Notes under the pieces: generated by a model
Told to the model about the DNA's origin: nothing
The model's database searches: none
The model's input: only the letters and a program-made list of their open reading frames with translations
Source: an uncultured archaeon
GTDB taxonomy: Archaea > Iainarchaeota > Iainarchaeia > Iainarchaeales > CSSED10-239
Direction: 5' to 3'
Length of the DNA: 32,000 bases
Assembly: GCA_964591795.1 (NCBI GenBank)
Contig: CAZQEL010000002.1
Span: 6,312 to 38,311, forward strand
In this document: in pieces, positions 1 through 32,000 of the stretch
Layout of the letters: every line of letters starts with the position of its first letter
Position numbering within the stretch: the first letter of the stretch is position 1
Position numbers and translations under genes: made by a program

Positions 1-1
1 T

Positions 2-511
2 TTAAAGTTAAACAAATTTAAAAAACCAGAACATTATTCTTTTGCATTCAAGAAACTTGGATTTAAAGAGCCGTTTGAGTTTGTTCGTTTGTTTTCTTAT
101 GCTGGATTTAAATCTCCTTTAAAACTCGCTAATTGTTTAAAGGTTTCAGGTTTTAAAAAATCAAAGGATTTTTCACATATTTCTAAAAGTTTAGATTTAA
201 CAGTTAAACAACAATCTAAATTTTTAAAAAAATTAGGTTTTACAAAAATTGAAGATTATGTGTCAGGTGTTTATTTAAGAAAACCAAGTATTGGTGTTTA
301 TGCTGAGTTATTTAAAATATCAGGTTTTAAGTATCCTTCAGTAATTGCAAGTGGATTTATTAAGGCAGGATACATAACACCTAAAGAGATTGTAAATGGC
401 TTAAGATTTTATGGTTTTTCTGAAAAACTTACATTTTTAACTGCTCTTCAAAATGTTGGTTTTAATGGTCACGAAGCAGTAAACACTTTAAAAGAACTAA
501 ATCTTTATTAG
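2..511 (+). CDS. hypothetical repeat protein, 5' end off-window (about eight tandem ~16-aa G-F/Y units)
   Basis: The frame stays open from base 2 to the TAA at 509-511, so the TTG at 89 in the ORF track is probably internal. The protein is a run of units such as KKLGFKEPFEFVRLF, SYAGFKSPLKLANCL, KVSGFKKSKDFSHI, KKLGFTKIEDYVSGV, KISGFKYPSVIASGF, IKAGYITPKEIVNGL, RFYGFSEKLTFLTAL and QNVGFNGHEAVNTL. No family recognised. Confidence 0.5.
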   Translation, partial: LKLNKFKKPEHYSFAFKKLGFKEPFEFVRLFSYAGFKSPLKLANCLKVSGFKKSKDFSHISKSLDLTVKQQSKFLKKLGFTKIEDYVSGVYLRKPSIGVYAELFKISGFKYPSVIASGFIKAGYITPKEIVNGLRFYGFSEKLTFLTALQNVGFNGHEAVNTLKELNLY

Positions 512-591
512 TTTTTTTTAATTGCTTGATCAACAAGCAATTATTAGTTATTATTATAAACTAGTTCTCTTATAATTATTTTAGATTAAGT

Positions 592-1380
592 ATGCCTTTA
601 TTTAAATTATCTAAAATAAATTCTTTTTTTAAAAAGAAAAGTACATCTAAAAACAACAACTCTAATATAAGTAAACTTAATATAAAAAATAAACATCTAA
701 TTACTTTTGCGCCTCATTTTGAAAAAAAAATAACAAGTGAACAAATTTCTAATTTTTGGAATAGATATTTATCAAATGGTTTTAAGGAACTACTAAAAAC
801 TAGATTAGCTAATAAAAAAACAAATCATATCTCACAGTATAATTCAAAAATGAAGATTTTACCTTTCTCATCATCTGTTGGTGTGACTGTTAGAATTTTG
901 GATTTTATTTCTCATGCCAAATATATTAAAAGATATGAAATTTTAAGTAAATATTTTAAAAATAAAAAATTAAGATATTCTAAAGTGGTTTTAGTTGACC
1001 TTTTAAGTTCCAGAAAATTAAATGATCTTCATTATGGTGTAGTAGAAAGAGTGTTTCCTTCTCTAACCATAAATGATTTAGAAATAATTTTAAAAGAGCA
1101 TACTGTTTTCAGGCCAGAAGATGTTTACTATAATAGATATAGTTCTTCTTTTATAAATAAACTTAAAGTTAATGAAATAAACCCTGCGCTTCTTTTAAAA
1201 CATCTTAAACGTGCTACTAAAGAATTATATAAAAATTCTAAAATTATTGAAAATTTTGATACTGCTAACAATAATATAGTTATTTTAGACTATAATAAAT
1301 CAAAAGGAAAATTTAAGTTTGGTTTAATTGATTTTTATGGTTCAGGTACATCCAGTTTTAGAAAAGATATTTTTAAATAG
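592..1380 (+). CDS. hypothetical Lys-rich protein, possibly a divergent kinase-like fold
   Basis: 262-aa ORF with an ATG start and TAG stop. The C-terminal region FDTANNNIVILDYNKSKGKFKFGLIDFYGSG resembles a D-x4-N catalytic loop followed by a DF[GY] motif. It resembles the 14690-15499 product in layout. The functional call is weak. Confidence 0.45.
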   Translation: MPLFKLSKINSFFKKKSTSKNNNSNISKLNIKNKHLITFAPHFEKKITSEQISNFWNRYLSNGFKELLKTRLANKKTNHISQYNSKMKILPFSSSVGVTVRILDFISHAKYIKRYEILSKYFKNKKLRYSKVVLVDLLSSRKLNDLHYGVVERVFPSLTINDLEIILKEHTVFRPEDVYYNRYSSSFINKLKVNEINPALLLKHLKRATKELYKNSKIIENFDTANNNIVILDYNKSKGKFKFGLIDFYGSGTSSFRKDIFK

Positions 1381-1875
1381 TTTTATAAGTAGTACTAAGT
1401 AACTTTCTTGATTTGCTTCTTTTATTGTACATTTAGCTAGTCTTTTCTTATTTTATTATGCTTTTAATCATTATTCCCTTACCTATGGGTAATAAGTGCT
1501 AATAAGGTTATTTTTAAAGACTTTTTATATATATTATATGTATAACTAATATAGGTATAAGAAGATGAATTTAACTAATTTTTACTCAGTGATTTTTAGA
1601 CTATTTATTACTTTTAGTGAACAGTTATTTTCCGAATATATCTCTTTAAAAACCTATTGTTTATTTTTCGAAAAAGAAAGCTTTTTAAACAAAATTGTTC
1701 CTTAATTATCTTACAGAAGACATCAGTATCCGTAATTACAAATATACAGATATTTGATCGTAAAGAATCTGCTGTATTTTTTTAACATTATTTTTTTGTT
1801 AGAAATAAAATCAATATCAAAAAAACAGATTCAGTCTTTGTTTTAAAAAAAACAAAATAAAAAGGTGAATAAAAA

Positions 1876-4341
1876 ATGAAAAATATAAATACGAAAAAAG
1901 TCATTGCTGGCGTTGCTGCATTAGGACTTTCTGCATTACTTGCAGGTTCCGTTGTTGCTGCTAACGTAGGTGCTGATAATTTCAGTATGAATATCACAAA
2001 AGACACAATGTTTAATAATGGTGTTCCTGCTGTTAGTGTTGTAGTTGGATCTATGGCACAACCAGTTGATGTAGTATGGGCTGGTAACATAGCTGCTGCA
2101 ATCGGAAAGAAAGCTTACACAACTGCAGGTACAGTTGGCGGAGCTGTTTTACAAGATGTAACAGTTGAAGTTGGTTCTTCAAGTTCTTCAACAATATCAG
2201 GTGATGGAAAATTAACTGATGATTGGACAATTGGTAGTACAAGTGTAACAGAAACAATAGATGATTCTGATTATTCATTACTTGGTGACTACGATGTATC
2301 TGTTGATGATGATATATTTGGTGATGATAGTATAAATGTAAAAGAATCTATTATATTAAAAGCAAATGTTTCTTTTGATGATGATAAAGATGTTGCTGAT
2401 TTAACTGCTGCAATACCTAAATCTGCTATAGAATACGCATTAGAATTTAATCCAGGTATTAATGATGATACAAATGATTCAGGAAGTCCAGATTTTAAAT
2501 TCAATTTAATGGGTAAACAATACACATTAGAAGATTATTCTAGTGGAACAATGACTTTAGTTCAAAATAAAGCTACAGTTCCTTACATGGTTGGAGATAC
2601 TTTTGAAATTGAAGGTTATACAATTGAAGTAAAAACAATCCTTGAAAAATCATCTGAGGGTGCAACTTACGAATCTGAAATGTCTATTAGTAAAGATGGT
2701 TCTGTATTAGCTACAAATATTTATGCTGATGGAGATAAAATTTTTGATGATTACTTAGAAATAGATACAGAAATAGATACAGTATATAATACTAGAGTAA
2801 CTGTAATTTCTGGAACTAGTGCTAGAGTTAAATTAAAAAGCGGACAAGTAATTAAAGATTTCCCTAATATCGGAGACGAATTATGGAAAGTTGCATTTAC
2901 TGGTTCTGATCCTGTTACAGTTATCACAATAACTAACGATGATTCAGATGTACAATGGAAAAATGAAGATGCATTAAGAGTTGGAGATTCAGTTGAATTA
3001 CCATTCGGATTTGCTAAAGTTGAATTTTTAGGTTTAACTAAAGAAGATTCAAAGACATTAACTGTTGAAGATGGTATGTTATCATGGACAGATTCATCAG
3101 ATGATGATCACTCAATATTTTTCTATGAACAAGATACTTCTGATTATGAAACAGGAGATAATTACACTACATCTGCTGAAATAGATGGTAAAAATCTTTA
3201 CTTCGATTTTAATACTACTGATGATCTGACTCAAGCAGATGTTGCAGAATCTGGTTATTTTACAGTACAATTAGAAGATGAAGATGGTAAATATTTATCA
3301 ACTACAGATTCATGGTCATGGGATTCTTTAGCAGCTCCAACAGCTACTGAAAAATTCTATTTTGATGGTGATGCGGTAGAGGATACTGCAACAGATTATG
3401 TTGGTTTCACAGATATAATTGTTCCATTATATAATGATGAATCAGTAAAAATTGCATATGGTGTCTATACTAAAGAAGTATCTGATGTAATTGAACAAAT
3501 TGCAATTTCATTAAAATCAACTGCAACAGGTAGTATAAACGCAAGTCCTGTTCAAAACTGGACTGTTGGAAAAACATATTACCAAATAGGTACAGATGAT
3601 TTAAATGTTTCAACTTACGTTGGTGTTTCTGATATATCTTCAATTACAGTTGCTGATGAAGATATGGATTCTATGTTTGAATTAGTTGTTACTGATAGTG
3701 TGGATACTTTTACAGCACATATTGATGCATACACTGGTGATTTAGTTAATACTGATGATTCAGATTATGATGGTGGATTAAATCAAGTTGTTTCTGCATC
3801 TGCTAATTTAGATCAAGAAAATTCAGACGATTTAACATGGGCTTATACTGCTTTCGGTACAAAGTACATGGTAGATGGTGGAATTTTTGAAGCTGAAATG
3901 CCAGAATCAAGACTTTACGGACAAATTTTCATTGGTGGAGGAATTTCTGAAGAAATGACTCTTAACGGTGGAGAATTAGTTTTAACTACTCCCGGTACAG
4001 TTGTTTCAACAGAAGACGGTATGGTTTCAGCTAAGTTAGTTTCTTCTAATGTTATAGGATCAGACGCAACTGTTGCTATGACTCCTGCTGCATGGAATGT
4101 AAACACACAAAGATTAGTATATCTTGACAATGAAGCTATGGTTCCAACTGGTGCTAAAATAATTGTTGGTGGACATTTAGTTAACTCTTTAGCTAACGGT
4201 GTTACAAACGATTACTTAACACAAGCTGGTCAATATGTTGTAGGTTCAGATGCTACTGGTAACGTTCTTGTTGCTGGTTACACTGCTGAAGATACAGCTG
4301 ACGCTGCAAAAGAATTAATAACTGTTATAGAAAACATGTAA
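1876..4341 (+). CDS. S-layer protein (Methanococcales-type N- and C-terminal blocks)
   Basis: The signal peptide is MKNINTKKVIAGVAALGLSALLAGSVVAANVGA. It is followed by VSVVVGSMAQPVDVVWAGNIAAAIGKK. The C-terminus carries KIIVGGHLVNSLA...VLVAGYTAEDTADAAKELI. These resemble the conserved S_layer_N and S_layer_C blocks of methanococcal S-layer proteins. The protein is very acidic, has no Cys and has many N-x-S/T sequons. A GGTGA Shine-Dalgarno lies 7-8 nt upstream of the ATG, and a T-rich tract follows the gene. Confidence 0.8.
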   Translation: MKNINTKKVIAGVAALGLSALLAGSVVAANVGADNFSMNITKDTMFNNGVPAVSVVVGSMAQPVDVVWAGNIAAAIGKKAYTTAGTVGGAVLQDVTVEVGSSSSSTISGDGKLTDDWTIGSTSVTETIDDSDYSLLGDYDVSVDDDIFGDDSINVKESIILKANVSFDDDKDVADLTAAIPKSAIEYALEFNPGINDDTNDSGSPDFKFNLMGKQYTLEDYSSGTMTLVQNKATVPYMVGDTFEIEGYTIEVKTILEKSSEGATYESEMSISKDGSVLATNIYADGDKIFDDYLEIDTEIDTVYNTRVTVISGTSARVKLKSGQVIKDFPNIGDELWKVAFTGSDPVTVITITNDDSDVQWKNEDALRVGDSVELPFGFAKVEFLGLTKEDSKTLTVEDGMLSWTDSSDDDHSIFFYEQDTSDYETGDNYTTSAEIDGKNLYFDFNTTDDLTQADVAESGYFTVQLEDEDGKYLSTTDSWSWDSLAAPTATEKFYFDGDAVEDTATDYVGFTDIIVPLYNDESVKIAYGVYTKEVSDVIEQIAISLKSTATGSINASPVQNWTVGKTYYQIGTDDLNVSTYVGVSDISSITVADEDMDSMFELVVTDSVDTFTAHIDAYTGDLVNTDDSDYDGGLNQVVSASANLDQENSDDLTWAYTAFGTKYMVDGGIFEAEMPESRLYGQIFIGGGISEEMTLNGGELVLTTPGTVVSTEDGMVSAKLVSSNVIGSDATVAMTPAAWNVNTQRLVYLDNEAMVPTGAKIIVGGHLVNSLANGVTNDYLTQAGQYVVGSDATGNVLVAGYTAEDTADAAKELITVIENM

Positions 4342-4343
4342 AT

Positions 4344-4391
4344 GTTTTCTTAAACTTTTATTTTTCTTTTTTTTCTTTTTTTTTATTTTTT
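4344..4391 (+). terminator. oligo-T rich tract downstream of the S-layer gene
   Basis: The sequence is ttttcttaaacttttatttttcttttttttctttttttttatttttt, immediately after the TAA. Archaeal termination uses oligo-T runs. Confidence 0.4.
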
Positions 4392-4515
4392 AACAAACTT
4401 TAAAATTCTTTATCTTTATTATTTTAAAAAAATCTATTTATAAATCTTATCTTCTTATATATTTTTTAATAAGTATTTTTACTTTTTAAAATTAAATATT
4501 AAAGAAAAATTAATC

Positions 4516-4872
4516 ATGTTTACAAAAAAACAAAAAGGTCAAGTTTCAGTTGAAATGTTAATTATTTTAGGTGTAATTATACTTGTTGCTGTTGTTTTTG
4601 TATCATATTATTTATCAGTAATAAATAAAAATATAGATAAAACAAGTAATGTTCCTACTGGAGTTCAAGTTAATAATTTAATAGAAAATAGTTTTAATAA
4701 TCCTAACCTTACTTCTGCACCTACAAGTTTAGCTACTTGTGGAAATGGAACTATTGATCCTATGGAAGTTTGTGATTATCTTATTTTCCCATTTGGATTA
4801 ACTTGCGATAATATAACTGGTGCAGGTACAACTTTAGTGTGTACTGATTGTCTTGAAATTACTTGTACTTAA
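4516..4872 (+). CDS. archaeal type IV pilin (class III signal peptide, Epd-like) with a C-terminal Cys-rich CGNG...C-D unit
   Basis: The N-terminus MFTKKQKG|QVSVEMLIILGVIILVAVVF matches the prepilin pattern (K-G, then Gln at +1, then a hydrophobic helix). The C-terminus is CGNGTIDPMEVCDY...LTCDNITGAGTTLVCTDCLEITCT. Its N-terminal 45 aa are paralogous to the 30756-31922 protein. Confidence 0.8.
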   Translation: MFTKKQKGQVSVEMLIILGVIILVAVVFVSYYLSVINKNIDKTSNVPTGVQVNNLIENSFNNPNLTSAPTSLATCGNGTIDPMEVCDYLIFPFGLTCDNITGAGTTLVCTDCLEITCT

Positions 4873-5302
4873 ATTTTAATTATTGCTTTTTATTAAAAAA
4901 AGAAAAATCGTTTTTACTAATATTAGTTTTAATCAAATAACTAGTTTATTAAAATTAGTAATTGTTAAAAAAAAGTAATTGTGAAGAATAAAATTATTTT
5001 TCTTCTTCAACTCTATTTTCTTTTATTCTCTTCATTGTTCTTGGAGAGAATGATTCTTTATACCATTTTTTCCAAATGATTAAAATATCATCATAATTAG
5101 TTTTACCGTGTTCTTGAAGATATTCTTCTTTTATAAGTAATAATTTATTATGTGCATAAACTGTGTTTTTAGCTTCCAAAAGTTCAATACAATCATTTTC
5201 GTTTGCAAAATCTACTTGGTATTTTTTTTCTTTTGCACGCATACTGATGTTATTCCACATCTCTTCAATTGTCATACCAGTAAGTTTTGATATTTTTGAA
5301 AA
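4752..5302. repeat. left copy of the ~550-bp direct repeat (pilin 3' end, spacer and ATPase 3' end)
   Basis: It aligns by eye with 7077-7626. Bases 4877-5245 look identical to 7201-7569. The differences cluster in the pilin-tail block and at 5246 and 5254. Confidence 0.9.
4994..5302 (-). pseudogene. orphan 3' fragment of the secretion ATPase gene (copy of the tail of 7318-9633)
   Basis: It translates to ...FSKISKLTGMTIEEMWNNISMRAKEKKYQVDF...ENRVEEEK. This is the last ~100 aa of the full ATPase with one substitution (MWNN versus MWDN). Homology stops abruptly at 5302. Confidence 0.85.
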
Positions 5303-5387
5303 TATAGGTGTAAATTCCTTTTTTATTAACTTATATTTATATTTTTCCTTTTCTTGACTAGTAATACCTCCAAAAAACTCCTTTTTC

Positions 5388-5405
5388 TGACTAGTATACT
5401 AGTCA
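5388..5405. promoter_or_regulatory. perfect 18-bp palindrome TGACTAGTATACTAGTCA upstream of the AAA ATPase gene, plus a half-site
   Basis: The sequence is self-complementary and lies 43 nt upstream of the ATG at 5448. An extra half-site TGACTAGTA sits at 5354-5362. It is a likely operator. Confidence 0.45.
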
Positions 5406-5447
5406 ACTTTTAGAAAGTATTATATACTATTCGGTTATAGTATTATT

Positions 5448-6785
5448 ATGCTTGACTGGAAAAACATAATTTTACAAAATCCTTGGTGGCAAGGTAAAGA
5501 AGATTATGATATTTCTAAACTTAAAAATAATAATTATTCTATTTCTAGAAAAAGTATACTTATAGCTCCTAATAAAATATATTTAATTAAAGGACCTAGA
5601 AGAGTTGGTAAAACTATTTTTTTAAAAAAAATAGCACAAGAGAATCCAAATATCTCTACTTATATAAATTTTGACACTCTTTTAAATGTTAGAATTTCTG
5701 AATTAATTAAAACTATCGAACATGATATTAAAATAAACAATAAAAAAATAATTTTACTAGATGAAATACAATCTTTAAAAGAAGGATGTTTATTTTTAAA
5801 ATCTTTAAAAGATCTAAACTTATTAAAAGATGTTTGTGTAATTGTTACTGGTTCTGATCCAAGAGCAATTGATCGTTGTAAACAATATTTAATAGGTAGA
5901 TCTGAAAAACTAAATATAATGGCTCCTTTAACTTTTAGACAATATATTTTAACTATTTTAAAAAAAGAAAATTTAATTTTGTTTAATATTATAAATAACA
6001 TTACAATTGATGCTAGTGAACCAAATTTAGATATATTTAAAAAATATAAATTAATAGAAAATTATTTTGAAGAAATTAATGATTATTTTTTTAATTATCT
6101 TTTAACAGGTGGGTTTCCTGAAGCTATTAATTCTTATTTTGAAAAAGGGTATGTAGATGAAAAGTATTATGAAGATATTGTTGAAAAAATATTTGAAAAA
6201 ATGGATAAATCTAAATCAATATCTATTTTAAAAGTTATTATTGATTCTTTATCAGGATCTATTAAATATTCTACCATTGAACAAAAAACAGGATATTCTA
6301 GAGATACAATTAAAAGTTATTTAAAAACTTTATCTGAGCTTCTAGTTGTTTTTGAAGTTAAAGAAAATAGTTCTTCAATTCTTAAAAAGTTTTATATAAA
6401 AGATCCTTTTATTATCCATTCAATTGCTAATTTATATAAAAATACAAATTATTTTGATCAAAGTAAACAACTTTTATTTAATGAACAAAAATTAGGTGTT
6501 TTTGCAGAAAATATTGTTGCTAGTCATTTACATAATCTTTACAATCTCGATCTTTCTTATTATAACGTAGATAAAAAAGAAATTGATTTTATTGTTTTAA
6601 AAAAAGCAATAGAAGTAAAATATAGGAACACATTAGTTAAACCAAATTATGTTGATTTTATAGATGAATACTTGATATTATCAAAATCAGTTTTGCCACC
6701 CGGAGATGTTATGATAGAAAATAGATTAGTTATACCTGTTTGTATTTTTTTAAGTCTTTTGGAAGTTCCAAAATATTTTTTGTGA
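5448..6785 (+). CDS. AAA+ ATPase (AAA_14) with a DUF4143 / PD-(D/E)xK-like C-terminal domain
   Basis: The N-terminus carries NPWWQGKEDYD. Walker A is GPRRVGKT and Walker B is ILLDEIQ. The C-terminus KEIDFIVLKKAIEVKY gives a D...E-x-K nuclease-like motif. This is the typical archaeal/bacterial ATP-binding protein of the DUF4143 family. Confidence 0.8.
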   Translation: MLDWKNIILQNPWWQGKEDYDISKLKNNNYSISRKSILIAPNKIYLIKGPRRVGKTIFLKKIAQENPNISTYINFDTLLNVRISELIKTIEHDIKINNKKIILLDEIQSLKEGCLFLKSLKDLNLLKDVCVIVTGSDPRAIDRCKQYLIGRSEKLNIMAPLTFRQYILTILKKENLILFNIINNITIDASEPNLDIFKKYKLIENYFEEINDYFFNYLLTGGFPEAINSYFEKGYVDEKYYEDIVEKIFEKMDKSKSISILKVIIDSLSGSIKYSTIEQKTGYSRDTIKSYLKTLSELLVVFEVKENSSSILKKFYIKDPFIIHSIANLYKNTNYFDQSKQLLFNEQKLGVFAENIVASHLHNLYNLDLSYYNVDKKEIDFIVLKKAIEVKYRNTLVKPNYVDFIDEYLILSKSVLPPGDVMIENRLVIPVCIFLSLLEVPKYFL

Positions 6786-7076
6786 TTTTAAATGGGTTTA
6801 AATTCAATTGTATTTAAAATATTTTTTTTATTTTTTTTATTAATAAACTGATTAGTTGAATTATTATAATACTTAATTTTAGGAGTAATTAGTATTTGTT
6901 CATAATAATGAATAAAAAATAGTGTATTTTGTTCACCCCTCTTGATCAATTTTAAAACTTTTTGTTTATATATATCTTTTATAGATTAAGATATATTGGT
7001 AAAACTGTTCTGTTATTACAATTATTTTTAATTTAATAGATTTTGATTTAATTTCAACTAATTATATAAATAAAGT

Positions 7077-7626
7077 TATTGATCCTATGGAAGTTTGTGA
7101 TGATACTAATTTTCCAATAGGTATTACTTGTACTTATGTTGTTAGTTCTGGTACAACTTTAGTGTGTACTGATTGTCTAGAAATTACTTGTAGTTAATTA
7201 TAATTATTGCTTTTTATTAAAAAAAGAAAAATCGTTTTTACTAATATTAGTTTTAATCAAATAACTAGTTTATTAAAATTAGTAATTGTTAAAAAAAAGT
7301 AATTGTGAAGAATAAAATTATTTTTCTTCTTCAACTCTATTTTCTTTTATTCTCTTCATTGTTCTTGGAGAGAATGATTCTTTATACCATTTTTTCCAAA
7401 TGATTAAAATATCATCATAATTAGTTTTACCGTGTTCTTGAAGATATTCTTCTTTTATAAGTAATAATTTATTATGTGCATAAACTGTGTTTTTAGCTTC
7501 CAAAAGTTCAATACAATCATTTTCGTTTGCAAAATCTACTTGGTATTTTTTTTCTTTTGCACGCATACTTATGTTATCCCACATCTCTTCAATTGTCATA
7601 CCAGTAAGTTTTGATATTTTTGAAAA
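7077..7626. repeat. right copy of the ~550-bp direct repeat
   Basis: See 4752-5302. This copy is continuous with the full-length ATPase gene. Confidence 0.9.
7081..7197 (+). pseudogene. promoter-less 3' fragment of a variant pilin gene
   Basis: It reads DPMEVCDDTNFPIGITCTYVVSSGTTLVCTDCLEITCS*. The full pilin reads DPMEVCDYLIFPFGLTCDNITGAGTTLVCTDCLEITCT*. The ends are conserved and the central 16 aa differ. The frame is open back to 7003, but there is no Met and no class III signal peptide. Confidence 0.8.
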
Positions 7627-9633
7627 GATTTCAGAATCTTTAAGTGCATCTTCATTTAAAACAAGTGTATCTTTAGCAGCATCGTATTCCATTAAATTAA
7701 GAATACCTCCTTCTGATTCTGGATCTGTATTCCAATGTTTACGTACTTCTGTTATTTGAACAATTCTTTTATGACTCTTAAGTGAGCCTTTAAATCTAAT
7801 TGGCTTAGCTACAACAATAATATCTGTTGCTTTAAATGAAGTGGTAGGTACTCCTAAATCATTAACTACACGATCCCACACAGCATAAGCTGAGTCAGCG
7901 TGTATGGTTCCCATAACTACATTCCCTGCAGCACCAATTCTCATAGCTTCATATAGTACTTTTGCTTCAACTGACCTTACTTCTCCTACAATTAATGCAG
8001 AATCACCTAATCTAAGAGCTGTTCTAAGTGCATCTTCAGGTTTCATTTCAGTTGTTGCTGTTTCTCCAGTTCCACCAATGGCTGATCTTGTTTTAAGTCT
8101 TTGAGCATTAAAACCAATATCTTTCATATACATTATTGGTAGTTCTAAAGTGTCTTCTTGAACAATTATTCTTGCATTTTGTAAAATTTCAAGCATTAAA
8201 GCAGTCATTAATGATGTTTTTCCTGCACCACGTGATCCTGCTACTAAAAGAGTTGAATTGTTATCAATAAAAAAACTTAATAAACCAGCTGCTAATGGGT
8301 TTAATGAGTTTACATTTATTAGTTGTGGAAGTGTCCACGGTGTATCCTTATGTAATCTAAATGCAAATGCAATACCGTCTGTTGCTAAAGGATGACCAAT
8401 AATTGCAATTCTTGTGTTTAAATCAGGCATATCAAAATCAAGAACAGGATGTGCATCATCAAATGGTCTTCCTGACATTGCTCTTATTTTTCCAACAAAA
8501 CTTTCAGCGTCTTTTTCTGGATAGTGTATGTTTGTTTGACACTGTCCATATTTTGAATGAACTACGTATATTGGTTTTGCTCCTAGTGGAGAATCTAAAT
8601 ATACATCAGTTAATTGTCTATCTGATAATAATAATTCTAAGATACCATAACCAATAGTGTATCTTGTAACTATTTCTGATAGTGAATAAACATCATCAGG
8701 TGATAATTCAATACTATATTTTTTAGCAATATCAATTATTGTTGATTGATATATTCTTTGGAAATATTTTCTAGTACTCTCTCCTGTTGTAAGAGTTACT
8801 TTTCCTGGTTTGTAATTAGCAACAGTATCTTTTGTTTTTGTTAATACAAAATAATGATCTGGAGACAATGTATATTCAGGTGGATTAATTAAATAAATAT
8901 ATTCTACTTTTTCTGGATGTCTAAATATTTGTACTGATGTGTTAAGTACTTGGTATTCATCAATTAACTCTAAAGTATCCATGTCTTTAAAAGTTAATTT
9001 TGATCCAATAAATGCTGGTTTTATTTCTACATCAAATATTGTTCTATAGATGTCTGTAACTTCAGAAAAATCAGTTATTTTTAATAAAATTGGTTTTATT
9101 TTTTTTAAAAATGTAGTTTTTTCATACATTTCTTTAAGTCTTAAAAGATGTTTTGTATTTTGTGTAAAACAGATTTCACAAGGTTGACCGTTTCTCTCTT
9201 GTGCTCGGTTTTTTGTATTTTCTATTTCTTTTAAAAGGCTAATGTATGAAGCTATTGGATCATAGGACAATAATTCTTTTGCAAATTTAATAATGTTATT
9301 ATGTCTTTCTGGATAACATTCATCACAGTCAATTTCTTTAACACCTAAGTGTTGAGATACCCATACTGCTCTATTTTCAAACTCTAAAAGTAAATTCACC
9401 ATTTCTTTTAAATATTTTGTTTGTTCTTCATTATAATTTCTTTCATAAACTTCAGCTAATATAATTTCATCAGCATCAACAGTTTCTAGTATTTTCATTG
9501 CATGATATCTACATCTAGGATCTTCAGCAATGGATGTATTATAAGGGCAATTTCTACAATCAAAAACTAGTTTTTTTTTAGAGCCTTCTGTTGTAACAAC
9601 ATAATCTCCAACTGTGAATTTTCCTATTTTCAT
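7318..9633 (-). CDS. type II/IV secretion (FlaI/VirB11/PilB superfamily) ATPase, extended 771-aa form
   Basis: Walker A is VAGSRGAGKTSL and the Walker B region is RIIVQEDTLEL. It also carries ALIVGEVRSVEA...GNVVMGTIHADSA. The N-terminal ~170 aa hold Cys pairs (CRNCPYN...CRYH, CDECYPERH, CEICF). A ~100-aa C-terminal extension is also present. Confidence 0.85.
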   Translation of the reverse strand: MKIGKFTVGDYVVTTEGSKKKLVFDCRNCPYNTSIAEDPRCRYHAMKILETVDADEIILAEVYERNYNEEQTKYLKEMVNLLLEFENRAVWVSQHLGVKEIDCDECYPERHNNIIKFAKELLSYDPIASYISLLKEIENTKNRAQERNGQPCEICFTQNTKHLLRLKEMYEKTTFLKKIKPILLKITDFSEVTDIYRTIFDVEIKPAFIGSKLTFKDMDTLELIDEYQVLNTSVQIFRHPEKVEYIYLINPPEYTLSPDHYFVLTKTKDTVANYKPGKVTLTTGESTRKYFQRIYQSTIIDIAKKYSIELSPDDVYSLSEIVTRYTIGYGILELLLSDRQLTDVYLDSPLGAKPIYVVHSKYGQCQTNIHYPEKDAESFVGKIRAMSGRPFDDAHPVLDFDMPDLNTRIAIIGHPLATDGIAFAFRLHKDTPWTLPQLINVNSLNPLAAGLLSFFIDNNSTLLVAGSRGAGKTSLMTALMLEILQNARIIVQEDTLELPIMYMKDIGFNAQRLKTRSAIGGTGETATTEMKPEDALRTALRLGDSALIVGEVRSVEAKVLYEAMRIGAAGNVVMGTIHADSAYAVWDRVVNDLGVPTTSFKATDIIVVAKPIRFKGSLKSHKRIVQITEVRKHWNTDPESEGGILNLMEYDAAKDTLVLNEDALKDSEIFSKISKLTGMTIEEMWDNISMRAKEKKYQVDFANENDCIELLEAKNTVYAHNKLLLIKEEYLQEHGKTNYDDILIIWKKWYKESFSPRTMKRIKENRVEEEK

Positions 9634-9783
9634 GATTTATCTTATTTTTATTTATTTCTAAAATATTATATACTAAAATAGTGGTCTATAGATTATTTAA
9701 ATCTTTTTATTTATTGTTTGTGAAATTCAATTTATTTTATTATGTGTTAATTTTAGATTGAAAAATATTCTTTTGAGCTAAAG

Positions 9784-9833
9784 TATAACTTACCCTGGAT
9801 ATTAAGAAATTGGTTTGTCCAGGGTAAGTTATA
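9784..9833. repeat. hairpin element, copy 1 (16-bp perfect arms TATAACTTACCCTGGA / TCCAGGGTAAGTTATA, 18-nt loop)
   Basis: The arms are 9784-9799 and 9818-9833. It is a GC-rich core in AT-rich DNA, just upstream of the Fic ATG at 9860. Confidence 0.8.
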
Positions 9834-9859
9834 TAAATCCTTTCACTCTATATATTTAT

Positions 9860-10843
9860 ATGGCATATATATATGTTAAGCAAATTGGTTCTAAAAAATA
9901 TTATTATTTAAGAGTTGATAAAAGGGTTAATGGTAAGAAAATCGTAAAAGATATTGCCTATCTTGGTTCTGATTTATCTAAAGTAGATGTAAAAAAACTA
10001 ATTAGTTCTTCTAAATATGGTAAGGAGATAACTAAAAGTTATAAACAAATAAATCATCTAATTACTTCTAACTATTATTATAGGAAAGCAGAGCTTTTAA
10101 AATATAAAAAAAACACTTATTTAACTAAAGAACAATTAATACGATTAAATGCTATTAGTTTTCATTTTTCTTCAAATTTTAAAAAATTGCATCAATTAAC
10201 TGCTGCTGATTTTTTAAATAATTTTGTAATTTCTTATACTTATAATACTACTTCAATTGAAGGAAATACAATTGCTCTGGCTGATGTTAAAAAAATATTA
10301 ACTGATGATTCAATTTATTTAAAAAATAAAACTTTAAGAGAGATTTATGATTTAAGAAATACAAAAGATACTTTTAATTATATTTTTAAAAACACTCTAA
10401 AATTAAGCCTTAAGGTTATTATTGATATTCATAAAAAATTAATGAAAGATGTTGATGATAGAGTGGGTTTTAGAAATTTTGATGTTAGAGTTTTTAAATC
10501 TCATTTTAAGTCTTCTCTTTATTTTAGGATTGATAAGGAAATTAACGATTTACTTTCTTGGTTTAATATATCTAAAGAAAATATTTTTGTAAGGGCAGTT
10601 ATTTTTCATCATAAATTTGAAAAGATACATCCTTTTGGAGATGGTAATGGACGGACAGGAAGAATGTTATTAAATTTAATTTTATTAAATAATAATTTAC
10701 CTCCTTTAATTATTACTAAGAAAAACAAAAAATTTTATTTTGATTCACTTTCAATTGCAGATAAAAAAGAAGATTATTCATTTTTAATTTCTTTTTTATT
10801 AGATGAGTATGAAAAAGGTTATTGGCAACATTTTATTTCTTAA
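9860..10843 (+). CDS. Fic/DOC family protein (class II, internal inhibitory helix)
   Basis: The Fic motif HPFGDGNGRTGR fits HxFx[DE]GNGRxxR. An upstream TTSIEGN fits the [ST]xxxE[GN] auto-inhibition motif. The start is moved to ATG 9860 (MAYIYVKQIGSKKYYYLR) because the TTG at 9815 lies inside the hairpin. Confidence 0.85.
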   Translation: MAYIYVKQIGSKKYYYLRVDKRVNGKKIVKDIAYLGSDLSKVDVKKLISSSKYGKEITKSYKQINHLITSNYYYRKAELLKYKKNTYLTKEQLIRLNAISFHFSSNFKKLHQLTAADFLNNFVISYTYNTTSIEGNTIALADVKKILTDDSIYLKNKTLREIYDLRNTKDTFNYIFKNTLKLSLKVIIDIHKKLMKDVDDRVGFRNFDVRVFKSHFKSSLYFRIDKEINDLLSWFNISKENIFVRAVIFHHKFEKIHPFGDGNGRTGRMLLNLILLNNNLPPLIITKKNKKFYFDSLSIADKKEDYSFLISFLLDEYEKGYWQHFIS

Positions 10844-10860
10844 TAAGGATTGTGTGTTTT

Positions 10861-10899
10861 TACCCTGGATAAACTTATTTTTTAAATGTCCAGAGTAAG
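10861..10899. repeat. hairpin element, copy 2 (TACCCTGGATA ... TGTCCAGAGTAAG)
   Basis: It has the same 11-nt left core, TACCCTGGATA, as copy 1. Its right arm TGTCCAGAGTAAG has one G-to-A change, and the loop is 19 nt. It starts 18 nt after the Fic stop. Confidence 0.7.
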
Positions 10900-10936
10900 A
10901 TTGTAATTTTTGTCCTTTTTTTAAATTAACATTTAA

Positions 10937-10966
10937 AGATATATTTTAGATATCTTTTAGATATCT
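10937..10966. promoter_or_regulatory. three 8-bp palindromic boxes (AGATATAT, AGATATCT, AGATATCT) phased at 11 bp; probable RHH operator
   Basis: The boxes start at 10937, 10948 and 10959. They lie 30-60 nt upstream of the antitoxin ATG at 10996. Confidence 0.5.
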
Positions 10967-10995
10967 TTGAATATGTGTTGTTTTATAATTATATT

Positions 10996-11247
10996 ATGGA
11001 TGAATTTATAGTTAGATTAAAAGGTAAGCCAAAAGAATACCTTGATATTCTACTTAAGGAAGGATATTTTAATACCAAAAGTGAAATTGTAAGACATGGT
11101 ATTTTAGCTCTTGCTAATAAATACAATGTAGAACAAGATTATGTTGTAGATAAAGATGAACTAATAAAAGTAGGTAAGGCTGTAAAAAGAGAATTAAGAG
11201 ATATTCAAAAAAAAAAAGTAAATTATATACTGAAGATGAATTTTTAG
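10996..11247 (+). CDS. ribbon-helix-helix (CopG/ParD-like) antitoxin
   Basis: MDEFIVRLKGKPKEYLDILLKEGYFNTKSEIVRHGILALANKY has the beta-strand, helix, helix pattern of RHH proteins. It lies directly upstream of a RelE-like ORF. The C-terminal frame is uncertain because of an A11 tract at 11207-11217. Confidence 0.6.
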   Translation: MDEFIVRLKGKPKEYLDILLKEGYFNTKSEIVRHGILALANKYNVEQDYVVDKDELIKVGKAVKRELRDIQKKKVNYILKMNF

Positions 11248-11288
11248 AATTATTTCCACATTTAAAAAAAGTAAAATAGTGGTATTTA

Positions 11289-11510
11289 TTGTATGATTAT
11301 AAGTTAACTGAATCATTTAAAAAAGATTTTGAAAAATTAGATGTTTCTTTTCAAATTATTATTTTTAAAAAAATAAAATATATTCTTTCGAATGATATTT
11401 CAAGAAAGCATTTAAAATATGGTTATCCTTATTTTGTATTAAAACTTAACATTTCTTCTAGACTTGTTTGTATGATTAAAAATGGTGTTCTTCTTTATAA
11501 TTTATTTTAA
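11289..11510 (+). CDS. relE: RelE/ParE-superfamily toxin-like protein
   Basis: This is a 73-aa protein. YKLTESFKKDFEKLDVSFQIIIFKKIKYIL...RLVCMIKNGVLLYNLF follows the RelE layout (Y-x-L...F-x-K-D-x-x-K-L...R-L-V/I-Y...). It pairs with an upstream RHH gene. It has a TTG start and a short C-terminus. Confidence 0.5.
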   Translation: MYDYKLTESFKKDFEKLDVSFQIIIFKKIKYILSNDISRKHLKYGYPYFVLKLNISSRLVCMIKNGVLLYNLF

Positions 11511-11543
11511 GAAAACTTATTGTTTTAAGTTTGTTAAAATTAA

Positions 11544-12674
11544 TTATTTTATTTTTTTAATAACTTCTTCGAAAAATAATTTAATTAAATAACCTAAACA
11601 AGGAGATGAGATGTAATTTGTGACTTCTGATATTTTTATCCATTTAAAATTAATGTGTGCTGGGATTTTTAGTTCTTCAGAATCTGTGGTAACATAGTAA
11701 TATTCAGTATATATTTTTTTAAATGTGTTTTCTGATTTTTCGTACCAGTGGTGGCAACCGCCCATTTTTTTTTCAATTATTTTTAAATTAGTAAGACCAG
11801 TTTCTAATTCAATTTCTTTTTTAATAACTTTAAGTGATTTTTTTATTTGTTTTTCTGATGGTTTTCCTTTTGGAAAACTCCAAAAACCACAACTGGTTTT
11901 ATTGTCTTCAAGTAAGAGTATTTTTTTAATTTTAGGATTGTATATTATTTTTCCTTTTGCATAATTAAATTTTATTTTTAATAATTTATTTTTTATATAT
12001 ATGTCTTCAAGATTTGTTTTATTTAGAGTTAATTCAAATTTTAAAATTTGATTTAAAATTATATCTTTATTAATTTTATTGTAATTTTTAATTTTTGAAA
12101 GCATTTTTTGTGTATCTTTAATATCTACTTTTAATTGATTTAAAAGTCTTGCATATTTATCTAAATTGTAATACATTTTATATTTGTTATTTTGAAAATA
12201 ATTTTCTAAAAACTCAATTCTTATTTTTGAAAAAACACTTGTAGTTTCAAATGAGAATTCAAAATAGGTTTTTGATTTAAGTAGGTTTAAAAGATCATCT
12301 TCAATTCTGTACCCATATATAAAAAAGCTATTAAGTATGAAATCATAAAGATAAGGGTAAAATAGATCTGTGGATATATTTTTTAAATTATTTTTATCTT
12401 GTGCATTTATTTTAAATTCAATTTCTATTTGGTATTTCTTACTTACATCTTCTTTAATTTTAGCTAAAGCATTAATATCTGTTTTTTTAAGTTCTTTATT
12501 TTTTGTAAAAACCATAACATTAAGGTCACTTTCTTTAGGAGTTACTTCTCCTCTTGCAAAAGAACCGTGAATATATACTGATTTTATAAATGGAAATTTT
12601 TTCTTATTAAAAATTGTTTTTAAATAGTTTGTTAATGTATAATATTCTTCTAGATTTTTATTTATAATATCCAT
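11544..12674 (-). CDS. nucleotidyltransferase (MNT/KNTase-like), helical region and Nudix-like domain fusion protein
   Basis: The N-terminus YIHGSFARGEVTPKESDLNVMVF is an NTase G-S...D-x-[DN] motif in which the second Asp is Asn. The C-terminus GFWSFPKGKPSEKQIKKSLKVIKKEIELETGL resembles a Nudix box (W-x-F-P-K-G...[RK]-E-U-x-x-E-x-G-U) with non-canonical positions. Confidence 0.6.
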   Translation of the reverse strand: MDIINKNLEEYYTLTNYLKTIFNKKKFPFIKSVYIHGSFARGEVTPKESDLNVMVFTKNKELKKTDINALAKIKEDVSKKYQIEIEFKINAQDKNNLKNISTDLFYPYLYDFILNSFFIYGYRIEDDLLNLLKSKTYFEFSFETTSVFSKIRIEFLENYFQNNKYKMYYNLDKYARLLNQLKVDIKDTQKMLSKIKNYNKINKDIILNQILKFELTLNKTNLEDIYIKNKLLKIKFNYAKGKIIYNPKIKKILLLEDNKTSCGFWSFPKGKPSEKQIKKSLKVIKKEIELETGLTNLKIIEKKMGGCHHWYEKSENTFKKIYTEYYYVTTDSEELKIPAHINFKWIKISEVTNYISSPCLGYLIKLFFEEVIKKIK

Positions 12675-12877
12675 ATCTTCTCAATATTTAGATTGTTATT
12701 TATATATTTTCTAGTATGTTTTTTAAAGGTATTTATTTTAGTGGTTTTTATTAAAACAAATTTTTTGTGTACACATAAAAAGATGATCTGTTTATAAATA
12801 TTATGTACTTTCATATTTTGAATACAAAAAAGAAACTTCTTTTTAAAAAAGAGATAATCATACAAGGATGGTACACA

Positions 12878-13210
12878 ATGAACAAAAAATATTTAATTGC
12901 AGGTATACTGTTAGTAATAGCTGCATCTTTTCTCTTAGCTGTTCAAATGAATTTTTCAGCTAATAAAAACAATAGTGATTTTATTGCAAAAAAAGATAAT
13001 ACAGTAAACATGTATGTTTTTTCAAAAACAACTTCTTTTGATCAATCACTTTATTTTGCAAATCAAAACCAAATTAAAAAGTGTAAATCTAGTCCACGTT
13101 GTATTGGTAACACTTGTGGGATTTGTAATACAGCATCATATGGTGCATTTTCTGCAAAACTTGCAAAAGATATTAACTGGGTAACAAAAGGTGTTATTAC
13201 GTCTGTTTAA
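12878..13210 (+). CDS. small membrane-anchored or secreted Cys-containing hypothetical protein
   Basis: MNKKYLIAGILLVIAASFLLAV is an N-terminal hydrophobic anchor or signal. The C-terminal part carries CKSSPRCIGNTCGIC. A hairpin and T tract follow the gene. The start is taken at ATG 12878 rather than 12803. Confidence 0.5.
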   Translation: MNKKYLIAGILLVIAASFLLAVQMNFSANKNNSDFIAKKDNTVNMYVFSKTTSFDQSLYFANQNQIKKCKSSPRCIGNTCGICNTASYGAFSAKLAKDINWVTKGVITSV

Positions 13211-13251
13211 CTTACAAAACCAATAAAATCTGTTTCTTTATAATTAAATAG

Positions 13252-13291
13252 GATTAAAACTACATAACACATAGTTTTAATCTTTATTTTT
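13252..13291 (+). terminator. 11-bp perfect hairpin (GATTAAAACTA / TAGTTTTAATC, 9-nt loop) followed by a T-rich run
   Basis: The arms are 13252-13262 and 13272-13282, followed by tttatttttaat. It lies about 40 nt downstream of the 12878-13210 stop. Confidence 0.5.
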
Positions 13292-13349
13292 AATATTTTA
13301 GTTCCCTTTATTAATATTTTCCTTCATTAATTATATTTGTGAAGTACAT

Positions 13350-14678
13350 ATGGATATAAATAACTCAAAAGAAATATTTGGAAAAGTAATGAAAGAAACA
13401 GGTAAATCTGAATCAGAACTACTTGATCTTCTTGAAAAAATAAAAGAAAAATACCAAGGTCTATTGTCTGAGGTTGGAGCAAACATAATGCTCGCTAAGC
13501 AATTTGGTATTAATTTAGAAGCAAGTCATCCTACTTCTGCTATTGTAAAAATAAATGATTTAGAAAACATAACTGATGCTTCACTTTATGCAAGAGTTAA
13601 ATTTATACCAGCTCCTAGAGGTTATACTCAAAAAGATGGAACCAAAGGAAGAATACAAGCAATATATGTTTTTGATGAAACAGGTGAAATAAAAGTAAAT
13701 CTTTGGAATGATCAAGCAGATTTAGTACATTCACTTAAACTTGATAAAAATTCAAAAATTTTAATAAAAGACACATATATTACAACTTATAATGATAAAA
13801 AAGAACTTTCTTTAAGACAGGGTGGAATGATTACAAAAGATCCCGTTGATTTTCCAGTAATTGTACCAAAGGAAGAAAATTTAGTTGATGTATCTAACAT
13901 AAATCAAACTGAAAGTTTAATTGATGTTATTGGAAGAATAACAGTTATTTATAATAAAAATTCATTTAAAGATAAAGACGATAAAGATCGTTTTGTTTTA
14001 AACTTTGAAGTATCAGATGGAATTAAATCTTTAAAGTTTGTAGCATGGGATCCTTGGCCAGATTATATTTTAGAAAACTTTGGAAAAGGTGATTTAATTA
14101 AAATGTCTGATTTAAGAGTTAAAGAAGGCCTTTATGATTTAGATATTAATCTAAATTGGTTTTCAACAGTTATTAAAGACCCAGTTACTACTAAAAAAAT
14201 ACCATCCTTAACTGAAATTTTAGCACTAACTAAATCTTTAGAAGAAGGAAAGATTGAATCTTTAGAAGATGGACGTAATTATTCTTTAGATGGTTTAATT
14301 GTTTCAATTAATAGAAATAATTTAAGATATTTTAAATGTAAAGATTGTAATGAAAAAGTACAAATAATTAATGGCGACTTCATTTGTGAAAAATGTAGTA
14401 AAATTGTTGATGTTTCAGTTAATTTATTTGGAAGTGTAGATATTGATGATGGTACAGGAATTTTAAAGGTTGTTTTCTTTTCTGAGCTTGCTGAAAATGT
14501 ATATAAGTTAAAGAAAGAAAATTTAAAGAAAGAACTAACCGAAGAAGACAAATTAACAATATTTGATAAACTTGAAAATGAACTTCTAGGTAAAAAAGTT
14601 AAAATTTCAGGAAGAGCAAAACTCAATAGTTTTTCTTCAAGAATTGAATTTTTAGCTGATAGCTTTGAAGTTTTATAA
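13350..14678 (+). CDS. rpa: replication protein A (archaeal RPA/RFA, multiple OB folds and a zinc ribbon)
   Basis: The N-terminus SELLDLLEKIKEKYQGLLSEVGANIMLAKQFGINL resembles the N-terminal helical domain of methanococcal RPA. Repeated OB-like blocks are present (ARVKFIP..., IDVIGRITVIY..., LDGLIVSINR...). The C4 zinc ribbon is CKDCNEKV...CEKCSK. Confidence 0.8.
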   Translation: MDINNSKEIFGKVMKETGKSESELLDLLEKIKEKYQGLLSEVGANIMLAKQFGINLEASHPTSAIVKINDLENITDASLYARVKFIPAPRGYTQKDGTKGRIQAIYVFDETGEIKVNLWNDQADLVHSLKLDKNSKILIKDTYITTYNDKKELSLRQGGMITKDPVDFPVIVPKEENLVDVSNINQTESLIDVIGRITVIYNKNSFKDKDDKDRFVLNFEVSDGIKSLKFVAWDPWPDYILENFGKGDLIKMSDLRVKEGLYDLDINLNWFSTVIKDPVTTKKIPSLTEILALTKSLEEGKIESLEDGRNYSLDGLIVSINRNNLRYFKCKDCNEKVQIINGDFICEKCSKIVDVSVNLFGSVDIDDGTGILKVVFFSELAENVYKLKKENLKKELTEEDKLTIFDKLENELLGKKVKISGRAKLNSFSSRIEFLADSFEVL

Positions 14679-14689
14679 AAAGATTAAAT

Positions 14690-15499
14690 ATGCGTAAGTT
14701 TAGTGATTTGTTTCATCTTAGAAAAAAGAAGCCTCGTAAGTCAACTAAATGGAGTTTAACTTCAGATAAACCTTTAGGTATTAAAGATAAGTTAAAGCAA
14801 GTTATTGGTAAAAGACGACAATTAATTTATTCTGCTGAAGCTAAAAAGAATATTTCAGAAAACAAACATTTAATTAAAATTTTTCTAGAATTATTTAAAT
14901 CCAATTCAATTGAAGCTAAAACTATTACTTTAAAGTCTGGAAAAAAAGTTTTAATTTCTTTAAAAGAAATAAAGGATTCCATATCTAATTCTTATCATAC
15001 TAATAACTTTTATTTATTTAGTATAAAATCTAAATCTGAAACTAAAAAGTATTTTGTTAAATTTGTAAAGGATTCTTTAGATATTAAGAAAGGGTTTAAT
15101 GGTATTAATGAGATTACTGCACTTGATATAATTAAAAAGATTGGTTTTAATGTTGTTCCTGCTCATTTTTCATATGTGGATTATAATGCAAATAAATCTT
15201 TTATTTTTTATGAGTTTCAAGATAAATTAATTGATGCTGAAAAAGCCTATAAGAAAAAAATCATTGATGGTGATGATGTTTTAAAAATAAAACAAAAATT
15301 AAAAAGAGCAGAATTAAAAATTAATAAAGAATTAAGTACTTATCAAGGTTTAAAAGTACATCCTAAAAATAAAATATATAATGTTTATCCAAATAAATTT
15401 AAAGATTTTTCTGCACTCCCTGTTTTTATTGATCCTAAAACTAAAAAACTATATATTTATGATCCTTTATTGTCAAGTTATAAAATGTCTGGTTTTTAA
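14690..15499 (+). CDS. hypothetical Lys-rich protein, possible distant paralog of 592-1380
   Basis: This is a 269-aa ORF starting 11 nt after RPA. KYFVKFVKD, FIFYEFQD and VHPKNKIYNV...PVFIDP fall in the same order as kinase-like elements. The call is weak. Confidence 0.45.
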   Translation: MRKFSDLFHLRKKKPRKSTKWSLTSDKPLGIKDKLKQVIGKRRQLIYSAEAKKNISENKHLIKIFLELFKSNSIEAKTITLKSGKKVLISLKEIKDSISNSYHTNNFYLFSIKSKSETKKYFVKFVKDSLDIKKGFNGINEITALDIIKKIGFNVVPAHFSYVDYNANKSFIFYEFQDKLIDAEKAYKKKIIDGDDVLKIKQKLKRAELKINKELSTYQGLKVHPKNKIYNVYPNKFKDFSALPVFIDPKTKKLYIYDPLLSSYKMSGF

Positions 15500-15619
15500 G
15501 ATTTATTTAAAAAGTATTTGTATCTTAGATATATATTGTTTAGCTTTTTTTTATATTAAAAAATTAATTTTTTTATAAATATCAAGAGCTTATTATTTTA
15601 AAGAAAACTGTGATATTTT

Positions 15620-16564
15620 ATGATTGAATTTTTAAAACCAACTTCTACTGATTTATTAGAATTAAAACAACCAGAAAAGAACATATGGATAAACCTAGTT
15701 CATCCTGATGAAAAAGAGGTTGTTGAACTTTCAAAAATACTTGATCTTAAGGTTCAAGATTTTGAAGATTTAAAACTAGATATTGAATCTATTTCTGATG
15801 ATGATGAAATTCCTATTTATGAAAAAAAGGATAATGGTTTTATCTTTATGATTATTAAAACTCCTCAAGATTCAACAGGGTCTTTAAATCAAGACTATGT
15901 AACTGTTCCTTTAGGTATTATTATTACAAAAGACTATGTTGTTACTATTGTTTCTAAGAAAAACACAGTTATTAATAGAATGAAACAAAAAACATTTGCT
16001 TTTGATAGAATTTATTTTACATTAAGACTTCTTTTAGTAACTTCAAGATCCTATCTTTATTTCTTAAAAGAAGTTAATAGACGTTTAAAGAAAATAGAAC
16101 ATTCATTAGAACTTGATCAAAACAATAAAGAAATTGCTGATCTTTTAGATATTCAAAAATCCTTAGTTTATTTTAATACTTCAATTATTAACAATCAAAT
16201 TCTTTTTGAAAAGATCTTTAGAACACCTATGTTTATAAAAAGTAAGAAAAATAAAGAAATTATTGATGATTTGTTAGATGAAAATAGACAAGCTATGCAA
16301 ACAACTCAAATTTATTCTGATAATATTACACACACATTAACTGTGGTGTCATCAATCATTTCAAACAACTTGAACCGGATTGTTAAATTTTTAACCTCAG
16401 TATCAATTGTTATTGCAATACCGACTTTAGTTGCAAGTCTTTATGGTATGAACGTGCCTCTTCCTTTACAAACTAACCCCCAAGCATTTATTTTAGTACT
16501 TACAATCTCTGTGATTGTGTCTGTATTGATTGGTGTGTTCTTATGGAAAAGAAAGTTATTTTAA
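15620..16564 (+). CDS. corA: CorA-family magnesium/cobalt transporter
   Basis: The C-terminus has two TM helices flanking the signature YGMNVPLP (GMN motif). Size is about 314 aa with an acidic N-terminal cytoplasmic domain. Confidence 0.9.
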   Translation: MIEFLKPTSTDLLELKQPEKNIWINLVHPDEKEVVELSKILDLKVQDFEDLKLDIESISDDDEIPIYEKKDNGFIFMIIKTPQDSTGSLNQDYVTVPLGIIITKDYVVTIVSKKNTVINRMKQKTFAFDRIYFTLRLLLVTSRSYLYFLKEVNRRLKKIEHSLELDQNNKEIADLLDIQKSLVYFNTSIINNQILFEKIFRTPMFIKSKKNKEIIDDLLDENRQAMQTTQIYSDNITHTLTVVSSIISNNLNRIVKFLTSVSIVIAIPTLVASLYGMNVPLPLQTNPQAFILVLTISVIVSVLIGVFLWKRKLF

Positions 16565-16573
16565 AATAAAAAG

Positions 16574-16597
16574 GAATAAACTAATTTTAGTTTATTC
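16574..16597. terminator. 10-bp perfect hairpin between convergent corA and fcl (GAATAAACTA / TAGTTTATTC, 4-nt loop)
   Basis: The arms are 16574-16583 and 16588-16597. The right arm overlaps the fcl stop codon. It could act for both convergent transcripts. Confidence 0.4.
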
Positions 16598-17533
16598 TAA
16601 TATTCTTTCAACTTGTTCTTTATTATTTATTATTTCTAGTACCCCTTTACTTAAACTTCTTGGACTAAAGTTAGGGTATACTGATTTTAATCTTTGAATG
16701 TCTGTTCTTTTCTCAAAAGTACCATCTGGTTTAGATGCATCCCATTTAATTTCTCCAGACCAACCAATTTCTTTTCTAATTATTTCTGCAATTTCTTTTA
16801 TTGAATAATCAAAACCTGTGCCTATGTTTATTATTTGTTCTGAAGAATAATTATTCATTAAATACACTAATGCATCTGCACAATCATCACTGTATAATGC
16901 TTCACGTCTAGGTGTACCTGTTCCCCATAGCATTACTTCGTTACCTTTTTCTTTTGCAAGTAATATTTTTTTAATTAATCCTGGAATCATATGCCCATTT
17001 TCAAGATCATATGTGTCATTAAATCCATAAAGGTTAGTTGGCATAGCACAAATTGTATCAATATTATATTGTTTTCTATATAATTGGCATGCAACTATTC
17101 CAGTTCCTTTAGCAACTGCATATCCTTTGTTTGTTTCTTCAAGTTTACCTGCCATGAATCTATCTTCGTTTATTGGTTGAGGATTTTCTCTAGGGTATAT
17201 ACATGTAGACCCAGTGAATAATACTTTTGCTTTAGGGCAATTATTTTTAGTCGCTTCTAATAAATTTAAAATCATTGTTGTATTTTGATATAAAAAATCA
17301 GCTGGTCTTTGACTATTTCCTTGTATTCCTCCAACAAGACCTGCAACCATGAAAATATACTCTGGGGTTTCTTTTTTTAAATATTCTTCAATTTCTGATT
17401 TTTCTAATAAATTAAGTTCCTTACTTCTTGGTTTTAGAATATTATTGTGTCCTTGTTTTGTTAATGTTCTATATACTGCACTTCCAAGTAATCCATTCCC
17501 ACCTAAAAGTAATATTTTTGATTCTGTTTTCAT
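16592..17533 (-). CDS. fcl: GDP-L-fucose synthase (GDP-4-keto-6-deoxy-D-mannose 3,5-epimerase/4-reductase)
   Basis: It has the Rossmann motif LLLGGNGLLGSAV and the catalytic YAVAK (YxxxK). It also has PTNLYG and a PRREALYSDD-type block typical of Fcl/WcaG. It lies directly downstream of gmd. Confidence 0.9.
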   Translation of the reverse strand: MKTESKILLLGGNGLLGSAVYRTLTKQGHNNILKPRSKELNLLEKSEIEEYLKKETPEYIFMVAGLVGGIQGNSQRPADFLYQNTTMILNLLEATKNNCPKAKVLFTGSTCIYPRENPQPINEDRFMAGKLEETNKGYAVAKGTGIVACQLYRKQYNIDTICAMPTNLYGFNDTYDLENGHMIPGLIKKILLAKEKGNEVMLWGTGTPRREALYSDDCADALVYLMNNYSSEQIINIGTGFDYSIKEIAEIIRKEIGWSGEIKWDASKPDGTFEKRTDIQRLKSVYPNFSPRSLSKGVLEIINNKEQVERILE

Positions 17534-17543
17534 TATTTATCAC

Positions 17544-18599
17544 CTAGTATAATATTTTGTCATTATTTTTAATTAAATCATAATCAGATTTAACCATTAG
17601 CTTTACTAACTCTTCAAATTTAGTTTTTGCACTCCAACCTAATTTTTCTTTAGCTTTAGATGCATCTCCTAAAAGTATTTCAACTTCAGTTGGTCTGAAG
17701 AATCTTTCATTTATTTTAATTATTGTTTTTCCTGTGTTTGAATCAATTCCTATTTCATTAACTCCAGTTCCTTTCCAGGTAATTTCAATATCTAATTCTT
17801 TACAAGAAAGTTCAATAAATTCTCTAATAGAGTGGGTTTCTCCAGTTGCAATTACAAAGTCATCTGGTTTTTCTTGTTGGAGCATAAGATGCATTGCTTC
17901 AACATATTCTTTTGCATATCCCCAATCTCTTTTTGCATCTAAATTTCCTAATTCTAGGTTTTCTTGTAATCCTAATTTTATTTTAACAAGCCCTATTGTT
18001 ATTTTTCTAGTTACAAAATTAAATCCTCTTCTTTCTCCTTCGTGATTGAATAGAATTCCATTACAAGCATACATGTCATATGCTTCTCTATAGTTTTTAA
18101 CCATCCAAAAACTATATAATTTAGCAACACCATATGGACTTCTAGGGTAGAAGGGTGTGTTTTCAGTTTGAGGTGTTTCTAAAACTTTTCCAAATAATTC
18201 TGAGGTTGATGCTTGATAAAATTTAGTTTGTTTTTCAAGACCTAATACTCTTATTCCTTCAAGTAACCTTAAGGTTCCAATTGCATCTATTTGTGCTGTA
18301 ATTTCTGGAATTTCAAAAGAAACTCTTACATGGCTTTGTGCTGCAAGATTATAAACTTCGTCTGGTTGTATTAGTTTTAAAAGATTTAGGATAGATGTAG
18401 TATCTGTTAAATCTCCATAGTGTAAAAATAGTTTTTTATCTAATATTTCTTTATTATTATACAGATGATCAAGTCTCCATGTGTTAATTACACTTGCTCT
18501 TCTAATTAGTCCGTGGACAATATATCCTTTTTCTAAAAGCAATTCAGTTAAATGAGATCCATCTTGTCCTGTTATTCCAGTTATCAATGCTGTTTTCAT
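17544..18599 (-). CDS. gmd: GDP-mannose 4,6-dehydratase
   Basis: [40 protein letters not shown] is the canonical Gmd N-terminus. STSELFG and YGVAKLY are also present. Confidence 0.95.
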
Positions 18600-18694
18600 A
18601 TATTATATGTTAATTAGATATTTTTTTATAACTATTTATTTTCATTTAATTTTATTTAGATATGTTTTTATATATTTTAATATATATATATAAT

Positions 18695-19372
18695 ATGCAA
18701 AAGTTACTTTTTTCAAAAGAAAATCCTTTAAAATTAATTAATACTAATAAGAAAGTTATTTTTAATTTTTTAAACGTTGAAAGTCTTTGGCATTTTAAAA
18801 ACACTAAATATTATAACTCTCTTATTTTAAACAAAAATAATATTAATTTTCCTGATGGTAAGTTTGTTTCTAATAAATTAAAAGTACCTCAGCAAAGAGG
18901 CCCTTCATTTACTAAAAATTATTTAAAATCTCTTGAAGCTAAATCTAAAAAGCATTTTGTAATTGGAAATTGTACTGGTAAAGAATTATCTGTTGTTACA
19001 AATATACCCTTAAAGAATATTAAAGTATATTCTCCTTCCTTTATTAATAAAATTATTTTTTCAGACGTAGAAAAAAATAAAATTGCATCTTTATTGGCTT
19101 TATTTAAACCTGATTTTGTGTGGGTTGCTATTGGTGCACCTAAGCAAGAAATTTTATCTAATCAATTATATTTAAAATATGCATGTAATTATATAAATAT
19201 AGGCGCTGCAATTGATTTTTTAACTAATAAAAAATTAGAGGCTCCTAAGTTTTTTAGAATTTTATATTTAGAATGGTTTTATAGGTTAATTACAGATTTT
19301 AAAAGATCTAGAAAAAAAGTTTTTAGAAGTATAGTTGGTTTGAGATATTTAAAATATATTTCAGTTAAATAA
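18695..19372 (+). CDS. WecB/TagA/CpsF-family glycosyltransferase (GT26)
   Basis: It carries FPDGK..., PDFVWVAIGAPKQE and GAAIDFL...EAP...LEWFYRL, the conserved blocks of GT26. The start is taken at ATG 18695. Confidence 0.75.
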   Translation: MQKLLFSKENPLKLINTNKKVIFNFLNVESLWHFKNTKYYNSLILNKNNINFPDGKFVSNKLKVPQQRGPSFTKNYLKSLEAKSKKHFVIGNCTGKELSVVTNIPLKNIKVYSPSFINKIIFSDVEKNKIASLLALFKPDFVWVAIGAPKQEILSNQLYLKYACNYINIGAAIDFLTNKKLEAPKFFRILYLEWFYRLITDFKRSRKKVFRSIVGLRYLKYISVK

Positions 19373-19389
19373 ATAATAAATTGAATGTT

Positions 19390-20502
19390 ATGATTATAAA
19401 AAAAAGAGTATTATTTTTAGTTAGATTACCTCCTCCTATGCATGGGGCTGCAAAAATGAATTCTTTGTATTTAAATAGTAAAATTTTAAAAAATGAATTT
19501 AATATTCATCATATTAAATTAAACTCTTATTCTTCATTAGTGAATAATATTTTTAAATATTTTTTAGTATTATTTGGTTTTTTCAAAGTTTTGTTATTAT
19601 TATTATTTAAACTAATTTTTTTTAAACCTAAATTAGTTTATTTTGAAATTGCACCTAAAGGAGGTGCATTTTATAGAGATAGTATTTATTTATGGATTTG
19701 TAAATTATTTTTTAAGAAAGTTGTTTGTCAATTTCATGCAAAAGGGGTTTATTCAGAATTAAGTTTAAAATTTAAAATTAAATATTATAAATCAGTTTTT
19801 AAAAATGTTAAAGTTATATTGTTATCTGAAAGTTTATACTCTGATGTTTCTTTAGTTATACCTAAATCAAATATTTTTTATTTGCCAAATGGTATTAAAG
19901 ATGAGCTTACAGATATTGGTTTTAAGAAGTTATGTTCTATTAAAAAAGATTCAAAAATATTAAATTTATTATACTTATCAAATATGATCGAAACAAAAGG
20001 GTCTTTAGATGTATTAAAAATATGTGATTTATTAAAAAATAAGGGTATTAAATTTAAATGTAATTTTGTAGGTAATTGGGATTCAGATGTTTTTAAAGAA
20101 AAATGGTTTTTAACACTTAAAAAATATAATTTAACTGAAAATTGTTTTTATTTAGGTCCTAAGTATGGTTCTGAAAAAAATCAATTATTAAGTAATGTTG
20201 ATTATTTGGTTTTCCCTACTAAATATCCAATGGAATGTTATCCACTTGTAATTTTAGAGGCTTTTATGTTTGGGGTGCCTGTCTTGTCTTATAATAATGG
20301 TGCAATTAAAGATATAATTAACCAAAACTATTTAGGCTTTGCGTCTTTAAATAATAATTATATTGATTTATATAAATATATAATAAATAATAAATTTACT
20401 TTGTCTCAAAAGATAAAAATTAGAAATATATTTATACAGAATCATTTATTAATTAAATATGAAATAACTTTAAAAAATATATTTTTAAGTGTGATTAAAT
20501 GA
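19390..20502 (+). CDS. group 1 glycosyltransferase (GT4-like)
   Basis: The C-terminal block is GSEKNQLLSNVDYLVFPTKYPMECYPLVILEAFMFGVPVLSYNNGAIKDII (E-x7-E region). The stop TGA overlaps the next gene's start (ATGA). Confidence 0.75.
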   Translation: MIIKKRVLFLVRLPPPMHGAAKMNSLYLNSKILKNEFNIHHIKLNSYSSLVNNIFKYFLVLFGFFKVLLLLLFKLIFFKPKLVYFEIAPKGGAFYRDSIYLWICKLFFKKVVCQFHAKGVYSELSLKFKIKYYKSVFKNVKVILLSESLYSDVSLVIPKSNIFYLPNGIKDELTDIGFKKLCSIKKDSKILNLLYLSNMIETKGSLDVLKICDLLKNKGIKFKCNFVGNWDSDVFKEKWFLTLKKYNLTENCFYLGPKYGSEKNQLLSNVDYLVFPTKYPMECYPLVILEAFMFGVPVLSYNNGAIKDIINQNYLGFASLNNNYIDLYKYIINNKFTLSQKIKIRNIFIQNHLLIKYEITLKNIFLSVIK

Positions 20503-21335
20503 GTTTTAAAAAAATTATAACTTCAATTAAAATTTTAAGAGATATTGTTGTATTCTGTTATAGATTAAAAATAGTTTTTAACAATATTATTAATAATCTA
20601 TATTTATCTTTTAAATGGTTATTTATATCTCGAGAAACAACTAATTTTACTTATGATTTAACTAAGCTTAACAAAATTTATTTAGCTCAAACAATTTCTC
20701 ATATAGTTGACAAATCTTTTGATGAAATTTATAATTACATTTTAGAGGTTGAAAATGATAATTCTTTAAAAAAACATATTATAACTGAAACTAAAAAAAG
20801 TGATCAAAGATTTAAATCTAATAAAACCGTCTATTTTGGAAGAAGAATAGGTTGGTATGCTATAGTACGGGCTATTAAACCAAAGGTTATTGTAGAAACT
20901 GGTGTTGATAAAGGTCTAGGTGCTTGTATATTAACTGCTGCATTAATAAAAAATAATTCTGAAGGTTATAAAGGTTATTATTACGGAACGGATATTAATC
21001 CAAAAGCAGGTTTTTTACTTAAAAATAAGTATAAAAATTTTGGAGAAATTTTATATGGTGATTCTATTAAGTCTTTAAAACATTTGTCTAAAAAAATTGA
21101 TTTATTTATTAATGATAGTAATCATTCTGCAGATTACGAATATAATGAATATAAAGTCATTTTAAATAAACTTTCTAAAAATTCGATTATATTAGGTGAT
21201 AATGCTCATTATAATTCTAAATTATTTTCTTTTTCAAAAAAATATAATAGATCTTTTTTATTTTTTTCTGAAGATCCTAAAAATCATTTTAAAAATGGAG
21301 CAGGAATTGGTTTTTCATATATTATAAATAAATAG
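20499..21335 (+). CDS. class I SAM-dependent methyltransferase (Methyltransf_24-like)
   Basis: It carries VIVETGVDKGLGACIL (motif I-like), YGTDINP and LFINDSNHS. Confidence 0.6.
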   Translation: MSFKKIITSIKILRDIVVFCYRLKIVFNNIINNLYLSFKWLFISRETTNFTYDLTKLNKIYLAQTISHIVDKSFDEIYNYILEVENDNSLKKHIITETKKSDQRFKSNKTVYFGRRIGWYAIVRAIKPKVIVETGVDKGLGACILTAALIKNNSEGYKGYYYGTDINPKAGFLLKNKYKNFGEILYGDSIKSLKHLSKKIDLFINDSNHSADYEYNEYKVILNKLSKNSIILGDNAHYNSKLFSFSKKYNRSFLFFSEDPKNHFKNGAGIGFSYIINK

Positions 21336-21343
21336 TGATGTAA

Positions 21344-22033
21344 ATGGATGTAAAAAAGTTATATAATAATATTGTAATTAAAAAGGATAGTTCTTTTTTA
21401 AAGTTTAATTTAAATAGTTGGCCTAAAACTAGATATGAAGCAGCAGTTAAATTTATAAATATTAAACCTACTTCAAAGGTATTAGATGTTGGTTTTGGGA
21501 ATGGAGATTTACTTAATTTTATTTTTCAAAAAACAAAATATACTTATGGTGTAGAAGTTTCTAAAAAAAAATTAATGTATGTGAATAATTTATTACCATT
21601 AAAAGCTAATTTATCTTTACAAGATATTAGTAATAAAACAAATTTTAAAAATGATTTTTTTAATATTATTTTTTTAACTGATGTTTTTGAACATATTATA
21701 GATAGATATTCTGTAATGAATGAATTAAAAAGAATATTAAAAAAAGATGGAATTATAGTTATTATTACACCTAATATCGCTAAATTAAAATCCAGAATAA
21801 GATTATTATTTGGAATTTATCCTTTTACCTCAGAAGATAGAGTTTCAGAGAAAAAAAAGTTCATTTATGATGGTGGACATATTCAATGGTATACTTTTAA
21901 AACCATCTCTAGTTTAGCAAAACAATTTGATTTAAATATTGAAAAAAGATTTGGATATGGGTTATTTGGACAGCTACATAACATTTATCCTTCTTTATTG
22001 TCAGGTTCTATAGCTATTATTTTAAAAAAATAA
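21344..22033 (+). CDS. class I SAM-dependent methyltransferase
   Basis: Motif I is VLDVGFGNGDL. It also carries FLTDVFEHI and LKKDGIIVIITPN. Confidence 0.75.
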   Translation: MDVKKLYNNIVIKKDSSFLKFNLNSWPKTRYEAAVKFINIKPTSKVLDVGFGNGDLLNFIFQKTKYTYGVEVSKKKLMYVNNLLPLKANLSLQDISNKTNFKNDFFNIIFLTDVFEHIIDRYSVMNELKRILKKDGIIVIITPNIAKLKSRIRLLFGIYPFTSEDRVSEKKKFIYDGGHIQWYTFKTISSLAKQFDLNIEKRFGYGLFGQLHNIYPSLLSGSIAIILKK

Positions 22034-22045
22034 ATTTTGATATAT

Positions 22046-22966
22046 ATGACTTATAATATACCTATTTTGTTTTTAGTTTTTAATAGACCAAAAGAAACTA
22101 AAAAATCTTTGCAAGAAATAAAAAAAATAAAGCCTACTAAATTATATGTTGTTGCAGACGGGCCAAGAAAAAATAATTTAAATGACGATTTAAATTGTAA
22201 ATTAGTGAGACAAATTATAAATGATGGTGTTGATTGGGATTGTGAAGTTAAAACTATTTTTAGAAATAAAAATTTAGGTTGTAGAAATTCAATTTCTTTA
22301 GGAATTACTTGGTTTTTTAAAAAAGAAGAGATGGGAGTCATTTTAGAAGATGACTGTATACCTAATAACACTTTTTTTACATTCTGTGAAATGATGTTAT
22401 TAAAATATAGACTCAATAGTCCAGTTATGCATGTTTCTGGCAATTCATTTATAGATGATAGTATTAGAAATAATTATTTAGATGGAGATTATTTTTTTTC
22501 TAAATTTCCACATATTACTGGATGGGCTACTTGGAGAAGAGCTTGGGATTTATATGATGCGGATTTAATTGATTATAATAAAAAAAGTGCTAATGTAATA
22601 TCAAAAAACAACACTCAAATTTTAGAAAAATTTTATTGGAAATTTATTTTTAATTCAGTTTATTCTAAAAAAATTAATTCTTGGGGTTATATTTGGTTAT
22701 ATAGTATTTGGCAAAATAATGGGTTGTCTATCCAGCCAAAATATAATCTAGTGAAAAATATAGGTTTCGGTGAAAATGCACTTCATACTAAAAATAGTAT
22801 TAATGGTTTGTTAAAAAATTATGATTATCGTTTAAAAAAACATCCTAAATTAATTAAATCTAATAAATTAATAGATGATTTTATTTCTAAAACTTATTAT
22901 AACATATCTATAAAAGGTTTATTTTTAAAAGTTATAACTAATTTTAAATTTTTATTTAAAAAATAA
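22046..22966 (+). CDS. nucleotide-diphospho-sugar transferase (GNT-I-like family)
   Basis: IPILFLVFNRPKETKKSLQEIKKIKPTKLYVVADGPR and ILEDDCIPNNTFFTFC match the pattern of GNT-I/HlpA-like glycosyltransferases. Confidence 0.55.
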   Translation: MTYNIPILFLVFNRPKETKKSLQEIKKIKPTKLYVVADGPRKNNLNDDLNCKLVRQIINDGVDWDCEVKTIFRNKNLGCRNSISLGITWFFKKEEMGVILEDDCIPNNTFFTFCEMMLLKYRLNSPVMHVSGNSFIDDSIRNNYLDGDYFFSKFPHITGWATWRRAWDLYDADLIDYNKKSANVISKNNTQILEKFYWKFIFNSVYSKKINSWGYIWLYSIWQNNGLSIQPKYNLVKNIGFGENALHTKNSINGLLKNYDYRLKKHPKLIKSNKLIDDFISKTYYNISIKGLFLKVITNFKFLFKK

Positions 22967-22975
22967 TCTTTTTAA

Positions 22976-23827
22976 TTATTCTTTTTTAAAAATATAGTAT
23001 TTTAATTGAACTTCAATTTCTTGAAGTATATCTTTAATGAGTATAATTGGTTTTAAATATATTTCATTAGTAAATCTTTTTGATTCTATTAAATCATATA
23101 ATTTATTTTTTATAAAATTTATTTTTTTAAATATGTTATTAGTTTTGGGTGGCGAGATGATATTTGTTGAAGTATAATACCCATATATACTTCCTTGATG
23201 CACTAGTGGTTTATTAATCCAATATATTTTTAATTTATTTTTTTTGCAAACGTATTTAAATTCCTCATCCATAGGGATAGTAAACTGATATGTTTGTTTT
23301 AAAATTGTATTCAAACATTTTTTATTTATTAAATATGCTCCTGTTCCCCAAGATCCTCTTTTATTTTTAAATAACCCTTTTTTTTTAAAGGTTCTATATT
23401 TATTGTCATTTAGTAAATCTAGAAAACAAACATCTCAATCCAATCTGTTTAATTTTAAAATACATTCTTTTATTTTTTTTAAAAAGTTTGGTTCTATTAT
23501 TACATCATCTTCCAAAATTAATGCATAGTTATAATTTGATTGGTATATTTTCATCCATATTTTGTAATGATTTAAATTTAGATTTATACTTGCTTTTGAT
23601 AAATTATAAAATGGGGTATTCTTTTTGTTTAAGTATTTAAATTTATTTAACCATATTTGTTTATTTGGTATGTATCTTTTTTTAATTGTGTCTTGAGTAT
23701 GTTCATTTTTGTTTTGAATAATAAAATTAACCTTTTGTTTAATTGATTTAAATGTTTTGTTTAAATAATTGTATCTTTCAACTAAGGGTTTGTAATTAAT
23801 AATATATATTTCAACCATATTTTTCAA
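22976..23827 (-). pseudogene. GT25-family glycosyltransferase interrupted by one in-frame TGA (23435-23437)
   Basis: ORFs 23435-23827 and 22976-23314 are in the same frame. The read-through gives ...KIKECILKLNRLD*DVCFLDLLNDNKYRTFKKKGLFKNKRGSWGTGAYLINKKCLNTIL... GT25 blocks are present: IYIINYKPLVERY, NHYKIWMKI...YALILEDDVII and WGTGAYLI. Confidence 0.7.
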
Positions 23828-23904
23828 AATTATTTTTATTTTTTTAATTGTTATTTAAAGTATAATCCTAATAGTTTTTATATTTATTGGAGTTATATTA
23901 TTTC

Positions 23905-24738
23905 ATGAGGATTGTTAAAATTACAAGTGGGTTAGGAAATCAGTTGTTTCAATATGCATTTGCAAGAGTTGTGTCTATAGAAACTAATGAAAAAGTAATG
24001 TTAGATATTAGTAATTATAAATTTTATAGTGATAGATTATTTTCATTAAATTTATTTAATTTATTTGAATTTAAATATATAAATTCGTATTTTTATTTTA
24101 TTTTATTCATTTTTATTTATAAGCTTAATAAATTTTGGCCTTATTTATTTAAAAATATTTATTTTGAAAAATATCCTTGTAATTATAATTCAAAATTGCC
24201 TTCTAATAAGTTTTATTTTCAAGGTTATTTTCAATCAGAAAAATATTTTAATAAATATAGACCTTTACTTTTAAATGAAATTACTTTAAAAAAACCATTA
24301 AATTCAAAATATATTTCAATATTAAATAATAATAATAACACAGTTTCTATTCATGTTAGAAGAGGTGATTATTTAAATGAATTAAATAAATCTATCTTTA
24401 TTACTTTTTCTTCTGATTATTATTTTGATGCAATTAAATTAATAGTTAAAAAAGTTAAAAATCCATTCTTTTTAATTTTTTCTGATGATATTGTGTGGTG
24501 TAAAAAAAATTTAAATATTGATTATCCTCATCTTTTTATAAATTCTTCTTCGCCAGAACAAGACTTAATTTTAATGAGTAAATGCAAACACAATATTATT
24601 TCTAATAGTTCATTTAGTTGGTGGGGTGCTTGGTTAAATAAAAGTAGAAATAAAATTGTAATTGCTCCTAAAAAATGGATGAATAAAAATTTAATTTATT
24701 ATAAAGATATTTGTCCAAATTATTGGGTTAGAATTTAA
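23905..24738 (+). CDS. alpha-1,2-fucosyltransferase (GT11)
   Basis: The GT11 signature blocks are present: SGLGNQLFQYAFAR, HVRRGDY and ISNSSFSWWGAWL. The start is taken at ATG 23905. Confidence 0.9.
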   Translation: MRIVKITSGLGNQLFQYAFARVVSIETNEKVMLDISNYKFYSDRLFSLNLFNLFEFKYINSYFYFILFIFIYKLNKFWPYLFKNIYFEKYPCNYNSKLPSNKFYFQGYFQSEKYFNKYRPLLLNEITLKKPLNSKYISILNNNNNTVSIHVRRGDYLNELNKSIFITFSSDYYFDAIKLIVKKVKNPFFLIFSDDIVWCKKNLNIDYPHLFINSSSPEQDLILMSKCKHNIISNSSFSWWGAWLNKSRNKIVIAPKKWMNKNLIYYKDICPNYWVRI

Positions 24739-25514
24739 TTTTTAGTAAACCAGAAAAGGCCTGTTCCATAATTCCTATTTTTGGTTCTATATTTATCCTG
24801 GAGTTTTCCATTATAAATATATTTTTCTTCTACTAATTTGCAATTATGAAATTTTGTTAATATATATTCTTTTGTAAATGCTCTGTGTGCATTAAAATAA
24901 ATAGTGTTTTCATTATGCACAGGGACACTTATAAATATATTTCCTTTTTTTGATGTTACTCTTATAATTTCTTTAATTGCTTTTTCACTCCCTAATTCAT
25001 CTAATTTATCTCCATATCTTCCTAATCCAATATGTTCTATGACACAAAGACTAGAAATTGATTTTATGGAATTATTTTTAAATGGAAGAGTTGTAATATC
25101 TCCTTTTATGAAATTTAAATTTTTTAATTTTATTGGTAATGGTCTTATATCAACCATATATGTTTTTGTGAATTGAGATATTATGCCAATTGTTTTTGCA
25201 TTACTACCGACATCGTAATGTTCTTTTGGATTAAGTTCAAATATTTTTTTTGCAGCCCATGTATCTTGATAAAAATAGTCTATGGCCAAAGGAGTTTCTT
25301 TAGTATTATCATTTATACAAGGAAAAAGGTATTTTATTTTAAACTCTTTATTTTTTTTAGTTAATATTAAATCTTTTAAATATTTACTATTTTTTTTTAA
25401 ATAAGTAATTATTTTAAATTTAAAATTTTCTTTTATTGACAGATATATAAAATATGTGGATAATAATATTTTTGAGTTTTCAATTTTTGATTTAATTTTA
25501 TATTTTATTTTCAT
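24735..25514 (-). CDS. SAM-dependent methyltransferase (DUF268/Methyltransf_11-like)
   Basis: It carries YDVGSN...MVDIRP, GDITTLPF, SLCVIEHIGLGRYGD and KKGNIFISVP. Its 3' end overlaps the GT11 gene end by 4 nt (convergent). Confidence 0.65.
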   Translation of the reverse strand: MKIKYKIKSKIENSKILLSTYFIYLSIKENFKFKIITYLKKNSKYLKDLILTKKNKEFKIKYLFPCINDNTKETPLAIDYFYQDTWAAKKIFELNPKEHYDVGSNAKTIGIISQFTKTYMVDIRPLPIKLKNLNFIKGDITTLPFKNNSIKSISSLCVIEHIGLGRYGDKLDELGSEKAIKEIIRVTSKKGNIFISVPVHNENTIYFNAHRAFTKEYILTKFHNCKLVEEKYIYNGKLQDKYRTKNRNYGTGLFWFTKN

Positions 25515-25532
25515 TTCGTATCTTTCCTATAA

Positions 25533-25960
25533 TTATTTAAATATATTTTCTGGGTTAAATTTTTGATATGAATCTTTGCCACAAGTTATTTTTTCGTTAT
25601 AAAAATCAACCGATTCTTTAGCAAATAATAGTTGTTTATTTTTTTCCCCATTGATGTTTGAGTATTGTGCACTCTATAATGAAATAAAATATATTTTATG
25701 TTAAATAATTTTTTCCCATCTGCTAATAATTGTAAAAAAAATCATAATCTTGCGCGTAAAAAATTTCCTATCTATACCTAATTTTTGTATTGCTTCTAAA
25801 CATTATACTAGGGTGGTAAATTCTATTTTGTCCATTTGCTATGTCTTTTTGTATTTTTTGGAATTAATTTATATAAATAAGGGTTATTTACTTTTGAATA
25901 TACTTTATATTGTTCTTCTTTATTCATATGTGTTTCAAACCCTAAATAATTAGTTATTTC
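25533..25960 (-). pseudogene. decayed GT2-family glycosyltransferase remnant (C-terminal half only, stop codons and frameshifts)
   Basis: Minus-strand hand translation gives IANGQNRIYHPSIMFRSNTKIRYR*EIFYAQDYDFF. After a 1-nt slip in the A7 run at 25734-25740 it continues (L)QLLADGKKLFNIKYILFHYRVHNTQTS. This matches the GT2 blocks HPS-x-MFR and [ED]DYDLWLRL...YRVH. No N-terminal DxD half was found. It ends 18 nt upstream of the 25514 start. Confidence 0.55.
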
Positions 25961-26120
25961 TTAATATTTTTGAATAAAACCATTTATATGCTTTTCTAAT
26001 AGTAAATATATCGTAATCAGGTAATATTAATTACAAATAAAATTGTTTAATAAATTTTAAAAAAATATTTTTAACGAACAACACAGAATCATAATGCTAT
26101 TTATTTAGTGTTTTAAATTG

Positions 26121-26196
26121 TCCTCACAAAAAAACTATTTTTTAATTTTTATAAGTTTTATTTTTTAAAGATTGAAAGTCTTTGTAGTTTTTATTA
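26121..26196 (+). promoter_or_regulatory. conserved upstream boxes A and B of csp copy 1
   Basis: Box A, TCCTCACAAAAAAACTATTTTTTAAT (26121-26146), matches 24 of 26 with 26702-26727. Box B, TCTTTGTAGTTTTTATTA (26179-26196), is identical to 26755-26772. Box B contains a TATA-like TTTTTATTA 36 nt upstream of the ATG. Confidence 0.5.
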
Positions 26197-26232
26197 CACT
26201 AAATAAAAAATATATAAAAGAGTGAAAAAAAT

Positions 26233-26424
26233 ATGAATGGTACTGTTAAATTTTACAACATCAACAAAAACTTTGGTTTCATAACTGGAGAAGACGGAAA
26301 GGACTACTTTGTTCACGGTTCAGGAATTGCTGACAATGAAACACTTAGAGATGCTATGCCAGTTTCTTTTGATGTAACTGAAGATGAAAAAGGTCAAAAA
26401 GCAATTAACGTAAGAAAAGCTTAA
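26233..26424 (+). CDS. csp: cold-shock domain protein (CspA family), copy 1
   Basis: The 63-aa protein MNGTVKFYNINKNFGFITGEDGKDYFVHGSGI carries an RNP1-like motif (K-N-F-G-F-I) and an RNP2-like motif (Y-F-V-H). Confidence 0.9.
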   Translation: MNGTVKFYNINKNFGFITGEDGKDYFVHGSGIADNETLRDAMPVSFDVTEDEKGQKAINVRKA

Positions 26425-26456
26425 TTGTTATAATTGATTAATTTGCGTTTATACTG

Positions 26457-26483
26457 AATAATAAAAATTTAATTTTTATTATT
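26457..26483 (+). terminator. 13-bp perfect A/T hairpin (AATAATAAAAATT t AATTTTTATTATT) followed by TTTT
   Basis: It lies 33 nt downstream of the csp1 stop. The arms are 26457-26469 and 26471-26483. The all-A/T composition lowers its significance. Confidence 0.35.
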
Positions 26484-26701
26484 TTTTATCTTATTTTTTA
26501 ATATTTATGCTTAGTTTTTAAGTTCTAATTTTACTACTTTTTTTAGCAAAAGATTATATTTATATACTTTTCTAATCTATAATTACATTATATATATATG
26601 GTAATAACTATAAAATTAAAGATAAAAAAAACAAAAAGTAATTGAAAATATTTTTAAAAAATAAATTCAGTTAATGCCTAATTTAATGACATTGAACACA
26701 T

Positions 26702-26772
26702 TCCTTACAGAAAAACTATTTTTTAATATATTTATTTATTTCGCGAATTAACTATCTTTGTAGTTTTTATTA
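26702..26772 (+). promoter_or_regulatory. conserved upstream boxes A and B of csp copy 2
   Basis: See 26121-26196. Box A is 26702-26727 and box B is 26755-26772, 46 nt upstream of the ATG. Confidence 0.5.
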
Positions 26773-26818
26773 TATTATATAAAAAAACAAAAAAAATATA
26801 AAAAAGAGAGAAAAATAT

Positions 26819-27010
26819 ATGAATGGTACTGTGAAGTTTTATAACTTTAAAAAAAATTTTGGTTTTATAACTGGAGAAGATGATAAGGATTATTTTGTAC
26901 ATAGTTCAGGTATCGCAGATGATCAAATGATTAAAGATGGTATGCCAGTTTCTTTTGATGTAACAGAAGATGATAAAGGCCAAAAAGCAATTAATGTTAC
27001 AAAAATATAA
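26819..27010 (+). CDS. csp: cold-shock domain protein (CspA family), copy 2
   Basis: MNGTVKFYNFKKNFGFITGEDDKDYFVHSSGI is a 63-aa paralog of 26233-26424. Confidence 0.9.
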   Translation: MNGTVKFYNFKKNFGFITGEDDKDYFVHSSGIADDQMIKDGMPVSFDVTEDDKGQKAINVTKI

Positions 27011-27496
27011 ATTTTTAATTAACATTTAAAAAAAATTATTTGTTTTTTGCAAAAAAACACCTTATACCCAAATTAGTCTTTTTTTAATTAAAAGGGCTAA
27101 TTTCTTTCTATTTTTATAATTTTATAGTTATTTATTGCTTTTTAAAATCAAGTTTATGTACTAAATACTAGTTAACTTAACTAGATTAACCATTAATTGT
27201 TAGTTTTGTGTTTCTTTTTTCAAAATATCTTTGTTTTCTAAACTAAATCTAATTATAATCATTTTTCTTTATAATTACTTTATATTCTGCTTTTTTAAAT
27301 AGTTATCTAACATCAATAAAGAGGTTTAAAACGTGATAAGTTAAAAAAACAACAAAACACTGCCCTTTAAAAAAAATAAAGAGTAAATTTTGTGAATTTT
27401 TTTTACGGCCACGACCTCTCCCTTCCAATTAATTAATAACCACTTTAAACTTAAGATTATTTTAATTAAATAAACAATTAAAAAAGTGAATAATAA

Positions 27497-29635
27497 ATGG
27501 TAGATATAGACCTTGAAAGTGAACTTGAAAATTTTGATATTAAAGAATCAAAAAGTATATTGGTTGACGAATATATTGATATTTTAGTTGATTTCTTTGA
27601 TGAGGTTTATAAAAAAGAAATAGAAAGGCTAGCATCTAATTACCCAACTGAAAAAAGCCTAGATATTGATTATAAAAAATTAGAAGATTTTGATTTAAAT
27701 CTAGCAGAACGACTTATAGCGTCTCCAAATATTATTTTTGAATCAGCTAACGCTGCTATCAAAAAAATAGATTTAGGAACACTTGATAGTGAAATTGAAG
27801 AAAAATTTGCACCTATTGTAAGATTTTTTAACCTACCTGAAGAATATAGAGTAGCCATAAGAGAAGTTGGTTCTGATCATTTAGCTGATTTAATATCAGT
27901 TGAAGGAACAATAAGAGTTATTACTGAAAAATTAGAAAAATTAACCGTAGCCTATTATGTTTGTAGAAAATGTTCTTCTCCCATAATATTAATGCAAAAA
28001 TCACAAACTTTAGCAAAACCAATTATGTGTGGTGAATGTAAATCAAGAGATTTTGATCTTGATTTAGATCAATCTAAATTTATTGATTATCAAAAAATAC
28101 AAATTCAAGAACCTCTTGAAAGTTTAAAAGGTTCAGAACAAGCAAGTAACATTGATGTTTATTTATCTGATGATTTAGTTAATAAATGTTCAGCTGGTGA
28201 CAAAATAATAGTTACTGGTATTTTAAAATTAAGACCTCCTAAGGGAGACACTAATATTTATTCAAGATATTTAGTAGCAAACCATGTTGAAAGAATAGAT
28301 CTAGAATATGAAGAGTTAAAAATATCTGTTGAAGAAGAACTTGAAATAAAAGCTCTTTCAAAAAAAGAAGATATATATGATCTTTTATCAAAATCTGTTG
28401 CTCCAAATATTTTTGGACACGAAGTTGTAAAAGAAGCAGTTACTTTACAAATGTTTGGTGGTGTTAAAAAGGAAATTGCAAGACAAAAGTTTAGAGGAAA
28501 TATTCATGTTCTTTTAGTTGGTGATCCTTCTACTGGTAAATCTAAAATTTTAGAATATGCTAATCTTTTAGCTCCAAAAAGTATTTATGTTGCTGGAAAA
28601 ACAGTTTCTGGTGCTGGTCTTACAGTTTCTGCTGTTAAGGATGAATATGGTGAAGGTGGTTGGACATTAAAAGCAGGTGCTATCATTTTAGCAAGTGGTG
28701 GTATAGCAATGATTGATGAGTTTGATAAAATTGGTGCAGATGATAGGTCTTCTCTTCACGAAGCAATGGCACAGTCAACTGTGTCTGTTTCAAAGGCTGG
28801 TCTTTATAGTAAATTTAGAGCTGATACTTCTGTTCTTGCTGCAGCTAACCCAAAATACAATAGATTCGATCCTTATAAAAATCCACTTGAACAAATAGAT
28901 CTTCCTTTTTCTTTATTATCAAGATTTGATCTTTATTTTGTAATTCCTGATATTTTAGATAAAAAACTTGACACAGATATTGCAAAACACGTTTTAAGAA
29001 CACAAGCTCTTGCTGAAAAACTTTCTGGTAGAGATAAAACAATATCTAAAGAAGAGCTTAGTAGTATTGAAAAAGAAATATTTCCTGCAATTGATCCTAA
29101 TATTTTTAAAAAGTTTGTAGCTTTTGCAAGACAGAATATAAGACCTGTGTTATCTCAAGAAGCATCTGATATTATTTTAAAATTTTATGTTGATCTTAGA
29201 GATATGGGTCGTAAATCTAAAAGTTTTACTGCAACACCAAGACAGCTTGAAGGTTTAATAAGATTATCTGAAGCAAGTGCAAAAATAAAACTTAAAACAA
29301 AAATTGATTCAAGCGATGCTGAAAGAGCAATTAGAATTTTTAAAACTTCTCTTGAGCAAGTTGCAATGGATAAAGAAACTGGTAAAATTGACATTGATAT
29401 TTTACAGACAGGTCAATCTCAAAGTGAGAGAAACTTTATTAAAATAGTTTTAAAATATTTAAAAGATTTATCTTTAAAAGATTCAATTTCAACAAAAGAT
29501 TTTATTGAGTTTACAACAAAAGAAGGTCATGATAAAGATAAAGTTTTAGAAGCAATTTCAAAACTTAAAAAGATTGGTGATATTTACGAACCTAGAACTG
29601 GTCTTTTAAAAGCAACTGAGCCTGATGCCTTTTAG
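27497..29635 (+). CDS. mcm: MCM replicative helicase
   Basis: The zinc motif is CRKCSS...CGECKS. Walker A is LLVGDPSTGKSK, Walker B is AMIDEFDK, and the arginine finger is SRFDL. A C-terminal winged-helix-like tail is present. At 712 aa there is no sign of an intein. Confidence 0.95.
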   Translation: MVDIDLESELENFDIKESKSILVDEYIDILVDFFDEVYKKEIERLASNYPTEKSLDIDYKKLEDFDLNLAERLIASPNIIFESANAAIKKIDLGTLDSEIEEKFAPIVRFFNLPEEYRVAIREVGSDHLADLISVEGTIRVITEKLEKLTVAYYVCRKCSSPIILMQKSQTLAKPIMCGECKSRDFDLDLDQSKFIDYQKIQIQEPLESLKGSEQASNIDVYLSDDLVNKCSAGDKIIVTGILKLRPPKGDTNIYSRYLVANHVERIDLEYEELKISVEEELEIKALSKKEDIYDLLSKSVAPNIFGHEVVKEAVTLQMFGGVKKEIARQKFRGNIHVLLVGDPSTGKSKILEYANLLAPKSIYVAGKTVSGAGLTVSAVKDEYGEGGWTLKAGAIILASGGIAMIDEFDKIGADDRSSLHEAMAQSTVSVSKAGLYSKFRADTSVLAAANPKYNRFDPYKNPLEQIDLPFSLLSRFDLYFVIPDILDKKLDTDIAKHVLRTQALAEKLSGRDKTISKEELSSIEKEIFPAIDPNIFKKFVAFARQNIRPVLSQEASDIILKFYVDLRDMGRKSKSFTATPRQLEGLIRLSEASAKIKLKTKIDSSDAERAIRIFKTSLEQVAMDKETGKIDIDILQTGQSQSERNFIKIVLKYLKDLSLKDSISTKDFIEFTTKEGHDKDKVLEAISKLKKIGDIYEPRTGLLKATEPDAF

Positions 29636-29666
29636 TTTTTATTCTTTTTCTTTTTTCTTTTTCTTT
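29636..29666 (+). terminator. T-rich tract after mcm
   Basis: The sequence tttttattctttttcttttttctttttcttt lies directly after the TAG. Confidence 0.35.
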
Positions 29667-29757
29667 AAAATAAATTATTTATTTCTTGGATAATTACCCT
29701 TCCTAAAGTGATATATAAGTTATAAATATATTATATATACTTTAAAGGTGTTTTTTT

Positions 29758-30590
29758 ATGAATCAAAATAAAAGTATGTCTGTATTTGGAAATAAAAATA
29801 TTAGAAAAATTTGGTATAATGATGAATAGTGGTTTTCAGTAGTTGATGTAATTTATGCATTAACCGATTCTTTAACACCAAGACGATATTGGTCTGATTT
29901 AAAAATAAAAATTAAAAATGAGTCTGAACTTGAGTTGTACGATAATATCGTACAACTTAAATTAAAATCATCTGATGGAAAATTATATGCAACTGATTGT
30001 TCTAATACAGAGGGGTTATTTAGAATTATCCAATCAATTCCATCTAAAAAAGCAGAATCTTTTAAATTATGGTTAGCAAAAGTTGGTTATGAAAGAGTAC
30101 AAGAAATTGAAGATCCTGAATTAGCTCAAAAGAGAATGAAAGAAACATATAGAGCAAAAGGATATTCTAATAATTGGATTGAAAAAAGAGTTAGAGGAAT
30201 TGCAATTAGAGATGAACTTACTGATGAATGGAAAAATAGATCTATATCTAAATCAAAAGATTTTTCAATTCTTACAGCCCAAATATCAAAAGCAACTTTT
30301 AATATGACTCCAATTGAATATAAAAAATTTAAAGGTTTAAAAAAAGAAAATTTAAGAGATCATATGACTGATTTGGAATTAATATTTTCTATGCTTGGAG
30401 AAAGAGTTACAACTGAAATAACTAGAAACGAAAATAAGCAAGAATTTGATGAATGTAGTGACGCAGAAAAAAGAGGTGTAAAGTTGCTGGTAATGCAAGA
30501 AAAGAAACTGAAAATGAAATTGGTTCATCAGTAACCACTAAAGATAATTATTTAGTTAAACCTAAAAAAAATAAAAAATTTAAATCTTAA
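29758..30590 (+). pseudogene. dinD: Bro-N / DNA-damage-inducible protein D (DinD)-like gene with an in-frame TAG and a C-terminal frameshift
   Basis: From ATG 29758 it reads MNQNKSMSVFGNKNIRKIWYNDE*WFSVVDVIYALTDSLTPRRYWSDLKIKIKNESE..., with the TAG at 29827-29829. Near 30479-30483 the frame must shift by 1 nt to continue as VAGNARKETENEIGSSVTTKDNYLVKPKKNKKFKS*, ending at 30590. This is the canonical DinD tail. Confidence 0.75.
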
Positions 30591-30755
30591 ATTTAATTAA
30601 TAAAATTATTCTTATTGTTTAATTTATGTTTTTTAATATGTCTAATATATCTTTATTTTTCAGGTTATTTTTATAATTTTAATTTTTACTCTTAATTTAT
30701 AAATGTTTTGTTGTTATATATAAATATAATTTATTATTTTAGATGAGGAATTAAT

Positions 30756-31922
30756 TTGGAAAAAAGATATAAAGCTCAAGTTTCTGTAGAAATGTTAGTA
30801 ATGGTTGGAATTGTTGTTTTAGGCGGTATTCTGTTTGCAACTTTTTATTTATCTTCTGTTAATAAAAATATAGATAAAACAACTAACCTTGATGTGGATT
30901 TCACTAATTTAATTGGTGATGAAAACATGGGATCATTTCCAAGTTTAGATTCAAATAATGGTAACACACCTGGTGATGGTTTTTGTGGTGATGGTATTGT
31001 TGATTCTTTTTTATTAGAACAATGTGAACTACCTGGTTCAACTGCTTTTTGTAATAGTTTATCTCCATCTTTTACTGGTGGAAATGCTACATGTACTGGA
31101 TCATGTATTTGGGATTTATCTTCTTGTATTGGTTCTTCAACTTGTGGTGATGGTATTTTTAATGCTTTCACAGAAGTTTGTGATTATGATAATTCTGCTG
31201 GTAGTTATCTTTATAATTCAAGTTATGATTGTTCAACAAATCCTGATTATCTTTCAGGTGTTGTAGGTCCTTATATTAATGGTGGAGCAATAACTTGTAG
31301 TTCTTGTAATGTTGATTACACTGGTTGTGATTATAATCCTGGTAATTTACAAGATTATATTTTAATGTTAGAACCAACAATTGCATCTGCAAATATTGAT
31401 ATATCTCGTTCTACAAATTTAAGTATTGATTTTAATGGATCTACTTGGGTTGATGTAAATGTTTCTGTATTAGTAGATGGTCCTATGGGTCCAGTTAATT
31501 CAGATAAATGTGAATATGATAATGTTATAATTCCTGCAAATCCACAAGGTAGTTTTGTACATAGATTTTTAAGTACAACCTCAACTGAAGAATTTATTAA
31601 AGATGTAAGTTGTTCTGAAAATGGAGTTTATACTTTTAGTTTTAAAGGAATTGATAATAATGGTAATACTGATCAAAAAGACTTAATTTTTACTGTTCCT
31701 CAAGAAGCACCTCCTTTATTTGCATTATGTAAGAATCAAACAAACACAGAAGGAACTATTAGTAATTGGTGTATTAATTATTTATCTGATACACAAACAA
31801 ATGCAGAAGGAACAGTTACTTTCTTTATTAATCAACCTGATAATTTAGAATATAGTAGTTTAGATCCTATTTGTCAAATTACTAATGATGGAAGTATTTG
31901 TTTTTCATTAGGTTTTACATAA
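30756..31922 (+). CDS. large type IV pilin-like adhesin (class III signal peptide, Cys-rich CGDG repeats and a C-terminal beta-rich domain)
   Basis: MEKRYKA|QVSVEMLVMVGIVVLGGILFATFYLSSVNKNIDKTTN is paralogous to the 4516 pilin N-terminus. It is followed by CGDGIVDSFLLEQCELPG and CGDGIFNAFTEVCDYDN units and many Cys. It has a TTG start with GAGG 8 nt upstream. An internal duplicate QTNTEGTIS / QTNAEGTVT is present. Confidence 0.75.
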   Translation: MEKRYKAQVSVEMLVMVGIVVLGGILFATFYLSSVNKNIDKTTNLDVDFTNLIGDENMGSFPSLDSNNGNTPGDGFCGDGIVDSFLLEQCELPGSTAFCNSLSPSFTGGNATCTGSCIWDLSSCIGSSTCGDGIFNAFTEVCDYDNSAGSYLYNSSYDCSTNPDYLSGVVGPYINGGAITCSSCNVDYTGCDYNPGNLQDYILMLEPTIASANIDISRSTNLSIDFNGSTWVDVNVSVLVDGPMGPVNSDKCEYDNVIIPANPQGSFVHRFLSTTSTEEFIKDVSCSENGVYTFSFKGIDNNGNTDQKDLIFTVPQEAPPLFALCKNQTNTEGTISNWCINYLSDTQTNAEGTVTFFINQPDNLEYSSLDPICQITNDGSICFSLGFT

Positions 31923-32000
31923 AAGCTGTTTTTTTAGCTTTTATCTCTATTTATTTTAATTAGTTAAGTAGTTAACTTTTTAAATGTTAAAGTATAATAA

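Follow-up and report, generated by a model that had tools for sequence, protein, structure and literature searches.

How did a candidate defence gene come to lie between two direct copies of the same 550-nt sequence, one of them attached to a pilin gene and the other to the gene of a pilus ATPase? The locus was found in a 32,000-nt stretch of genomic DNA (hereafter the window) from Candidatus Iainarchaeum, in the Diapherotrites (DPANN). The uncultivated DPANN archaea have tiny genomes, and their attachment to hosts is thought to depend on pili or other surface structures; recombination in their genomes is known almost wholly by inference.

Geometry of the repeat

The repeat and the genes that it overlaps are the following.

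4516..4872, + strand: complete archaeal type IV pilin gene, 118 aa, class III signal peptide (PF04021, E=1.6e-6)
4752..5302, no strand: left repeat copy, with pilin 3' end, spacer and ATPase tail (self-alignment)
4890..4975, + strand: spacer, a decayed remnant (~70% identity) of the 3' end of a 195-aa gene; same remnant in the right copy (7214-7299)
4994..5305, - strand: truncated pilus ATPase C-terminus, residues 669-771
7075..7197, + strand: promoterless pilin tail, 40 codons, in frame
7077..7626, no strand: right repeat copy, with pilin tail, spacer and 3' end of the intact ATPase gene (self-alignment)
7318..9633, - strand: complete type II/IV secretion-family (FlaI/PilB-like) pilus ATPase, 771 aa, T2SSE (PF00437)

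The original prediction had described 4752-5302 and 7077-7626 as the same sequence, with an identical middle of ~370 bp and differences confined to the outer ends, and the alignment agrees on each point. The two segments (551 and 550 nt) are direct copies with 25 differences, and their identical core measures 369 nt (4877-5245 = 7201-7569). About 19 of these differences fall within the pilin block (4777-4824); the pilin-side end also has single substitutions at 4854, 4868 and 4876 and a 1-nt indel at 4871, and the other end, past the core, has two substitutions (5246/7570 and 5254/7578). At the composition of the window, the longest repeat expected by chance is ~17 nt, and the 32 kb contain no further long repeat except two paralogous cold-shock genes.

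The gene content is also the one that had been announced: the pilin is intact only where it runs into the left copy, which holds just a tail of the ATPase, and the T2SSE ATPase is intact only where it runs into the right copy, which holds just a tail of the pilin. The order is full pilin, repeat, ATPase tail, bracketed segment, pilin tail, repeat, full ATPase. The pilin has a Cys-rich C-terminal module, and its final 40 codons are part of the left copy. A pilin with a class III signal peptide (PF04021) and a T2SSE-family ATPase (PF00437) are the expected components of an archaeal type IV pilus (TFF); homologues of the ATPase are annotated in the source databases as FlaI or type II/IV secretion ATPase. 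Among the genes recognised beside the ATPase in the window there is neither a polytopic platform protein (PilC/FlaJ-like) nor a prepilin peptidase.

The bracketed segment

5303..7076, no strand: unique segment between the repeat copies, 1,774 nt, without terminal inverted repeats
5388..5426, + strand: predicted upstream control region of the AAA_14 gene (palindrome, conserved block and TTATATA)
5448..6785, + strand: AAA_14 + DUF4143 ATPase-nuclease gene, 445 aa (Pfam, PADLOC PDC-S01), hereafter the cargo
6788..6949, - strand: stub of an AbiEii toxin gene, of which the C-terminal ~35 residues are recognisable (compared with AbiEi/AbiEii genes in relatives)

The cargo protein combines in one polypeptide an N-terminal AAA_14 domain (PF13173, E=6e-21) and a C-terminal, PD-(D/E)XK-like DUF4143 domain (PF13635, E=7e-16). 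It has the domain architecture of PADLOC PDC-S01 and matches the corresponding HMMs (best E=3.5e-26), which makes it a candidate defence gene of the PDC-S01 type. As in defence islands of that type, its neighbours in the window include the AbiE stub, a Fic/SoFic-like gene, an RHH gene and a nucleotidyltransferase-NUDIX fusion. The function of the PDC-S01 family is so far without experimental validation (PMC12988326). The operator-like palindrome that had been attributed to the gene is indeed present, as an 18-nt perfect palindrome (5388-5405) just upstream of the promoter block; the block CTTTTAGAAAG in the same region is kept across five lineages, and TTATATA (5420-5426) stands ~22-28 nt ahead of the ATG.

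Neither an integrase nor a transposase had been noticed at first, and the Pfam scan of the long ORFs of the window found none: there is no integrase or recombinase domain among them, and the only Pfam match of the segment is AAA_14/DUF4143. Insertion of a transposon or IS is not supported, since the scanned ORFs include no transposase, the segment has no terminal inverted repeats, and the duplication (550 nt here versus ~1.14 kb in a sister strain) is not short or of fixed size. An integrase-mediated genomic island is rejected because no recombinase domain was detected in the scanned ORFs and the window contains no tRNA gene; no Rfam family was found in it either. A viral or plasmid origin of the cargo is discarded for lack of any viral or plasmid hit. 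As a side observation, the very AT-rich DNA at 6895-7028 has weak blastn similarity, in hits that are not colinear, to the 5' region of an AAA_14 paralogue (AAA14b) of two relatives, L022 and L023.

The cargo in related genomes

The ATPase-nuclease gene had been taken for an insertion, but in the closest Iainarchaeum relatives the interval from pilin to ATPase already contains its orthologue. The amino acid identity of the cargo protein is 80% in L025, 83% in L022, 80% in L023 and 58% in L006, and that of the ATPase in the same relatives is 88%, 90%, 87% and 80%, respectively: the divergence of the cargo parallels that of the ATPase across the four. The gene order is pilin, AAA14, AbiEi (reversed), p197 and ATPase (reversed) in L025, and pilin, p65, AAA14b, AAA14, p207, AAA14c and ATPase (reversed) in L022; those of L023 and L006 are similar. 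None of the four has a second match to the ATPase tail or to the pilin tail at the locus, and no repeat flanks the cargo orthologue in L022, L023 or L025. DNA homology to the relatives begins at ~5322, 20 nt inside the junction.

Because the orthologues occupy the same locus without repeats, and because their divergence tracks that of the ATPase, the cargo gene is an old resident of the island rather than an inserted newcomer. What is new in the lineage of the window is the second copy of a block made of the pilin tail, the 195-aa gene or its remnant, and the ATPase tail. A comparison with relatives had been proposed as a way to look for an empty site, where the pilin converges directly on the ATPase, but all close relatives hold cargo there: AbiE (intact or as fragmented AbiEi/AbiEii), PIN-RHH and extra AAA_14 paralogues. 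Between the S-layer/pilin genes and the convergent ATPase of the pilus there is thus a variable hot spot, in which defence and toxin-antitoxin genes are swapped.

In L006, the AAA_14 gene is surrounded by a 53-nt perfect repeat, which could have meant that AAA_14/DUF4143 cassettes are mobile units that always come with target duplications; the absence of flanking repeats in L022, L023 and L025 eliminates this idea as a general rule. The L006 repeat includes the last 10 nt of the gene itself and is therefore not a target-site duplication; it looks like the remnant of a tandem duplication.

Age of the duplication

A sister strain, whose backbone differs from that of the window by ~0.17% (9 mismatches, roughly over 7626-12800), has both junctions of the window with a different allele of the repeat. 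In this strain both repeat contexts have the 195-aa gene intact, L021 showing it behind the full pilin and L026 behind the pilin tail, and the repeat would be ~1.14 kb long. In the window and in the ENA assembly ERZ27316756, on the other hand, both copies have the same 85-nt remnant, ~70% identical to the 3' end of the 195-aa gene. The alleles of strains that share the junctions thus differ by a 590-nt gene; the event is therefore not recent, and the duplication predates the split of the sampled strains. A reading of the footprint as that of a recent integration has to be abandoned.

In such a reading, a circle from a related strain, carrying the AAA_14/DUF4143 gene and a 550-bp homologous fragment, entered an empty pilin-ATPase junction by a single crossover. 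The topology is exactly the expected one, with two direct hybrid copies of the homology, each truncated at the end that faces the insert; there is no sign of site-specific recombination machinery or of terminal inverted repeats; the pilin tail that adjoins the insert is a different, Cys-conserving allele, as would be expected for DNA of another strain; and one metagenome contains a cycle-like contig. The geometry is the one that a Campbell-type event would leave. However, the bracketed DNA is not extraneous, since orthologues are present at the same locus in L022, L023, L025 and L006 with a divergence parallel to that of the ATPase, and it has no viral or plasmid relatives. With respect to the sister strain, cargo and backbone are alike (~0.12% versus ~0.17% difference); these values also lead us to reject a recent horizontal spread, of which a cargo more conserved than its flanks would be the sign. 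No empty-site contig was found, in close relatives or elsewhere, and the junctions are common to strains whose repeat alleles differ by a whole gene. A recent integration is unlikely on these grounds.

Gene conversion between the copies

Several positions show that the two copies change together. Site 5170 is T in both copies of the window and C in both the cargo-joined and the ATPase-joined copies of the JGI assemblies; sites 5125/5134 are C,T in both copies of the window, against G,C in the cargo-joined L026 and the ATPase-joined L019. At the edge, on the contrary, the pair 5246/5254 is G,T beside the cargo and T,C beside the ATPase, in the window and JGI alike. The ATPase copy of ERZ27316756 instead has G,T at this pair (7570/7578), which looks like a conversion tract that extended to the edge.

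The copies therefore co-vary within genomes and diverge at their edges, as in concerted evolution. The haplotypes, however, were drawn from metagenomes of different samples with mixed populations, and strain mixtures could account for some of the "concerted" sites; L027, for example, shows a second haplotype of the left copy. An identical middle with divergent edges need not point to a recent integration and its site of crossover, and is better explained by gene conversion between the copies. Divergence between strains is patchy, and concentrated in the repeat, the pilin and orf135. Homologous recombination plainly acts on the repeats, and the locus gives direct sequence-level evidence that this process and gene conversion are both at work over short times, in strains ~0.2% apart.

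The junctions in other assemblies

The possibility of assembly chimerism had been raised in the original prediction. Both junctions (5302/5303 and 7076/7077) are reproduced base for base in four other assemblies from three sources, which shows that they are not chimeric:

L001: ENA ERZ27316756
L002: Logan SRR8862237, 100% identical over 5273-7230
L018 (= L026, same contig): JGI 3300039186
L027: JGI 3300039187

The Logan contig stops exactly 30 nt into each identical stretch, which is what a true repeat is expected to produce in an assembly with k=31.

It is important to note that assemblies of such genomes allow several paths through exact repeats of 0.4-1.1 kb. The 369-nt exact repeat may have been mis-threaded, the real state being an "empty" chromosome, with the pilin converging on the full ATPase, plus a 2.3-2.9 kb circle, or else a tandem array of cargo plus repeat. 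Short-read contigs do break inside the repeat (L003 at 4992, L001 at 5224, L002 at 5273 and 7230, L019 at 7368 and L020 at 7560), and only the contig of the window bridges the left copy all the way from full pilin to cargo; L003 ends at 4992 and L021 at the position that corresponds to 5128. In addition, L018/L026 runs from the end of the cargo through the pilin tail, the 195-aa gene and the ATPase tail back to the cargo, and its ends overlap by 42 nt with 4 mismatches; it may represent a circle, a tandem array or an artefact of the assembly graph. In L027, a second variant of the cargo end also runs into the pilin tail, which may reflect two units in series or two strains.

Against mis-threading, L001 joins in a single contig the ATPase tail, the cargo, the pilin tail, the repeat and the full ATPase, and continues into Fic and onward over a further 5.5 kb of chromosome, a path that does not exist in the empty-plus-circle state. 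In L018 the overlap is inexact, whereas the ends of a true circular contig would share an exact k-mer. Last, the cargo gene of the relatives is chromosomal at exactly the same place, in contigs of 56 kb and 193 kb, and any circle would therefore be an excision product of the integrated form. We consider mis-threading rather improbable.

Origin of the arrangement

The locus is probably an old direct duplication in the chromosome of this Candidatus Iainarchaeum, whose copies exchange sequence by gene conversion and whose cargo is ancestral. A single duplicative rearrangement would have made both junctions. It may have been the Campbell-like entry, or re-entry, of a circle with the block on it; alternatively, a template switch during replication may have doubled the block and left the cargo at the joint. 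Both routes lead to the same product, and the microhomology at the junctions, which is minimal (≤ 2-3 nt) and uninformative, does not confirm a template switch. Since the duplication, gene conversion has kept the interior identical within a genome and different between genomes; what has stayed copy-specific is the pilin block, which evolves fast, and the final 57 nt beside the ATPase-side junction. The strongly divergent pilin block of the right copy requires an extra assumption: it could be an allele of another strain, or the expressed pilin could have been replaced later.

Campbell-type integrants arise from suicide-vector integration or from the re-integration of excised circles. Like the window, such integrants and merodiploid duplications have direct homologous copies, hybrid and truncated at one end, which bracket unique DNA without a dedicated recombinase, and repeat-mediated loss is expected in both cases; unlike them, the window has a bracketed gene that is ancestral in relatives, and a structure that persists across strain divergence with concerted evolution. 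Duplicated tuf or rRNA genes in bacteria are examples of duplicates that evolve in concert by gene conversion. Concerted segmental duplications also have an interior that is identical within a genome and different between genomes, with divergence at the edges, but contrary to concerted functional paralogues, the repeat of the window consists of two gene fragments. Template switching (FoSTeS/MMBIR) can likewise yield, in one event, a duplication with other DNA at the joint. Taken as a whole, this is fairly ordinary genome plasticity, with no new type of mobile element or mechanism.

Homologous recombination between the repeats could excise or amplify the 2,324-nt unit. One may go further and see in the repeats a working device that excises, re-integrates or tandemly amplifies the defence gene, as a switch of copy number or presence, and that could also feed the divergent pilin tail into the expressed pilin and so change the surface of the pilus. 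The cycle-like contig, in which two cargo ends that differ slightly stand in series (L018/L026, L027), and the independent 53-nt repeat of L006 would be the traces of such a device, whose existence we regard as quite doubtful.

Two once-complete neighbouring modules (pilin, 195-aa gene, ATPase) might also have resulted from a larger duplication or the acquisition of a second module and then decayed reciprocally, the junctions being independent deletion scars. The right junction does adjoin a truncated AbiEii gene, tandem paralogues and fragments are common in the island of relatives (three AAA_14 in L022, AAA14b and AbiEii fragments in L023 and L004), and the L006 repeat resembles a tandem-duplication remnant. 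Yet this scenario needs at least three events instead of one, and no relative has two copies of the pilin or of the ATPase at the locus, which makes it very unlikely in comparison with the single old duplication.

The pilin tail

The least probable proposal, which we hardly retain, treats the promoterless tail as a silent cassette, whose variable block would pass by gene conversion into the expressed pilin for antigenic variation, with the identical 3' flank as anchor. Its structure is reminiscent of Neisseria pilE/pilS, with a promoterless 3' pilin fragment, a variable block and a shared 3' flank close to an expressed pilin, and with active gene conversion between the two repeat copies. The tail (7075-7197) has a conserved 25-nt 5' anchor (IDPMEVCD), a variable block, a conserved 3' end and the identical 3' flank; it differs from the full pilin by 13 nonsynonymous and 4 synonymous codons, with the Cys pattern retained, and the pilin evolves ~10 times faster than the backbone between the sister strains. 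However, there is a single cassette and no evidence of transfer: the variable block is copy-specific in every assembly, and the full-length pilins sampled (window, L003 and L021, a very small sample) all keep the left-type block. The few differences between strains in the pilin are not conversion tracts from the silent tail either, since a single mutation in one lineage explains each of them. The archaeal pilin is unrelated in sequence to that of Neisseria, and the likeness is one of structure alone.

The pilin tail and the truncated tail of the ATPase are probably by-products of the duplication. The ATPase tail holds an intact 93-aa ORF (4994-5275), which starts from an internal ATG and has N at a site where the full ATPase gene has D; the pilin tail has no start codon upstream of an internal ATG. 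Regarding annotation, the called 93-aa and 36-aa "genes" are fragments and should be read as such.

Structure of the duplicated pilin–ATPase locus

The pilin–ATPase locus of this DPANN archaeon contains a segmental duplication that is specific to the lineage, lies in a hot spot for defence genes and is maintained by gene conversion. Structures of this kind are already known; the main value of this fresh example is to provide direct evidence of active homologous recombination in these organisms, and it is also a caution for annotation and assembly. The window has a G+C content of about 24%, and its genes include those for archaeal MCM and RPA-like proteins, for an S-layer protein and for pilins bearing class III signal peptides. 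The nearest homologues of its pilus ATPase come from metagenome-assembled genomes of Candidatus Iainarchaeum/Diapherotrites, a DPANN lineage.

Aligning the left copy (4752–5302, 551 nt) with the right copy (7077–7626, 550 nt) gives 25 differences, and the copies share an identical stretch of 369 nt, the longest repeat expected by chance being about 17 nt. The repeat is thus confirmed, and the description given in the original prediction was accurate in essentially every detail.

Features of the duplicated locus (window positions)
4516–4872: complete pilin gene, 118 aa, continuous with the left copy
4777–4824 (left-copy coordinates): pilin block holding about 19 of the differences
4854, 4868 and 4876: three substitutions which, with a 1-nt indel at 4871, lie around the pilin stop codon
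4877–5245 = 7201–7569: identical stretch, 369 nt
5246/7570 and 5254/7578: two substitutions beyond the identical stretch
End of the left copy: convergent ATPase fragment, residues 669–771
5303–7076: segment between the copies (the cargo), 1,774 nt
5448–6785: AAA_14 + DUF4143 gene, matching the PADLOC candidate defence family PDC-S01; a perfect 18-nt palindrome lies upstream of its promoter
6788–6949, minus strand: AbiEii toxin gene stub
Start of the right copy: promoterless pilin tail, 40 codons
7318–9633, minus strand: complete T2SSE-family ATPase, 771 aa, into which the right copy runs

The sole other long repeat of the window (258 nt, 78% identity) is formed by two paralogous 63-aa cold-shock-domain genes (PF00313; 26233–26424 and 26819–27010) with similar upstream regions, placed in a 2-kb gene-poor stretch upstream of MCM.

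Support for the junctions

The repeat junctions (5302/5303 and 7076/7077) are genuine: both recur in four further assemblies from three sources. The contig L001 (ENA ERZ27316756) matches window 5224–13140 with 4 mismatches; in a single sequence it runs from the ATPase tail through the cargo, the pilin tail and the right copy into the full ATPase, and on for 5.5 kb along the chromosome downstream. L002 (Logan SRR8862237) is identical to window 5273–7230 and ends 30 nt into each identical stretch, as expected of a k=31 assembly at a true repeat. The JGI contigs L018 (the same as L026; 3300039186) and L027 (3300039187) reproduce both junctions base for base. That the full pilin is linked to the cargo by way of the left copy is backed by the window's own contig only, the other contigs breaking inside the repeat (L003 at 4992, L021 at the equivalent of 5128).

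Ancestry of the AAA_14 gene

In all relatives examined, the gene order S-layer, pilin, variable stretch, convergent ATPase, RPA is kept, and the stretch between pilin and ATPase forms a defence and toxin–antitoxin island. The nearest homologues of the cargo gene are themselves part of it, encoded on the pilin strand, and their divergence tracks that of the ATPase.

Pilin–ATPase loci of relatives (identity to the window's proteins)
L022: AAA_14 83%; ATPase 90%
L025: AAA_14 80%; ATPase 88%
L023: AAA_14 80%; ATPase 87%
L006: AAA_14 58%; ATPase 80%; island with AbiEi/AbiEii, a 191-aa gene and the AAA_14 homologue
L004: ATPase 91%; island with AbiEi, a fragmented AbiEii and an RHH gene
L005: ATPase 89%; island with PIN–RHH and three small genes

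DNA homology of the cargo to the four relatives that carry AAA_14 starts at about 5322, 20 nt inside the left junction. None of these four loci has a second ATPase or pilin fragment, and no flanking repeats were found at L022, L023 and L025. The order in L025 (pilin, AAA_14, AbiEi in reverse orientation, a 197-aa gene, convergent ATPase) is that of the window minus the extra ATPase tail and the extra pilin tail. Searches of viral contigs and of plasmids gave no relative of the cargo gene. It is most parsimonious to take the AAA_14 gene as inherited together with the locus; the novelty of this lineage lies in the block's second copy rather than in the gene that it brackets. The idea of an inserted ATPase–nuclease gene is thus not supported, since orthologues occupy the same locus in relatives and have diverged in parallel with the ATPase.

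In L006 (JAQVTI010000001.1, Candidatus ainarchaeum sp.), a perfect 53-nt direct repeat (11251–11303 and 12760–12812) surrounds the AAA_14/DUF4143 homologue; it holds the last 8 codons of a convergent 208-aa gene, the hairpin ATGCTTTTTGAAAAAGCAT and the terminal 10 nt of the AAA_14 gene itself. Here a duplication has come to bracket this gene family a second time, independently.

All AAA_14 orthologues (window 5388–5426; L006, L022, L023 and L025) share an upstream block CTTTTAGAAAG followed by TTTATA(T/A)A. This block is directly preceded by a lineage-specific palindrome (TGACTAGTATACTAGTCA in the window, TCAACTAGTTAACTAGTTGA in L006), which suggests a putative co-evolving operator.

Age of the duplication and gene conversion

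The backbone of the sister strain, from JGI samples 3300039186 and 3300039187, is about 0.17% divergent from the window (9 mismatches across roughly 7626–12800), the divergence being packed into a few patches. The strain's cargo is about 99.9% identical to that of the window and both junctions are the same. In both contexts an intact 195-aa gene separates the stop codons of pilin and ATPase, after the full pilin in L021 and after the pilin tail in L018/L026, so that the repeat of this strain would be about 1.14 kb long. In the window and ERZ27316756, the same 85-nt remnant, only about 70% identical to the 3' end of the 195-aa gene, is present in both copies. The duplication is older than the split of the sampled strains. 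A recent integration from a related strain, as the original prediction implied, finds no support, the junctions being common to strains with different repeat alleles.

Single sites also co-vary. At site 5170 the two window copies have T and the two JGI copies C; at 5125 and 5134 the window has C,T in either copy, and G,C stands in a JGI cargo-side copy (L026) and in the JGI ATPase-side copy (L019). The pair 5246/5254 is copy-specific in the window and in JGI (G,T beside the cargo, T,C beside the ATPase); the ATPase-side copy of ERZ27316756 has G,T instead, so that the full ATPase has a D to N change (P0001 versus P0126). Together with the presence of the 195-aa gene or its remnant in both copies, these sites bear the signature of gene conversion between the copies, which evolve in concert: the interior is homogenised within each genome, and divergence survives at the edges. 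Gene conversion thus explains the identical middle and the divergent ends, and a recent crossover need not be invoked. As a caveat, the JGI data hold more than one haplotype (L027 versus L026), so some of the mosaic may have arisen among strains and not through exchange between the two copies.

The 195-aa gene belongs to a family of lysine-rich, fast-evolving proteins of 189–207 aa, conserved neighbours of the pilin and the ATPase that are 30–36% identical between relatives and gave no Pfam or PADLOC match.

Members of the lysine-rich family
L021, 420–1007
L005, 6233–6802
L006, 12814–13389
L025, 5071–5664
Window, 4890–4975 and 7214–7299: decayed 3' remnant in both repeat copies, all that is left there

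Another hypervariable or recombined patch, like the pilin–ATPase repeat, lies at 12803–13210 (orf135, a small gene for a putative secreted protein) and 14624–14636, with about 60 differences in 400 nt between strains otherwise about 0.17% apart.

Founding event and present-day dynamics

Both junctions could stem from one event, either the Campbell-like integration (or re-integration) of a circle bearing the block or, equally, a replication template switch in which the block was duplicated and the cargo came to lie at the joint. A larger duplication followed by two deletions is a third route. The junctions show microhomology of 2–3 nt at most, and no terminal inverted repeats. Of the Campbell-type reading, the footprint and the role of homologous recombination stand, but not the inserted gene or the recent integration from a related strain.

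The contig L018/L026 (JGI 3300039186, Ga0400660_0021023; 2,955 nt) makes a single round from cargo through pilin tail, 195-aa gene and ATPase tail back into cargo. Its termini are two slightly different versions of the cargo end, overlapping by 42 nt with 4 mismatches; the pilin tail also follows the second version in L027. The contig could represent two units in tandem, a mixture of two strains, or a graph cycle through the stretch, of up to about 345 nt, where the two copies may be identical. It could also be an excised circle, but a genuine circular contig would show an exact k-mer overlap, unlike this one. Among the contigs recovered, none had the empty site.

Function of the repeat and neighbouring genes

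If the copies recombined, only the cargo would be lost or amplified, and both pilin and ATPase would stay intact; therefore the repeat is not an on/off switch for the pilus. Two strains (P0123, P0128) keep the 93-aa ATPase-tail ORF intact, which says nothing about its function, since gene conversion alone would preserve the ORF.

Compared with the full pilin, the pilin tail has 13 nonsynonymous and 4 synonymous codon differences and keeps all cysteines; it was thus a distinct and functional allele at one time. It may stem from another strain, or a later replacement may have changed the expressed pilin. The anatomy also fits a silent cassette feeding the expressed pilin, as in pilE/pilS, but there is no positive evidence for this: contrary to pilE/pilS, no transfer is seen into any sampled full-length pilin, all of which keep the left-type block (that of the right copy is GATGATACTAATTTTCCAATAGGTATTACTTGTACTTATGTTGTTAGTTCT), and the differences between the pilins of the strains are simple single-lineage changes.

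The other side of the ATPase (9815–12674) is also a defence and toxin–antitoxin cluster, with a Fic protein (matching SoFic and PDC-S04), an RHH protein with a 73-aa partner, and a nucleotidyltransferase–NUDIX fusion (matching PDC-S09 and PDC-S07); relatives carry different genes there, such as RelA_SpoT in L022. The pilus ATPases of some relatives (homologues P0092 and P0117) are 1,260–1,290 aa long, with additional Pfam matches to PF14528 and PF14890. These are intein and homing-endonuclease domains, which would mean that an intein is inserted in the ATPase there.

Last, a second class III signal peptide protein (388 aa) is encoded at 30756–31922. Its N-terminus is 71% identical in DNA to that of the pilin, and its body includes several Cys-rich CGDG...C(D/E) modules which resemble the single C-terminal module of the pilin.

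Follow-up and report, generated by a model that had tools for sequence, protein, structure and literature searches.

Organization of the pilin–ATPase locus

The stretch of DNA analysed here, hereafter the window, comprises 32,000 nucleotides and harbors a pilin gene and, convergent with it, an intact gene for a pilus assembly ATPase of the T2SSE (FlaI/PilB-like) type, whose homologues are annotated as Ca. Iainarchaeum / Diapherotrites. Between both genes lies an insert, named Y, bracketed by two copies of a 554-bp direct repeat, A on the left and B on the right (Table 1). The copies display 95.3% identity over 555 alignment columns, and the stretch 4877–5245 is identical in both. In copy A an orphan ATPase tail adjoins the intact pilin gene, while in copy B an orphan pilin tail adjoins the intact ATPase gene. 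The features of a repeat-flanked insertion are hence found together: the repeats have the same orientation and bracket the insert, both genes are whole, and the orphan fragments are reciprocal. An earlier, sequence-only reading of this DNA had pointed to the conservation of the spacer downstream of a pilin fragment. The spacer is indeed conserved, but the similarity continues beyond it and takes in a further 312 nt at the 3' end of the ATPase gene. Within the truncated ATPase tail, a 93-aa ORF (4994–5275) was called by annotators as P0182. ORF and Pfam analysis of the 32-kb window yielded no integrase, transposase, reverse transcriptase or recombinase; the window has no tRNA gene, and no Rfam RNA was detected in the spacer or the insert at E ≤ 1.

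Table 1. Positions of the genes, repeats and sequence blocks of the locus, numbered from the first nucleotide of the window.
Feature	Position	Strand	Basis or remark
Expressed pilin gene, 118 aa	4516..4872	+	Pfam PF04021, E 1.6e-6
Direct repeat copy A, 554 nt	4752..5305	.	Last 39 codons and stop of the pilin, 121-nt spacer, truncated ATPase 3' end
Variable block, allele A (YLIFPFGLTCDNITGA)	4777..4824	+	21/48 nt differ from allele B
Truncated T2SSE ATPase tail, last 103 codons and stop	4994..5305	-	Reciprocal by-product
Insert Y, 1771 nt, between the repeat copies	5306..7076	.	Junctions backed by contigs L002, L003 and L027
AAA_14 + DUF4143 protein (AAA445), 445 aa	5448..6785	+	Pfam, 6.3e-21 and 7.2e-16
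Direct repeat copy B, 553 nt	7077..7629	.	Pilin tail, 120-nt spacer, true ATPase 3' end
Orphan pilin tail, 5'-truncated, 39 codons and stop	7077..7197	+	Sequence comparison with the pilin
Variable block, allele B (DTNFPIGITCTYVVSS)	7102..7149	+	In the tail; compared with allele A
Intact T2SSE (FlaI/PilB-like) pilus assembly ATPase, 771 aa	7318..9633	-	PF00437, 6.7e-17; convergent with the pilin

The expressed pilin gene encodes a bona fide archaeal class III signal (type IV) pilin. Its product matches the Pfam Class_IIIsignal family with 28.3 bits, above the cut-off of 23.7, and carries a class III signal peptide with the processing site KG/QVSVE. The AlphaFold model, of moderate quality overall (pLDDT 66.6), consists of an N-terminal helix spanning residues 6–43 and a C-terminal knot with pLDDT values of 75–82. 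The protein contains a single Cys-rich repeat, CGNGxIDPxEVCD..FPxGxTC..LxCxxCxEIxC. A full HMMER scan retrieved an orthologous pilin family (P0122–P0129) with 40–57% identity, and showed that the Cys-rich unit of about 45 aa also occurs in tandem in many large proteins, those of Myxococcota included. In the family alignment the E.CD and FP motifs, the Cys residues and the Ile of the C-terminal CxEIxC are invariant, and the loops between these residues differ in both sequence and length. In a scan of a genome-contig collection the matches were a single sister from the archaea, L007, and six Cys-repeat proteins of bacteria, and a pattern scan of metagenome proteins retrieved only distant relatives of the pilin N terminus.

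Concerning insert Y, its sole gene, AAA445, matches the PADLOC family PDC-S01 (3.5e-26), and on these domain matches it is classed as a candidate defence gene of that family, encoding an AAA_14 ATPase fused to DUF4143. DUF4143 has been assigned to the PD-(D/E)XK domains (PMC3424549), PDC-S01 has been described as a fusion of ATPase and nuclease with a high abundance in archaea, and an enrichment of several PDC defence candidates in DPANN archaea is reported (PMC12988326). The genes neighbouring PDC-S01 are SoFic/PDC-S04-like and PDC-S09-like. A viral or plasmid-like origin was considered and set aside, as IMG/VR gave neither a relative of AAA445 nor a match to the right flank; a scan of metagenome DNA for that flank returned 0 matches.

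The orphan pilin tail and its variable block

The orphan pilin tail translates as (V)IDPMEVCDDTNFPIGITCTYVVSSGTTLVCTDCLEITCS followed by a stop codon, and its counterpart in the expressed gene (4753–4872) reads IDPMEVCDYLIFPFGLTCDNITGAGTTLVCTDCLEITCT, likewise followed by a stop. It lies downstream on the same strand, with an offset of 2325 nt between the two copies. The alignment bears out the earlier description of a truncated pilin copy, 2.3 kb away from the expressed gene, with conserved flanks, a diverged core and the Cys framework kept. The extent of the fragment had to be corrected, however: it had been given as 7003–7197, and homology to the pilin begins only at 7077. The segment 7003–7076 is an open frame whose local alignment with the 5' part of the pilin scores 34.5, compared with 30.5 ± 4.1 for shuffled sequences, which is not significant; over the 290 nt upstream of the tail, the resemblance to the pilin 5' part is no greater than that of shuffled sequence. 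The possibility that the tail derives from a decayed full-length pilin paralogue was thus ruled out, as any similarity to the pilin 5' part upstream of 7077 is within the shuffle range.

As had been stated, the tail bears no class III signal peptide. The accompanying claim that it has no start codon did not hold, since an internal ATG at 7087 (the Met of DPMEVCD) opens a 36-aa ORF, P0145, that was called by three annotation pipelines (JGI, ENA and Logan). A TATA-like sequence, ATTATATAA, is found at 7061–7069, 26 nt 5' of this ATG, and the AAA445 gene has a TATA-like motif at the same distance upstream; in this DNA, with its GC content of 24%, such motifs have a frequency of about 0.26 per 60 nt. 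The tail, presumably non-functional, keeps both an intact reading frame and a TATA-like box before its ATG.

The differences between tail and pilin concentrate in the variable block, where 21 of the 48 nucleotides (44%) and 11 of the 16 residues differ, the F, P, G, T and C residues being retained. To the left, the 25 nt at 4752–4776 are identical in both copies; to the right, a coding flank of 45–48 nt shows 2 differences and is followed by the spacer. A clustering of at least 21 of the 27 substitutions in one 48-nt window was obtained in 0 of 200,000 permutations. A comparison of synonymous and non-synonymous changes, of the kind that the sequence-only reading had proposed, gives a dS of 0.95 and a dN of 0.59 over the 16-codon block (Nei–Gojobori), against a dS of 0.07 for the pilin flanks and 0.04 for the ATPase tail. 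Divergence is as strong at synonymous as at replacement sites. The block is therefore no product of selection or decay after the duplication, and positive selection after duplication is ruled out as the sole cause of the core divergence.

Both blocks hold every residue that is invariant in the family and have equal length, shorter than that of every sister orthologue except P0129, and for this reason they look like two functional alleles from one lineage. The divergence pattern indicates that the block has a separate, much older ancestry than the rest of the repeat, being an imported or old allele exchanged by short-patch recombination, with recombination breakpoints within 4752–4776 and 4825–4853. 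The tail would accordingly preserve an allele that once was, or elsewhere in the population still is, part of an expressed pilin. It should be noted that the persistence of the difference between blocks A and B through the homogenisation of the central part of the repeat needs no selection; a heteroduplex is unlikely to cross the block, which lies 25 nt from the repeat edge and is 44% diverged.

Sister loci, a second strain and independent assemblies

Four Iainarchaeum-like loci (L004 to L007), with ATPases 87–90% identical, served as sister set. In all four an S-layer gene and/or a pilin orthologue is convergent with the ATPase gene, and the genes in between are different in each genome: a DUF3368 gene and a 189-aa gene in L004, AAA445 and two other genes in L005, AAA445, a second AAA_14 gene and others in L006, and four small genes in L007, which stems from a 671-kb Iainarchaeum MAG contig. 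Judged from these gene contents, the pilin–ATPase interval is a hot spot that differs across five related genomes. Neither a second pilin tail, nor an ATPase tail, nor a long direct repeat is present in any of the four loci; the absence of the fragment from sister genomes fits the caveat, attached to the earlier cassette proposal, that it may be only a by-product of an integration event. The AAA445 orthologues of L005 and L006 (80–83% identical at the amino acid level) occupy the same interval without flanking repeats, and L004 and L007 have other genes there instead. AAA445 may therefore be ancestral at the interval rather than newly inserted, and the location shared with L005 and L006 complicates an account in terms of a recent foreign insertion. 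No simple rearrangement of the L005/L006 state gives the gene order of the window.

A second strain, J, is represented by the 2955-bp JGI contig L027 from sample 3300039186. Read in the orientation of the window, its order is insert right end, tail with block B, a gene for a 195-aa protein, ATPase tail, AAA445 and, once more, insert right end. The first insert right end (7029–7076) is identical to that of the window. The tail differs from the window tail at 7113, 7179 and 7193, in each case carrying the base of the expressed pilin, and the two versions of block B are separated by one synonymous difference. The 195-aa gene stands in for most of the spacer, which brings the repeat to about 1.15 kb. 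As the encoded protein is homologous (32%, 1e-14) to a gene of L004 that sits between pilin and ATPase, the longer repeat looks like a copy of a native pilin–195-aa gene–ATPase arrangement. The second insert right end (up to 7070) shows five differences in 37 nt, and the TATA-like box is disrupted in this copy. The insert–repeat–insert connectivity suggests a circle or a tandem unit; the overlap between the contig ends, 42 nt long and with 4 mismatches (90.5% identity), is imperfect and favors two non-identical copies over a simple circle.

The junctions of this contig match those of the window, which points to a single origin of the structure. The same is indicated for the ATPase tail by an N, in place of the D of the full gene, that is common to both strains (P0185 in strain J). 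Both window copies are alike at 5134, 5143 and 5170, and the strain J tail has the state of most or all of the sisters there (4/4 at 5143 and 5170, 2/4 at 5134). The full-length ATPase of strain J, P0187, has three of these substitutions in common with the tail of its own strain, and differs from the window ATPase in no more than five residues, all of them within the repeat. These sites are thus alike within a strain and different between strains (P0185, P0187, P0188) and, together with the copy-A bases at 7570 and 7578 that contig L002 holds within its copy B, they argue for exchange among the repeat copies themselves or with alleles from outside, and the copies seem to undergo concerted evolution. 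Copies and strains differ in patches of about 40–50 nt each, at 4777–4824, 5125–5170 and 7028–7064.

Regarding independent assemblies, the MEGAHIT contig L001 reproduces positions 1–4992 of the window identically, ends in the spacer and extends 4 kb upstream of the window. Contig L002 begins at 5224 and runs through the insert and the pilin tail into the whole ATPase gene. The Logan unitig L003 covers exactly 5273–7230, where a k=31 graph is expected to break at the repeat. In addition, a 24,271-bp JGI contig appears to hold both P0145 and the ATPase variant P0187. The tail is hence joined to the full ATPase gene in three assemblies (the window, L002 and, as we infer, the 24,271-bp contig), and block A is joined to it in none of them. 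A single assembly, the 65-kb contig of the window, connects the pilin with the ATPase tail across the 369-nt identical core, and an insert-less chromosome together with a free circle would yield the same k-mer content as the window structure. No contig of the empty site (pilin–spacer–ATPase) was recovered.

Origin of the tail and relation to known systems

Taken together, these data make it probable that a duplicative insertion left the tail behind as a by-product, one that has no function and preserves an old pilin allele. The by-product caveat of the sequence-only reading is therefore the best explanation, as the 554-bp repeat duplicates the ATPase 3' end and brackets the insert; partial gene copies at repeat-flanked insertions are well known. 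In the parental state, the pilin and T2SSE ATPase genes would have been convergent neighbours. A 1.77-kb segment with the PDC-S01-type gene would then have entered the interval, accompanied by another copy of the 554-bp junction of pilin 3' end, spacer and ATPase 3' end. The most economical route would be one homologous (Campbell-type) crossover of a circle consisting of the insert and one junction copy, an equivalent duplicative insertion being the alternative. With the pilin served by the left repeat copy and the ATPase by the right one, both genes would remain intact, leaving the ATPase tail and the pilin tail as orphan halves. Later recombination between the direct repeats could have led to concerted evolution and to tandem or circular insert–repeat–insert forms. 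The 48-nt core of one copy would be an old allele of a hypervariable, disulfide-framed loop of the pilin, either brought by the incoming DNA or swapped in later by short-patch recombination.

The silent-cassette reading, which compared the fragment with Neisseria pilS, holds for the architecture (truncation, flanks, core and proximity) and finds no support as a donor system, with a single cassette, none in the sisters and no G4. Under that reading the tail, lacking a promoter, would be kept as a stock of an alternative loop, from which RadA-mediated gene conversion would feed the expressed pilin and so alter the surface of the pilus. It agrees with the conserved flanks, diverged core, Cys framework and intact frame of the tail, with the independent recombinational history of the core, with the apparent sequence exchange between the repeat copies and with the retention of the block-B tail in two strains. 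We nonetheless regard it as improbable. A six-frame motif scan found one tail only in the 32-kb window, and the 4 kb upstream of it (L001) contain none. The left homology arm measures just 25 nt, and the paired, reciprocal ATPase tail would be useless to a variation system and identifies the entire repeat as the scar of a rearrangement. The tail is missing from all four sister loci, and no G3 quadruplex motif occurs on either strand of the window. Most crossovers between the direct repeats would remove the insert and leave block A in place. A search of 5.8 billion proteins returned no further allele of this pilin, and exact look-ups of constructed pilin chimeras in protein collections were negative, so that no other or chimeric allele is seen among 5.8–15 billion proteins; the assemblies represent consensus sequence only. 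Silent cassettes for archaeal pilins did not turn up in the literature searched. About as improbable is an incidental version, in which occasional gene conversion puts block B into the expressed pilin and so turns an insertion by-product into a minimal one-cassette variation system; if true, it would make this Iainarchaeum-like DPANN archaeon the owner of the first archaeal analogue of pilE/pilS.

Somewhat better placed, albeit unlikely, is a mis-phased assembly, in which the chromosome would read pilin–spacer–ATPase and the insert with both tails would form a separate small circular DNA of about 2.3–2.9 kb, so that the tail would be extrachromosomal. An identical core of 369–426 nt cannot be phased by k-mers, the MEGAHIT and Logan contigs break there, and both the insert–repeat–insert connectivity of L027 and the copy-A states at 7570 and 7578 in L002 would be accommodated. 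Against this, the tail is connected with the ATPase body in three assemblies, one of them by inference, and block A in none, which is why we rate this explanation low; moreover, the ends of L027 are non-identical and the element has no replication gene. It is very unlikely that the 36-aa ORF is itself a small expressed gene for a Cys-rich micro-peptide. The three pipeline calls and the TATA-like motif, spaced as in AAA445, would speak for it, but the product has no signal peptide, and the cytoplasm is an implausible place for a secreted disulfide-rich fold; moreover, TATA-like motifs are frequent in this DNA, and the box is disrupted in the second insert copy of L027. The chance that a diversity-generating retroelement (DGR) or an invertible shufflon acts on the pilin tail is close to nil. 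A surface protein gene whose variable region lies at its 3' end, with a repeat nearby, would suit such systems, and DGRs are known in DPANN archaea. None of the ORFs of the window, however, is a reverse transcriptase or recombinase, and the mismatches show no adenine specificity in either direction (one copy: A 8, T 6, C 4 and G 3; other copy: T 9, A 7, G 3 and C 2), for which reasons a DGR was rejected for the window; the repeats are direct and not inverted and no recombinase is present, which led to the rejection of a shufflon or invertase.

Should the duplicative-insertion reading be right, the locus represents a rearrangement scar of an ordinary kind, and it places a PDC-S01 gene in a variable hot spot beside DPANN pilus genes, within long host-derived repeats and with no integrase. 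The repeat unit is seemingly capable of recombining, amplifying or excising, and the surface loop of the pilin would exist in two or more deeply diverged alleles, each moving as a patch of about 50 nt. The case also calls for caution, as a truncated copy of a surface-protein gene with conserved flanks is not by itself an antigenic-variation cassette; only if reads showed swapping of the block would this be the first archaeal case of cassette-based pilin variation. The locus is of moderate interest for an integrase-less, homology-flanked PDC-S01 module with a tandem or circular variant, for short-patch mosaicism and for a fossil loop allele.

Compared with Neisseria pilE/pilS, the locus shares a 5'-truncated copy of the pilin 3' part, devoid of the signal or leader region and near the expressed gene, in which short conserved, Cys-containing segments surround a diverged core that homologous recombination could in principle move. 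It differs in having one copy instead of a family of cassettes, in that this copy belongs to a longer repeat in which the adjacent ATPase gene is duplicated too, in the lack of a G4 initiator and of recombinant alleles among those seen, and in that sister genomes show no conservation of the feature. The pilins differ as well, the one described here being an archaeal class III signal pilin with a head made of a myxococcal-type Cys-rich repeat, whereas the Neisseria protein is a bacterial T4a pilin. With respect to the block itself, gene conversion in Sulfolobus is reportedly short-patch and discontinuous, as studied by the Grogan laboratory. The patches of about 40–50 nt in otherwise identical DNA resemble that process, although here they are deduced from a few metagenomic contigs.

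The variable cargo between pilin and ATPase in five genomes is what is seen at defence-gene hot spots or islands, where, however, a long flanking duplication of host genes is unusual. Elements that integrate by a Campbell-type single crossover, or at att sites in tRNA or protein genes with duplication of the target's 3' end, such as the archaeal SSV and pTN3 types, resemble the locus in the direct repeats that flank the inserted DNA, and in the element-supplied 3' ends that keep target genes intact and leave orphan 3' fragments at the other junction. For such elements excised, circular and tandem forms are expected, and one connectivity of this kind is found here, in L027. Unlike them, the locus has no integrase or other mobility gene, its cargo is a single candidate defence gene, and its repeat is 554 bp long (about 1.15 kb in L027) and extends across two convergent genes. 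Both the length of the repeat and its span over two convergent genes point to general homologous recombination.

Possible promoter signals of the pilin tail and AAA445

The sequence-only reading had described the 5'-truncated pilin copy (the tail) as promoter-less. The truncation stands; however, a TATA-like element, ATTATATAA, is located 26 nt upstream of the tail's internal ATG, with the same box-to-ATG spacing as at AAA445 (the AAA_14/DUF4143 gene of the insert between the repeat copies), and the tail's 36-aa ORF, P0145, is called by three pipelines. Hence, absence of a promoter is not assertable from sequence in DNA of 24% GC. Upstream of AAA445 there are two elements that may form an operator: GACTAGTATACTAGTC, which is a perfect palindrome of 16 nt, and TTGACTAGTAATAC, a half-site related to it. 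Both lie within the promoter region conserved with the sister locus L006, homology to which starts at 5322.

Features and variable sites (window coordinates unless stated)
Feature	Position	Remark
TATA-like ATTATATAA	7061-7069	upstream of tail ORF 7087-7197
Palindrome and half-site	5355-5369 and 5390-5405	5' of AAA445
PDC-S01 (AAA_14/DUF4143)	5448-6785	candidate defence gene
Fic protein	among 9815-10843, 10975-11510, 11544-12674	SoFic/PDC-S04 match, 2e-36
RHH + 73-aa gene pair	among the same three	
NTase-NUDIX fusion	among the same three	PDC-S09/S07 matches, weak
Sites differing from L027/L002	5125-5170, 7028-7064, 7317, 7570, 7578	
Second class-III-signal protein	30756-31922	388 aa
195-aa basic protein gene	L027 2095-2682	minus strand, inside strain J repeat

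Strain differences at the repeat

Where the window differs from L027, the strain J contig, and from the independently assembled contig L002, the differences form short tracts (about 40-50 nt each) or occur at positions diagnostic for the repeat, and only a single-base difference falls within 5171-7027. The five residues that distinguish the ATPase proteins P0187 (strain J) and P0188 all lie inside the repeat. This pattern suggests short-patch conversion or inter-strain exchange concentrated on the repeat. The 195-aa protein of strain J has no match in Pfam or PADLOC. Its homologue in L004 (32%) is encoded by a 189-aa gene occupying the same interval (6233-6802), and a second variant, P0194, is found on a 1,159-bp JGI contig.

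Related pilin, ATPase and defence-type genes

The gene of the second class-III-signal protein, which has CGDG-type Cys repeats, shares its N-terminal DNA with the pilin (71% over 126 nt, against 4524-4649), and an orthologue (41%) occurs in L007 (418-1572). Elsewhere in the window, a 63-aa cold-shock-like gene is tandemly duplicated with its upstream region (26121-26429 / 26702-27015, 78% identical).

Some related T2SSE ATPases (P0093 and P0118) reach 1260-1290 aa, and their precomputed Pfam matches include the intein/homing-endonuclease families PF14528 and PF14890; therefore, the pilus ATPase gene may host inteins in relatives. In the window this gene is flanked on both sides by candidate defence or toxin-type genes, and the PDC-S01, Fic, RHH-pair and NTase-NUDIX genes together resemble a defence island of small size in this DPANN archaeon.

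What the first reader, a model, noticed from the sequence alone, without database searches (positions are those of the whole stretch)
9784..10899. Fic gene bounded by two copies of the same GC-rich hairpin element (cassette-like)
Copy 1 (9784-9833) has perfect 16-bp arms, TATAACTTACCCTGGA / TCCAGGGTAAGTTATA, around an 18-nt loop. Copy 2 (10861-10899) repeats the core TACCCTGGATA ... TGTCCAGAGTAAG with a 19-nt loop and one arm mismatch. The two copies are in direct orientation and enclose exactly one gene, the class II Fic gene at 9860-10843. The core is conspicuously GC-rich for this genome, and I found it nowhere else in the window. The outer ends of copy 1 read GTATAAC...GTTATAT. Each is one mismatch from the integron attC R''/R' consensus (RYYYAAC / GTTRRRY), but copy 2 lacks this. 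Possible roles are a recombination site delimiting a mobile gene cassette, a paired operator, or an RNA-level element (5' leader structure plus terminator).
Basis: partly seen in the sequence, partly recalled or inferred. Interest (0 to 1): 0.7.

Follow-up and report, generated by a model that had tools for sequence, protein, structure and literature searches.

The report
Promoter palindrome flanking archaeal Fic gene
The two hairpins are copies of a 40-base palindrome that sits in the promoter of a Fic enzyme gene found across tiny DPANN archaea. In some lineages a second copy follows the gene, and close relatives lack Fic and keep exactly one palindrome at that spot, so Fic is gained or lost as a unit there.

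Summary
Both hairpins are at the stated coordinates, bracket only the Fic gene, and exceed chance. The integron attC reading does not hold. The GTATAAC/GTTATAT ends are not conserved in relatives, the stem is perfect, and no integrase lies in the 32 kb.

Comparative data give a different picture. All 16 Fic lineages examined (44-100% protein identity) carry TTACCC-N26-28-GGGTAA, 38-40 bp in total. It ends 2-4 nt before the TATA box, about 26 nt upstream of the ATG, so GGGTAA sits where a BRE would be. Half-site sequence and total length are conserved, the spacer sequence is not, and inner arm positions change symmetrically. This is the signature of a dimer-binding operator, but no binding protein is identified.

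Four related lineages, including the window, have a second copy 1-16 nt after the stop codon. Two syntenic relatives (about 91% and 73-83% nucleotide identity) lack Fic and keep exactly one palindrome at that place. The mechanism is unresolved: recombination or slippage between copies, or a dedicated recombinase. Nothing comparable turned up in four literature searches. Interest is moderate.

The parts
9784..9833 (.). Palindrome copy 1. The arms are 9784-9799 and 9818-9833. The clade-wide core is TTACCCTGGA (9790-9799) and TCCAGGGTAA (9818-9827). The loop is 9800-9817.
   Evidence: The core arms are identical in 14 other low-GC archaeal loci, while the adjacent Fic protein has diverged to 44-72% identity.
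9822..9827 (+). GGGTAA, the promoter-proximal outer half-site. It lies at -38 to -33 relative to the Fic ATG, where an archaeal BRE would sit.
   Evidence: GGGTAA is followed after 2-4 nt by the TATA box in all 16 Fic lineages. No other gene start in the window has GGTAA next to a TATA box. The BRE assignment is an inference from position.
9830..9837 (+). TATATAAA, the putative TATA box of the Fic promoter. It is centred about 26 nt upstream of the ATG at 9860, which implies a leaderless or near-leaderless mRNA.
   Evidence: This block is conserved in alignment A3 and in the table. The transcription start site is inferred, not measured.
9860..10843 (+). Fic gene, 327 aa. It is a class II, FICD-like AMPylase with an N-terminal extension of about 100 aa (three long beta-strands plus helices).
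   Evidence: Pfam PF02661 at 3e-21. PDB 5jj6/4u04 at 1e-20 to 1e-23. PADLOC SoFic and PDC-S04. 1687 homologues at E<=1e-20; the sources that name them mostly give archaea of the Woese-/Pace-/Nanoarchaeota groups. AF2 model of aa 1-100 has pLDDT 89.5, with no Foldseek PDB match below E = 0.5.
10860..10898 (.). Palindrome copy 2. Arms are 10860-10869 and 10889-10898 with one mismatch, and the loop is 19 nt. It starts 16 nt after the Fic stop codon.
   Evidence: Equivalent second copies lie 1-5 nt after the stop codon in L079, L038 and L080. It is 89% identical over 46 nt to the solo palindrome of L102.
10916..10922 (+). A run of seven T, 17 nt after copy 2. It is a candidate archaeal oligo-T terminator for the Fic transcript.
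   Evidence: Read from the sequence. The terminator function is an inference.

Best explanation
The hairpin is a double-stranded DNA site, not an attC or an RNA element. It is an ancient palindromic cis-element built into the promoter of a Fic (FICD-like AMPylase) gene that is widespread in DPANN archaea.

The family-wide form is TTACCC-N26-28-GGGTAA. In the window's clade it is TTACCCTGGA(CA)-N14-17-(TG)TCCAGGGTAA. The promoter-proximal half-site occupies the BRE position directly upstream of the TATA box.

The most likely function is an operator. A dimeric DNA-binding protein would contact two half-sites about three helical turns apart across an AT-rich spacer. In doing so it would control access of TFB/TBP to the Fic promoter. 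That protein is unidentified; it could be a host regulator or the Fic protein's own N-terminal domain.

In one Fic subclade (window, L079, L080, L038) a second copy lies just past the stop codon. The two 40-bp copies behave as short repeats. They stay similar to each other, their loops flip, and recombination or replication slippage between them removes Fic plus one copy, or re-inserts it. A solo palindrome is left behind.

Shown: the conservation, the position, the second copies and the presence/absence polymorphism. Inferred: protein binding, repression, and the recombination mechanism.
For: 1. All 16 Fic lineages examined (44-100% identity) carry the palindrome, with GGGTAA 2-4 nt before the TATA box and the ATG about 30 nt further on. 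Total length is fixed at 38-40 bp and spacer sequence is free.

2. The arms are conserved in sequence. The 10-bp arms are identical in the upstream copies of 9 of the 10 lineages carrying the TGGA-type palindrome, spanning both Fic clades at 44-48% protein identity; L038's upstream copy has one mismatch.

3. Inner arm positions change symmetrically in distant lineages: TGG/CCA becomes TTT/AAA in L088 and L095. Overall 91.4% of cells are paired against 85.5% in shuffles (0 of 500 shuffles reach it), and 16 cells change on both sides against 7.3 expected.

4. GGGTAA next to a TATA box is unique to this promoter within the window, so it is not the organism's generic BRE.

5. Second copies occur right after the stop codon in four lineages that group together in a quick NJ tree with short internal branches, alongside single-copy L061. 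Within-locus loop identity is 0.80-0.95 in three of them, against a background of 0.57 +/- 0.09. Orientation is direct in L079 and L038 and inverted in L080.

6. There are two solo palindromes at syntenic sites that lack Fic. L012 has Pus10-palindrome-Ogg, against L080 with Ogg-pal-Fic-pal-Pus10; the flanks are 88.5-91.3% nt identical. L102 has ATPase-palindrome-NTase against the window.

7. The exact-match scan found only one copy in each species-representative assembly it hit, including a complete 840-kb genome. It is therefore not a dispersed repeat.
Against: No binding protein is identified. The N-terminal domain of Fic has no detectable DNA-binding fold and no Pfam match.

Solo copies between convergent genes (L012, L019) have no promoter to regulate, yet they keep perfect arms. 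This set was ascertained by exact-match search, so that observation is biased.

How the downstream copy first arose is unexplained.

Fic sits in unrelated genomic contexts in different lineages. Simple loss cannot explain this; it needs either rearrangement or real mobility.

In the window itself the similarity between the two loops (0.63) is within background.
Confidence: 0.55

Rival explanations
1. Mobile gene cassette. The palindrome is primarily a recombination site, att-like and comparable to integron attC or to Xer-dependent pdif modules. A recombinase encoded elsewhere uses it. Fic plus one palindrome excises as a circle and integrates at solo palindromes, which act as landing pads.
For: Palindrome-Fic-palindrome occurs in four lineages. 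Solo palindromes sit exactly at the site that Fic occupies in 73-91% identical relatives. Fic lies in unrelated contexts, often between convergent genes or in variable spots. Fic and its neighbours match defence-island gene families. In AR20 (L092), Fic is bracketed by a repeated tRNA-3'-end-like GTCTCCCACA plus a copy of the promoter.
Against: No integrase or transposase was found in the 32-kb window. The 8-13.5 kb relatives were not systematically searched, but none was noted in their gene tables. Most Fic loci (12 of 16 lineages) have only the upstream copy, at a fixed distance from the TATA box, which a pure att site would not require. The spacer is 12-21 nt and variable, unlike the 6-8-bp identical spacers of tyrosine-recombinase sites. 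The two loops at one locus resemble each other and the local solo copy, not a foreign donor. There were no hits in viral contigs.
Confidence: 0.25
2. Target-site duplication. A promoter-plus-Fic segment was inserted by staggered cuts at the two outer edges of a pre-existing palindrome, duplicating the whole 40-bp site. This would be formally like repeat duplication in CRISPR spacer integration or casposon insertion.
For: The repeated unit is essentially the palindrome itself, give or take 1-3 nt. The copies are near-identical in L038 (18 of 19 loop positions) and L080 (18 of 20). The solo copies in L012 and L102 would be the unfilled targets.
Against: No Cas1-like or other integrase was found. 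The upstream palindrome is conserved with Fic across the whole family, including single-copy loci, so it travels with the gene rather than being a target. The loops of L079, in a different genomic context, resemble those of the window and L102 (0.70-0.75). The inverted loops in L080 and the window need an extra flipping step.
Confidence: 0.05
3. RNA-level element: a 5' leader structure (copy 1) and a 3' terminator or stability hairpin (copy 2) of the Fic mRNA.
For: Both copies can fold. Copy 2 lies in the likely 3' UTR, 17 nt before a run of seven T.
Against: Copy 1 ends 2 nt upstream of the TATA box in every lineage, so it should not be in the Fic transcript. The arm sequence itself is conserved, not just the pairing. 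Mismatches are C.A on one strand in some copies and on the other strand in others. Archaeal termination uses oligo-T and does not need hairpins (established knowledge). Downstream copies lack a consistent T-run. Rfam gave no hit at E<=1.
Confidence: 0.05
4. Integron attC site of a chromosomal cassette array or a CALIN (cluster of attC sites lacking an integrase).
For: The ends of copy 1 (GTATAAC/GTTATAT) are one mismatch from RYYYAAC/GTTRRRY. Archaeal integrons exist, including in Nanoarchaeota (PMC9668308).
Against: Those ends are not conserved in any relative and are absent from copy 2. The stem is perfect, with no extrahelical bases. The length of 38-50 bp is below my recalled usual attC range of 57-141 bp. 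Here the sequence is conserved between genomes, whereas attCs conserve structure. The site is tied to the 5' promoter side of the gene rather than its 3' end. There is no intI in the window.
Confidence: 0.03
5. Chance palindromes, or a generic dispersed intergenic repeat (REP/MITE) or terminator.
For: The same 20 specified bases also occur in many high-GC bacterial contigs, which look like chance matches or ordinary hairpins. A longer palindrome with the same core is clustered in some 41-45% GC contigs (L042, L048, L069).
Against: 0 of 100 shuffles reproduce the window count. In the ~24-34% GC, largely archaeal contigs the palindrome is tied to Fic in at least 10 independent lineages. The exact-match scan found only one copy per genome, including the complete Forterrea genome.
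Confidence: 0.02

Closest known systems
Palindromic operators overlapping BRE/TATA at archaeal promoters (for example sites of Lrp/AsnC-, TrmB- or MDR1-type regulators). This comparison is from established knowledge and was not tested here.
   Same: Dyad symmetry, a fixed position against the BRE/TATA, half-site sequence conserved while the spacer is free, constant overall length, and a single copy per promoter in most genomes.
   Different: The half-sites are unusually far apart, about 32 bp centre to centre. The arms are long enough (10-16 bp) to extrude as a hairpin. No cognate regulator is known. A second copy lies at the 3' end of the gene in some lineages, and solo copies lie away from any promoter.
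Integron gene cassettes and attC sites, including archaeal integrons (Ghaly et al. 2022, PMC9668308)
   Same: A single gene is bounded by imperfect-palindrome sites, and the gene is present or absent as a unit between close relatives.
   Different: No conserved R''/R' boxes, no extrahelical bases, and a shorter site. The sequence is conserved between genomes. The site is on the promoter side and travels with the gene. There is no array and no IntI.
pdif (Xer) modules of Acinetobacter plasmids and other elements that exploit Xer recombination (from established knowledge)
   Same: One or a few genes are flanked by two copies of a short palindromic recombination site, in direct or inverted orientation, with no recombinase inside the module.
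   Different: dif-type sites are 11-6-11 bp, whereas this site has a 12-21-nt variable spacer. No link to XerA was shown.
Solo LTRs, and deletion between short direct repeats stimulated by hairpin-forming sequences (from established knowledge)
   Same: Two flanking copies collapse to one and remove the intervening gene. Flipping of a loop between inverted arms is a known homoplastic event for hairpin loops.
   Different: The repeats are only about 40 bp and are themselves palindromes with a presumed regulatory role. There is no retroelement.
SoFic-type single-gene anti-phage defence Fic proteins and FICD/HYPE class II AMPylases
   Same: The enclosed gene matches PADLOC SoFic and PDC-S04 and FICD structures, and has the class II inhibitory helix motif and the catalytic motif.
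   Different: It has a distinct N-terminal domain of about 100 aa with three beta-strands and no structural match. It scores far below the NCBIfam cut-off for SoFic (43.5 against 550 bits). Its function in DPANN archaea is untested.

Membership tests
Integron attC site | Conserved R'' (RYYYAAC) and R' (GTTRRRY) core sites at the outer ends | tested here: not met
   Only copy 1 of the window approximates them, with one mismatch each. In 24 other copies the flanks vary (for example AGT...GAT, AAC...ACT, CAT...TAA), and copy 2 lacks them.
Integron attC site | Imperfect stem with extrahelical bases and an unpaired central spacer that mark the recombinogenic bottom strand | tested here: not met
   Copy 1 is a perfect 16-bp stem. 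The other copies have perfect 10-15-bp stems or a single mismatch on varying strands.
Integron attC site | Structure conserved and sequence variable between cassettes; located at the 3' end of the cassette ORF; arrays of two or more cassettes | tested here: not met
   The arm sequence is identical across genomes. The conserved copy is 5' of the gene and abuts its TATA box. No arrays were seen.
Integron attC site | IntI integrase nearby or in the genome | tested here: inconclusive
   No Phage_integrase or other recombinase domain was found in the 29 of the 43 ORFs of at least 70 aa in the 32-kb window (the non-overlapping gene candidates) that were scanned. The rest of the genome was not available.
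Integron attC site | Hit to the IntegronFinder attC covariance model | not testable with these tools
   The model is not in Rfam. The Rfam scans gave nothing.
Transcription-factor operator at an archaeal promoter | Dyad-symmetric site at a fixed position relative to BRE/TATA of the regulated gene | tested here: met
   GGGTAA lies 2-4 nt upstream of the TATA box in 16 of 16 Fic lineages.
Transcription-factor operator at an archaeal promoter | Half-site sequence and spacing conserved, spacer sequence free | tested here: met
   Total length is 38-40 bp in upstream copies (one solo copy is 41 bp). The outer hexamers of the upstream copies are invariant except for one base each in L082 and L038. 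Background loop identity is 0.57.
Transcription-factor operator at an archaeal promoter | An identified cognate DNA-binding protein and an effect on transcription | not testable with these tools
   The Fic N-terminal domain modelled well (pLDDT 89.5) but has no fold or Pfam match. No conserved neighbouring regulator was found.
Intrinsic terminator or RNA leader hairpin | Lies within the transcript; a GC-rich stem followed by a U-tract | tested here: not met
   Copy 1 is upstream of the TATA box. Downstream copies have no consistent T-run.
REP/MITE-type dispersed repeat | Many copies per genome in unrelated intergenic regions | tested here: not met
   Two copies in 32 kb, both at Fic. One exact copy in the complete 840-kb Forterrea genome and one in each other species-representative assembly hit.
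IS200/IS605-type element or PATE (subterminal hairpins) | TnpA (HUH) or TnpB gene, or many copies mobilised in trans | tested here: not met
   The only gene between the hairpins is Fic. No transposase domain was found in the window.
Xer/dif-type site (pdif module) | Two 11-bp arms separated by a 6-bp spacer | tested here: not met
   The arms are 10-16 bp and the spacer 12-21 nt.
Class II Fic (FICD-like) protein (the enclosed gene) | Catalytic HxFx(D/E)GNGRxxR motif and an N-terminal inhibitory (S/T)xxxE(G/N) helix in the same chain | tested here: met
   HPFGDGNGRTGR and TTSIEGN are both present and conserved. Pfam Fic at 3e-21.

The most novel reading that the evidence does not exclude
DPANN archaea carry a minimal mobile gene cassette. 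A defence-type Fic gene moves between chromosomal sites and genomes by recombination at a 40-bp palindrome that doubles as its own promoter operator, with solo palindromes as landing pads or footprints. It would be catalysed in trans by an unrecognised recombinase, or conceivably guided by the Fic protein's own uncharacterised N-terminal domain. That would be an integron- or pdif-like cassette system with a new kind of site in Archaea.
Probability: 0.2. Interest if true: 0.75.

Novelty: new variant of a known kind. Interest (0 to 1): 0.5.

Why it matters
Almost nothing is known about gene regulation or gene flux in DPANN archaea, which are uncultivated and have tiny genomes. This finding gives a concrete, testable cis-element. 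It is a 40-bp palindrome whose arms stay identical while the adjacent protein diverges to 44% identity, and it is fixed at the BRE/TATA of a Fic AMPylase gene with about 1,700 detected relatives, mostly from DPANN archaea where named.

It also gives two natural before/after pairs showing that the same element marks the exact boundaries of Fic gain or loss. If the site binds Fic itself, that would reveal an autoregulated AMPylase with a new DNA-binding domain. If it is a recombination site, that would be a new cassette system in Archaea.

If it is only an operator plus slippage-prone repeats, it is a modest result. It would still be a useful example of how short regulatory palindromes drive presence/absence polymorphism of defence-type genes.

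Tried and rejected
- attC/integron: rejected on the sequence features and the absence of an integrase.
- tRNA, tmRNA and Rfam families: nothing at gathering thresholds or at E<=1.
- Viral origin: no palindrome and no Fic relative in IMG/VR.
- Dispersed repeat or terminator: rejected because the exact-match scan found only one copy per genome. The high-GC bacterial hits look like chance or ordinary hairpins.
- Generic BRE of this organism: rejected, because no other promoter in the window has GGTAA next to a TATA box.
- Fic N-terminal domain as a known DNA-binding fold: the AF2 model is good, but Foldseek against PDB gives no hit below E = 0.5 (an integrase arm-type domain appears only at rank 38, E = 2.5), and Pfam gives nothing. 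This remains unsupported, not excluded.
- Replication origin (ORB-like TCCAGNGNAA resemblance, recalled from memory): set aside, because the site follows Fic through many unrelated contexts and no orc1/cdc6 gene is adjacent.
- CCWGG methylation or restriction site: set aside, because CCWGG is lost in the clade B variants (TTT/AAA).
- Direction of the L012/L080 indel: the next Ogg relatives are only 60-65% identical, are not syntenic and have no palindrome, so insertion against deletion stays open.
- Right flank of the L102 solo copy against the window downstream of copy 2: not significantly alike (score 80, shuffles up to 89).
- Literature: no paper on this motif or on Fic promoters in DPANN archaea.
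Full report
**1. Observation**

The window is about 24% GC and archaeal. It encodes RPA, MCM, a class III signal-peptide pilin and an S-layer protein.

Copy 1 (9784-9833) has perfect 16-bp arms and an 18-nt loop. Copy 2 (10860-10898) has 10-bp arms with one mismatch and a 19-nt loop.

The 10-mer TTACCCTGGA, allowing one mismatch, occurs five times: the four arms and one lone half-site at 24793. Chance expectation is 1.03, and 0 of 100 shuffles reached 5. Copy 1 folds far better than shuffles (z = -5.9). Copy 2 is weak on its own.

The only gene between the copies is a 327-aa Fic gene at 9860-10843. Evidence: Pfam 3e-21; FICD-like against PDB; class II TTSIEGN and HPFGDGNGRTGR motifs.

The stated 'direct orientation' cannot be upheld. 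The arms are self-complementary. The loops align somewhat better inverted (I7; 0.63 against 0.39), but that is within the background for AT-rich loops.

**2. The palindrome belongs to the Fic promoter**

Three contigs with the identical Fic protein were the same strain and uninformative.

I scanned public collections for TTAC[CY]CTGGA-N14-24-TCCAGRGTAA. This gave 21 genome loci and 54 metagenome loci, and none in viral contigs. The high-GC bacterial hits look like chance or ordinary hairpins.

The ~24-34% GC hits, largely archaeal, share an AT-rich loop of 18-21 nt. In most of them a Fic homologue of 44-62% identity starts about 30 nt downstream of the right arm.

I also fetched Fic homologues directly. 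There are 1687 at E<=1e-20; the sources that name them mostly give Woese-, Pace- and Nanoarchaeota. This showed the same architecture in every lineage examined.

Clade A lineages and L055 have TTACCCTGGA(CA)...(TG)TCCAGGGTAA. More distant clade B lineages have variants:
- TTACCCTTTACAA-N12-TTGTAAAGGGTAA (L088)
- TTACCCTTT-N20-AAAGGGTAA (L095)
- imperfect TTACCCCTTA...TAGAGGGTAA (L082, L092, L097)

Four features are constant:
- The outer hexamers are TTACCC and GGGTAA.
- The total length is 38-40 bp.
- A TATA box (TTATATA or TATATAAA) starts 2-4 nt after GGGTAA.
- The ATG lies about 26 nt after the centre of the TATA box.

GGGTAA therefore occupies the BRE position of a promoter for a leaderless or near-leaderless mRNA. 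This is an inference from position. No other promoter in the window has GGTAA next to its TATA box, so it is not the organism's generic BRE.

On an alignment of 25 copies, 91.4% of arm cells are complementary against 85.5% in shuffles (0 of 500 shuffles reach it). Two adjacent pairs change on both sides in five sequences.

Three signals together point to a site read as duplex DNA by a symmetric dimer, that is, an operator: conserved half-site sequence, conserved length, and a free spacer. The symmetric changes are also compatible with hairpin or cruciform formation. The data do not separate the two.

**3. The second copy and the solo copies**

Four of the 16 lineages have a second palindrome 1-16 nt after the Fic stop codon: the window, L079 (its closest relative, 72% identity), L080 and L038. 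They group together in a quick NJ tree with short internal branches, with single-copy L061 among them.

The repeated unit is essentially the palindrome plus or minus 1-3 nt.

| Locus | Loop identity between the two copies | Orientation |
|---|---|---|
| L079 | 0.80 | direct |
| L038 | 0.95 | direct |
| L080 | 0.90 | inverted |
| window | 0.63 | inverted |
| unrelated loci (background) | 0.57 +/- 0.09 | best of both |

Flipping of a loop between inverted arms is a known, recurrent event for hairpin loops (established knowledge). Orientation therefore carries little weight.

(a) L080 reads desulfoferrodoxin > Ogg > palindrome-Fic-palindrome < Pus10. The Iainarchaeum MAG contig L012 is collinear and 88.5-91.3% identical in nucleotide sequence. 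It has no Fic and exactly one palindrome, which fills the 48-bp gap between Ogg and Pus10.

(b) L102 is collinear with the window. The ATPase is 83% nt identical, RPA 79%, and the NTase 73% nt (65% aa). It has ATPase-(170 nt)-one palindrome-NTase and no Fic. Its palindrome matches window copy 2 directly (89% over 46 nt) and copy 1 in inverted orientation (79% over 53 nt).

A more distant collinear relative, L104, has no palindrome at all.

Other solo palindromes lie between convergent LeuRS-like and SOD genes in the complete Forterrea genome (L019/L071). Others lie 27 nt upstream of an unrelated 161-aa ORF (L043), and in L011, L028 and L035.

The exact-match scan found a single copy in each species-representative assembly it hit. 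The element is therefore not a dispersed repeat.

**4. Mechanism**

The steps that are shown: the palindrome is co-inherited with the Fic promoter, a subclade has a 3' copy, and Fic plus one copy is present or absent as a precise block with one palindrome left behind.

The inferred steps: a dimeric protein binds the site and gates TFB/TBP access. The two copies interact by recombination or replication slippage, which would give homogenised loops, flipped loops, and deletion or re-insertion of Fic.

The window independently shows that insertion with flanking duplication happens in this genome. A direct duplication of about 580 bp (300 nt at 100% identity) brackets an AAA_14/DUF4143 gene at 5448-6785.

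In AR20, Fic is bracketed by a repeated GTCTCCCACA (a tRNA-3'-end-like sequence) plus a copy of the promoter, GATTTATATAYTAGTT.

I cannot decide whether L012 and L102 are footprints of loss or unfilled targets. The next relatives are too distant.

The similarity of the L079 loops (in a different genomic context) to the window and L102 loops (0.70-0.75) weakly favours a palindrome that travels with Fic.

**5. Rivals**

A dedicated att-type cassette system is the main rival (0.25). In its favour are the precise indels, the variable contexts and the defence-island flavour. Fic matches PADLOC SoFic and PDC-S04, AAA_14 matches PDC-S01, and the NTase-NUDIX gene matches PDC-S09 and PDC-S07. Against it: no recombinase was found, 12 of 16 lineages have one copy, the site is locked to the TATA box, and the spacer is long and variable.

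Target-site duplication, an RNA leader or terminator, attC, and chance or REP are each unlikely, for the reasons given in their entries.

**6. Comparison with known systems and novelty**

The element works most like a promoter-overlapping palindromic operator. It fails every integron attC feature that could be tested with these tools, and it fails the definitions of dif, REP and IS200/605 elements.

Four searches of the held library found no description of this motif or of Fic promoter elements in DPANN archaea.

I rate it a new variant of a known kind: an undescribed operator-like palindrome that also marks the boundaries of a one-gene gain/loss unit.

Interest is 0.5. The conservation pattern and the two empty-site pairs are clean and testable. 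The most exciting reading, a new archaeal cassette system, has only about 0.2 probability on present evidence.

Noticed in passing
window 4725-5305 and 7050-7630: A direct duplication of about 580 bp (300 nt at 100% identity, 4872-5171 = 7196-7495) brackets the AAA_14/DUF4143 ATPase gene at 5448-6785. The left copy holds a truncated 3' end of the T2SSE/FlaI-like ATPase (ORF 4994-5275, -). The right copy holds the intact gene (7318-9633, -). It looks like a single-crossover insertion-duplication of a 1.7-kb segment.
   Followed up: partly
window 10944-11510: A tandem TTTTAGATATC x2 (10944-10965) lies upstream of an RHH gene (10996-11247, weak RHH_8 match). A 73-aa ORF follows (11289-11510, faint YafQ-toxin match at E = 0.12). 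This may be a toxin-antitoxin pair with its own operator. Both genes are absent from the collinear relatives L102 and L104.
   Followed up: partly
window 5448-12674: Several genes here match candidate anti-phage defence families in PADLOC: AAA_14/DUF4143 (PDC-S01), Fic (SoFic, PDC-S04) and NTase-NUDIX (PDC-S09, PDC-S07). The region has the character of a variable defence island.
   Followed up: no
L092 (archaeon GW2011_AR20, CP010426) 2858-2991 and 4036-4158: The Fic palindrome abuts a tRNA-3'-end-like sequence (GGTTCGAATCCTGTCTCCCACA) that ARAGORN did not call. After Fic, GTCTCCCACA, a degenerate left arm and the promoter GATTTATATAYTAGTT are repeated. Fic is therefore bracketed by a decayed duplication of 70-130 bp.
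   Followed up: partly
L048 617-1054, L042 241-501, L069 1080-1116: Contigs of 41-45% GC carry one to four copies (clustered in L048 and L042) of a longer palindrome, AATACC..(G)TTACCCTGGA-N16-20-TCCAGGGTAAC.., with the same 10-bp core. This is a different repeat family of unknown origin.
   Followed up: no
L080 4231-4845 versus L012: There is a second indel between the 91%-identical genomes. Two small genes (92 and 112 aa) between desulfoferrodoxin and Ogg are present in L080 and absent in L012, with no obvious flanking repeat.
   Followed up: partly
window 9860-10159 (Fic aa 1-100): The N-terminal domain is conserved across the family (M.YIY.K....YYYLR....K..KD.AYLG). It is predicted confidently as three long beta-strands plus helices, and has no match in PDB by fold or in Pfam.
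   Followed up: partly
L043 2867-2935: The same palindrome with a GAT flank lies 27 nt upstream of the ATG of an unrelated 161-aa ORF with no Pfam match, next to a HerA-like ATPase gene and a tRNA-Ser. It may be a second gene under the same site, or a footprint.
   Followed up: partly
window 24793-24802 and 16640-16678: There is a lone half-site TTATCCTGGA with no partner, and a loose TACCC-N29-GGGTA match inside the epimerase gene. Both are probably chance.
   Followed up: no

Follow-up and report, generated by a model that had tools for sequence, protein, structure and literature searches.

A nucleotidyltransferase–helical–Nudix fusion protein with a degenerate Nudix box belongs to a paralog lineage under purifying selection in DPANN archaea

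The window analysed here is a 32,000-nt stretch of contig CAZQEL010000002.1 from an uncultured archaeon of the Iainarchaeota. One complete gene on its minus strand encodes a 376-aa protein whose exact sequence is held in public collections, labelled 'predicted nucleotidyltransferase' (P0107). The neighbours named in the first-pass annotation (Fic, RHH/RelE, pilus ATPase, RPA) were matched: a Fic gene (3e-21), a weak RHH gene, a very weak RelE/YafQ-like ORF, a T2SSE-type ATPase gene and RPA. Two plus-strand ORFs (79 and 66 aa) overlap the gene and, on inspection by eye, were put down to chance in AT-rich sequence. The window gave no matches in Rfam or tRNA scans. The gene and the features of its product are as follows.

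11544..12674, minus strand: complete NTase–helical–Nudix gene, 376 aa (ORF list; ATG start; stop codon at 11544-11546)
12375..12674, minus strand: NTase head, aa 1-100, MNT/KNTase-type Pol-beta fold (Pfam, profile and AF2)
12561..12566, minus strand: G37-S38, hG[GS] NTP-binding motif (invariant in 21/21 N-terminal homologs)
12519..12527, minus strand: D50-L51-N52, Asn in place of the second metal-binding Asp (alignment)
12417..12419, minus strand: E86, strand beta3, at the usual third-carboxylate position (lineage-specific Glu)
11979..12374, minus strand: helical middle, aa 101-232 (AF2, pLDDT mostly >90)
11547..11978, minus strand: Nudix-fold tail, aa 233-376 (Pfam, Foldseek, stand-alone Nudix homologs)
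11889..11891, minus strand: C262, lineage-specific invariant Cys in the loop preceding the WSFPKG strand (alignment)
11793..11867, minus strand: degenerate Nudix box GKPSEKQIKKSLKVIKKEIELETGL, aa 270-294 (alignment)
11751..11756, minus strand: C307-H308, invariant pair in a long beta-hairpin (alignment)
11655..11663, minus strand: P338-A339-H340, remnant of SxEH with the Glu lost (Ala339) (alignment)
11598..11600, minus strand: C359 in SSPCLGY, where the C-terminal helix begins; lineage-specific invariant Cys (alignment)

The protein truly joins an NTase head to a helical bundle and a Nudix fold, as the first-pass annotation had proposed; the ORF list, Pfam and AF2/Foldseek agree on this. Both terminal domains scored above the curated Pfam cut-offs, the head with NTP_transf_2 (32.8 bits, cut-off 21) and Polbeta (29.2, cut-off 26.9) and the tail, marginally, with NUDIX (22.0 bits, cut-off 21.1). 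A structural model computed by AF2 from a 74-sequence alignment had a pLDDT of 92.6 and a pTM of 0.90; an earlier model from 5 sequences (pLDDT 54) was set aside. The secondary structure of the head in the model is helix-strand-strand-helix-strand, and the family profile matched MNT-type NTases in the PDB (9xbd, 5e-6; also 2rff and 1ylq) as well as KNTase 6p01 (0.006). The middle was modelled as a short strand (117-121) and seven helices across residues 106-229, about 125 aa rather than the approximately 170 aa given earlier. This is the most conserved region among orthologs (67-83% identity), and no sequence match of its own was found in Pfam or the PDB. A HEPN-like reading of it was dropped, the Rx4-6H motif being absent on direct reading of the family alignment.

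The tail superimposed best on 3i7u, the Aquifex Ap4A hydrolase (TM 0.84), and also on RppH, Ap4A/Ap6A hydrolases and Dcp2 (among them 1ktg, 1vc8 and 3ees); Foldseek against the PDB returned 398 matches at E<=1e-3, with the alpha/beta/alpha Nudix fold. Its best PDB sequence match was Dcp2, at E of about 0.006. Stand-alone proteins of approximately 140 aa aligned to the tail alone in an exhaustive HMMER search, and because of these homologs and the AF2/Foldseek superposition the Nudix assignment is secure despite the marginal Pfam score. With the whole model as query, Foldseek found nothing but Nudix matches in PDB and BFVD (TMq <= 0.32), with no full-length analogue and nothing informative on the head or the helical part.

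The same HMMER search, among 1.84 billion representatives, gave 99 matches at E<=1e-3. About 20 were full-length, with end-to-end matches over positions of about 1-365 for P0005-P0009, P0014 and P0016, and the remainder were stand-alone Nudix or NTase+helical proteins. The family is small, and all members known so far come from MAGs and metagenomes of DPANN-type archaea; a widespread housekeeping enzyme, an alternative named in the first-pass annotation, is not what so tiny and uncharacterised a family suggests.

Two forms of the protein were distinguished. Canonical members (e.g. MDD4049763.1 and MDO8537691.1, both uncharacterised) matched the profile over their full length with E = 3e-66 to 1e-19. 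They share architecture, length and archaeal group with the window protein and are annotated 'NUDIX domain-containing protein' or 'MutT/predicted nucleotidyltransferase'. Gx5E, REUxEE and a downstream Glu were present in 15/15 relatives outside the lineage of the window protein, and GS with DxD in 10/15, the NTase motifs having been lost in the other five. Canonical members thus mostly have D-x-D; they have a complete Nudix set, lack the beta3 Glu and the Cys triad, and are encoded in an operon with MIPS (inositol-3-phosphate synthase), PfkB and P-loop genes. In the window protein, by contrast, D-x-N is combined with E86, the box is degenerate and three Cys are new, and the gene lies between RPA and a pilus-type ATPase. 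The lineage to which it belongs is monophyletic (100% bootstrap); within it, the branching of the window protein relative to P0001 has a bootstrap of only 51%. Full-length orthologs are 59-65% identical to the window protein, and canonical and derived paralogs are only ~32% identical. Both forms occur in one Ca. ainarchaeum MAG (MDD4049763.1, canonical; MDD4049820.1, derived) and on each of two contigs of 168,078 bp and 368,344 bp. The window gene is therefore a diverged duplicate, a member of a derived paralog lineage.

The canonical genes lie directly downstream of a gene for a PfkB-type sugar kinase, often overlapping it. Inositol-3-phosphate synthase (identified at 1.8e-109) usually precedes PfkB, and a small P-loop kinase-like gene usually follows the canonical gene. 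This operon was seen for seven distinct canonical members (P0104/L009-10, P0015, P0103/L012-15, P0013/L011, P0005/L016/L075-76, L017 and L018). The profile of the PfkB neighbour gave generic ribokinase-like matches in the PDB and a weak match to the Thermococcus PfkB-family kinase 3w4s (E=0.005), and a PDB search with one PfkB neighbour sequence gave no match; a label of 'inositol kinase' for this gene was rejected as unjustified by matches of this kind. Further downstream the canonical paralog is accompanied by two conserved genes, for which Pfam, NCBIfam and the PDB gave no match.

In the NTase head, the motif HGSFARGEVTPKESDLNVMVF is located at aa 36-56. The GS pair, R41, E43 and S49-D50 are intact. 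The [DE]-h-[DE] metal pair of strand 2 reads D50-L-N52, and the D-L-N reported previously for D-x-D was read correctly. D-x-N is fixed throughout the derived lineage, with SD[LIM]D in all other active-looking homologs. E86 is likewise invariant in the derived lineage, where all D-x-D relatives carry V/T; it aligns with the Glu of 'PFEFHIL' in AF0614 and, on this alignment, would provide the third carboxylate. In Pol-beta-type NTases a D-to-N change at a metal ligand normally cripples activity, and some family members (P0009 and L018p) have S-N-x-N, in the form SN[IL]N; the head, too, may thus be catalytically inactive.

In the tail, WSFPKGKPSEKQIKKSLKVIKKEIELETGL is located at aa 265-294. Compared with G-x5-E-x7-R-E-U-x-E-E-x-G-U, the window box is G270-x5-Q276-x9-K286-E-I-E-L290-E-T-G-L, in which three of the five key residues are altered (Q276 for Glu, K286 for Arg, L290 for Glu) and the spacing is x9, not x7. 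The first-pass annotation had given K-E-I-E-L-E-T-G-L for REUxEExGU, which agrees with the sequence; Q276, the x9 spacing and Ala339 are further changes. Two of the three box glutamates, E287 and E291, are still present. The orthologs depart further: the box is the stretch that varies most among them and differs in every one (REIEEETGL, KEIELETGL, KEIQETTGI, EEIEKNTGI and KDIKNNCGI across the derived lineage, the first being the fully canonical box of P0001 and the last that of the Forterrea ortholog), and in the syntenic orthologs with KDIKNNCGI and EEIEKNTGI every Nudix-box glutamate is gone, as is the Glu of SxEH. The latter motif is S-x-E-H in 13/15 relatives outside the derived lineage, and P0018 and P0038 retain its Glu; within the lineage it is KEH in P0001 and PAH in the window protein and is lost in the remainder. 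Because syntenic orthologs lack all box glutamates, hydrolysis cannot be the conserved function of the derived lineage, and this non-conservation suggests that the pyrophosphohydrolase function of the tail has been lost. Residual activity of the window protein, possible because E287 and E291 are retained, would be at best weak. C262, C307 and C359 are its only Cys residues. His308 is the majority residue family-wide, while Cys307 is lineage-specific.

Eroded motifs could mean a redundant duplicate on its way to becoming a pseudogene, the inactive relic considered in the first-pass annotation. The L008 ortholog carries two frameshifts, one within the former Nudix box, which indicates that the gene can be lost, and the derived gene diverges more quickly than RPA and the ATPase. 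Against this, the frame is intact and full-length in the window and at least 11 other loci, and dN/dS is 0.05-0.08 overall (P down to 9e-12), from which the protein is maintained by selection. Even in the lineage whose box has eroded furthest, the Nudix-like domain has 8 synonymous versus 2-3 non-synonymous changes (P about 1e-4). Divergence of the gene (59-65% identity) is the same as that of CorA (59-66%), long blocks are invariant, and C262, C307, C359, E86 and N52 are newly fixed. The derived gene is under strong purifying selection, and decay to a relic is very unlikely.

The derived gene is located between RPA and the T2SSE ATPase gene in 12/12 related loci with flanks (Ca. Forterrea/Iainarchaeum; L001, L002, L004, L006, L007, L008 and L069-L074). 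A Fic counterpart was found neither in six relatives by tblastn nor among the genes called in L069-L074. The RHH/RelE pair is intact in L008, where it adjoins the NTase–Nudix gene convergently as in the window, and an RHH remnant occurs in L001, L006 and L007. Fic alone is window-specific, a recent insertion; the RHH/RelE pair is ancestral to the site, a long-standing neighbour that is decaying. The reading of the gene as part of an accessory islet is thus not supported, and the view of the locus needs correction: Fic is its sole recent insertion. Neither the window gene nor any of its 12 syntenic orthologs has the PfkB/inositol-3-phosphate synthase location typical of canonical members. The inositol link of the derived copy, which has no inositol-type neighbours, is by paralogy only.

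Two explanations draw on this gene neighbourhood. According to the first, also raised in the first-pass annotation, the protein is still bifunctional, the NTase making a nucleotide product that the Nudix domain degrades, in a self-limiting signalling or immunity module with Fic and RelE. Both domains are detectable in Pfam, E287 and E291 are kept in the window protein, P0001 has its canonical box, and bifunctionality of this kind is conceivable for those canonical relatives in which D-x-D and the Nudix box are intact; PADLOC also gave weak matches to MNT- and Nudix-type families that are candidates for a role in defence. These matches are generic and at the domain level (PDC-S09/S07 only), however, and no CD-NTase or cyclase model matched the window protein, as would be expected of a CBASS member. 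The gene is fixed at its locus whether or not Fic or the toxin–antitoxin pair is present, the canonical relatives lie in a metabolic rather than a defence setting, and the catalytic glutamates of box and SxEH are all gone in syntenic orthologs. We consider a make-and-degrade enzyme improbable for the derived lineage.

The second is that the protein is an MNT-type antitoxin (type VII TA-like), or another TA component, paired with the adjacent RelE-like/RHH genes. The NCBIfam MntA model did match (E=1.9e-4) and the genes are adjacent, but the score was 21.2 bits against a cut-off of 60, and no HEPN domain was found among the window neighbours. RHH/RelE makes up a full type II pair on its own, and in most relatives it has decayed whereas the NTase–Nudix gene is kept; owing to the convergent orientation the two do not form one operon. 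This pairing can be given hardly any credence.

Characterised proteins were compared domain by domain. The head has in common with ANT(4'), LinB and MNT (AF0614, 9xbd) a Pol-beta fold with hGS and an acidic strand motif, and KNTase and LinB likewise carry a helical bundle domain after the head (profile matches of 5e-6 to 0.03). Similarity to KNTase, LinB and MNT is nevertheless confined to the head, and the window protein differs in its Asn as second ligand, the added Nudix domain and a context without resistance or TA genes. The closest structural and PDB sequence matches of the tail are in the Ap4A/Ap6A hydrolase–RppH–Dcp2 group. Compared with this group, the window protein has lost the Glu of Gx5E, two residues of REUxEE (Arg and one Glu) and the catalytic Glu further downstream; none of these is present in its orthologs.

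PDB sequence and fold searches and the full-text literature contained no characterised protein with a Pol-beta-type NTase and a Nudix domain, in agreement with the earlier statement that the architecture is not a characterised one; literature searches likewise gave nothing relevant on MNT–Nudix fusions or on a connection of NTase and Nudix with inositol. NadM is a Rossmann-type (HIGH-motif) adenylyltransferase, not a Pol-beta-type one; in NadM–Nudix this NMN adenylyltransferase is fused to an ADPR pyrophosphatase, and both domains are catalytically canonical, unlike those of the window protein. The window protein does not belong with NadM–Nudix, its head being of Pol-beta type and without a match to CTP_transf_like or NMNAT models. 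NadM–Nudix is a characterised fusion of a nucleotidyltransferase and a Nudix hydrolase (2008 work, as cited in PMC5389931), and it shows that NTase/Nudix pairings can be metabolic and not signalling.

Loss of the box does not necessarily imply loss of the domain. The Nudix clan includes a non-enzymatic class (PMC5389931), and the NUDT9-H domain of human TRPM2 is catalytically dead yet retained (PMC6461439, PMC4974056). TRPM2 NUDT9-H, DBC1 and NrtR-type regulators offer an analogy, with a Nudix fold kept for ligand binding or regulation after box loss (PMC6461439, PMC4974056, PMC5389931). Such non-catalytic Nudix proteins are fused to an ion channel or a DNA-binding domain, whereas the window protein is fused to an NTase.

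On the sequence evidence we lean, with somewhat better than even confidence, towards a Nudix fold that no longer hydrolyses and serves binding or structure, next to an NTase head whose site has changed, in a duplicated and selected paralog. The canonical copy keeps its sites, and the derived copy is fixed at the junction of the RPA and type-IV-pilus-like ATPase genes. The catalytic residues of the Nudix domain have drifted in the derived copy, with the fold, the three new Cys and His308, and D50-x-N52 with E86 held invariant. The tail would no longer be a pyrophosphohydrolase, and in several orthologs could not be one, and would have been retained for ligand binding or structure as in other non-enzymatic Nudix domains. 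The head, with its intact GS, R41, E43 and S49-D50, would still bind NTP, and might either transfer NMP through a rearranged metal site (D50, E86 and the carbonyl of Asn52) or serve in nucleotide sensing only. What the protein binds or acts on probably lies close to the nucleotide and inositol- or sugar-phosphate chemistry of the canonical paralog, and the protein would function independently of the neighbouring Fic and RHH/RelE.

An alternative is that both sites are dead and that the protein binds a nucleotide or other ligand and regulates its canonical paralog, for example as a heterodimer through a KNTase-like interface. The dimer interface of KNTase is formed by the helical region, here the best conserved part of the protein; canonical and derived forms share genomes, D-to-N changes recur in the family, and the box has eroded with the Nudix fold under selection. 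Paralogs so dissimilar are less obvious partners, though, for an interaction that is itself proposed from sequence, and the strictly invariant GS...SD-x-N loop with the new E86 resembles a maintained active site. Overall this explanation seems unlikely. A specific form of it, which we also regard as doubtful, is a selected sensor in which a putative Cys3-His (possibly metal) site, in place of the glutamate-based hydrolytic one, and the D52N/V86E head would together detect a metabolite of nucleotide–inositol/sugar-phosphate type and control the canonical enzyme.

Under the favoured reading of a non-hydrolytic Nudix module, the two paralogs offer a natural example of the fate of a bifunctional enzyme after duplication, with a canonical copy on the one hand and a drifting Nudix site in the other, and the transition from enzyme to binding module is testable with few recombinant proteins. 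What is new is an uncharacterised family in DPANN archaea that joins a Pol-beta NTase, a helical domain and a Nudix domain and is tied to inositol-3-phosphate synthase and a PfkB kinase. Ca. Forterrea has been described as having a 'minimal metabolism' (PMC5905446). The family points to a nucleotide/inositol-phosphate pathway not yet known in such genome-reduced DPANN archaea, and, should the sensor form prove true, the derived protein would regulate the canonical NTase–Nudix enzyme of this uncharted inositol-phosphate pathway.

The ORF at 11544..12674 on the reverse strand begins with ATG and encodes a product of 376 aa, and both peptides quoted for it in the first-pass annotation were confirmed in the window sequence. 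Three parts were distinguished:

aa 18-95, NTP_transf_2/Polbeta domain (Pfam, 32.8 and 29.2 bits, both exceeding the cut-offs)
aa 101-232, helical middle, mainly a seven-helix bundle plus one short strand
aa 243-351, NUDIX domain (Pfam, 22.0 bits, marginally over the 21.1 cut-off)

The three-domain gene is real, and the proposed combination of NTase and Nudix domains stands, with Pfam profiles above cut-off for both. Two independent results place the marginal Nudix call on firm ground. Searching the ortholog profile exhaustively with HMMER against 1.84 billion representative proteins revealed dozens of stand-alone proteins of ~140 aa which align to the tail alone; those scanned or named are Nudix proteins. 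In the high-confidence AlphaFold2 model (74-sequence alignment; pLDDT 92.6, pTM 0.90), the tail overlays Ap4A hydrolase of Aquifex (3i7u) with a TM of 0.84, further structural matches being RppH, Ap4A/Ap6A hydrolases and Dcp2. When PDB sequences were searched with a profile, the head matched minimal NTases of the MNT type as well as kanamycin/lincosamide NTases. The helical middle yielded no sequence match of its own, and no full-length structural analogue was found among solved or viral predicted structures (TMq <= 0.32).

Nucleotidyltransferase–Nudix fusions are not unprecedented, NadM–Nudix being a known case (Huang et al. 2008, as cited in PMC5389931). No characterised protein combining a Pol-beta-type NTase with a Nudix domain was found in the PDB or the searchable literature, in agreement with the earlier view that the architecture lacks a characterised precedent, and public annotations are generic ("predicted nucleotidyltransferase", "NUDIX domain-containing protein"). 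The transferase of NadM–Nudix is of the Rossmann type, unlike the Pol-beta-type head described here.

The window protein belongs to a small, uncharacterised archaeal family. Word-indexed searches of 5.8 billion proteins returned only four close orthologs (59-65% identity), to which the exhaustive search contributed some 15 full-length relatives at greater distance (23-33% identity) together with partial relatives (NTase plus helical region only, or Nudix only). The complete Nudix catalytic set, that is G-x5-E, R-E-U-x-E-E-x-G-U and one more conserved Glu ahead of the last strand, was present in 15 of 15 full-length relatives examined outside the window lineage, the extra Glu reading S-x-E-H in 13. 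GS plus S-D-x-D occurs in ten of these 15, and the NTase motifs are lost in five, e.g. S-N-[IL]-N.

In seven distinct members the canonical gene lies directly downstream of a PfkB-family sugar kinase gene, often with an overlap of a few codons. The PfkB gene is usually preceded by one for inositol-3-phosphate synthase (MIPS; NCBIfam model, 1.8e-109) with a divergent inositol monophosphatase gene, while a ~200-aa P-loop protein resembling SSO1041/AdkA is encoded after the NTase–Nudix gene. The order inositol monophosphatase (divergent), MIPS, PfkB, NTase–Nudix, AdkA-like P-loop was recorded at the related loci L009, L012-L016 and L075-L076. Based on this constant gene context, the ancestral enzyme is linked to inositol-phosphate or sugar-phosphate metabolism, not defence, and the operon may mark a so far undescribed route of inositol-phosphate metabolism in DPANN archaea. 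Genes for a CYTH protein, a stand-alone Nudix protein and NTP_transf_5 lie near the operon in L012-L015. Two genes conserved downstream (L016 8142-9149 and 9142-9777) matched no detectable family. In some assemblies the MIPS gene appears as two ORFs of 215 and 128/139 aa (L016 5115-6182, L075 1115-2182); it is intact (355 aa) in L076 (1115-2182), a very similar locus encoding an identical NTase–Nudix protein.

The window carries a diverged paralog of the canonical gene. Both types are encoded by the MAG Ca. ainarchaeum sp. STF1_257 (MDD4049820.1, derived, at L007; MDD4049763.1, canonical, of the P0005 protein cluster), by the 168,078-bp contig Ga0334897_000095 (P0113, derived; P0121, canonical) and by the 368,344-bp contig Ga0334884_1000004 (P0005/P0122, canonical, at L016; P0113, derived). 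The derived lineage is monophyletic with 100% bootstrap.

Within this lineage the Nudix box reads REIEEETGL in the homolog P0001, KEIELETGL in the window protein, KEIQETTGI in P0002, EEIEKNTGI in P0003 and KDIK[ND]NCGI in Forterrea-type copies. P0001 alone retains the Gx5E and SxEH Glu residues. The window protein keeps E287 and E291, with Q276, K286, L290 and A339 at the other catalytic positions. Since the branching of the window protein and P0001 is supported at only 51%, erosion of the box could have been stepwise or independent. Because syntenic orthologs are devoid of any catalytic carboxylate, pyrophosphohydrolysis, judging from the alignment, cannot be the function conserved in the derived lineage. 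The suggestion that the protein makes a nucleotide signal and degrades it is therefore disfavoured, given that the hydrolytic residues are gone from orthologs and that the canonical relatives are found in a metabolic setting.

The Nudix catalytic residues are under relaxed constraint and the rest of the protein is strongly constrained. The Forterrea-type copies, whose box is the most eroded, gave dN/dS values of 0.05-0.08; in an example pair, 21 synonymous and 6 non-synonymous changes were counted over 193 and 926 sites, respectively (P = 9e-12 under neutrality). For the Nudix-like domain alone there were 8 synonymous and 2-3 non-synonymous changes; P was ~3e-5 to 1e-4 when the related locus L001 was one of the pair and reached at most 0.012 otherwise. 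Values so far below 1 speak against the other early proposal, that of an inactive, decaying relic. Identity across the lineage is highest in the helical region (67-83%) and lowest in the Nudix-like tail (49-64%), and the divergence rate of the whole protein matches that of CorA; the S-layer protein diverges faster, RPA and the ATPase more slowly. Two frameshifts break one ortholog, at L008 7992-9116 (Ca. Iainarchaeum archaeon FAS170219_bin_363), into ORFs of 80, 182 and 87 aa. The first lies near codon 74, in an A9 run; the second, a -1 shift near codon 280, falls within the former Nudix box, outside any homopolymer. Two contigs carry the 182-aa fragment, and the split copy represents a pseudogene or else a fault of assembly.

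At the NTase site, all other homologs whose site is intact carry S-D-x-D together with V/T at position 86. In the derived lineage the motif is S-D-x-N, part of a near-invariant loop, HGSFARGE[IV][TV]PKESD[LI]N, and position 86, which corresponds to the Glu of AF0614 "FEF", is an invariant Glu (E86). The only three Cys of the window protein (C262, C307, C359) are invariant across the lineage, as is H308; canonical relatives do not possess these Cys, and most already carry His at 308. These positions fall in the loop ahead of the WSFPKG strand, the central hairpin and the start of the C-terminal helix. In MutT-type structures, at least that loop and the helix start line the nucleotide-binding cleft.

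The Nudix fold would now bind a ligand or play a structural part, without hydrolysis. The NTase head probably still binds NTP, and would either be active through a rearranged metal site or itself be a sensor. KNTase forms dimers through its helical domain, and by analogy a regulatory link with the canonical paralog, such as heterodimerisation through that domain, is plausible. The NUDT9-H domain of TRPM2 is a precedent for a non-hydrolytic Nudix domain (PMC6461439, PMC4974056), and a non-enzymatic class exists within the Nudix clan (PMC5389931).

The window carries archaeal genes (MCM, RPA, S-layer protein, class III signal peptide pilin), has a G+C content of ~22-25% and is collinear with genomes of DPANN/Diapherotrites archaea, namely Candidatus Forterrea multitransposorum (CP045477.1) and MAGs of Ca. 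Iainarchaeum/ainarchaeum. The following features surround the gene:

4516-4872 (+), upstream class III signal-peptide (pilin-like) protein
9815-10843 (+), Fic-domain protein (Pfam 3e-21; PADLOC PDC-S04/SoFic 2e-36)
10975-11510 (+), RHH antitoxin-like and RelE/YafQ-like pair (L008 9111-9668 (-); L006 9211-9393 (-))
12803-13210 (+), small proteins starting with a hydrophobic helix, encoded between NTase–Nudix and RPA: KKYLIAGILLVIAASFLLAVQ
16592-25514, surface-glycan cluster

In 12 of 12 loci, i.e. all related ones with flanking DNA (L001, L002, L004, L006, L007, L008, L069-L074), the ortholog sits between a divergent RPA gene and a T2SSE-type ATPase gene on the same strand; it is a fixed part of this neighbourhood and not of an accessory islet, as had been thought. 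Since its neighbours are distributed differently, the "islet" resolves into a single recent insertion, Fic, beside an old, decaying toxin-antitoxin pair. Fic had no counterpart by tblastn in six related genomes, which makes it the sole clearly recent insertion at the locus, and was absent from the called genes of L069-L074. It has a canonical HPFGDGNGRTGR motif with an inhibitory-helix-like TTSIEGN upstream, and its listed TTG start is possibly too far upstream. The RHH/RelE-like pair is complete, in the same arrangement, in L008 (69% identity); the Forterrea-type genomes (L001, L006, L007) keep just a 60-aa RHH remnant. The RelE-like ORF is C-terminally shorter in the window (73 aa versus 87 aa in L008), which suggests decay, and the RHH start is likely 10996 (MDEFIVRLKG). 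A role of the NTase–Nudix protein in a toxin-antitoxin or defence system is likewise disfavoured: scores were under cut-off, a HEPN partner is absent and the gene persists where the pair has decayed.

Homologs of the small proteins of 12803-13210 in L001/L004/L006/L007/L008 are weakly conserved (37-42% identity); together with the T2SSE-type ATPase and the pilin-like protein, these small proteins may form a dispersed type-IV-pilus-like set. The surface-glycan cluster encodes GDP-mannose 4,6-dehydratase and an epimerase/reductase (GDP-fucose-type pathway), WecG/TagA, several methyltransferases and GT1/GT4, GT11 (fucosyltransferase-like) and GT25 glycosyltransferases, a content unlike that of the matching Forterrea region (L001). 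The ~2 kb at 25515-27496, upstream of the MCM gene (27497-29635), contain no ORF of at least 100 aa and no Rfam/tRNA match.

The window protein consists of known domains in an uncharacterised architecture and is a derived, partly de-catalysed paralog. It offers two chief leads: the MIPS–PfkB–NTase/Nudix operon, conserved among DPANN archaea, and a natural transition from enzyme to binding module.

Follow-up and report, generated by a model that had tools for sequence, protein, structure and literature searches.

How DPANN archaea make contact with other cells or with substrates is poorly known. In the archaeal pilins of solved structure, a β-sandwich head directly follows the helix. The Epd-type pilins of Methanococcus maripaludis are processed by a pilin-specific peptidase, EppA (PMC3875500). 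Bacterial modular type IV pilins include Streptococcus sanguinis PilB, which has a vWA module, and PilC, which has a lectin module; the modular-pilin survey in the same paper was limited to bacterial IPR012902 proteins (PMC8179133). Two accounts of archaeal type IV filament (TFF) loci (Makarova et al. 2016, PMC4858521; 10.64898/2026.04.22.720090) describe large "adhesin or minor pilin" proteins that are proposed adhesins, and the second account also places archaeal class III signals on surface proteins that are not part of filaments, such as those of the Sulfolobales bindosome. Type IV pilus genes have been reported in Diapherotrites reference genomes (PMC8561730).

The DNA analyzed here (the window, meaning the whole 32-kb stretch) comes from an Iainarchaeota/Diapherotrites DPANN archaeon with a tiny genome. 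To our knowledge, the Iainarchaeota have no cultivated member. An earlier note on this sequence had singled out a long and a short open reading frame, and both are present on the + strand with exactly the coordinates that it gave. The two genes and the parts of their products are as follows.

30756..31922, + strand: long gene, an open reading frame of 388 aa with a TTG start, encoding a class III-signal/6-Cys-module protein
30756..30776, + strand: leader of the long protein, MEKRYKA, with predicted cleavage before Gln8 (PF04021 match at aa 6-31; Q-x-S-x-E motif)
30777..30881, + strand: hydrophobic α1 helix of the long protein and NKNIDKT, aa 8-42 (AlphaFold2 helix 6-38)
30882..30983, + strand: linker of the long protein, rich in G, P, N and D, aa 43-76, predicted to be disordered (pLDDT 35-49)
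30984..31127, + strand: DUF4215/TIGR02232-like 6-Cys module 1 of the long protein, aa 77-124 (phmmer and hhalign; pLDDT 75-84 over aa 90-130)
31143..31328, + strand: 6-Cys module 2 of the long protein, aa 130-191, a long variant with an insertion (alignment and profile match)
31353..31700, + strand: modeled Ig-like β-sandwich of the long protein, aa 200-315 (AlphaFold2 pLDDT 78-96; C252 and C286 invariant)
31701..31919, + strand: C-terminal 4-Cys subdomain of the long protein, aa 316-388 (C325, C339, C373, C382 and G386 invariant in 14 homologs; pLDDT <50)
4516..4872, + strand: short gene, an open reading frame of 118 aa with an ATG start, encoding a class III-signal protein
4738..4866, + strand: 6-Cys module of the short protein, aa 75-117 (TIGR02232, 15.6 bits; phmmer E=1e-15)

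The long gene has a GAGGA Shine-Dalgarno-like site 6 nt 5' of its TTG codon, and the TTG start is kept in orthologs. Its full-length protein family comprises P0002-P0006 together with further representatives such as P0010, P0039, P0073 and P0153. Large paralogs of 783-990 aa have the same N terminus joined to CHB_HEX_C_1, Fn3_assoc or Flg_new_2 domains. When the short protein was the query of a word-indexed homology search, its sole match was itself, and an ortholog was located by synteny (L001, 19584-19952).

The short protein consists of the leader MFTKKQKG preceding Gln, the helix, a linker and a single 6-Cys module. Both N termini have the same layout, with a short basic leader ending in Gly or Ala that is followed by Gln at +1, Ser at +3, Glu at +5 and about 25 hydrophobic residues, and they include all of the elements that define a pilin-type N terminus (a basic leader ending in Gly or Ala, the +1 residue, Glu at +5 and at least 20 hydrophobic helical residues). 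A six-frame motif scan of the window found this pattern in the long and short open reading frames alone. The N termini had been called nearly identical in the earlier note, which is an overstatement: K-[GA]-QVSVEML and NKNIDKT are identical in the two proteins, but over the 40-residue N-terminal module as a whole 22 of 40 residues are the same. The gathering cut-off of the PF04021 (Class_IIIsignal) model is 23.7 bits, and it is exceeded by the short protein (28.3 bits, aa 7-32), by its ortholog in L001 (29.3 bits) and by paralog P0135, which has the same N-terminal module (25.0 bits); the 990-aa paralog scores 22.9 bits and the long protein, at aa 6-31, 18.5 bits, which is below the cut-off. 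With E values of 1.6e-6 for the short protein and 0.002 for the long protein, the N-terminal likeness exceeds what is expected by chance. In an alignment of 14 homologs, K-[GA]-Q-x-S-x-E is invariant or nearly so and G18, G23, Y31 and N36 of the long protein are invariant, with the remainder of the protein down to 30-45% identity and the linker varying in both length and sequence. These data support the assignment of both N termini as putative prepilin-type class III signals of the PF04021 kind, and the prepilin signal with Gln at +1 that had been proposed is borne out by the three proteins that pass the Pfam model. The basic leader, Gln+1, Ser+3, Glu+5 and hydrophobic helix are shared with Epd-type/PF04021 pilins. 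Unlike those pilins, the window proteins have a flexible linker and DUF4215-like disulfide-rich modules after the helix, and neither an epd-like cluster nor a gene for a platform protein or for EppA was seen near the window genes.

Beyond the linker, the sequence contains each of the three cysteine strings quoted in the earlier note, and each of them begins a complete 6-Cys module. The short CGDG-type motif that had been taken for the unit is the first third of this module, which is 43-62 aa long; in the long protein, module 2 is extended by an insertion of 15 residues. Direct Pfam and NCBIfam scans with the Cys units of the long protein gave no match even at E<=10, and the score of the short protein against TIGR02232 is below the curated cut-off of 20.8 bits; neither this cut-off nor that of PF13948 (DUF4215, 27 bits) was reached by the window proteins themselves. 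Weak matches to TIGR02232/DUF4215 were found in four of six family members (best E=0.0058), and P0039 scored 21.8 bits against DUF4215 (cut-off 27). Because the direct scans with the long-protein units were empty, the link to DUF4215/TIGR02232 was made through profiles. At E<=1e-3, the profile of the long-protein family (hmmsearch) matched 6270 proteins; in most cases the match was to profile positions 76-190 and recurred many times per protein, in tandem repeats. The multi-repeat proteins that were tested pass both TIGR02232 (24.7-76.4 bits) and DUF4215 (up to 45.7 bits). With single modules as queries and Z=1.8e9, the best phmmer E value was 1e-21 for module 1 of the long protein and 1e-15 for the module of the short protein, and hhalign aligned the family modules with the multi-repeat units over the whole unit at 98.1% probability (E=9.9e-14). 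These profile-level and transitive comparisons support homology of the Cys units to the TIGR02232/DUF4215 repeat. The resemblance to the Myxococcus-type repeat that had been suggested holds at the profile level, whereas the direct HMM scores are sub-threshold.

The module start, C-G-[DN]-[GN]-x5-7-E-x-C-D, and the extracellular context are also shared with TIGR02232/PF13948 proteins, to which the whole 6-Cys unit is related at the profile level. The window proteins differ from them in having one or two copies in place of long tandem arrays, in scoring under the curated cut-offs and in the insertion in module 2. Coverage by the curated models is largely confined to the first half of the 6-Cys unit (model positions 2-28 of 38). 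For this module of unknown function, the two proteins provide an archaeal, pilin-linked context. In a PDB sequence search with the repeat profile, a match to the ADAM17 segment CGNxxVDxGEECD was non-significant (E=0.95).

AlphaFold2 gave a model of the long protein with a pLDDT of 48 from 6 sequences and one with an overall pLDDT of 64 from 14 sequences; the latter was used, and it is unreliable in the linker, in module 2 and in the last 70 residues. The model comprises the helix, the disordered linker, the Cys modules and the Ig-like sandwich, with no globular pilin head beside the helix, and in this it differs from the solved archaeal pilins. Foldseek searches with both long-protein models returned generic Ig/PapD/macroglobulin-type sandwiches alone, neither archaeal pilins nor specific adhesins being among the hits, and a weak OmpL47-type match is present at the Ig-like region in four of six family members. 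The Cys-containing, β-rich C-terminal domain noted earlier is borne out by the model, and the protein ends in a near-conserved CFSLGF[TN] motif. The many N-x-S/T sequons reported there do not amount to an enrichment, with 6 observed and 6.8 expected from the composition. A match of the family profile to the pilin 5v0m in a PDB sequence search was non-significant (E=0.088).

As in the bacterial modular pilins, a pilin-type N-terminal carrier is joined by a linker to extra modules, and one carrier bears varied cargo among the paralogs. The proteins differ from the bacterial ones in their archaeal host, in a class III signal with Gln+1 that is not IPR012902, in their cargo, which is the 6-Cys repeat and, in the long protein, the Ig-like domain, and in that no complete pilin fold is modeled ahead of the cargo (at an overall pLDDT of 64). 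The modular pilin idea, catalogued so far for bacteria, would be extended to archaeal proteins with class III signals.

The downstream flank of the long gene was recovered by way of the MCM gene. A gene for an M6 (InhA-like) zinc metalloprotease, the product of which is Sec-secreted, starts about 85 nt beyond the end of the window. An M6 gene adjoins every member of the long family that has readable flanks, in five ortholog lineages and two paralog lineages: it is downstream of the orthologs (L006, the lineage of the window, L011, L001, L004, L012/L013 and L016) and upstream of the paralogs (L005, L014 and L015), and the large paralogs have the pair in the opposite order. The two genes of the pair are on the same strand and are separated by gaps of 59-85 nt. 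In two relatives (L001 and L012) a gene for a membrane-anchored DsbA-like oxidoreductase directly adjoins. The adjacent M6 gene is the strongest contextual clue for the long protein. Comparison of the long protein with the M6 protease revealed neither sequence similarity nor a known interaction motif; a domain common to the protease and the C terminus of the long protein was rejected at a best E of 1.5. In its signal peptide, Cys and Ig fold, the long protein resembles the "adhesin or minor pilin" proteins described for filament loci of archaea. Unlike those proteins, which are encoded inside ATPase/TadC loci, it is encoded in a separate two-gene cassette with the M6 protease, and the passages that matched in PMC4858521 and 10.64898/2026.04.22.720090 contain neither a DUF4215-type module nor a pairing with M6.

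The surroundings of the short gene contain the following features.

1876..4341, + strand: gene for an S-layer protein, separated by 175 nt from the short gene downstream (PF05124, 53.8 bits)
4994..5275, - strand: second copy of the 3' part of the ATPase gene, next to the intact short gene (translation equal to the ATPase C terminus but for one residue)
7087..7197, + strand: 3' remnant, lacking a start, of a second allele of the short-pilin gene; it converges on the ATPase gene
7318..9633, - strand: gene for a type IV filament assembly ATPase of the GspE2/CpaF/FlaI family, 771 aa (PF00437, 61.6 bits)

The ATPase matches 2oap, CpaF and FlaI in the PDB (E 6e-30 to 5e-22). It is 55-89% identical to the 120 relatives listed, among which those that are named belong to Candidatus ainarchaeum, Diapherotrites, Micrarchaeota or an unclassified archaeon. 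The 7087..7197 fragment indicates that a short-pilin gene was once directly beside the ATPase gene, tail to tail. An S-layer gene is also found near the short ortholog in L001. Of the pilus machinery, the window contains the pilus-type ATPase; the peptidase and platform genes that the earlier note had proposed to look for were found neither in the window nor in its readable flanks. An A24 prepilin peptidase gene was absent from the window open reading frames of at least 90 aa, and a platform gene (TadC/FlaJ, T2SSF) from the window, and both from about 4.5 kb upstream and about 1.8 kb downstream; genes of both kinds were also absent within 10 kb on either side of the ATPase orthologs in L008 and L009. 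The ATPase orthologs have a presenilin-type SPP gene nearby, which does not encode an A24 peptidase.

We favor, with moderate confidence, the reading in which both genes encode type IV pilin-like proteins of the cell surface that act by a filament or membrane mechanism and in which the long protein cooperates with M6. An EppA/PibD-type prepilin peptidase would cut before Gln, and the helix, which is retained, would either hold the protein in the membrane or place it in a thin pilus-like filament that the ATPase builds. The short protein may be the abundant subunit and the TTG-initiated long protein a modular subunit present in few copies. Presumably oxidized outside the cell, the Cys modules could serve as rigid spacers or binding elements, and the long protein and the co-encoded M6 protease may act jointly, for instance to tether proteolysis, or direct it, at the cell surface or at a partner cell. 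The pilus-tip adhesin suggested in the earlier note is a candidate role, and the episymbiotic lifestyle that it assumed is not supported. Cooperation with M6 is suggested by gene adjacency alone. Against the reading count the sub-threshold PF04021 score of the long protein, the lack of a pilin head in the model and the lack of a platform or A24 gene in the sequence reached.

The long disordered linker that comes right after the helix, with no pilin head in the model, would also suit surface-anchored proteins that are not filament subunits. Their class III signal would serve for export and tethering, as in substrate-binding proteins of the bindosome type, and they could form stalks, spacers or docking sites (for example for M6) under or within the S-layer. 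The position of the short gene directly 3' of the S-layer gene, the similar neighborhood in L001, the lack of a platform gene beside the ATPase in three genomes and the 783-990-aa paralogs, in which the same N terminus carries other domains, are consistent with such anchoring, whereas the conservation across paralogs of an N-terminal module with Glu+5 is typical of co-assembling subunits and the short gene originally adjoined the filament assembly ATPase gene; we regard anchoring as a serious but somewhat unlikely explanation. If the prepilin-like motif were instead coincidental, the two would be ordinary Sec-exported or signal-anchored Cys-rich secreted proteins. The failure of the long protein to reach the PF04021 cut-off and the lack of a peptidase gene in the window and flanks would fit this, but three proteins, the short one and two relatives, score above the curated cut-off, the K-[GA]-Q-x-S-x-E motif persists in a family that is otherwise so divergent, and the hydrophobic stretch comes straight after the charged leader with no Sec-type A-x-A site behind it, which makes coincidence most improbable. 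The strict adjacency of a same-strand M6 gene would also be expected if the long protein, with no part in adhesion, served the protease mainly as a substrate, pro-form partner or inhibitor and had its Cys-rich ectodomain released or activated by it. Adjacency is the sole evidence for this relationship, the large paralogs have the two genes in inverted order and the comparison revealed neither similarity nor a known interaction motif, and we consider it very unlikely.

Under the favored reading of pilin-like surface proteins, the parts are all of known kinds, and what is new is their combination and the conserved cassette with M6, not the principle. Concrete candidates for contact by DPANN archaea are provided by the small and large pilin-like proteins, the assembly ATPase, the strictly co-located secreted metalloprotease and the DsbA-like helper. 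A bolder version joins these elements: a Gln+1 pilin carrier helix would display a set of cargoes on a thin filament, one disulfide knot of 43 residues would make up the whole head of the major subunit, the 388-aa family and M6 would form a filament-displayed adhesive and proteolytic device with which partner cells are attacked or fed upon, and the 7087..7197 fragment would be a silent cassette that varies the knot by recombination. We consider this joint reading speculative and rather unlikely. We know of no solved archaeal pilus in which the whole pilin head is a single disulfide knot. In the assembled sequence, a repeat of about 430 nt around the AAA_14 gene, which may be real or strain-chimeric, reaches from the end of the short gene into the duplicated ATPase segment, with positions 4872-5301 equal to 7196-7625 except for 3 mismatches.

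Two genes of the window encode proteins in which a pilin-like leader, a hydrophobic helix and a linker precede cysteine-rich modules, and both were confirmed exactly at the positions claimed for them:

4516-4872, + strand, short protein, 118 aa, ATG start
30756-31922, + strand, long protein, 388 aa, TTG start

A six-frame motif scan of the window found the pattern K-[GA]-Q-V-S-V-E-M-L followed by a hydrophobic stretch in these two ORFs only. The TTG of the long gene has GAGGA 6 nt upstream, with an A/T-rich, TATA-like stretch before it, and is also the start used by orthologs. The long protein contains 18 cysteines and the short protein 6; the many N-x-S/T sequons ascribed to the long protein amount to no enrichment (6 observed, 6.8 expected from composition).

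The N termini, described in the earlier note as nearly identical, are identical in K[GA]QVSVEML and in NKNIDKT, but the 40-residue module as a whole has only 22 identities and is better called similar. Against PF04021 (Class_IIIsignal, a Q-x-S-x-E prepilin-type signal; gathering cut-off 23.7 bits), the short protein scores 28.3 bits and the long one, below the cut-off, 18.5 bits; the short ortholog in the related locus L001 scores 29.3 bits, the 814-aa paralog P0135 25.0 bits and a 990-aa paralog 22.9 bits. In an alignment of 14 sequences, Gln8, Ser10 and Glu12 are at least 90% conserved and Gly18, Gly23, Tyr31 and Asn36 are invariant, the remainder dropping to 30-45% identity. An AlphaFold2 model of the long protein has a helix at residues 6-38. 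In sequence, both N termini carry the features that mark Methanococcus Epd/EppA-type precursors among archaeal type IV pilin-like proteins, pilins that are EppA substrates according to PMC3875500, and cleavage would be predicted before Gln8 in the long protein and Gln9 in the short one.

The cysteine motif noted previously is present, but it is merely the start of a complete six-cysteine module of 43-62 residues, C-G-[DN]-[GN]-x5-7-E-x-C-[DE] ... C ... G-x3-C-x2-3-C-x4-6-C, which occurs at residues 77-124 and 130-191 of the long protein and 75-117 of the short one. For the suggested kinship with the Myxococcus-type repeat, direct scores are weak evidence: TIGR02232 gives 15.6 bits for the short protein (cut-off 20.8), DUF4215 gives 21.8 bits for the family member P0039 (cut-off 27), weak matches to the curated models occur in four of six family members, and the long protein matches neither model. 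Most of the coverage of these models falls in the unit's first half (positions 2-28 of 38). The kinship does emerge from profile comparison. A six-member family profile, searched exhaustively against 1.84 billion representatives (E ≤ 1e-3), matched 6270 proteins, most of them repeatedly through profile positions 76-190 (up to 56 stretches each, E down to 1e-128), and sampled matches pass both DUF4215 (45.7, 44.7, 35.7 and 32 bits) and TIGR02232 (24.7-76.4 bits). Single-module searches at a database size of 1.8e9 gave E=1e-21 for the first long-protein module and E=1e-15 for the short-protein module, and hhalign aligned the family modules with whole repeat units of curated-positive proteins (98.1% probability, E=9.9e-14). 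Because this profile evidence is strong, though the direct evidence from curated models is weak, we assign the window modules to the DUF4215/TIGR02232 superfamily as divergent members. Among solved structures the repeat has no sequence match, the single likeness, between the module start and the start of an ADAM disintegrin, being non-significant. According to PMC4736985 and bioRxiv 10.1101/2023.03.06.531300, the repeat is found in extracellular proteins that are often adhesive or very large.

The AlphaFold2 model of the long protein, built from the 14-sequence alignment, averages a pLDDT of 64. Confidence is fair for module 1 (pLDDT 75-84) and too low to rely on in the linker (residues 43-76), in parts of module 2 and over the final 70 residues. 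A β-sandwich spanning residues 200-315 is modelled with confidence (pLDDT 78-96) and contains the invariant Cys252 and Cys286, in agreement with the β-rich, cysteine-containing C-terminal domain proposed earlier; Cys325, Cys339, Cys373 and Cys382 are also invariant in the alignment. The matches from Foldseek searches of the PDB were all generic sandwiches (Ig-like, PapD-like or macroglobulin-type) at E ~1e-4, with target-length-normalized TM-scores of up to 0.68 to small domains, and neither an archaeal pilin nor a specific adhesin was among the matches. The motif CFSLGF[TN] is well conserved at the C terminus of the long family. Its occurrence in the window protein (ICFSLGFT, within residues 373-388) has a weak, non-significant likeness (E=3.8) to GGICFPPGENPFSLGLT in the N-terminal region (residues 51-75) of an M6 protease from the related locus L004.

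A word-indexed search of 5.8 billion proteins returned just five proteins related to the long one, and an exhaustive search about eight further representatives; the long family is thus a small one, and every member of known source belongs to Iainarchaeota/Diapherotrites, a DPANN lineage with contigs of 0.67-1 Mb. The eight shorter relatives in the alignment carry from none to two cysteine modules, and the larger paralog P0068 has five or six module starts of the CG-[DN] type. The N-terminal module is common to far larger paralogs of 783-990 aa that have one or more cysteine modules together with Flg_new_2, CHB_HEX_C_1 and Fn3_assoc domains, and in one 671-kb genome this carrier heads at least three proteins (122, 386 and 814 aa). 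The family thus matches the "one carrier, many cargos" pattern of bacterial modular pilins described in PMC8179133, a survey of bacterial IPR012902 proteins only. In related genomes, proteins of 114-456 aa also bear another prepilin-type signal, KKA|ISPLIAT, which is Pilin_N-like (L009 2436-3806, - strand; L008 315-1589, - strand; L005 6024-6368, + strand); one of these proteins is a DUF285 protein with 12 cysteines.

The short gene lies near a secretion ATPase gene, and the two are associated with a direct repeat:

1876-4341, S-layer gene
4994-5275, - strand, 3' fragment of the ATPase gene, beside the intact short gene
5448-6785, AAA_14/DUF4143 gene, between the repeat copies
7087-7197, + strand, 3' remnant, lacking a start, of another short-pilin allele, in tail-to-tail orientation to the intact ATPase gene
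7318-9633, - strand, secretion ATPase, 771 aa, matching PF00437

Among solved structures, the ATPase comes closest to Archaeoglobus GspE2, CpaF and FlaI (E from 6e-30 to 5e-22). The listed relatives, 120 in number, are 55-89% identical, and those named are annotated as Candidatus ainarchaeum, Diapherotrites, Micrarchaeota or unclassified archaeon. The N terminus of the window ATPase is extended by about 300 residues with several CxxC clusters. The near-identical repeat of about 430 nt (4872-5301 and 7196-7625, 3 mismatches) extends leftward for about 150 nt at about 74% identity across the pilin 3' end (overall 4725-5301 and 7050-7625). Fragments lie at both copies; therefore a short-pilin gene and the ATPase gene were once direct neighbors. 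Candidate readings of the region are a genuine insertion or duplication, a silent pilin cassette, or an assembly chimeric between strains; the ENA contig L007, which is independent, terminates within the repeat. In three genomes the ATPase gene is syntenic with RPA, MCM and S-layer genes, and a T2SSF platform gene is never adjacent. No T2SSF/TadC-type platform or A24 prepilin peptidase gene was found among window ORFs of at least 90 aa, in about 4.5 kb upstream and 1.8 kb downstream of the window, or in the 10 kb to each side of the ATPase orthologs from two further genomes. Type IV pili genes are stated for Diapherotrites reference genomes (PMC8561730).

Directly downstream of the long gene, starting at about 32007 and thus past the window end, is a gene for an M6 (immune inhibitor A-like) zinc metalloprotease with a Sec signal and an HExxH motif (5865-7655 in L006, the window's own lineage). 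Same-strand pairing with gaps of 59-85 nt recurs downstream of orthologs of 330-390 aa in L011 (a 74% ortholog), L001/L002/L003, L004, L012/L013 and L016, which has two tandem M6 copies; for paralogs of 814-990 aa in L005, L014 and L015, the M6 gene is directly upstream instead. Only L010, where the contig ends, is uninformative for this count. The long protein and the protease have no detectable domain in common. A membrane-anchored, DsbA-like Thioredoxin_4 gene divergently adjoins the long-family gene in L001 and L012/L013:

L001 9219-9674, - strand, DsbA-like gene
L012 3431-4081, - strand, DsbA-like gene, with an N-terminal hydrophobic anchor segment
L010 190-864, - strand, DsbA-like gene, about 6 kb from the long-family gene

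This neighbor agrees with extracellular disulfide formation; the corresponding place in the window is occupied by a Bro-N-like gene (29935-30534).

On balance we lean toward class III-signal, pilin-like surface proteins that are filamentous or membrane-anchored, the long one working with the M6 protease. A leader of 7-8 residues would be removed by a prepilin peptidase, and the retained helix would either enter a thin, ATPase-assembled filament or anchor the protein in the membrane. The short protein is a candidate abundant subunit, with an ATG start, a gene adjoining the S-layer and ATPase genes, and a mature form of about 110 residues comprising the helix, the linker and one putative disulfide knot. 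The TTG-initiated long protein would be a low-copy modular subunit cooperating with the co-encoded protease, and may have an adhesive or protease-targeting role. The analysis itself establishes the type of signal, the homology of the modules, the Ig-like fold, the presence and linkage of the ATPase gene, and the synteny with M6 and DsbA-like genes; cleavage, polymerization, the pairing of the disulfides and any such role are inferred.

The main rival, a membrane- or S-layer-associated tether that forms no filament, is a serious but lesser possibility. That the long protein is a substrate or partner of the protease, with no part in adhesion, is a slim prospect to which the adjacency of the M6 gene, its sole basis, points. 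An ordinary Sec signal in place of the conserved prepilin-type one is improbable.

Taken singly, the parts are all familiar: a PF04021 signal, a DUF4215/TIGR02232 repeat, an Ig-like sandwich, a type IV filament (TFF) ATPase and an M6 protease. Term-matched passages of PMC4858521 (Makarova 2016), of the 2026 archaeal TFF census (10.64898/2026.04.22.720090) and of PMC8179133, and the papers retrieved for DUF4215/TIGR02232, hold no mention of an archaeal Gln+1 prepilin signal fused to DUF4215-type modules, of the apparent absence of a modelled pilin head beside the helix, or of a strictly conserved M6 protease cassette, often with a DsbA-like gene.

The window has a G+C content of about 24%, and both the long protein and the ATPase have relatives in metagenome-assembled genomes labelled Candidatus Iainarchaeum, 'ainarchaeum' or Candidatus Diapherotrites. 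For the episymbiotic way of life assumed in the earlier note, the analysis turned up nothing that would establish it in this lineage. Its other genes include the following:

9815-10843, Fic/DOC-domain gene, between the ATPase and RPA genes
11544-12674, nucleotidyltransferase-NUDIX fusion, between the ATPase and RPA genes
13350-14678, RPA, archaeal replication gene
16592-25514, glycosylation island, G+C 0.20-0.21, the minimum for the window
26233-26424 and 26819-27010, + strand, tandem cold-shock-domain (PF00313) genes, 63 aa each, highly similar to each other, upstream of MCM
27497-29635, MCM, archaeal replication gene

The glycosylation island encodes a GDP-mannose 4,6-dehydratase, an epimerase, a WecG/TagA-type glycosyltransferase, GT1, GT25 and GT11 (fucosyltransferase-like) enzymes and several methyltransferases. 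The spot equivalent to 9815-12674 is variable, with AbiEii, HicAB and AAA_14 genes in related genomes.
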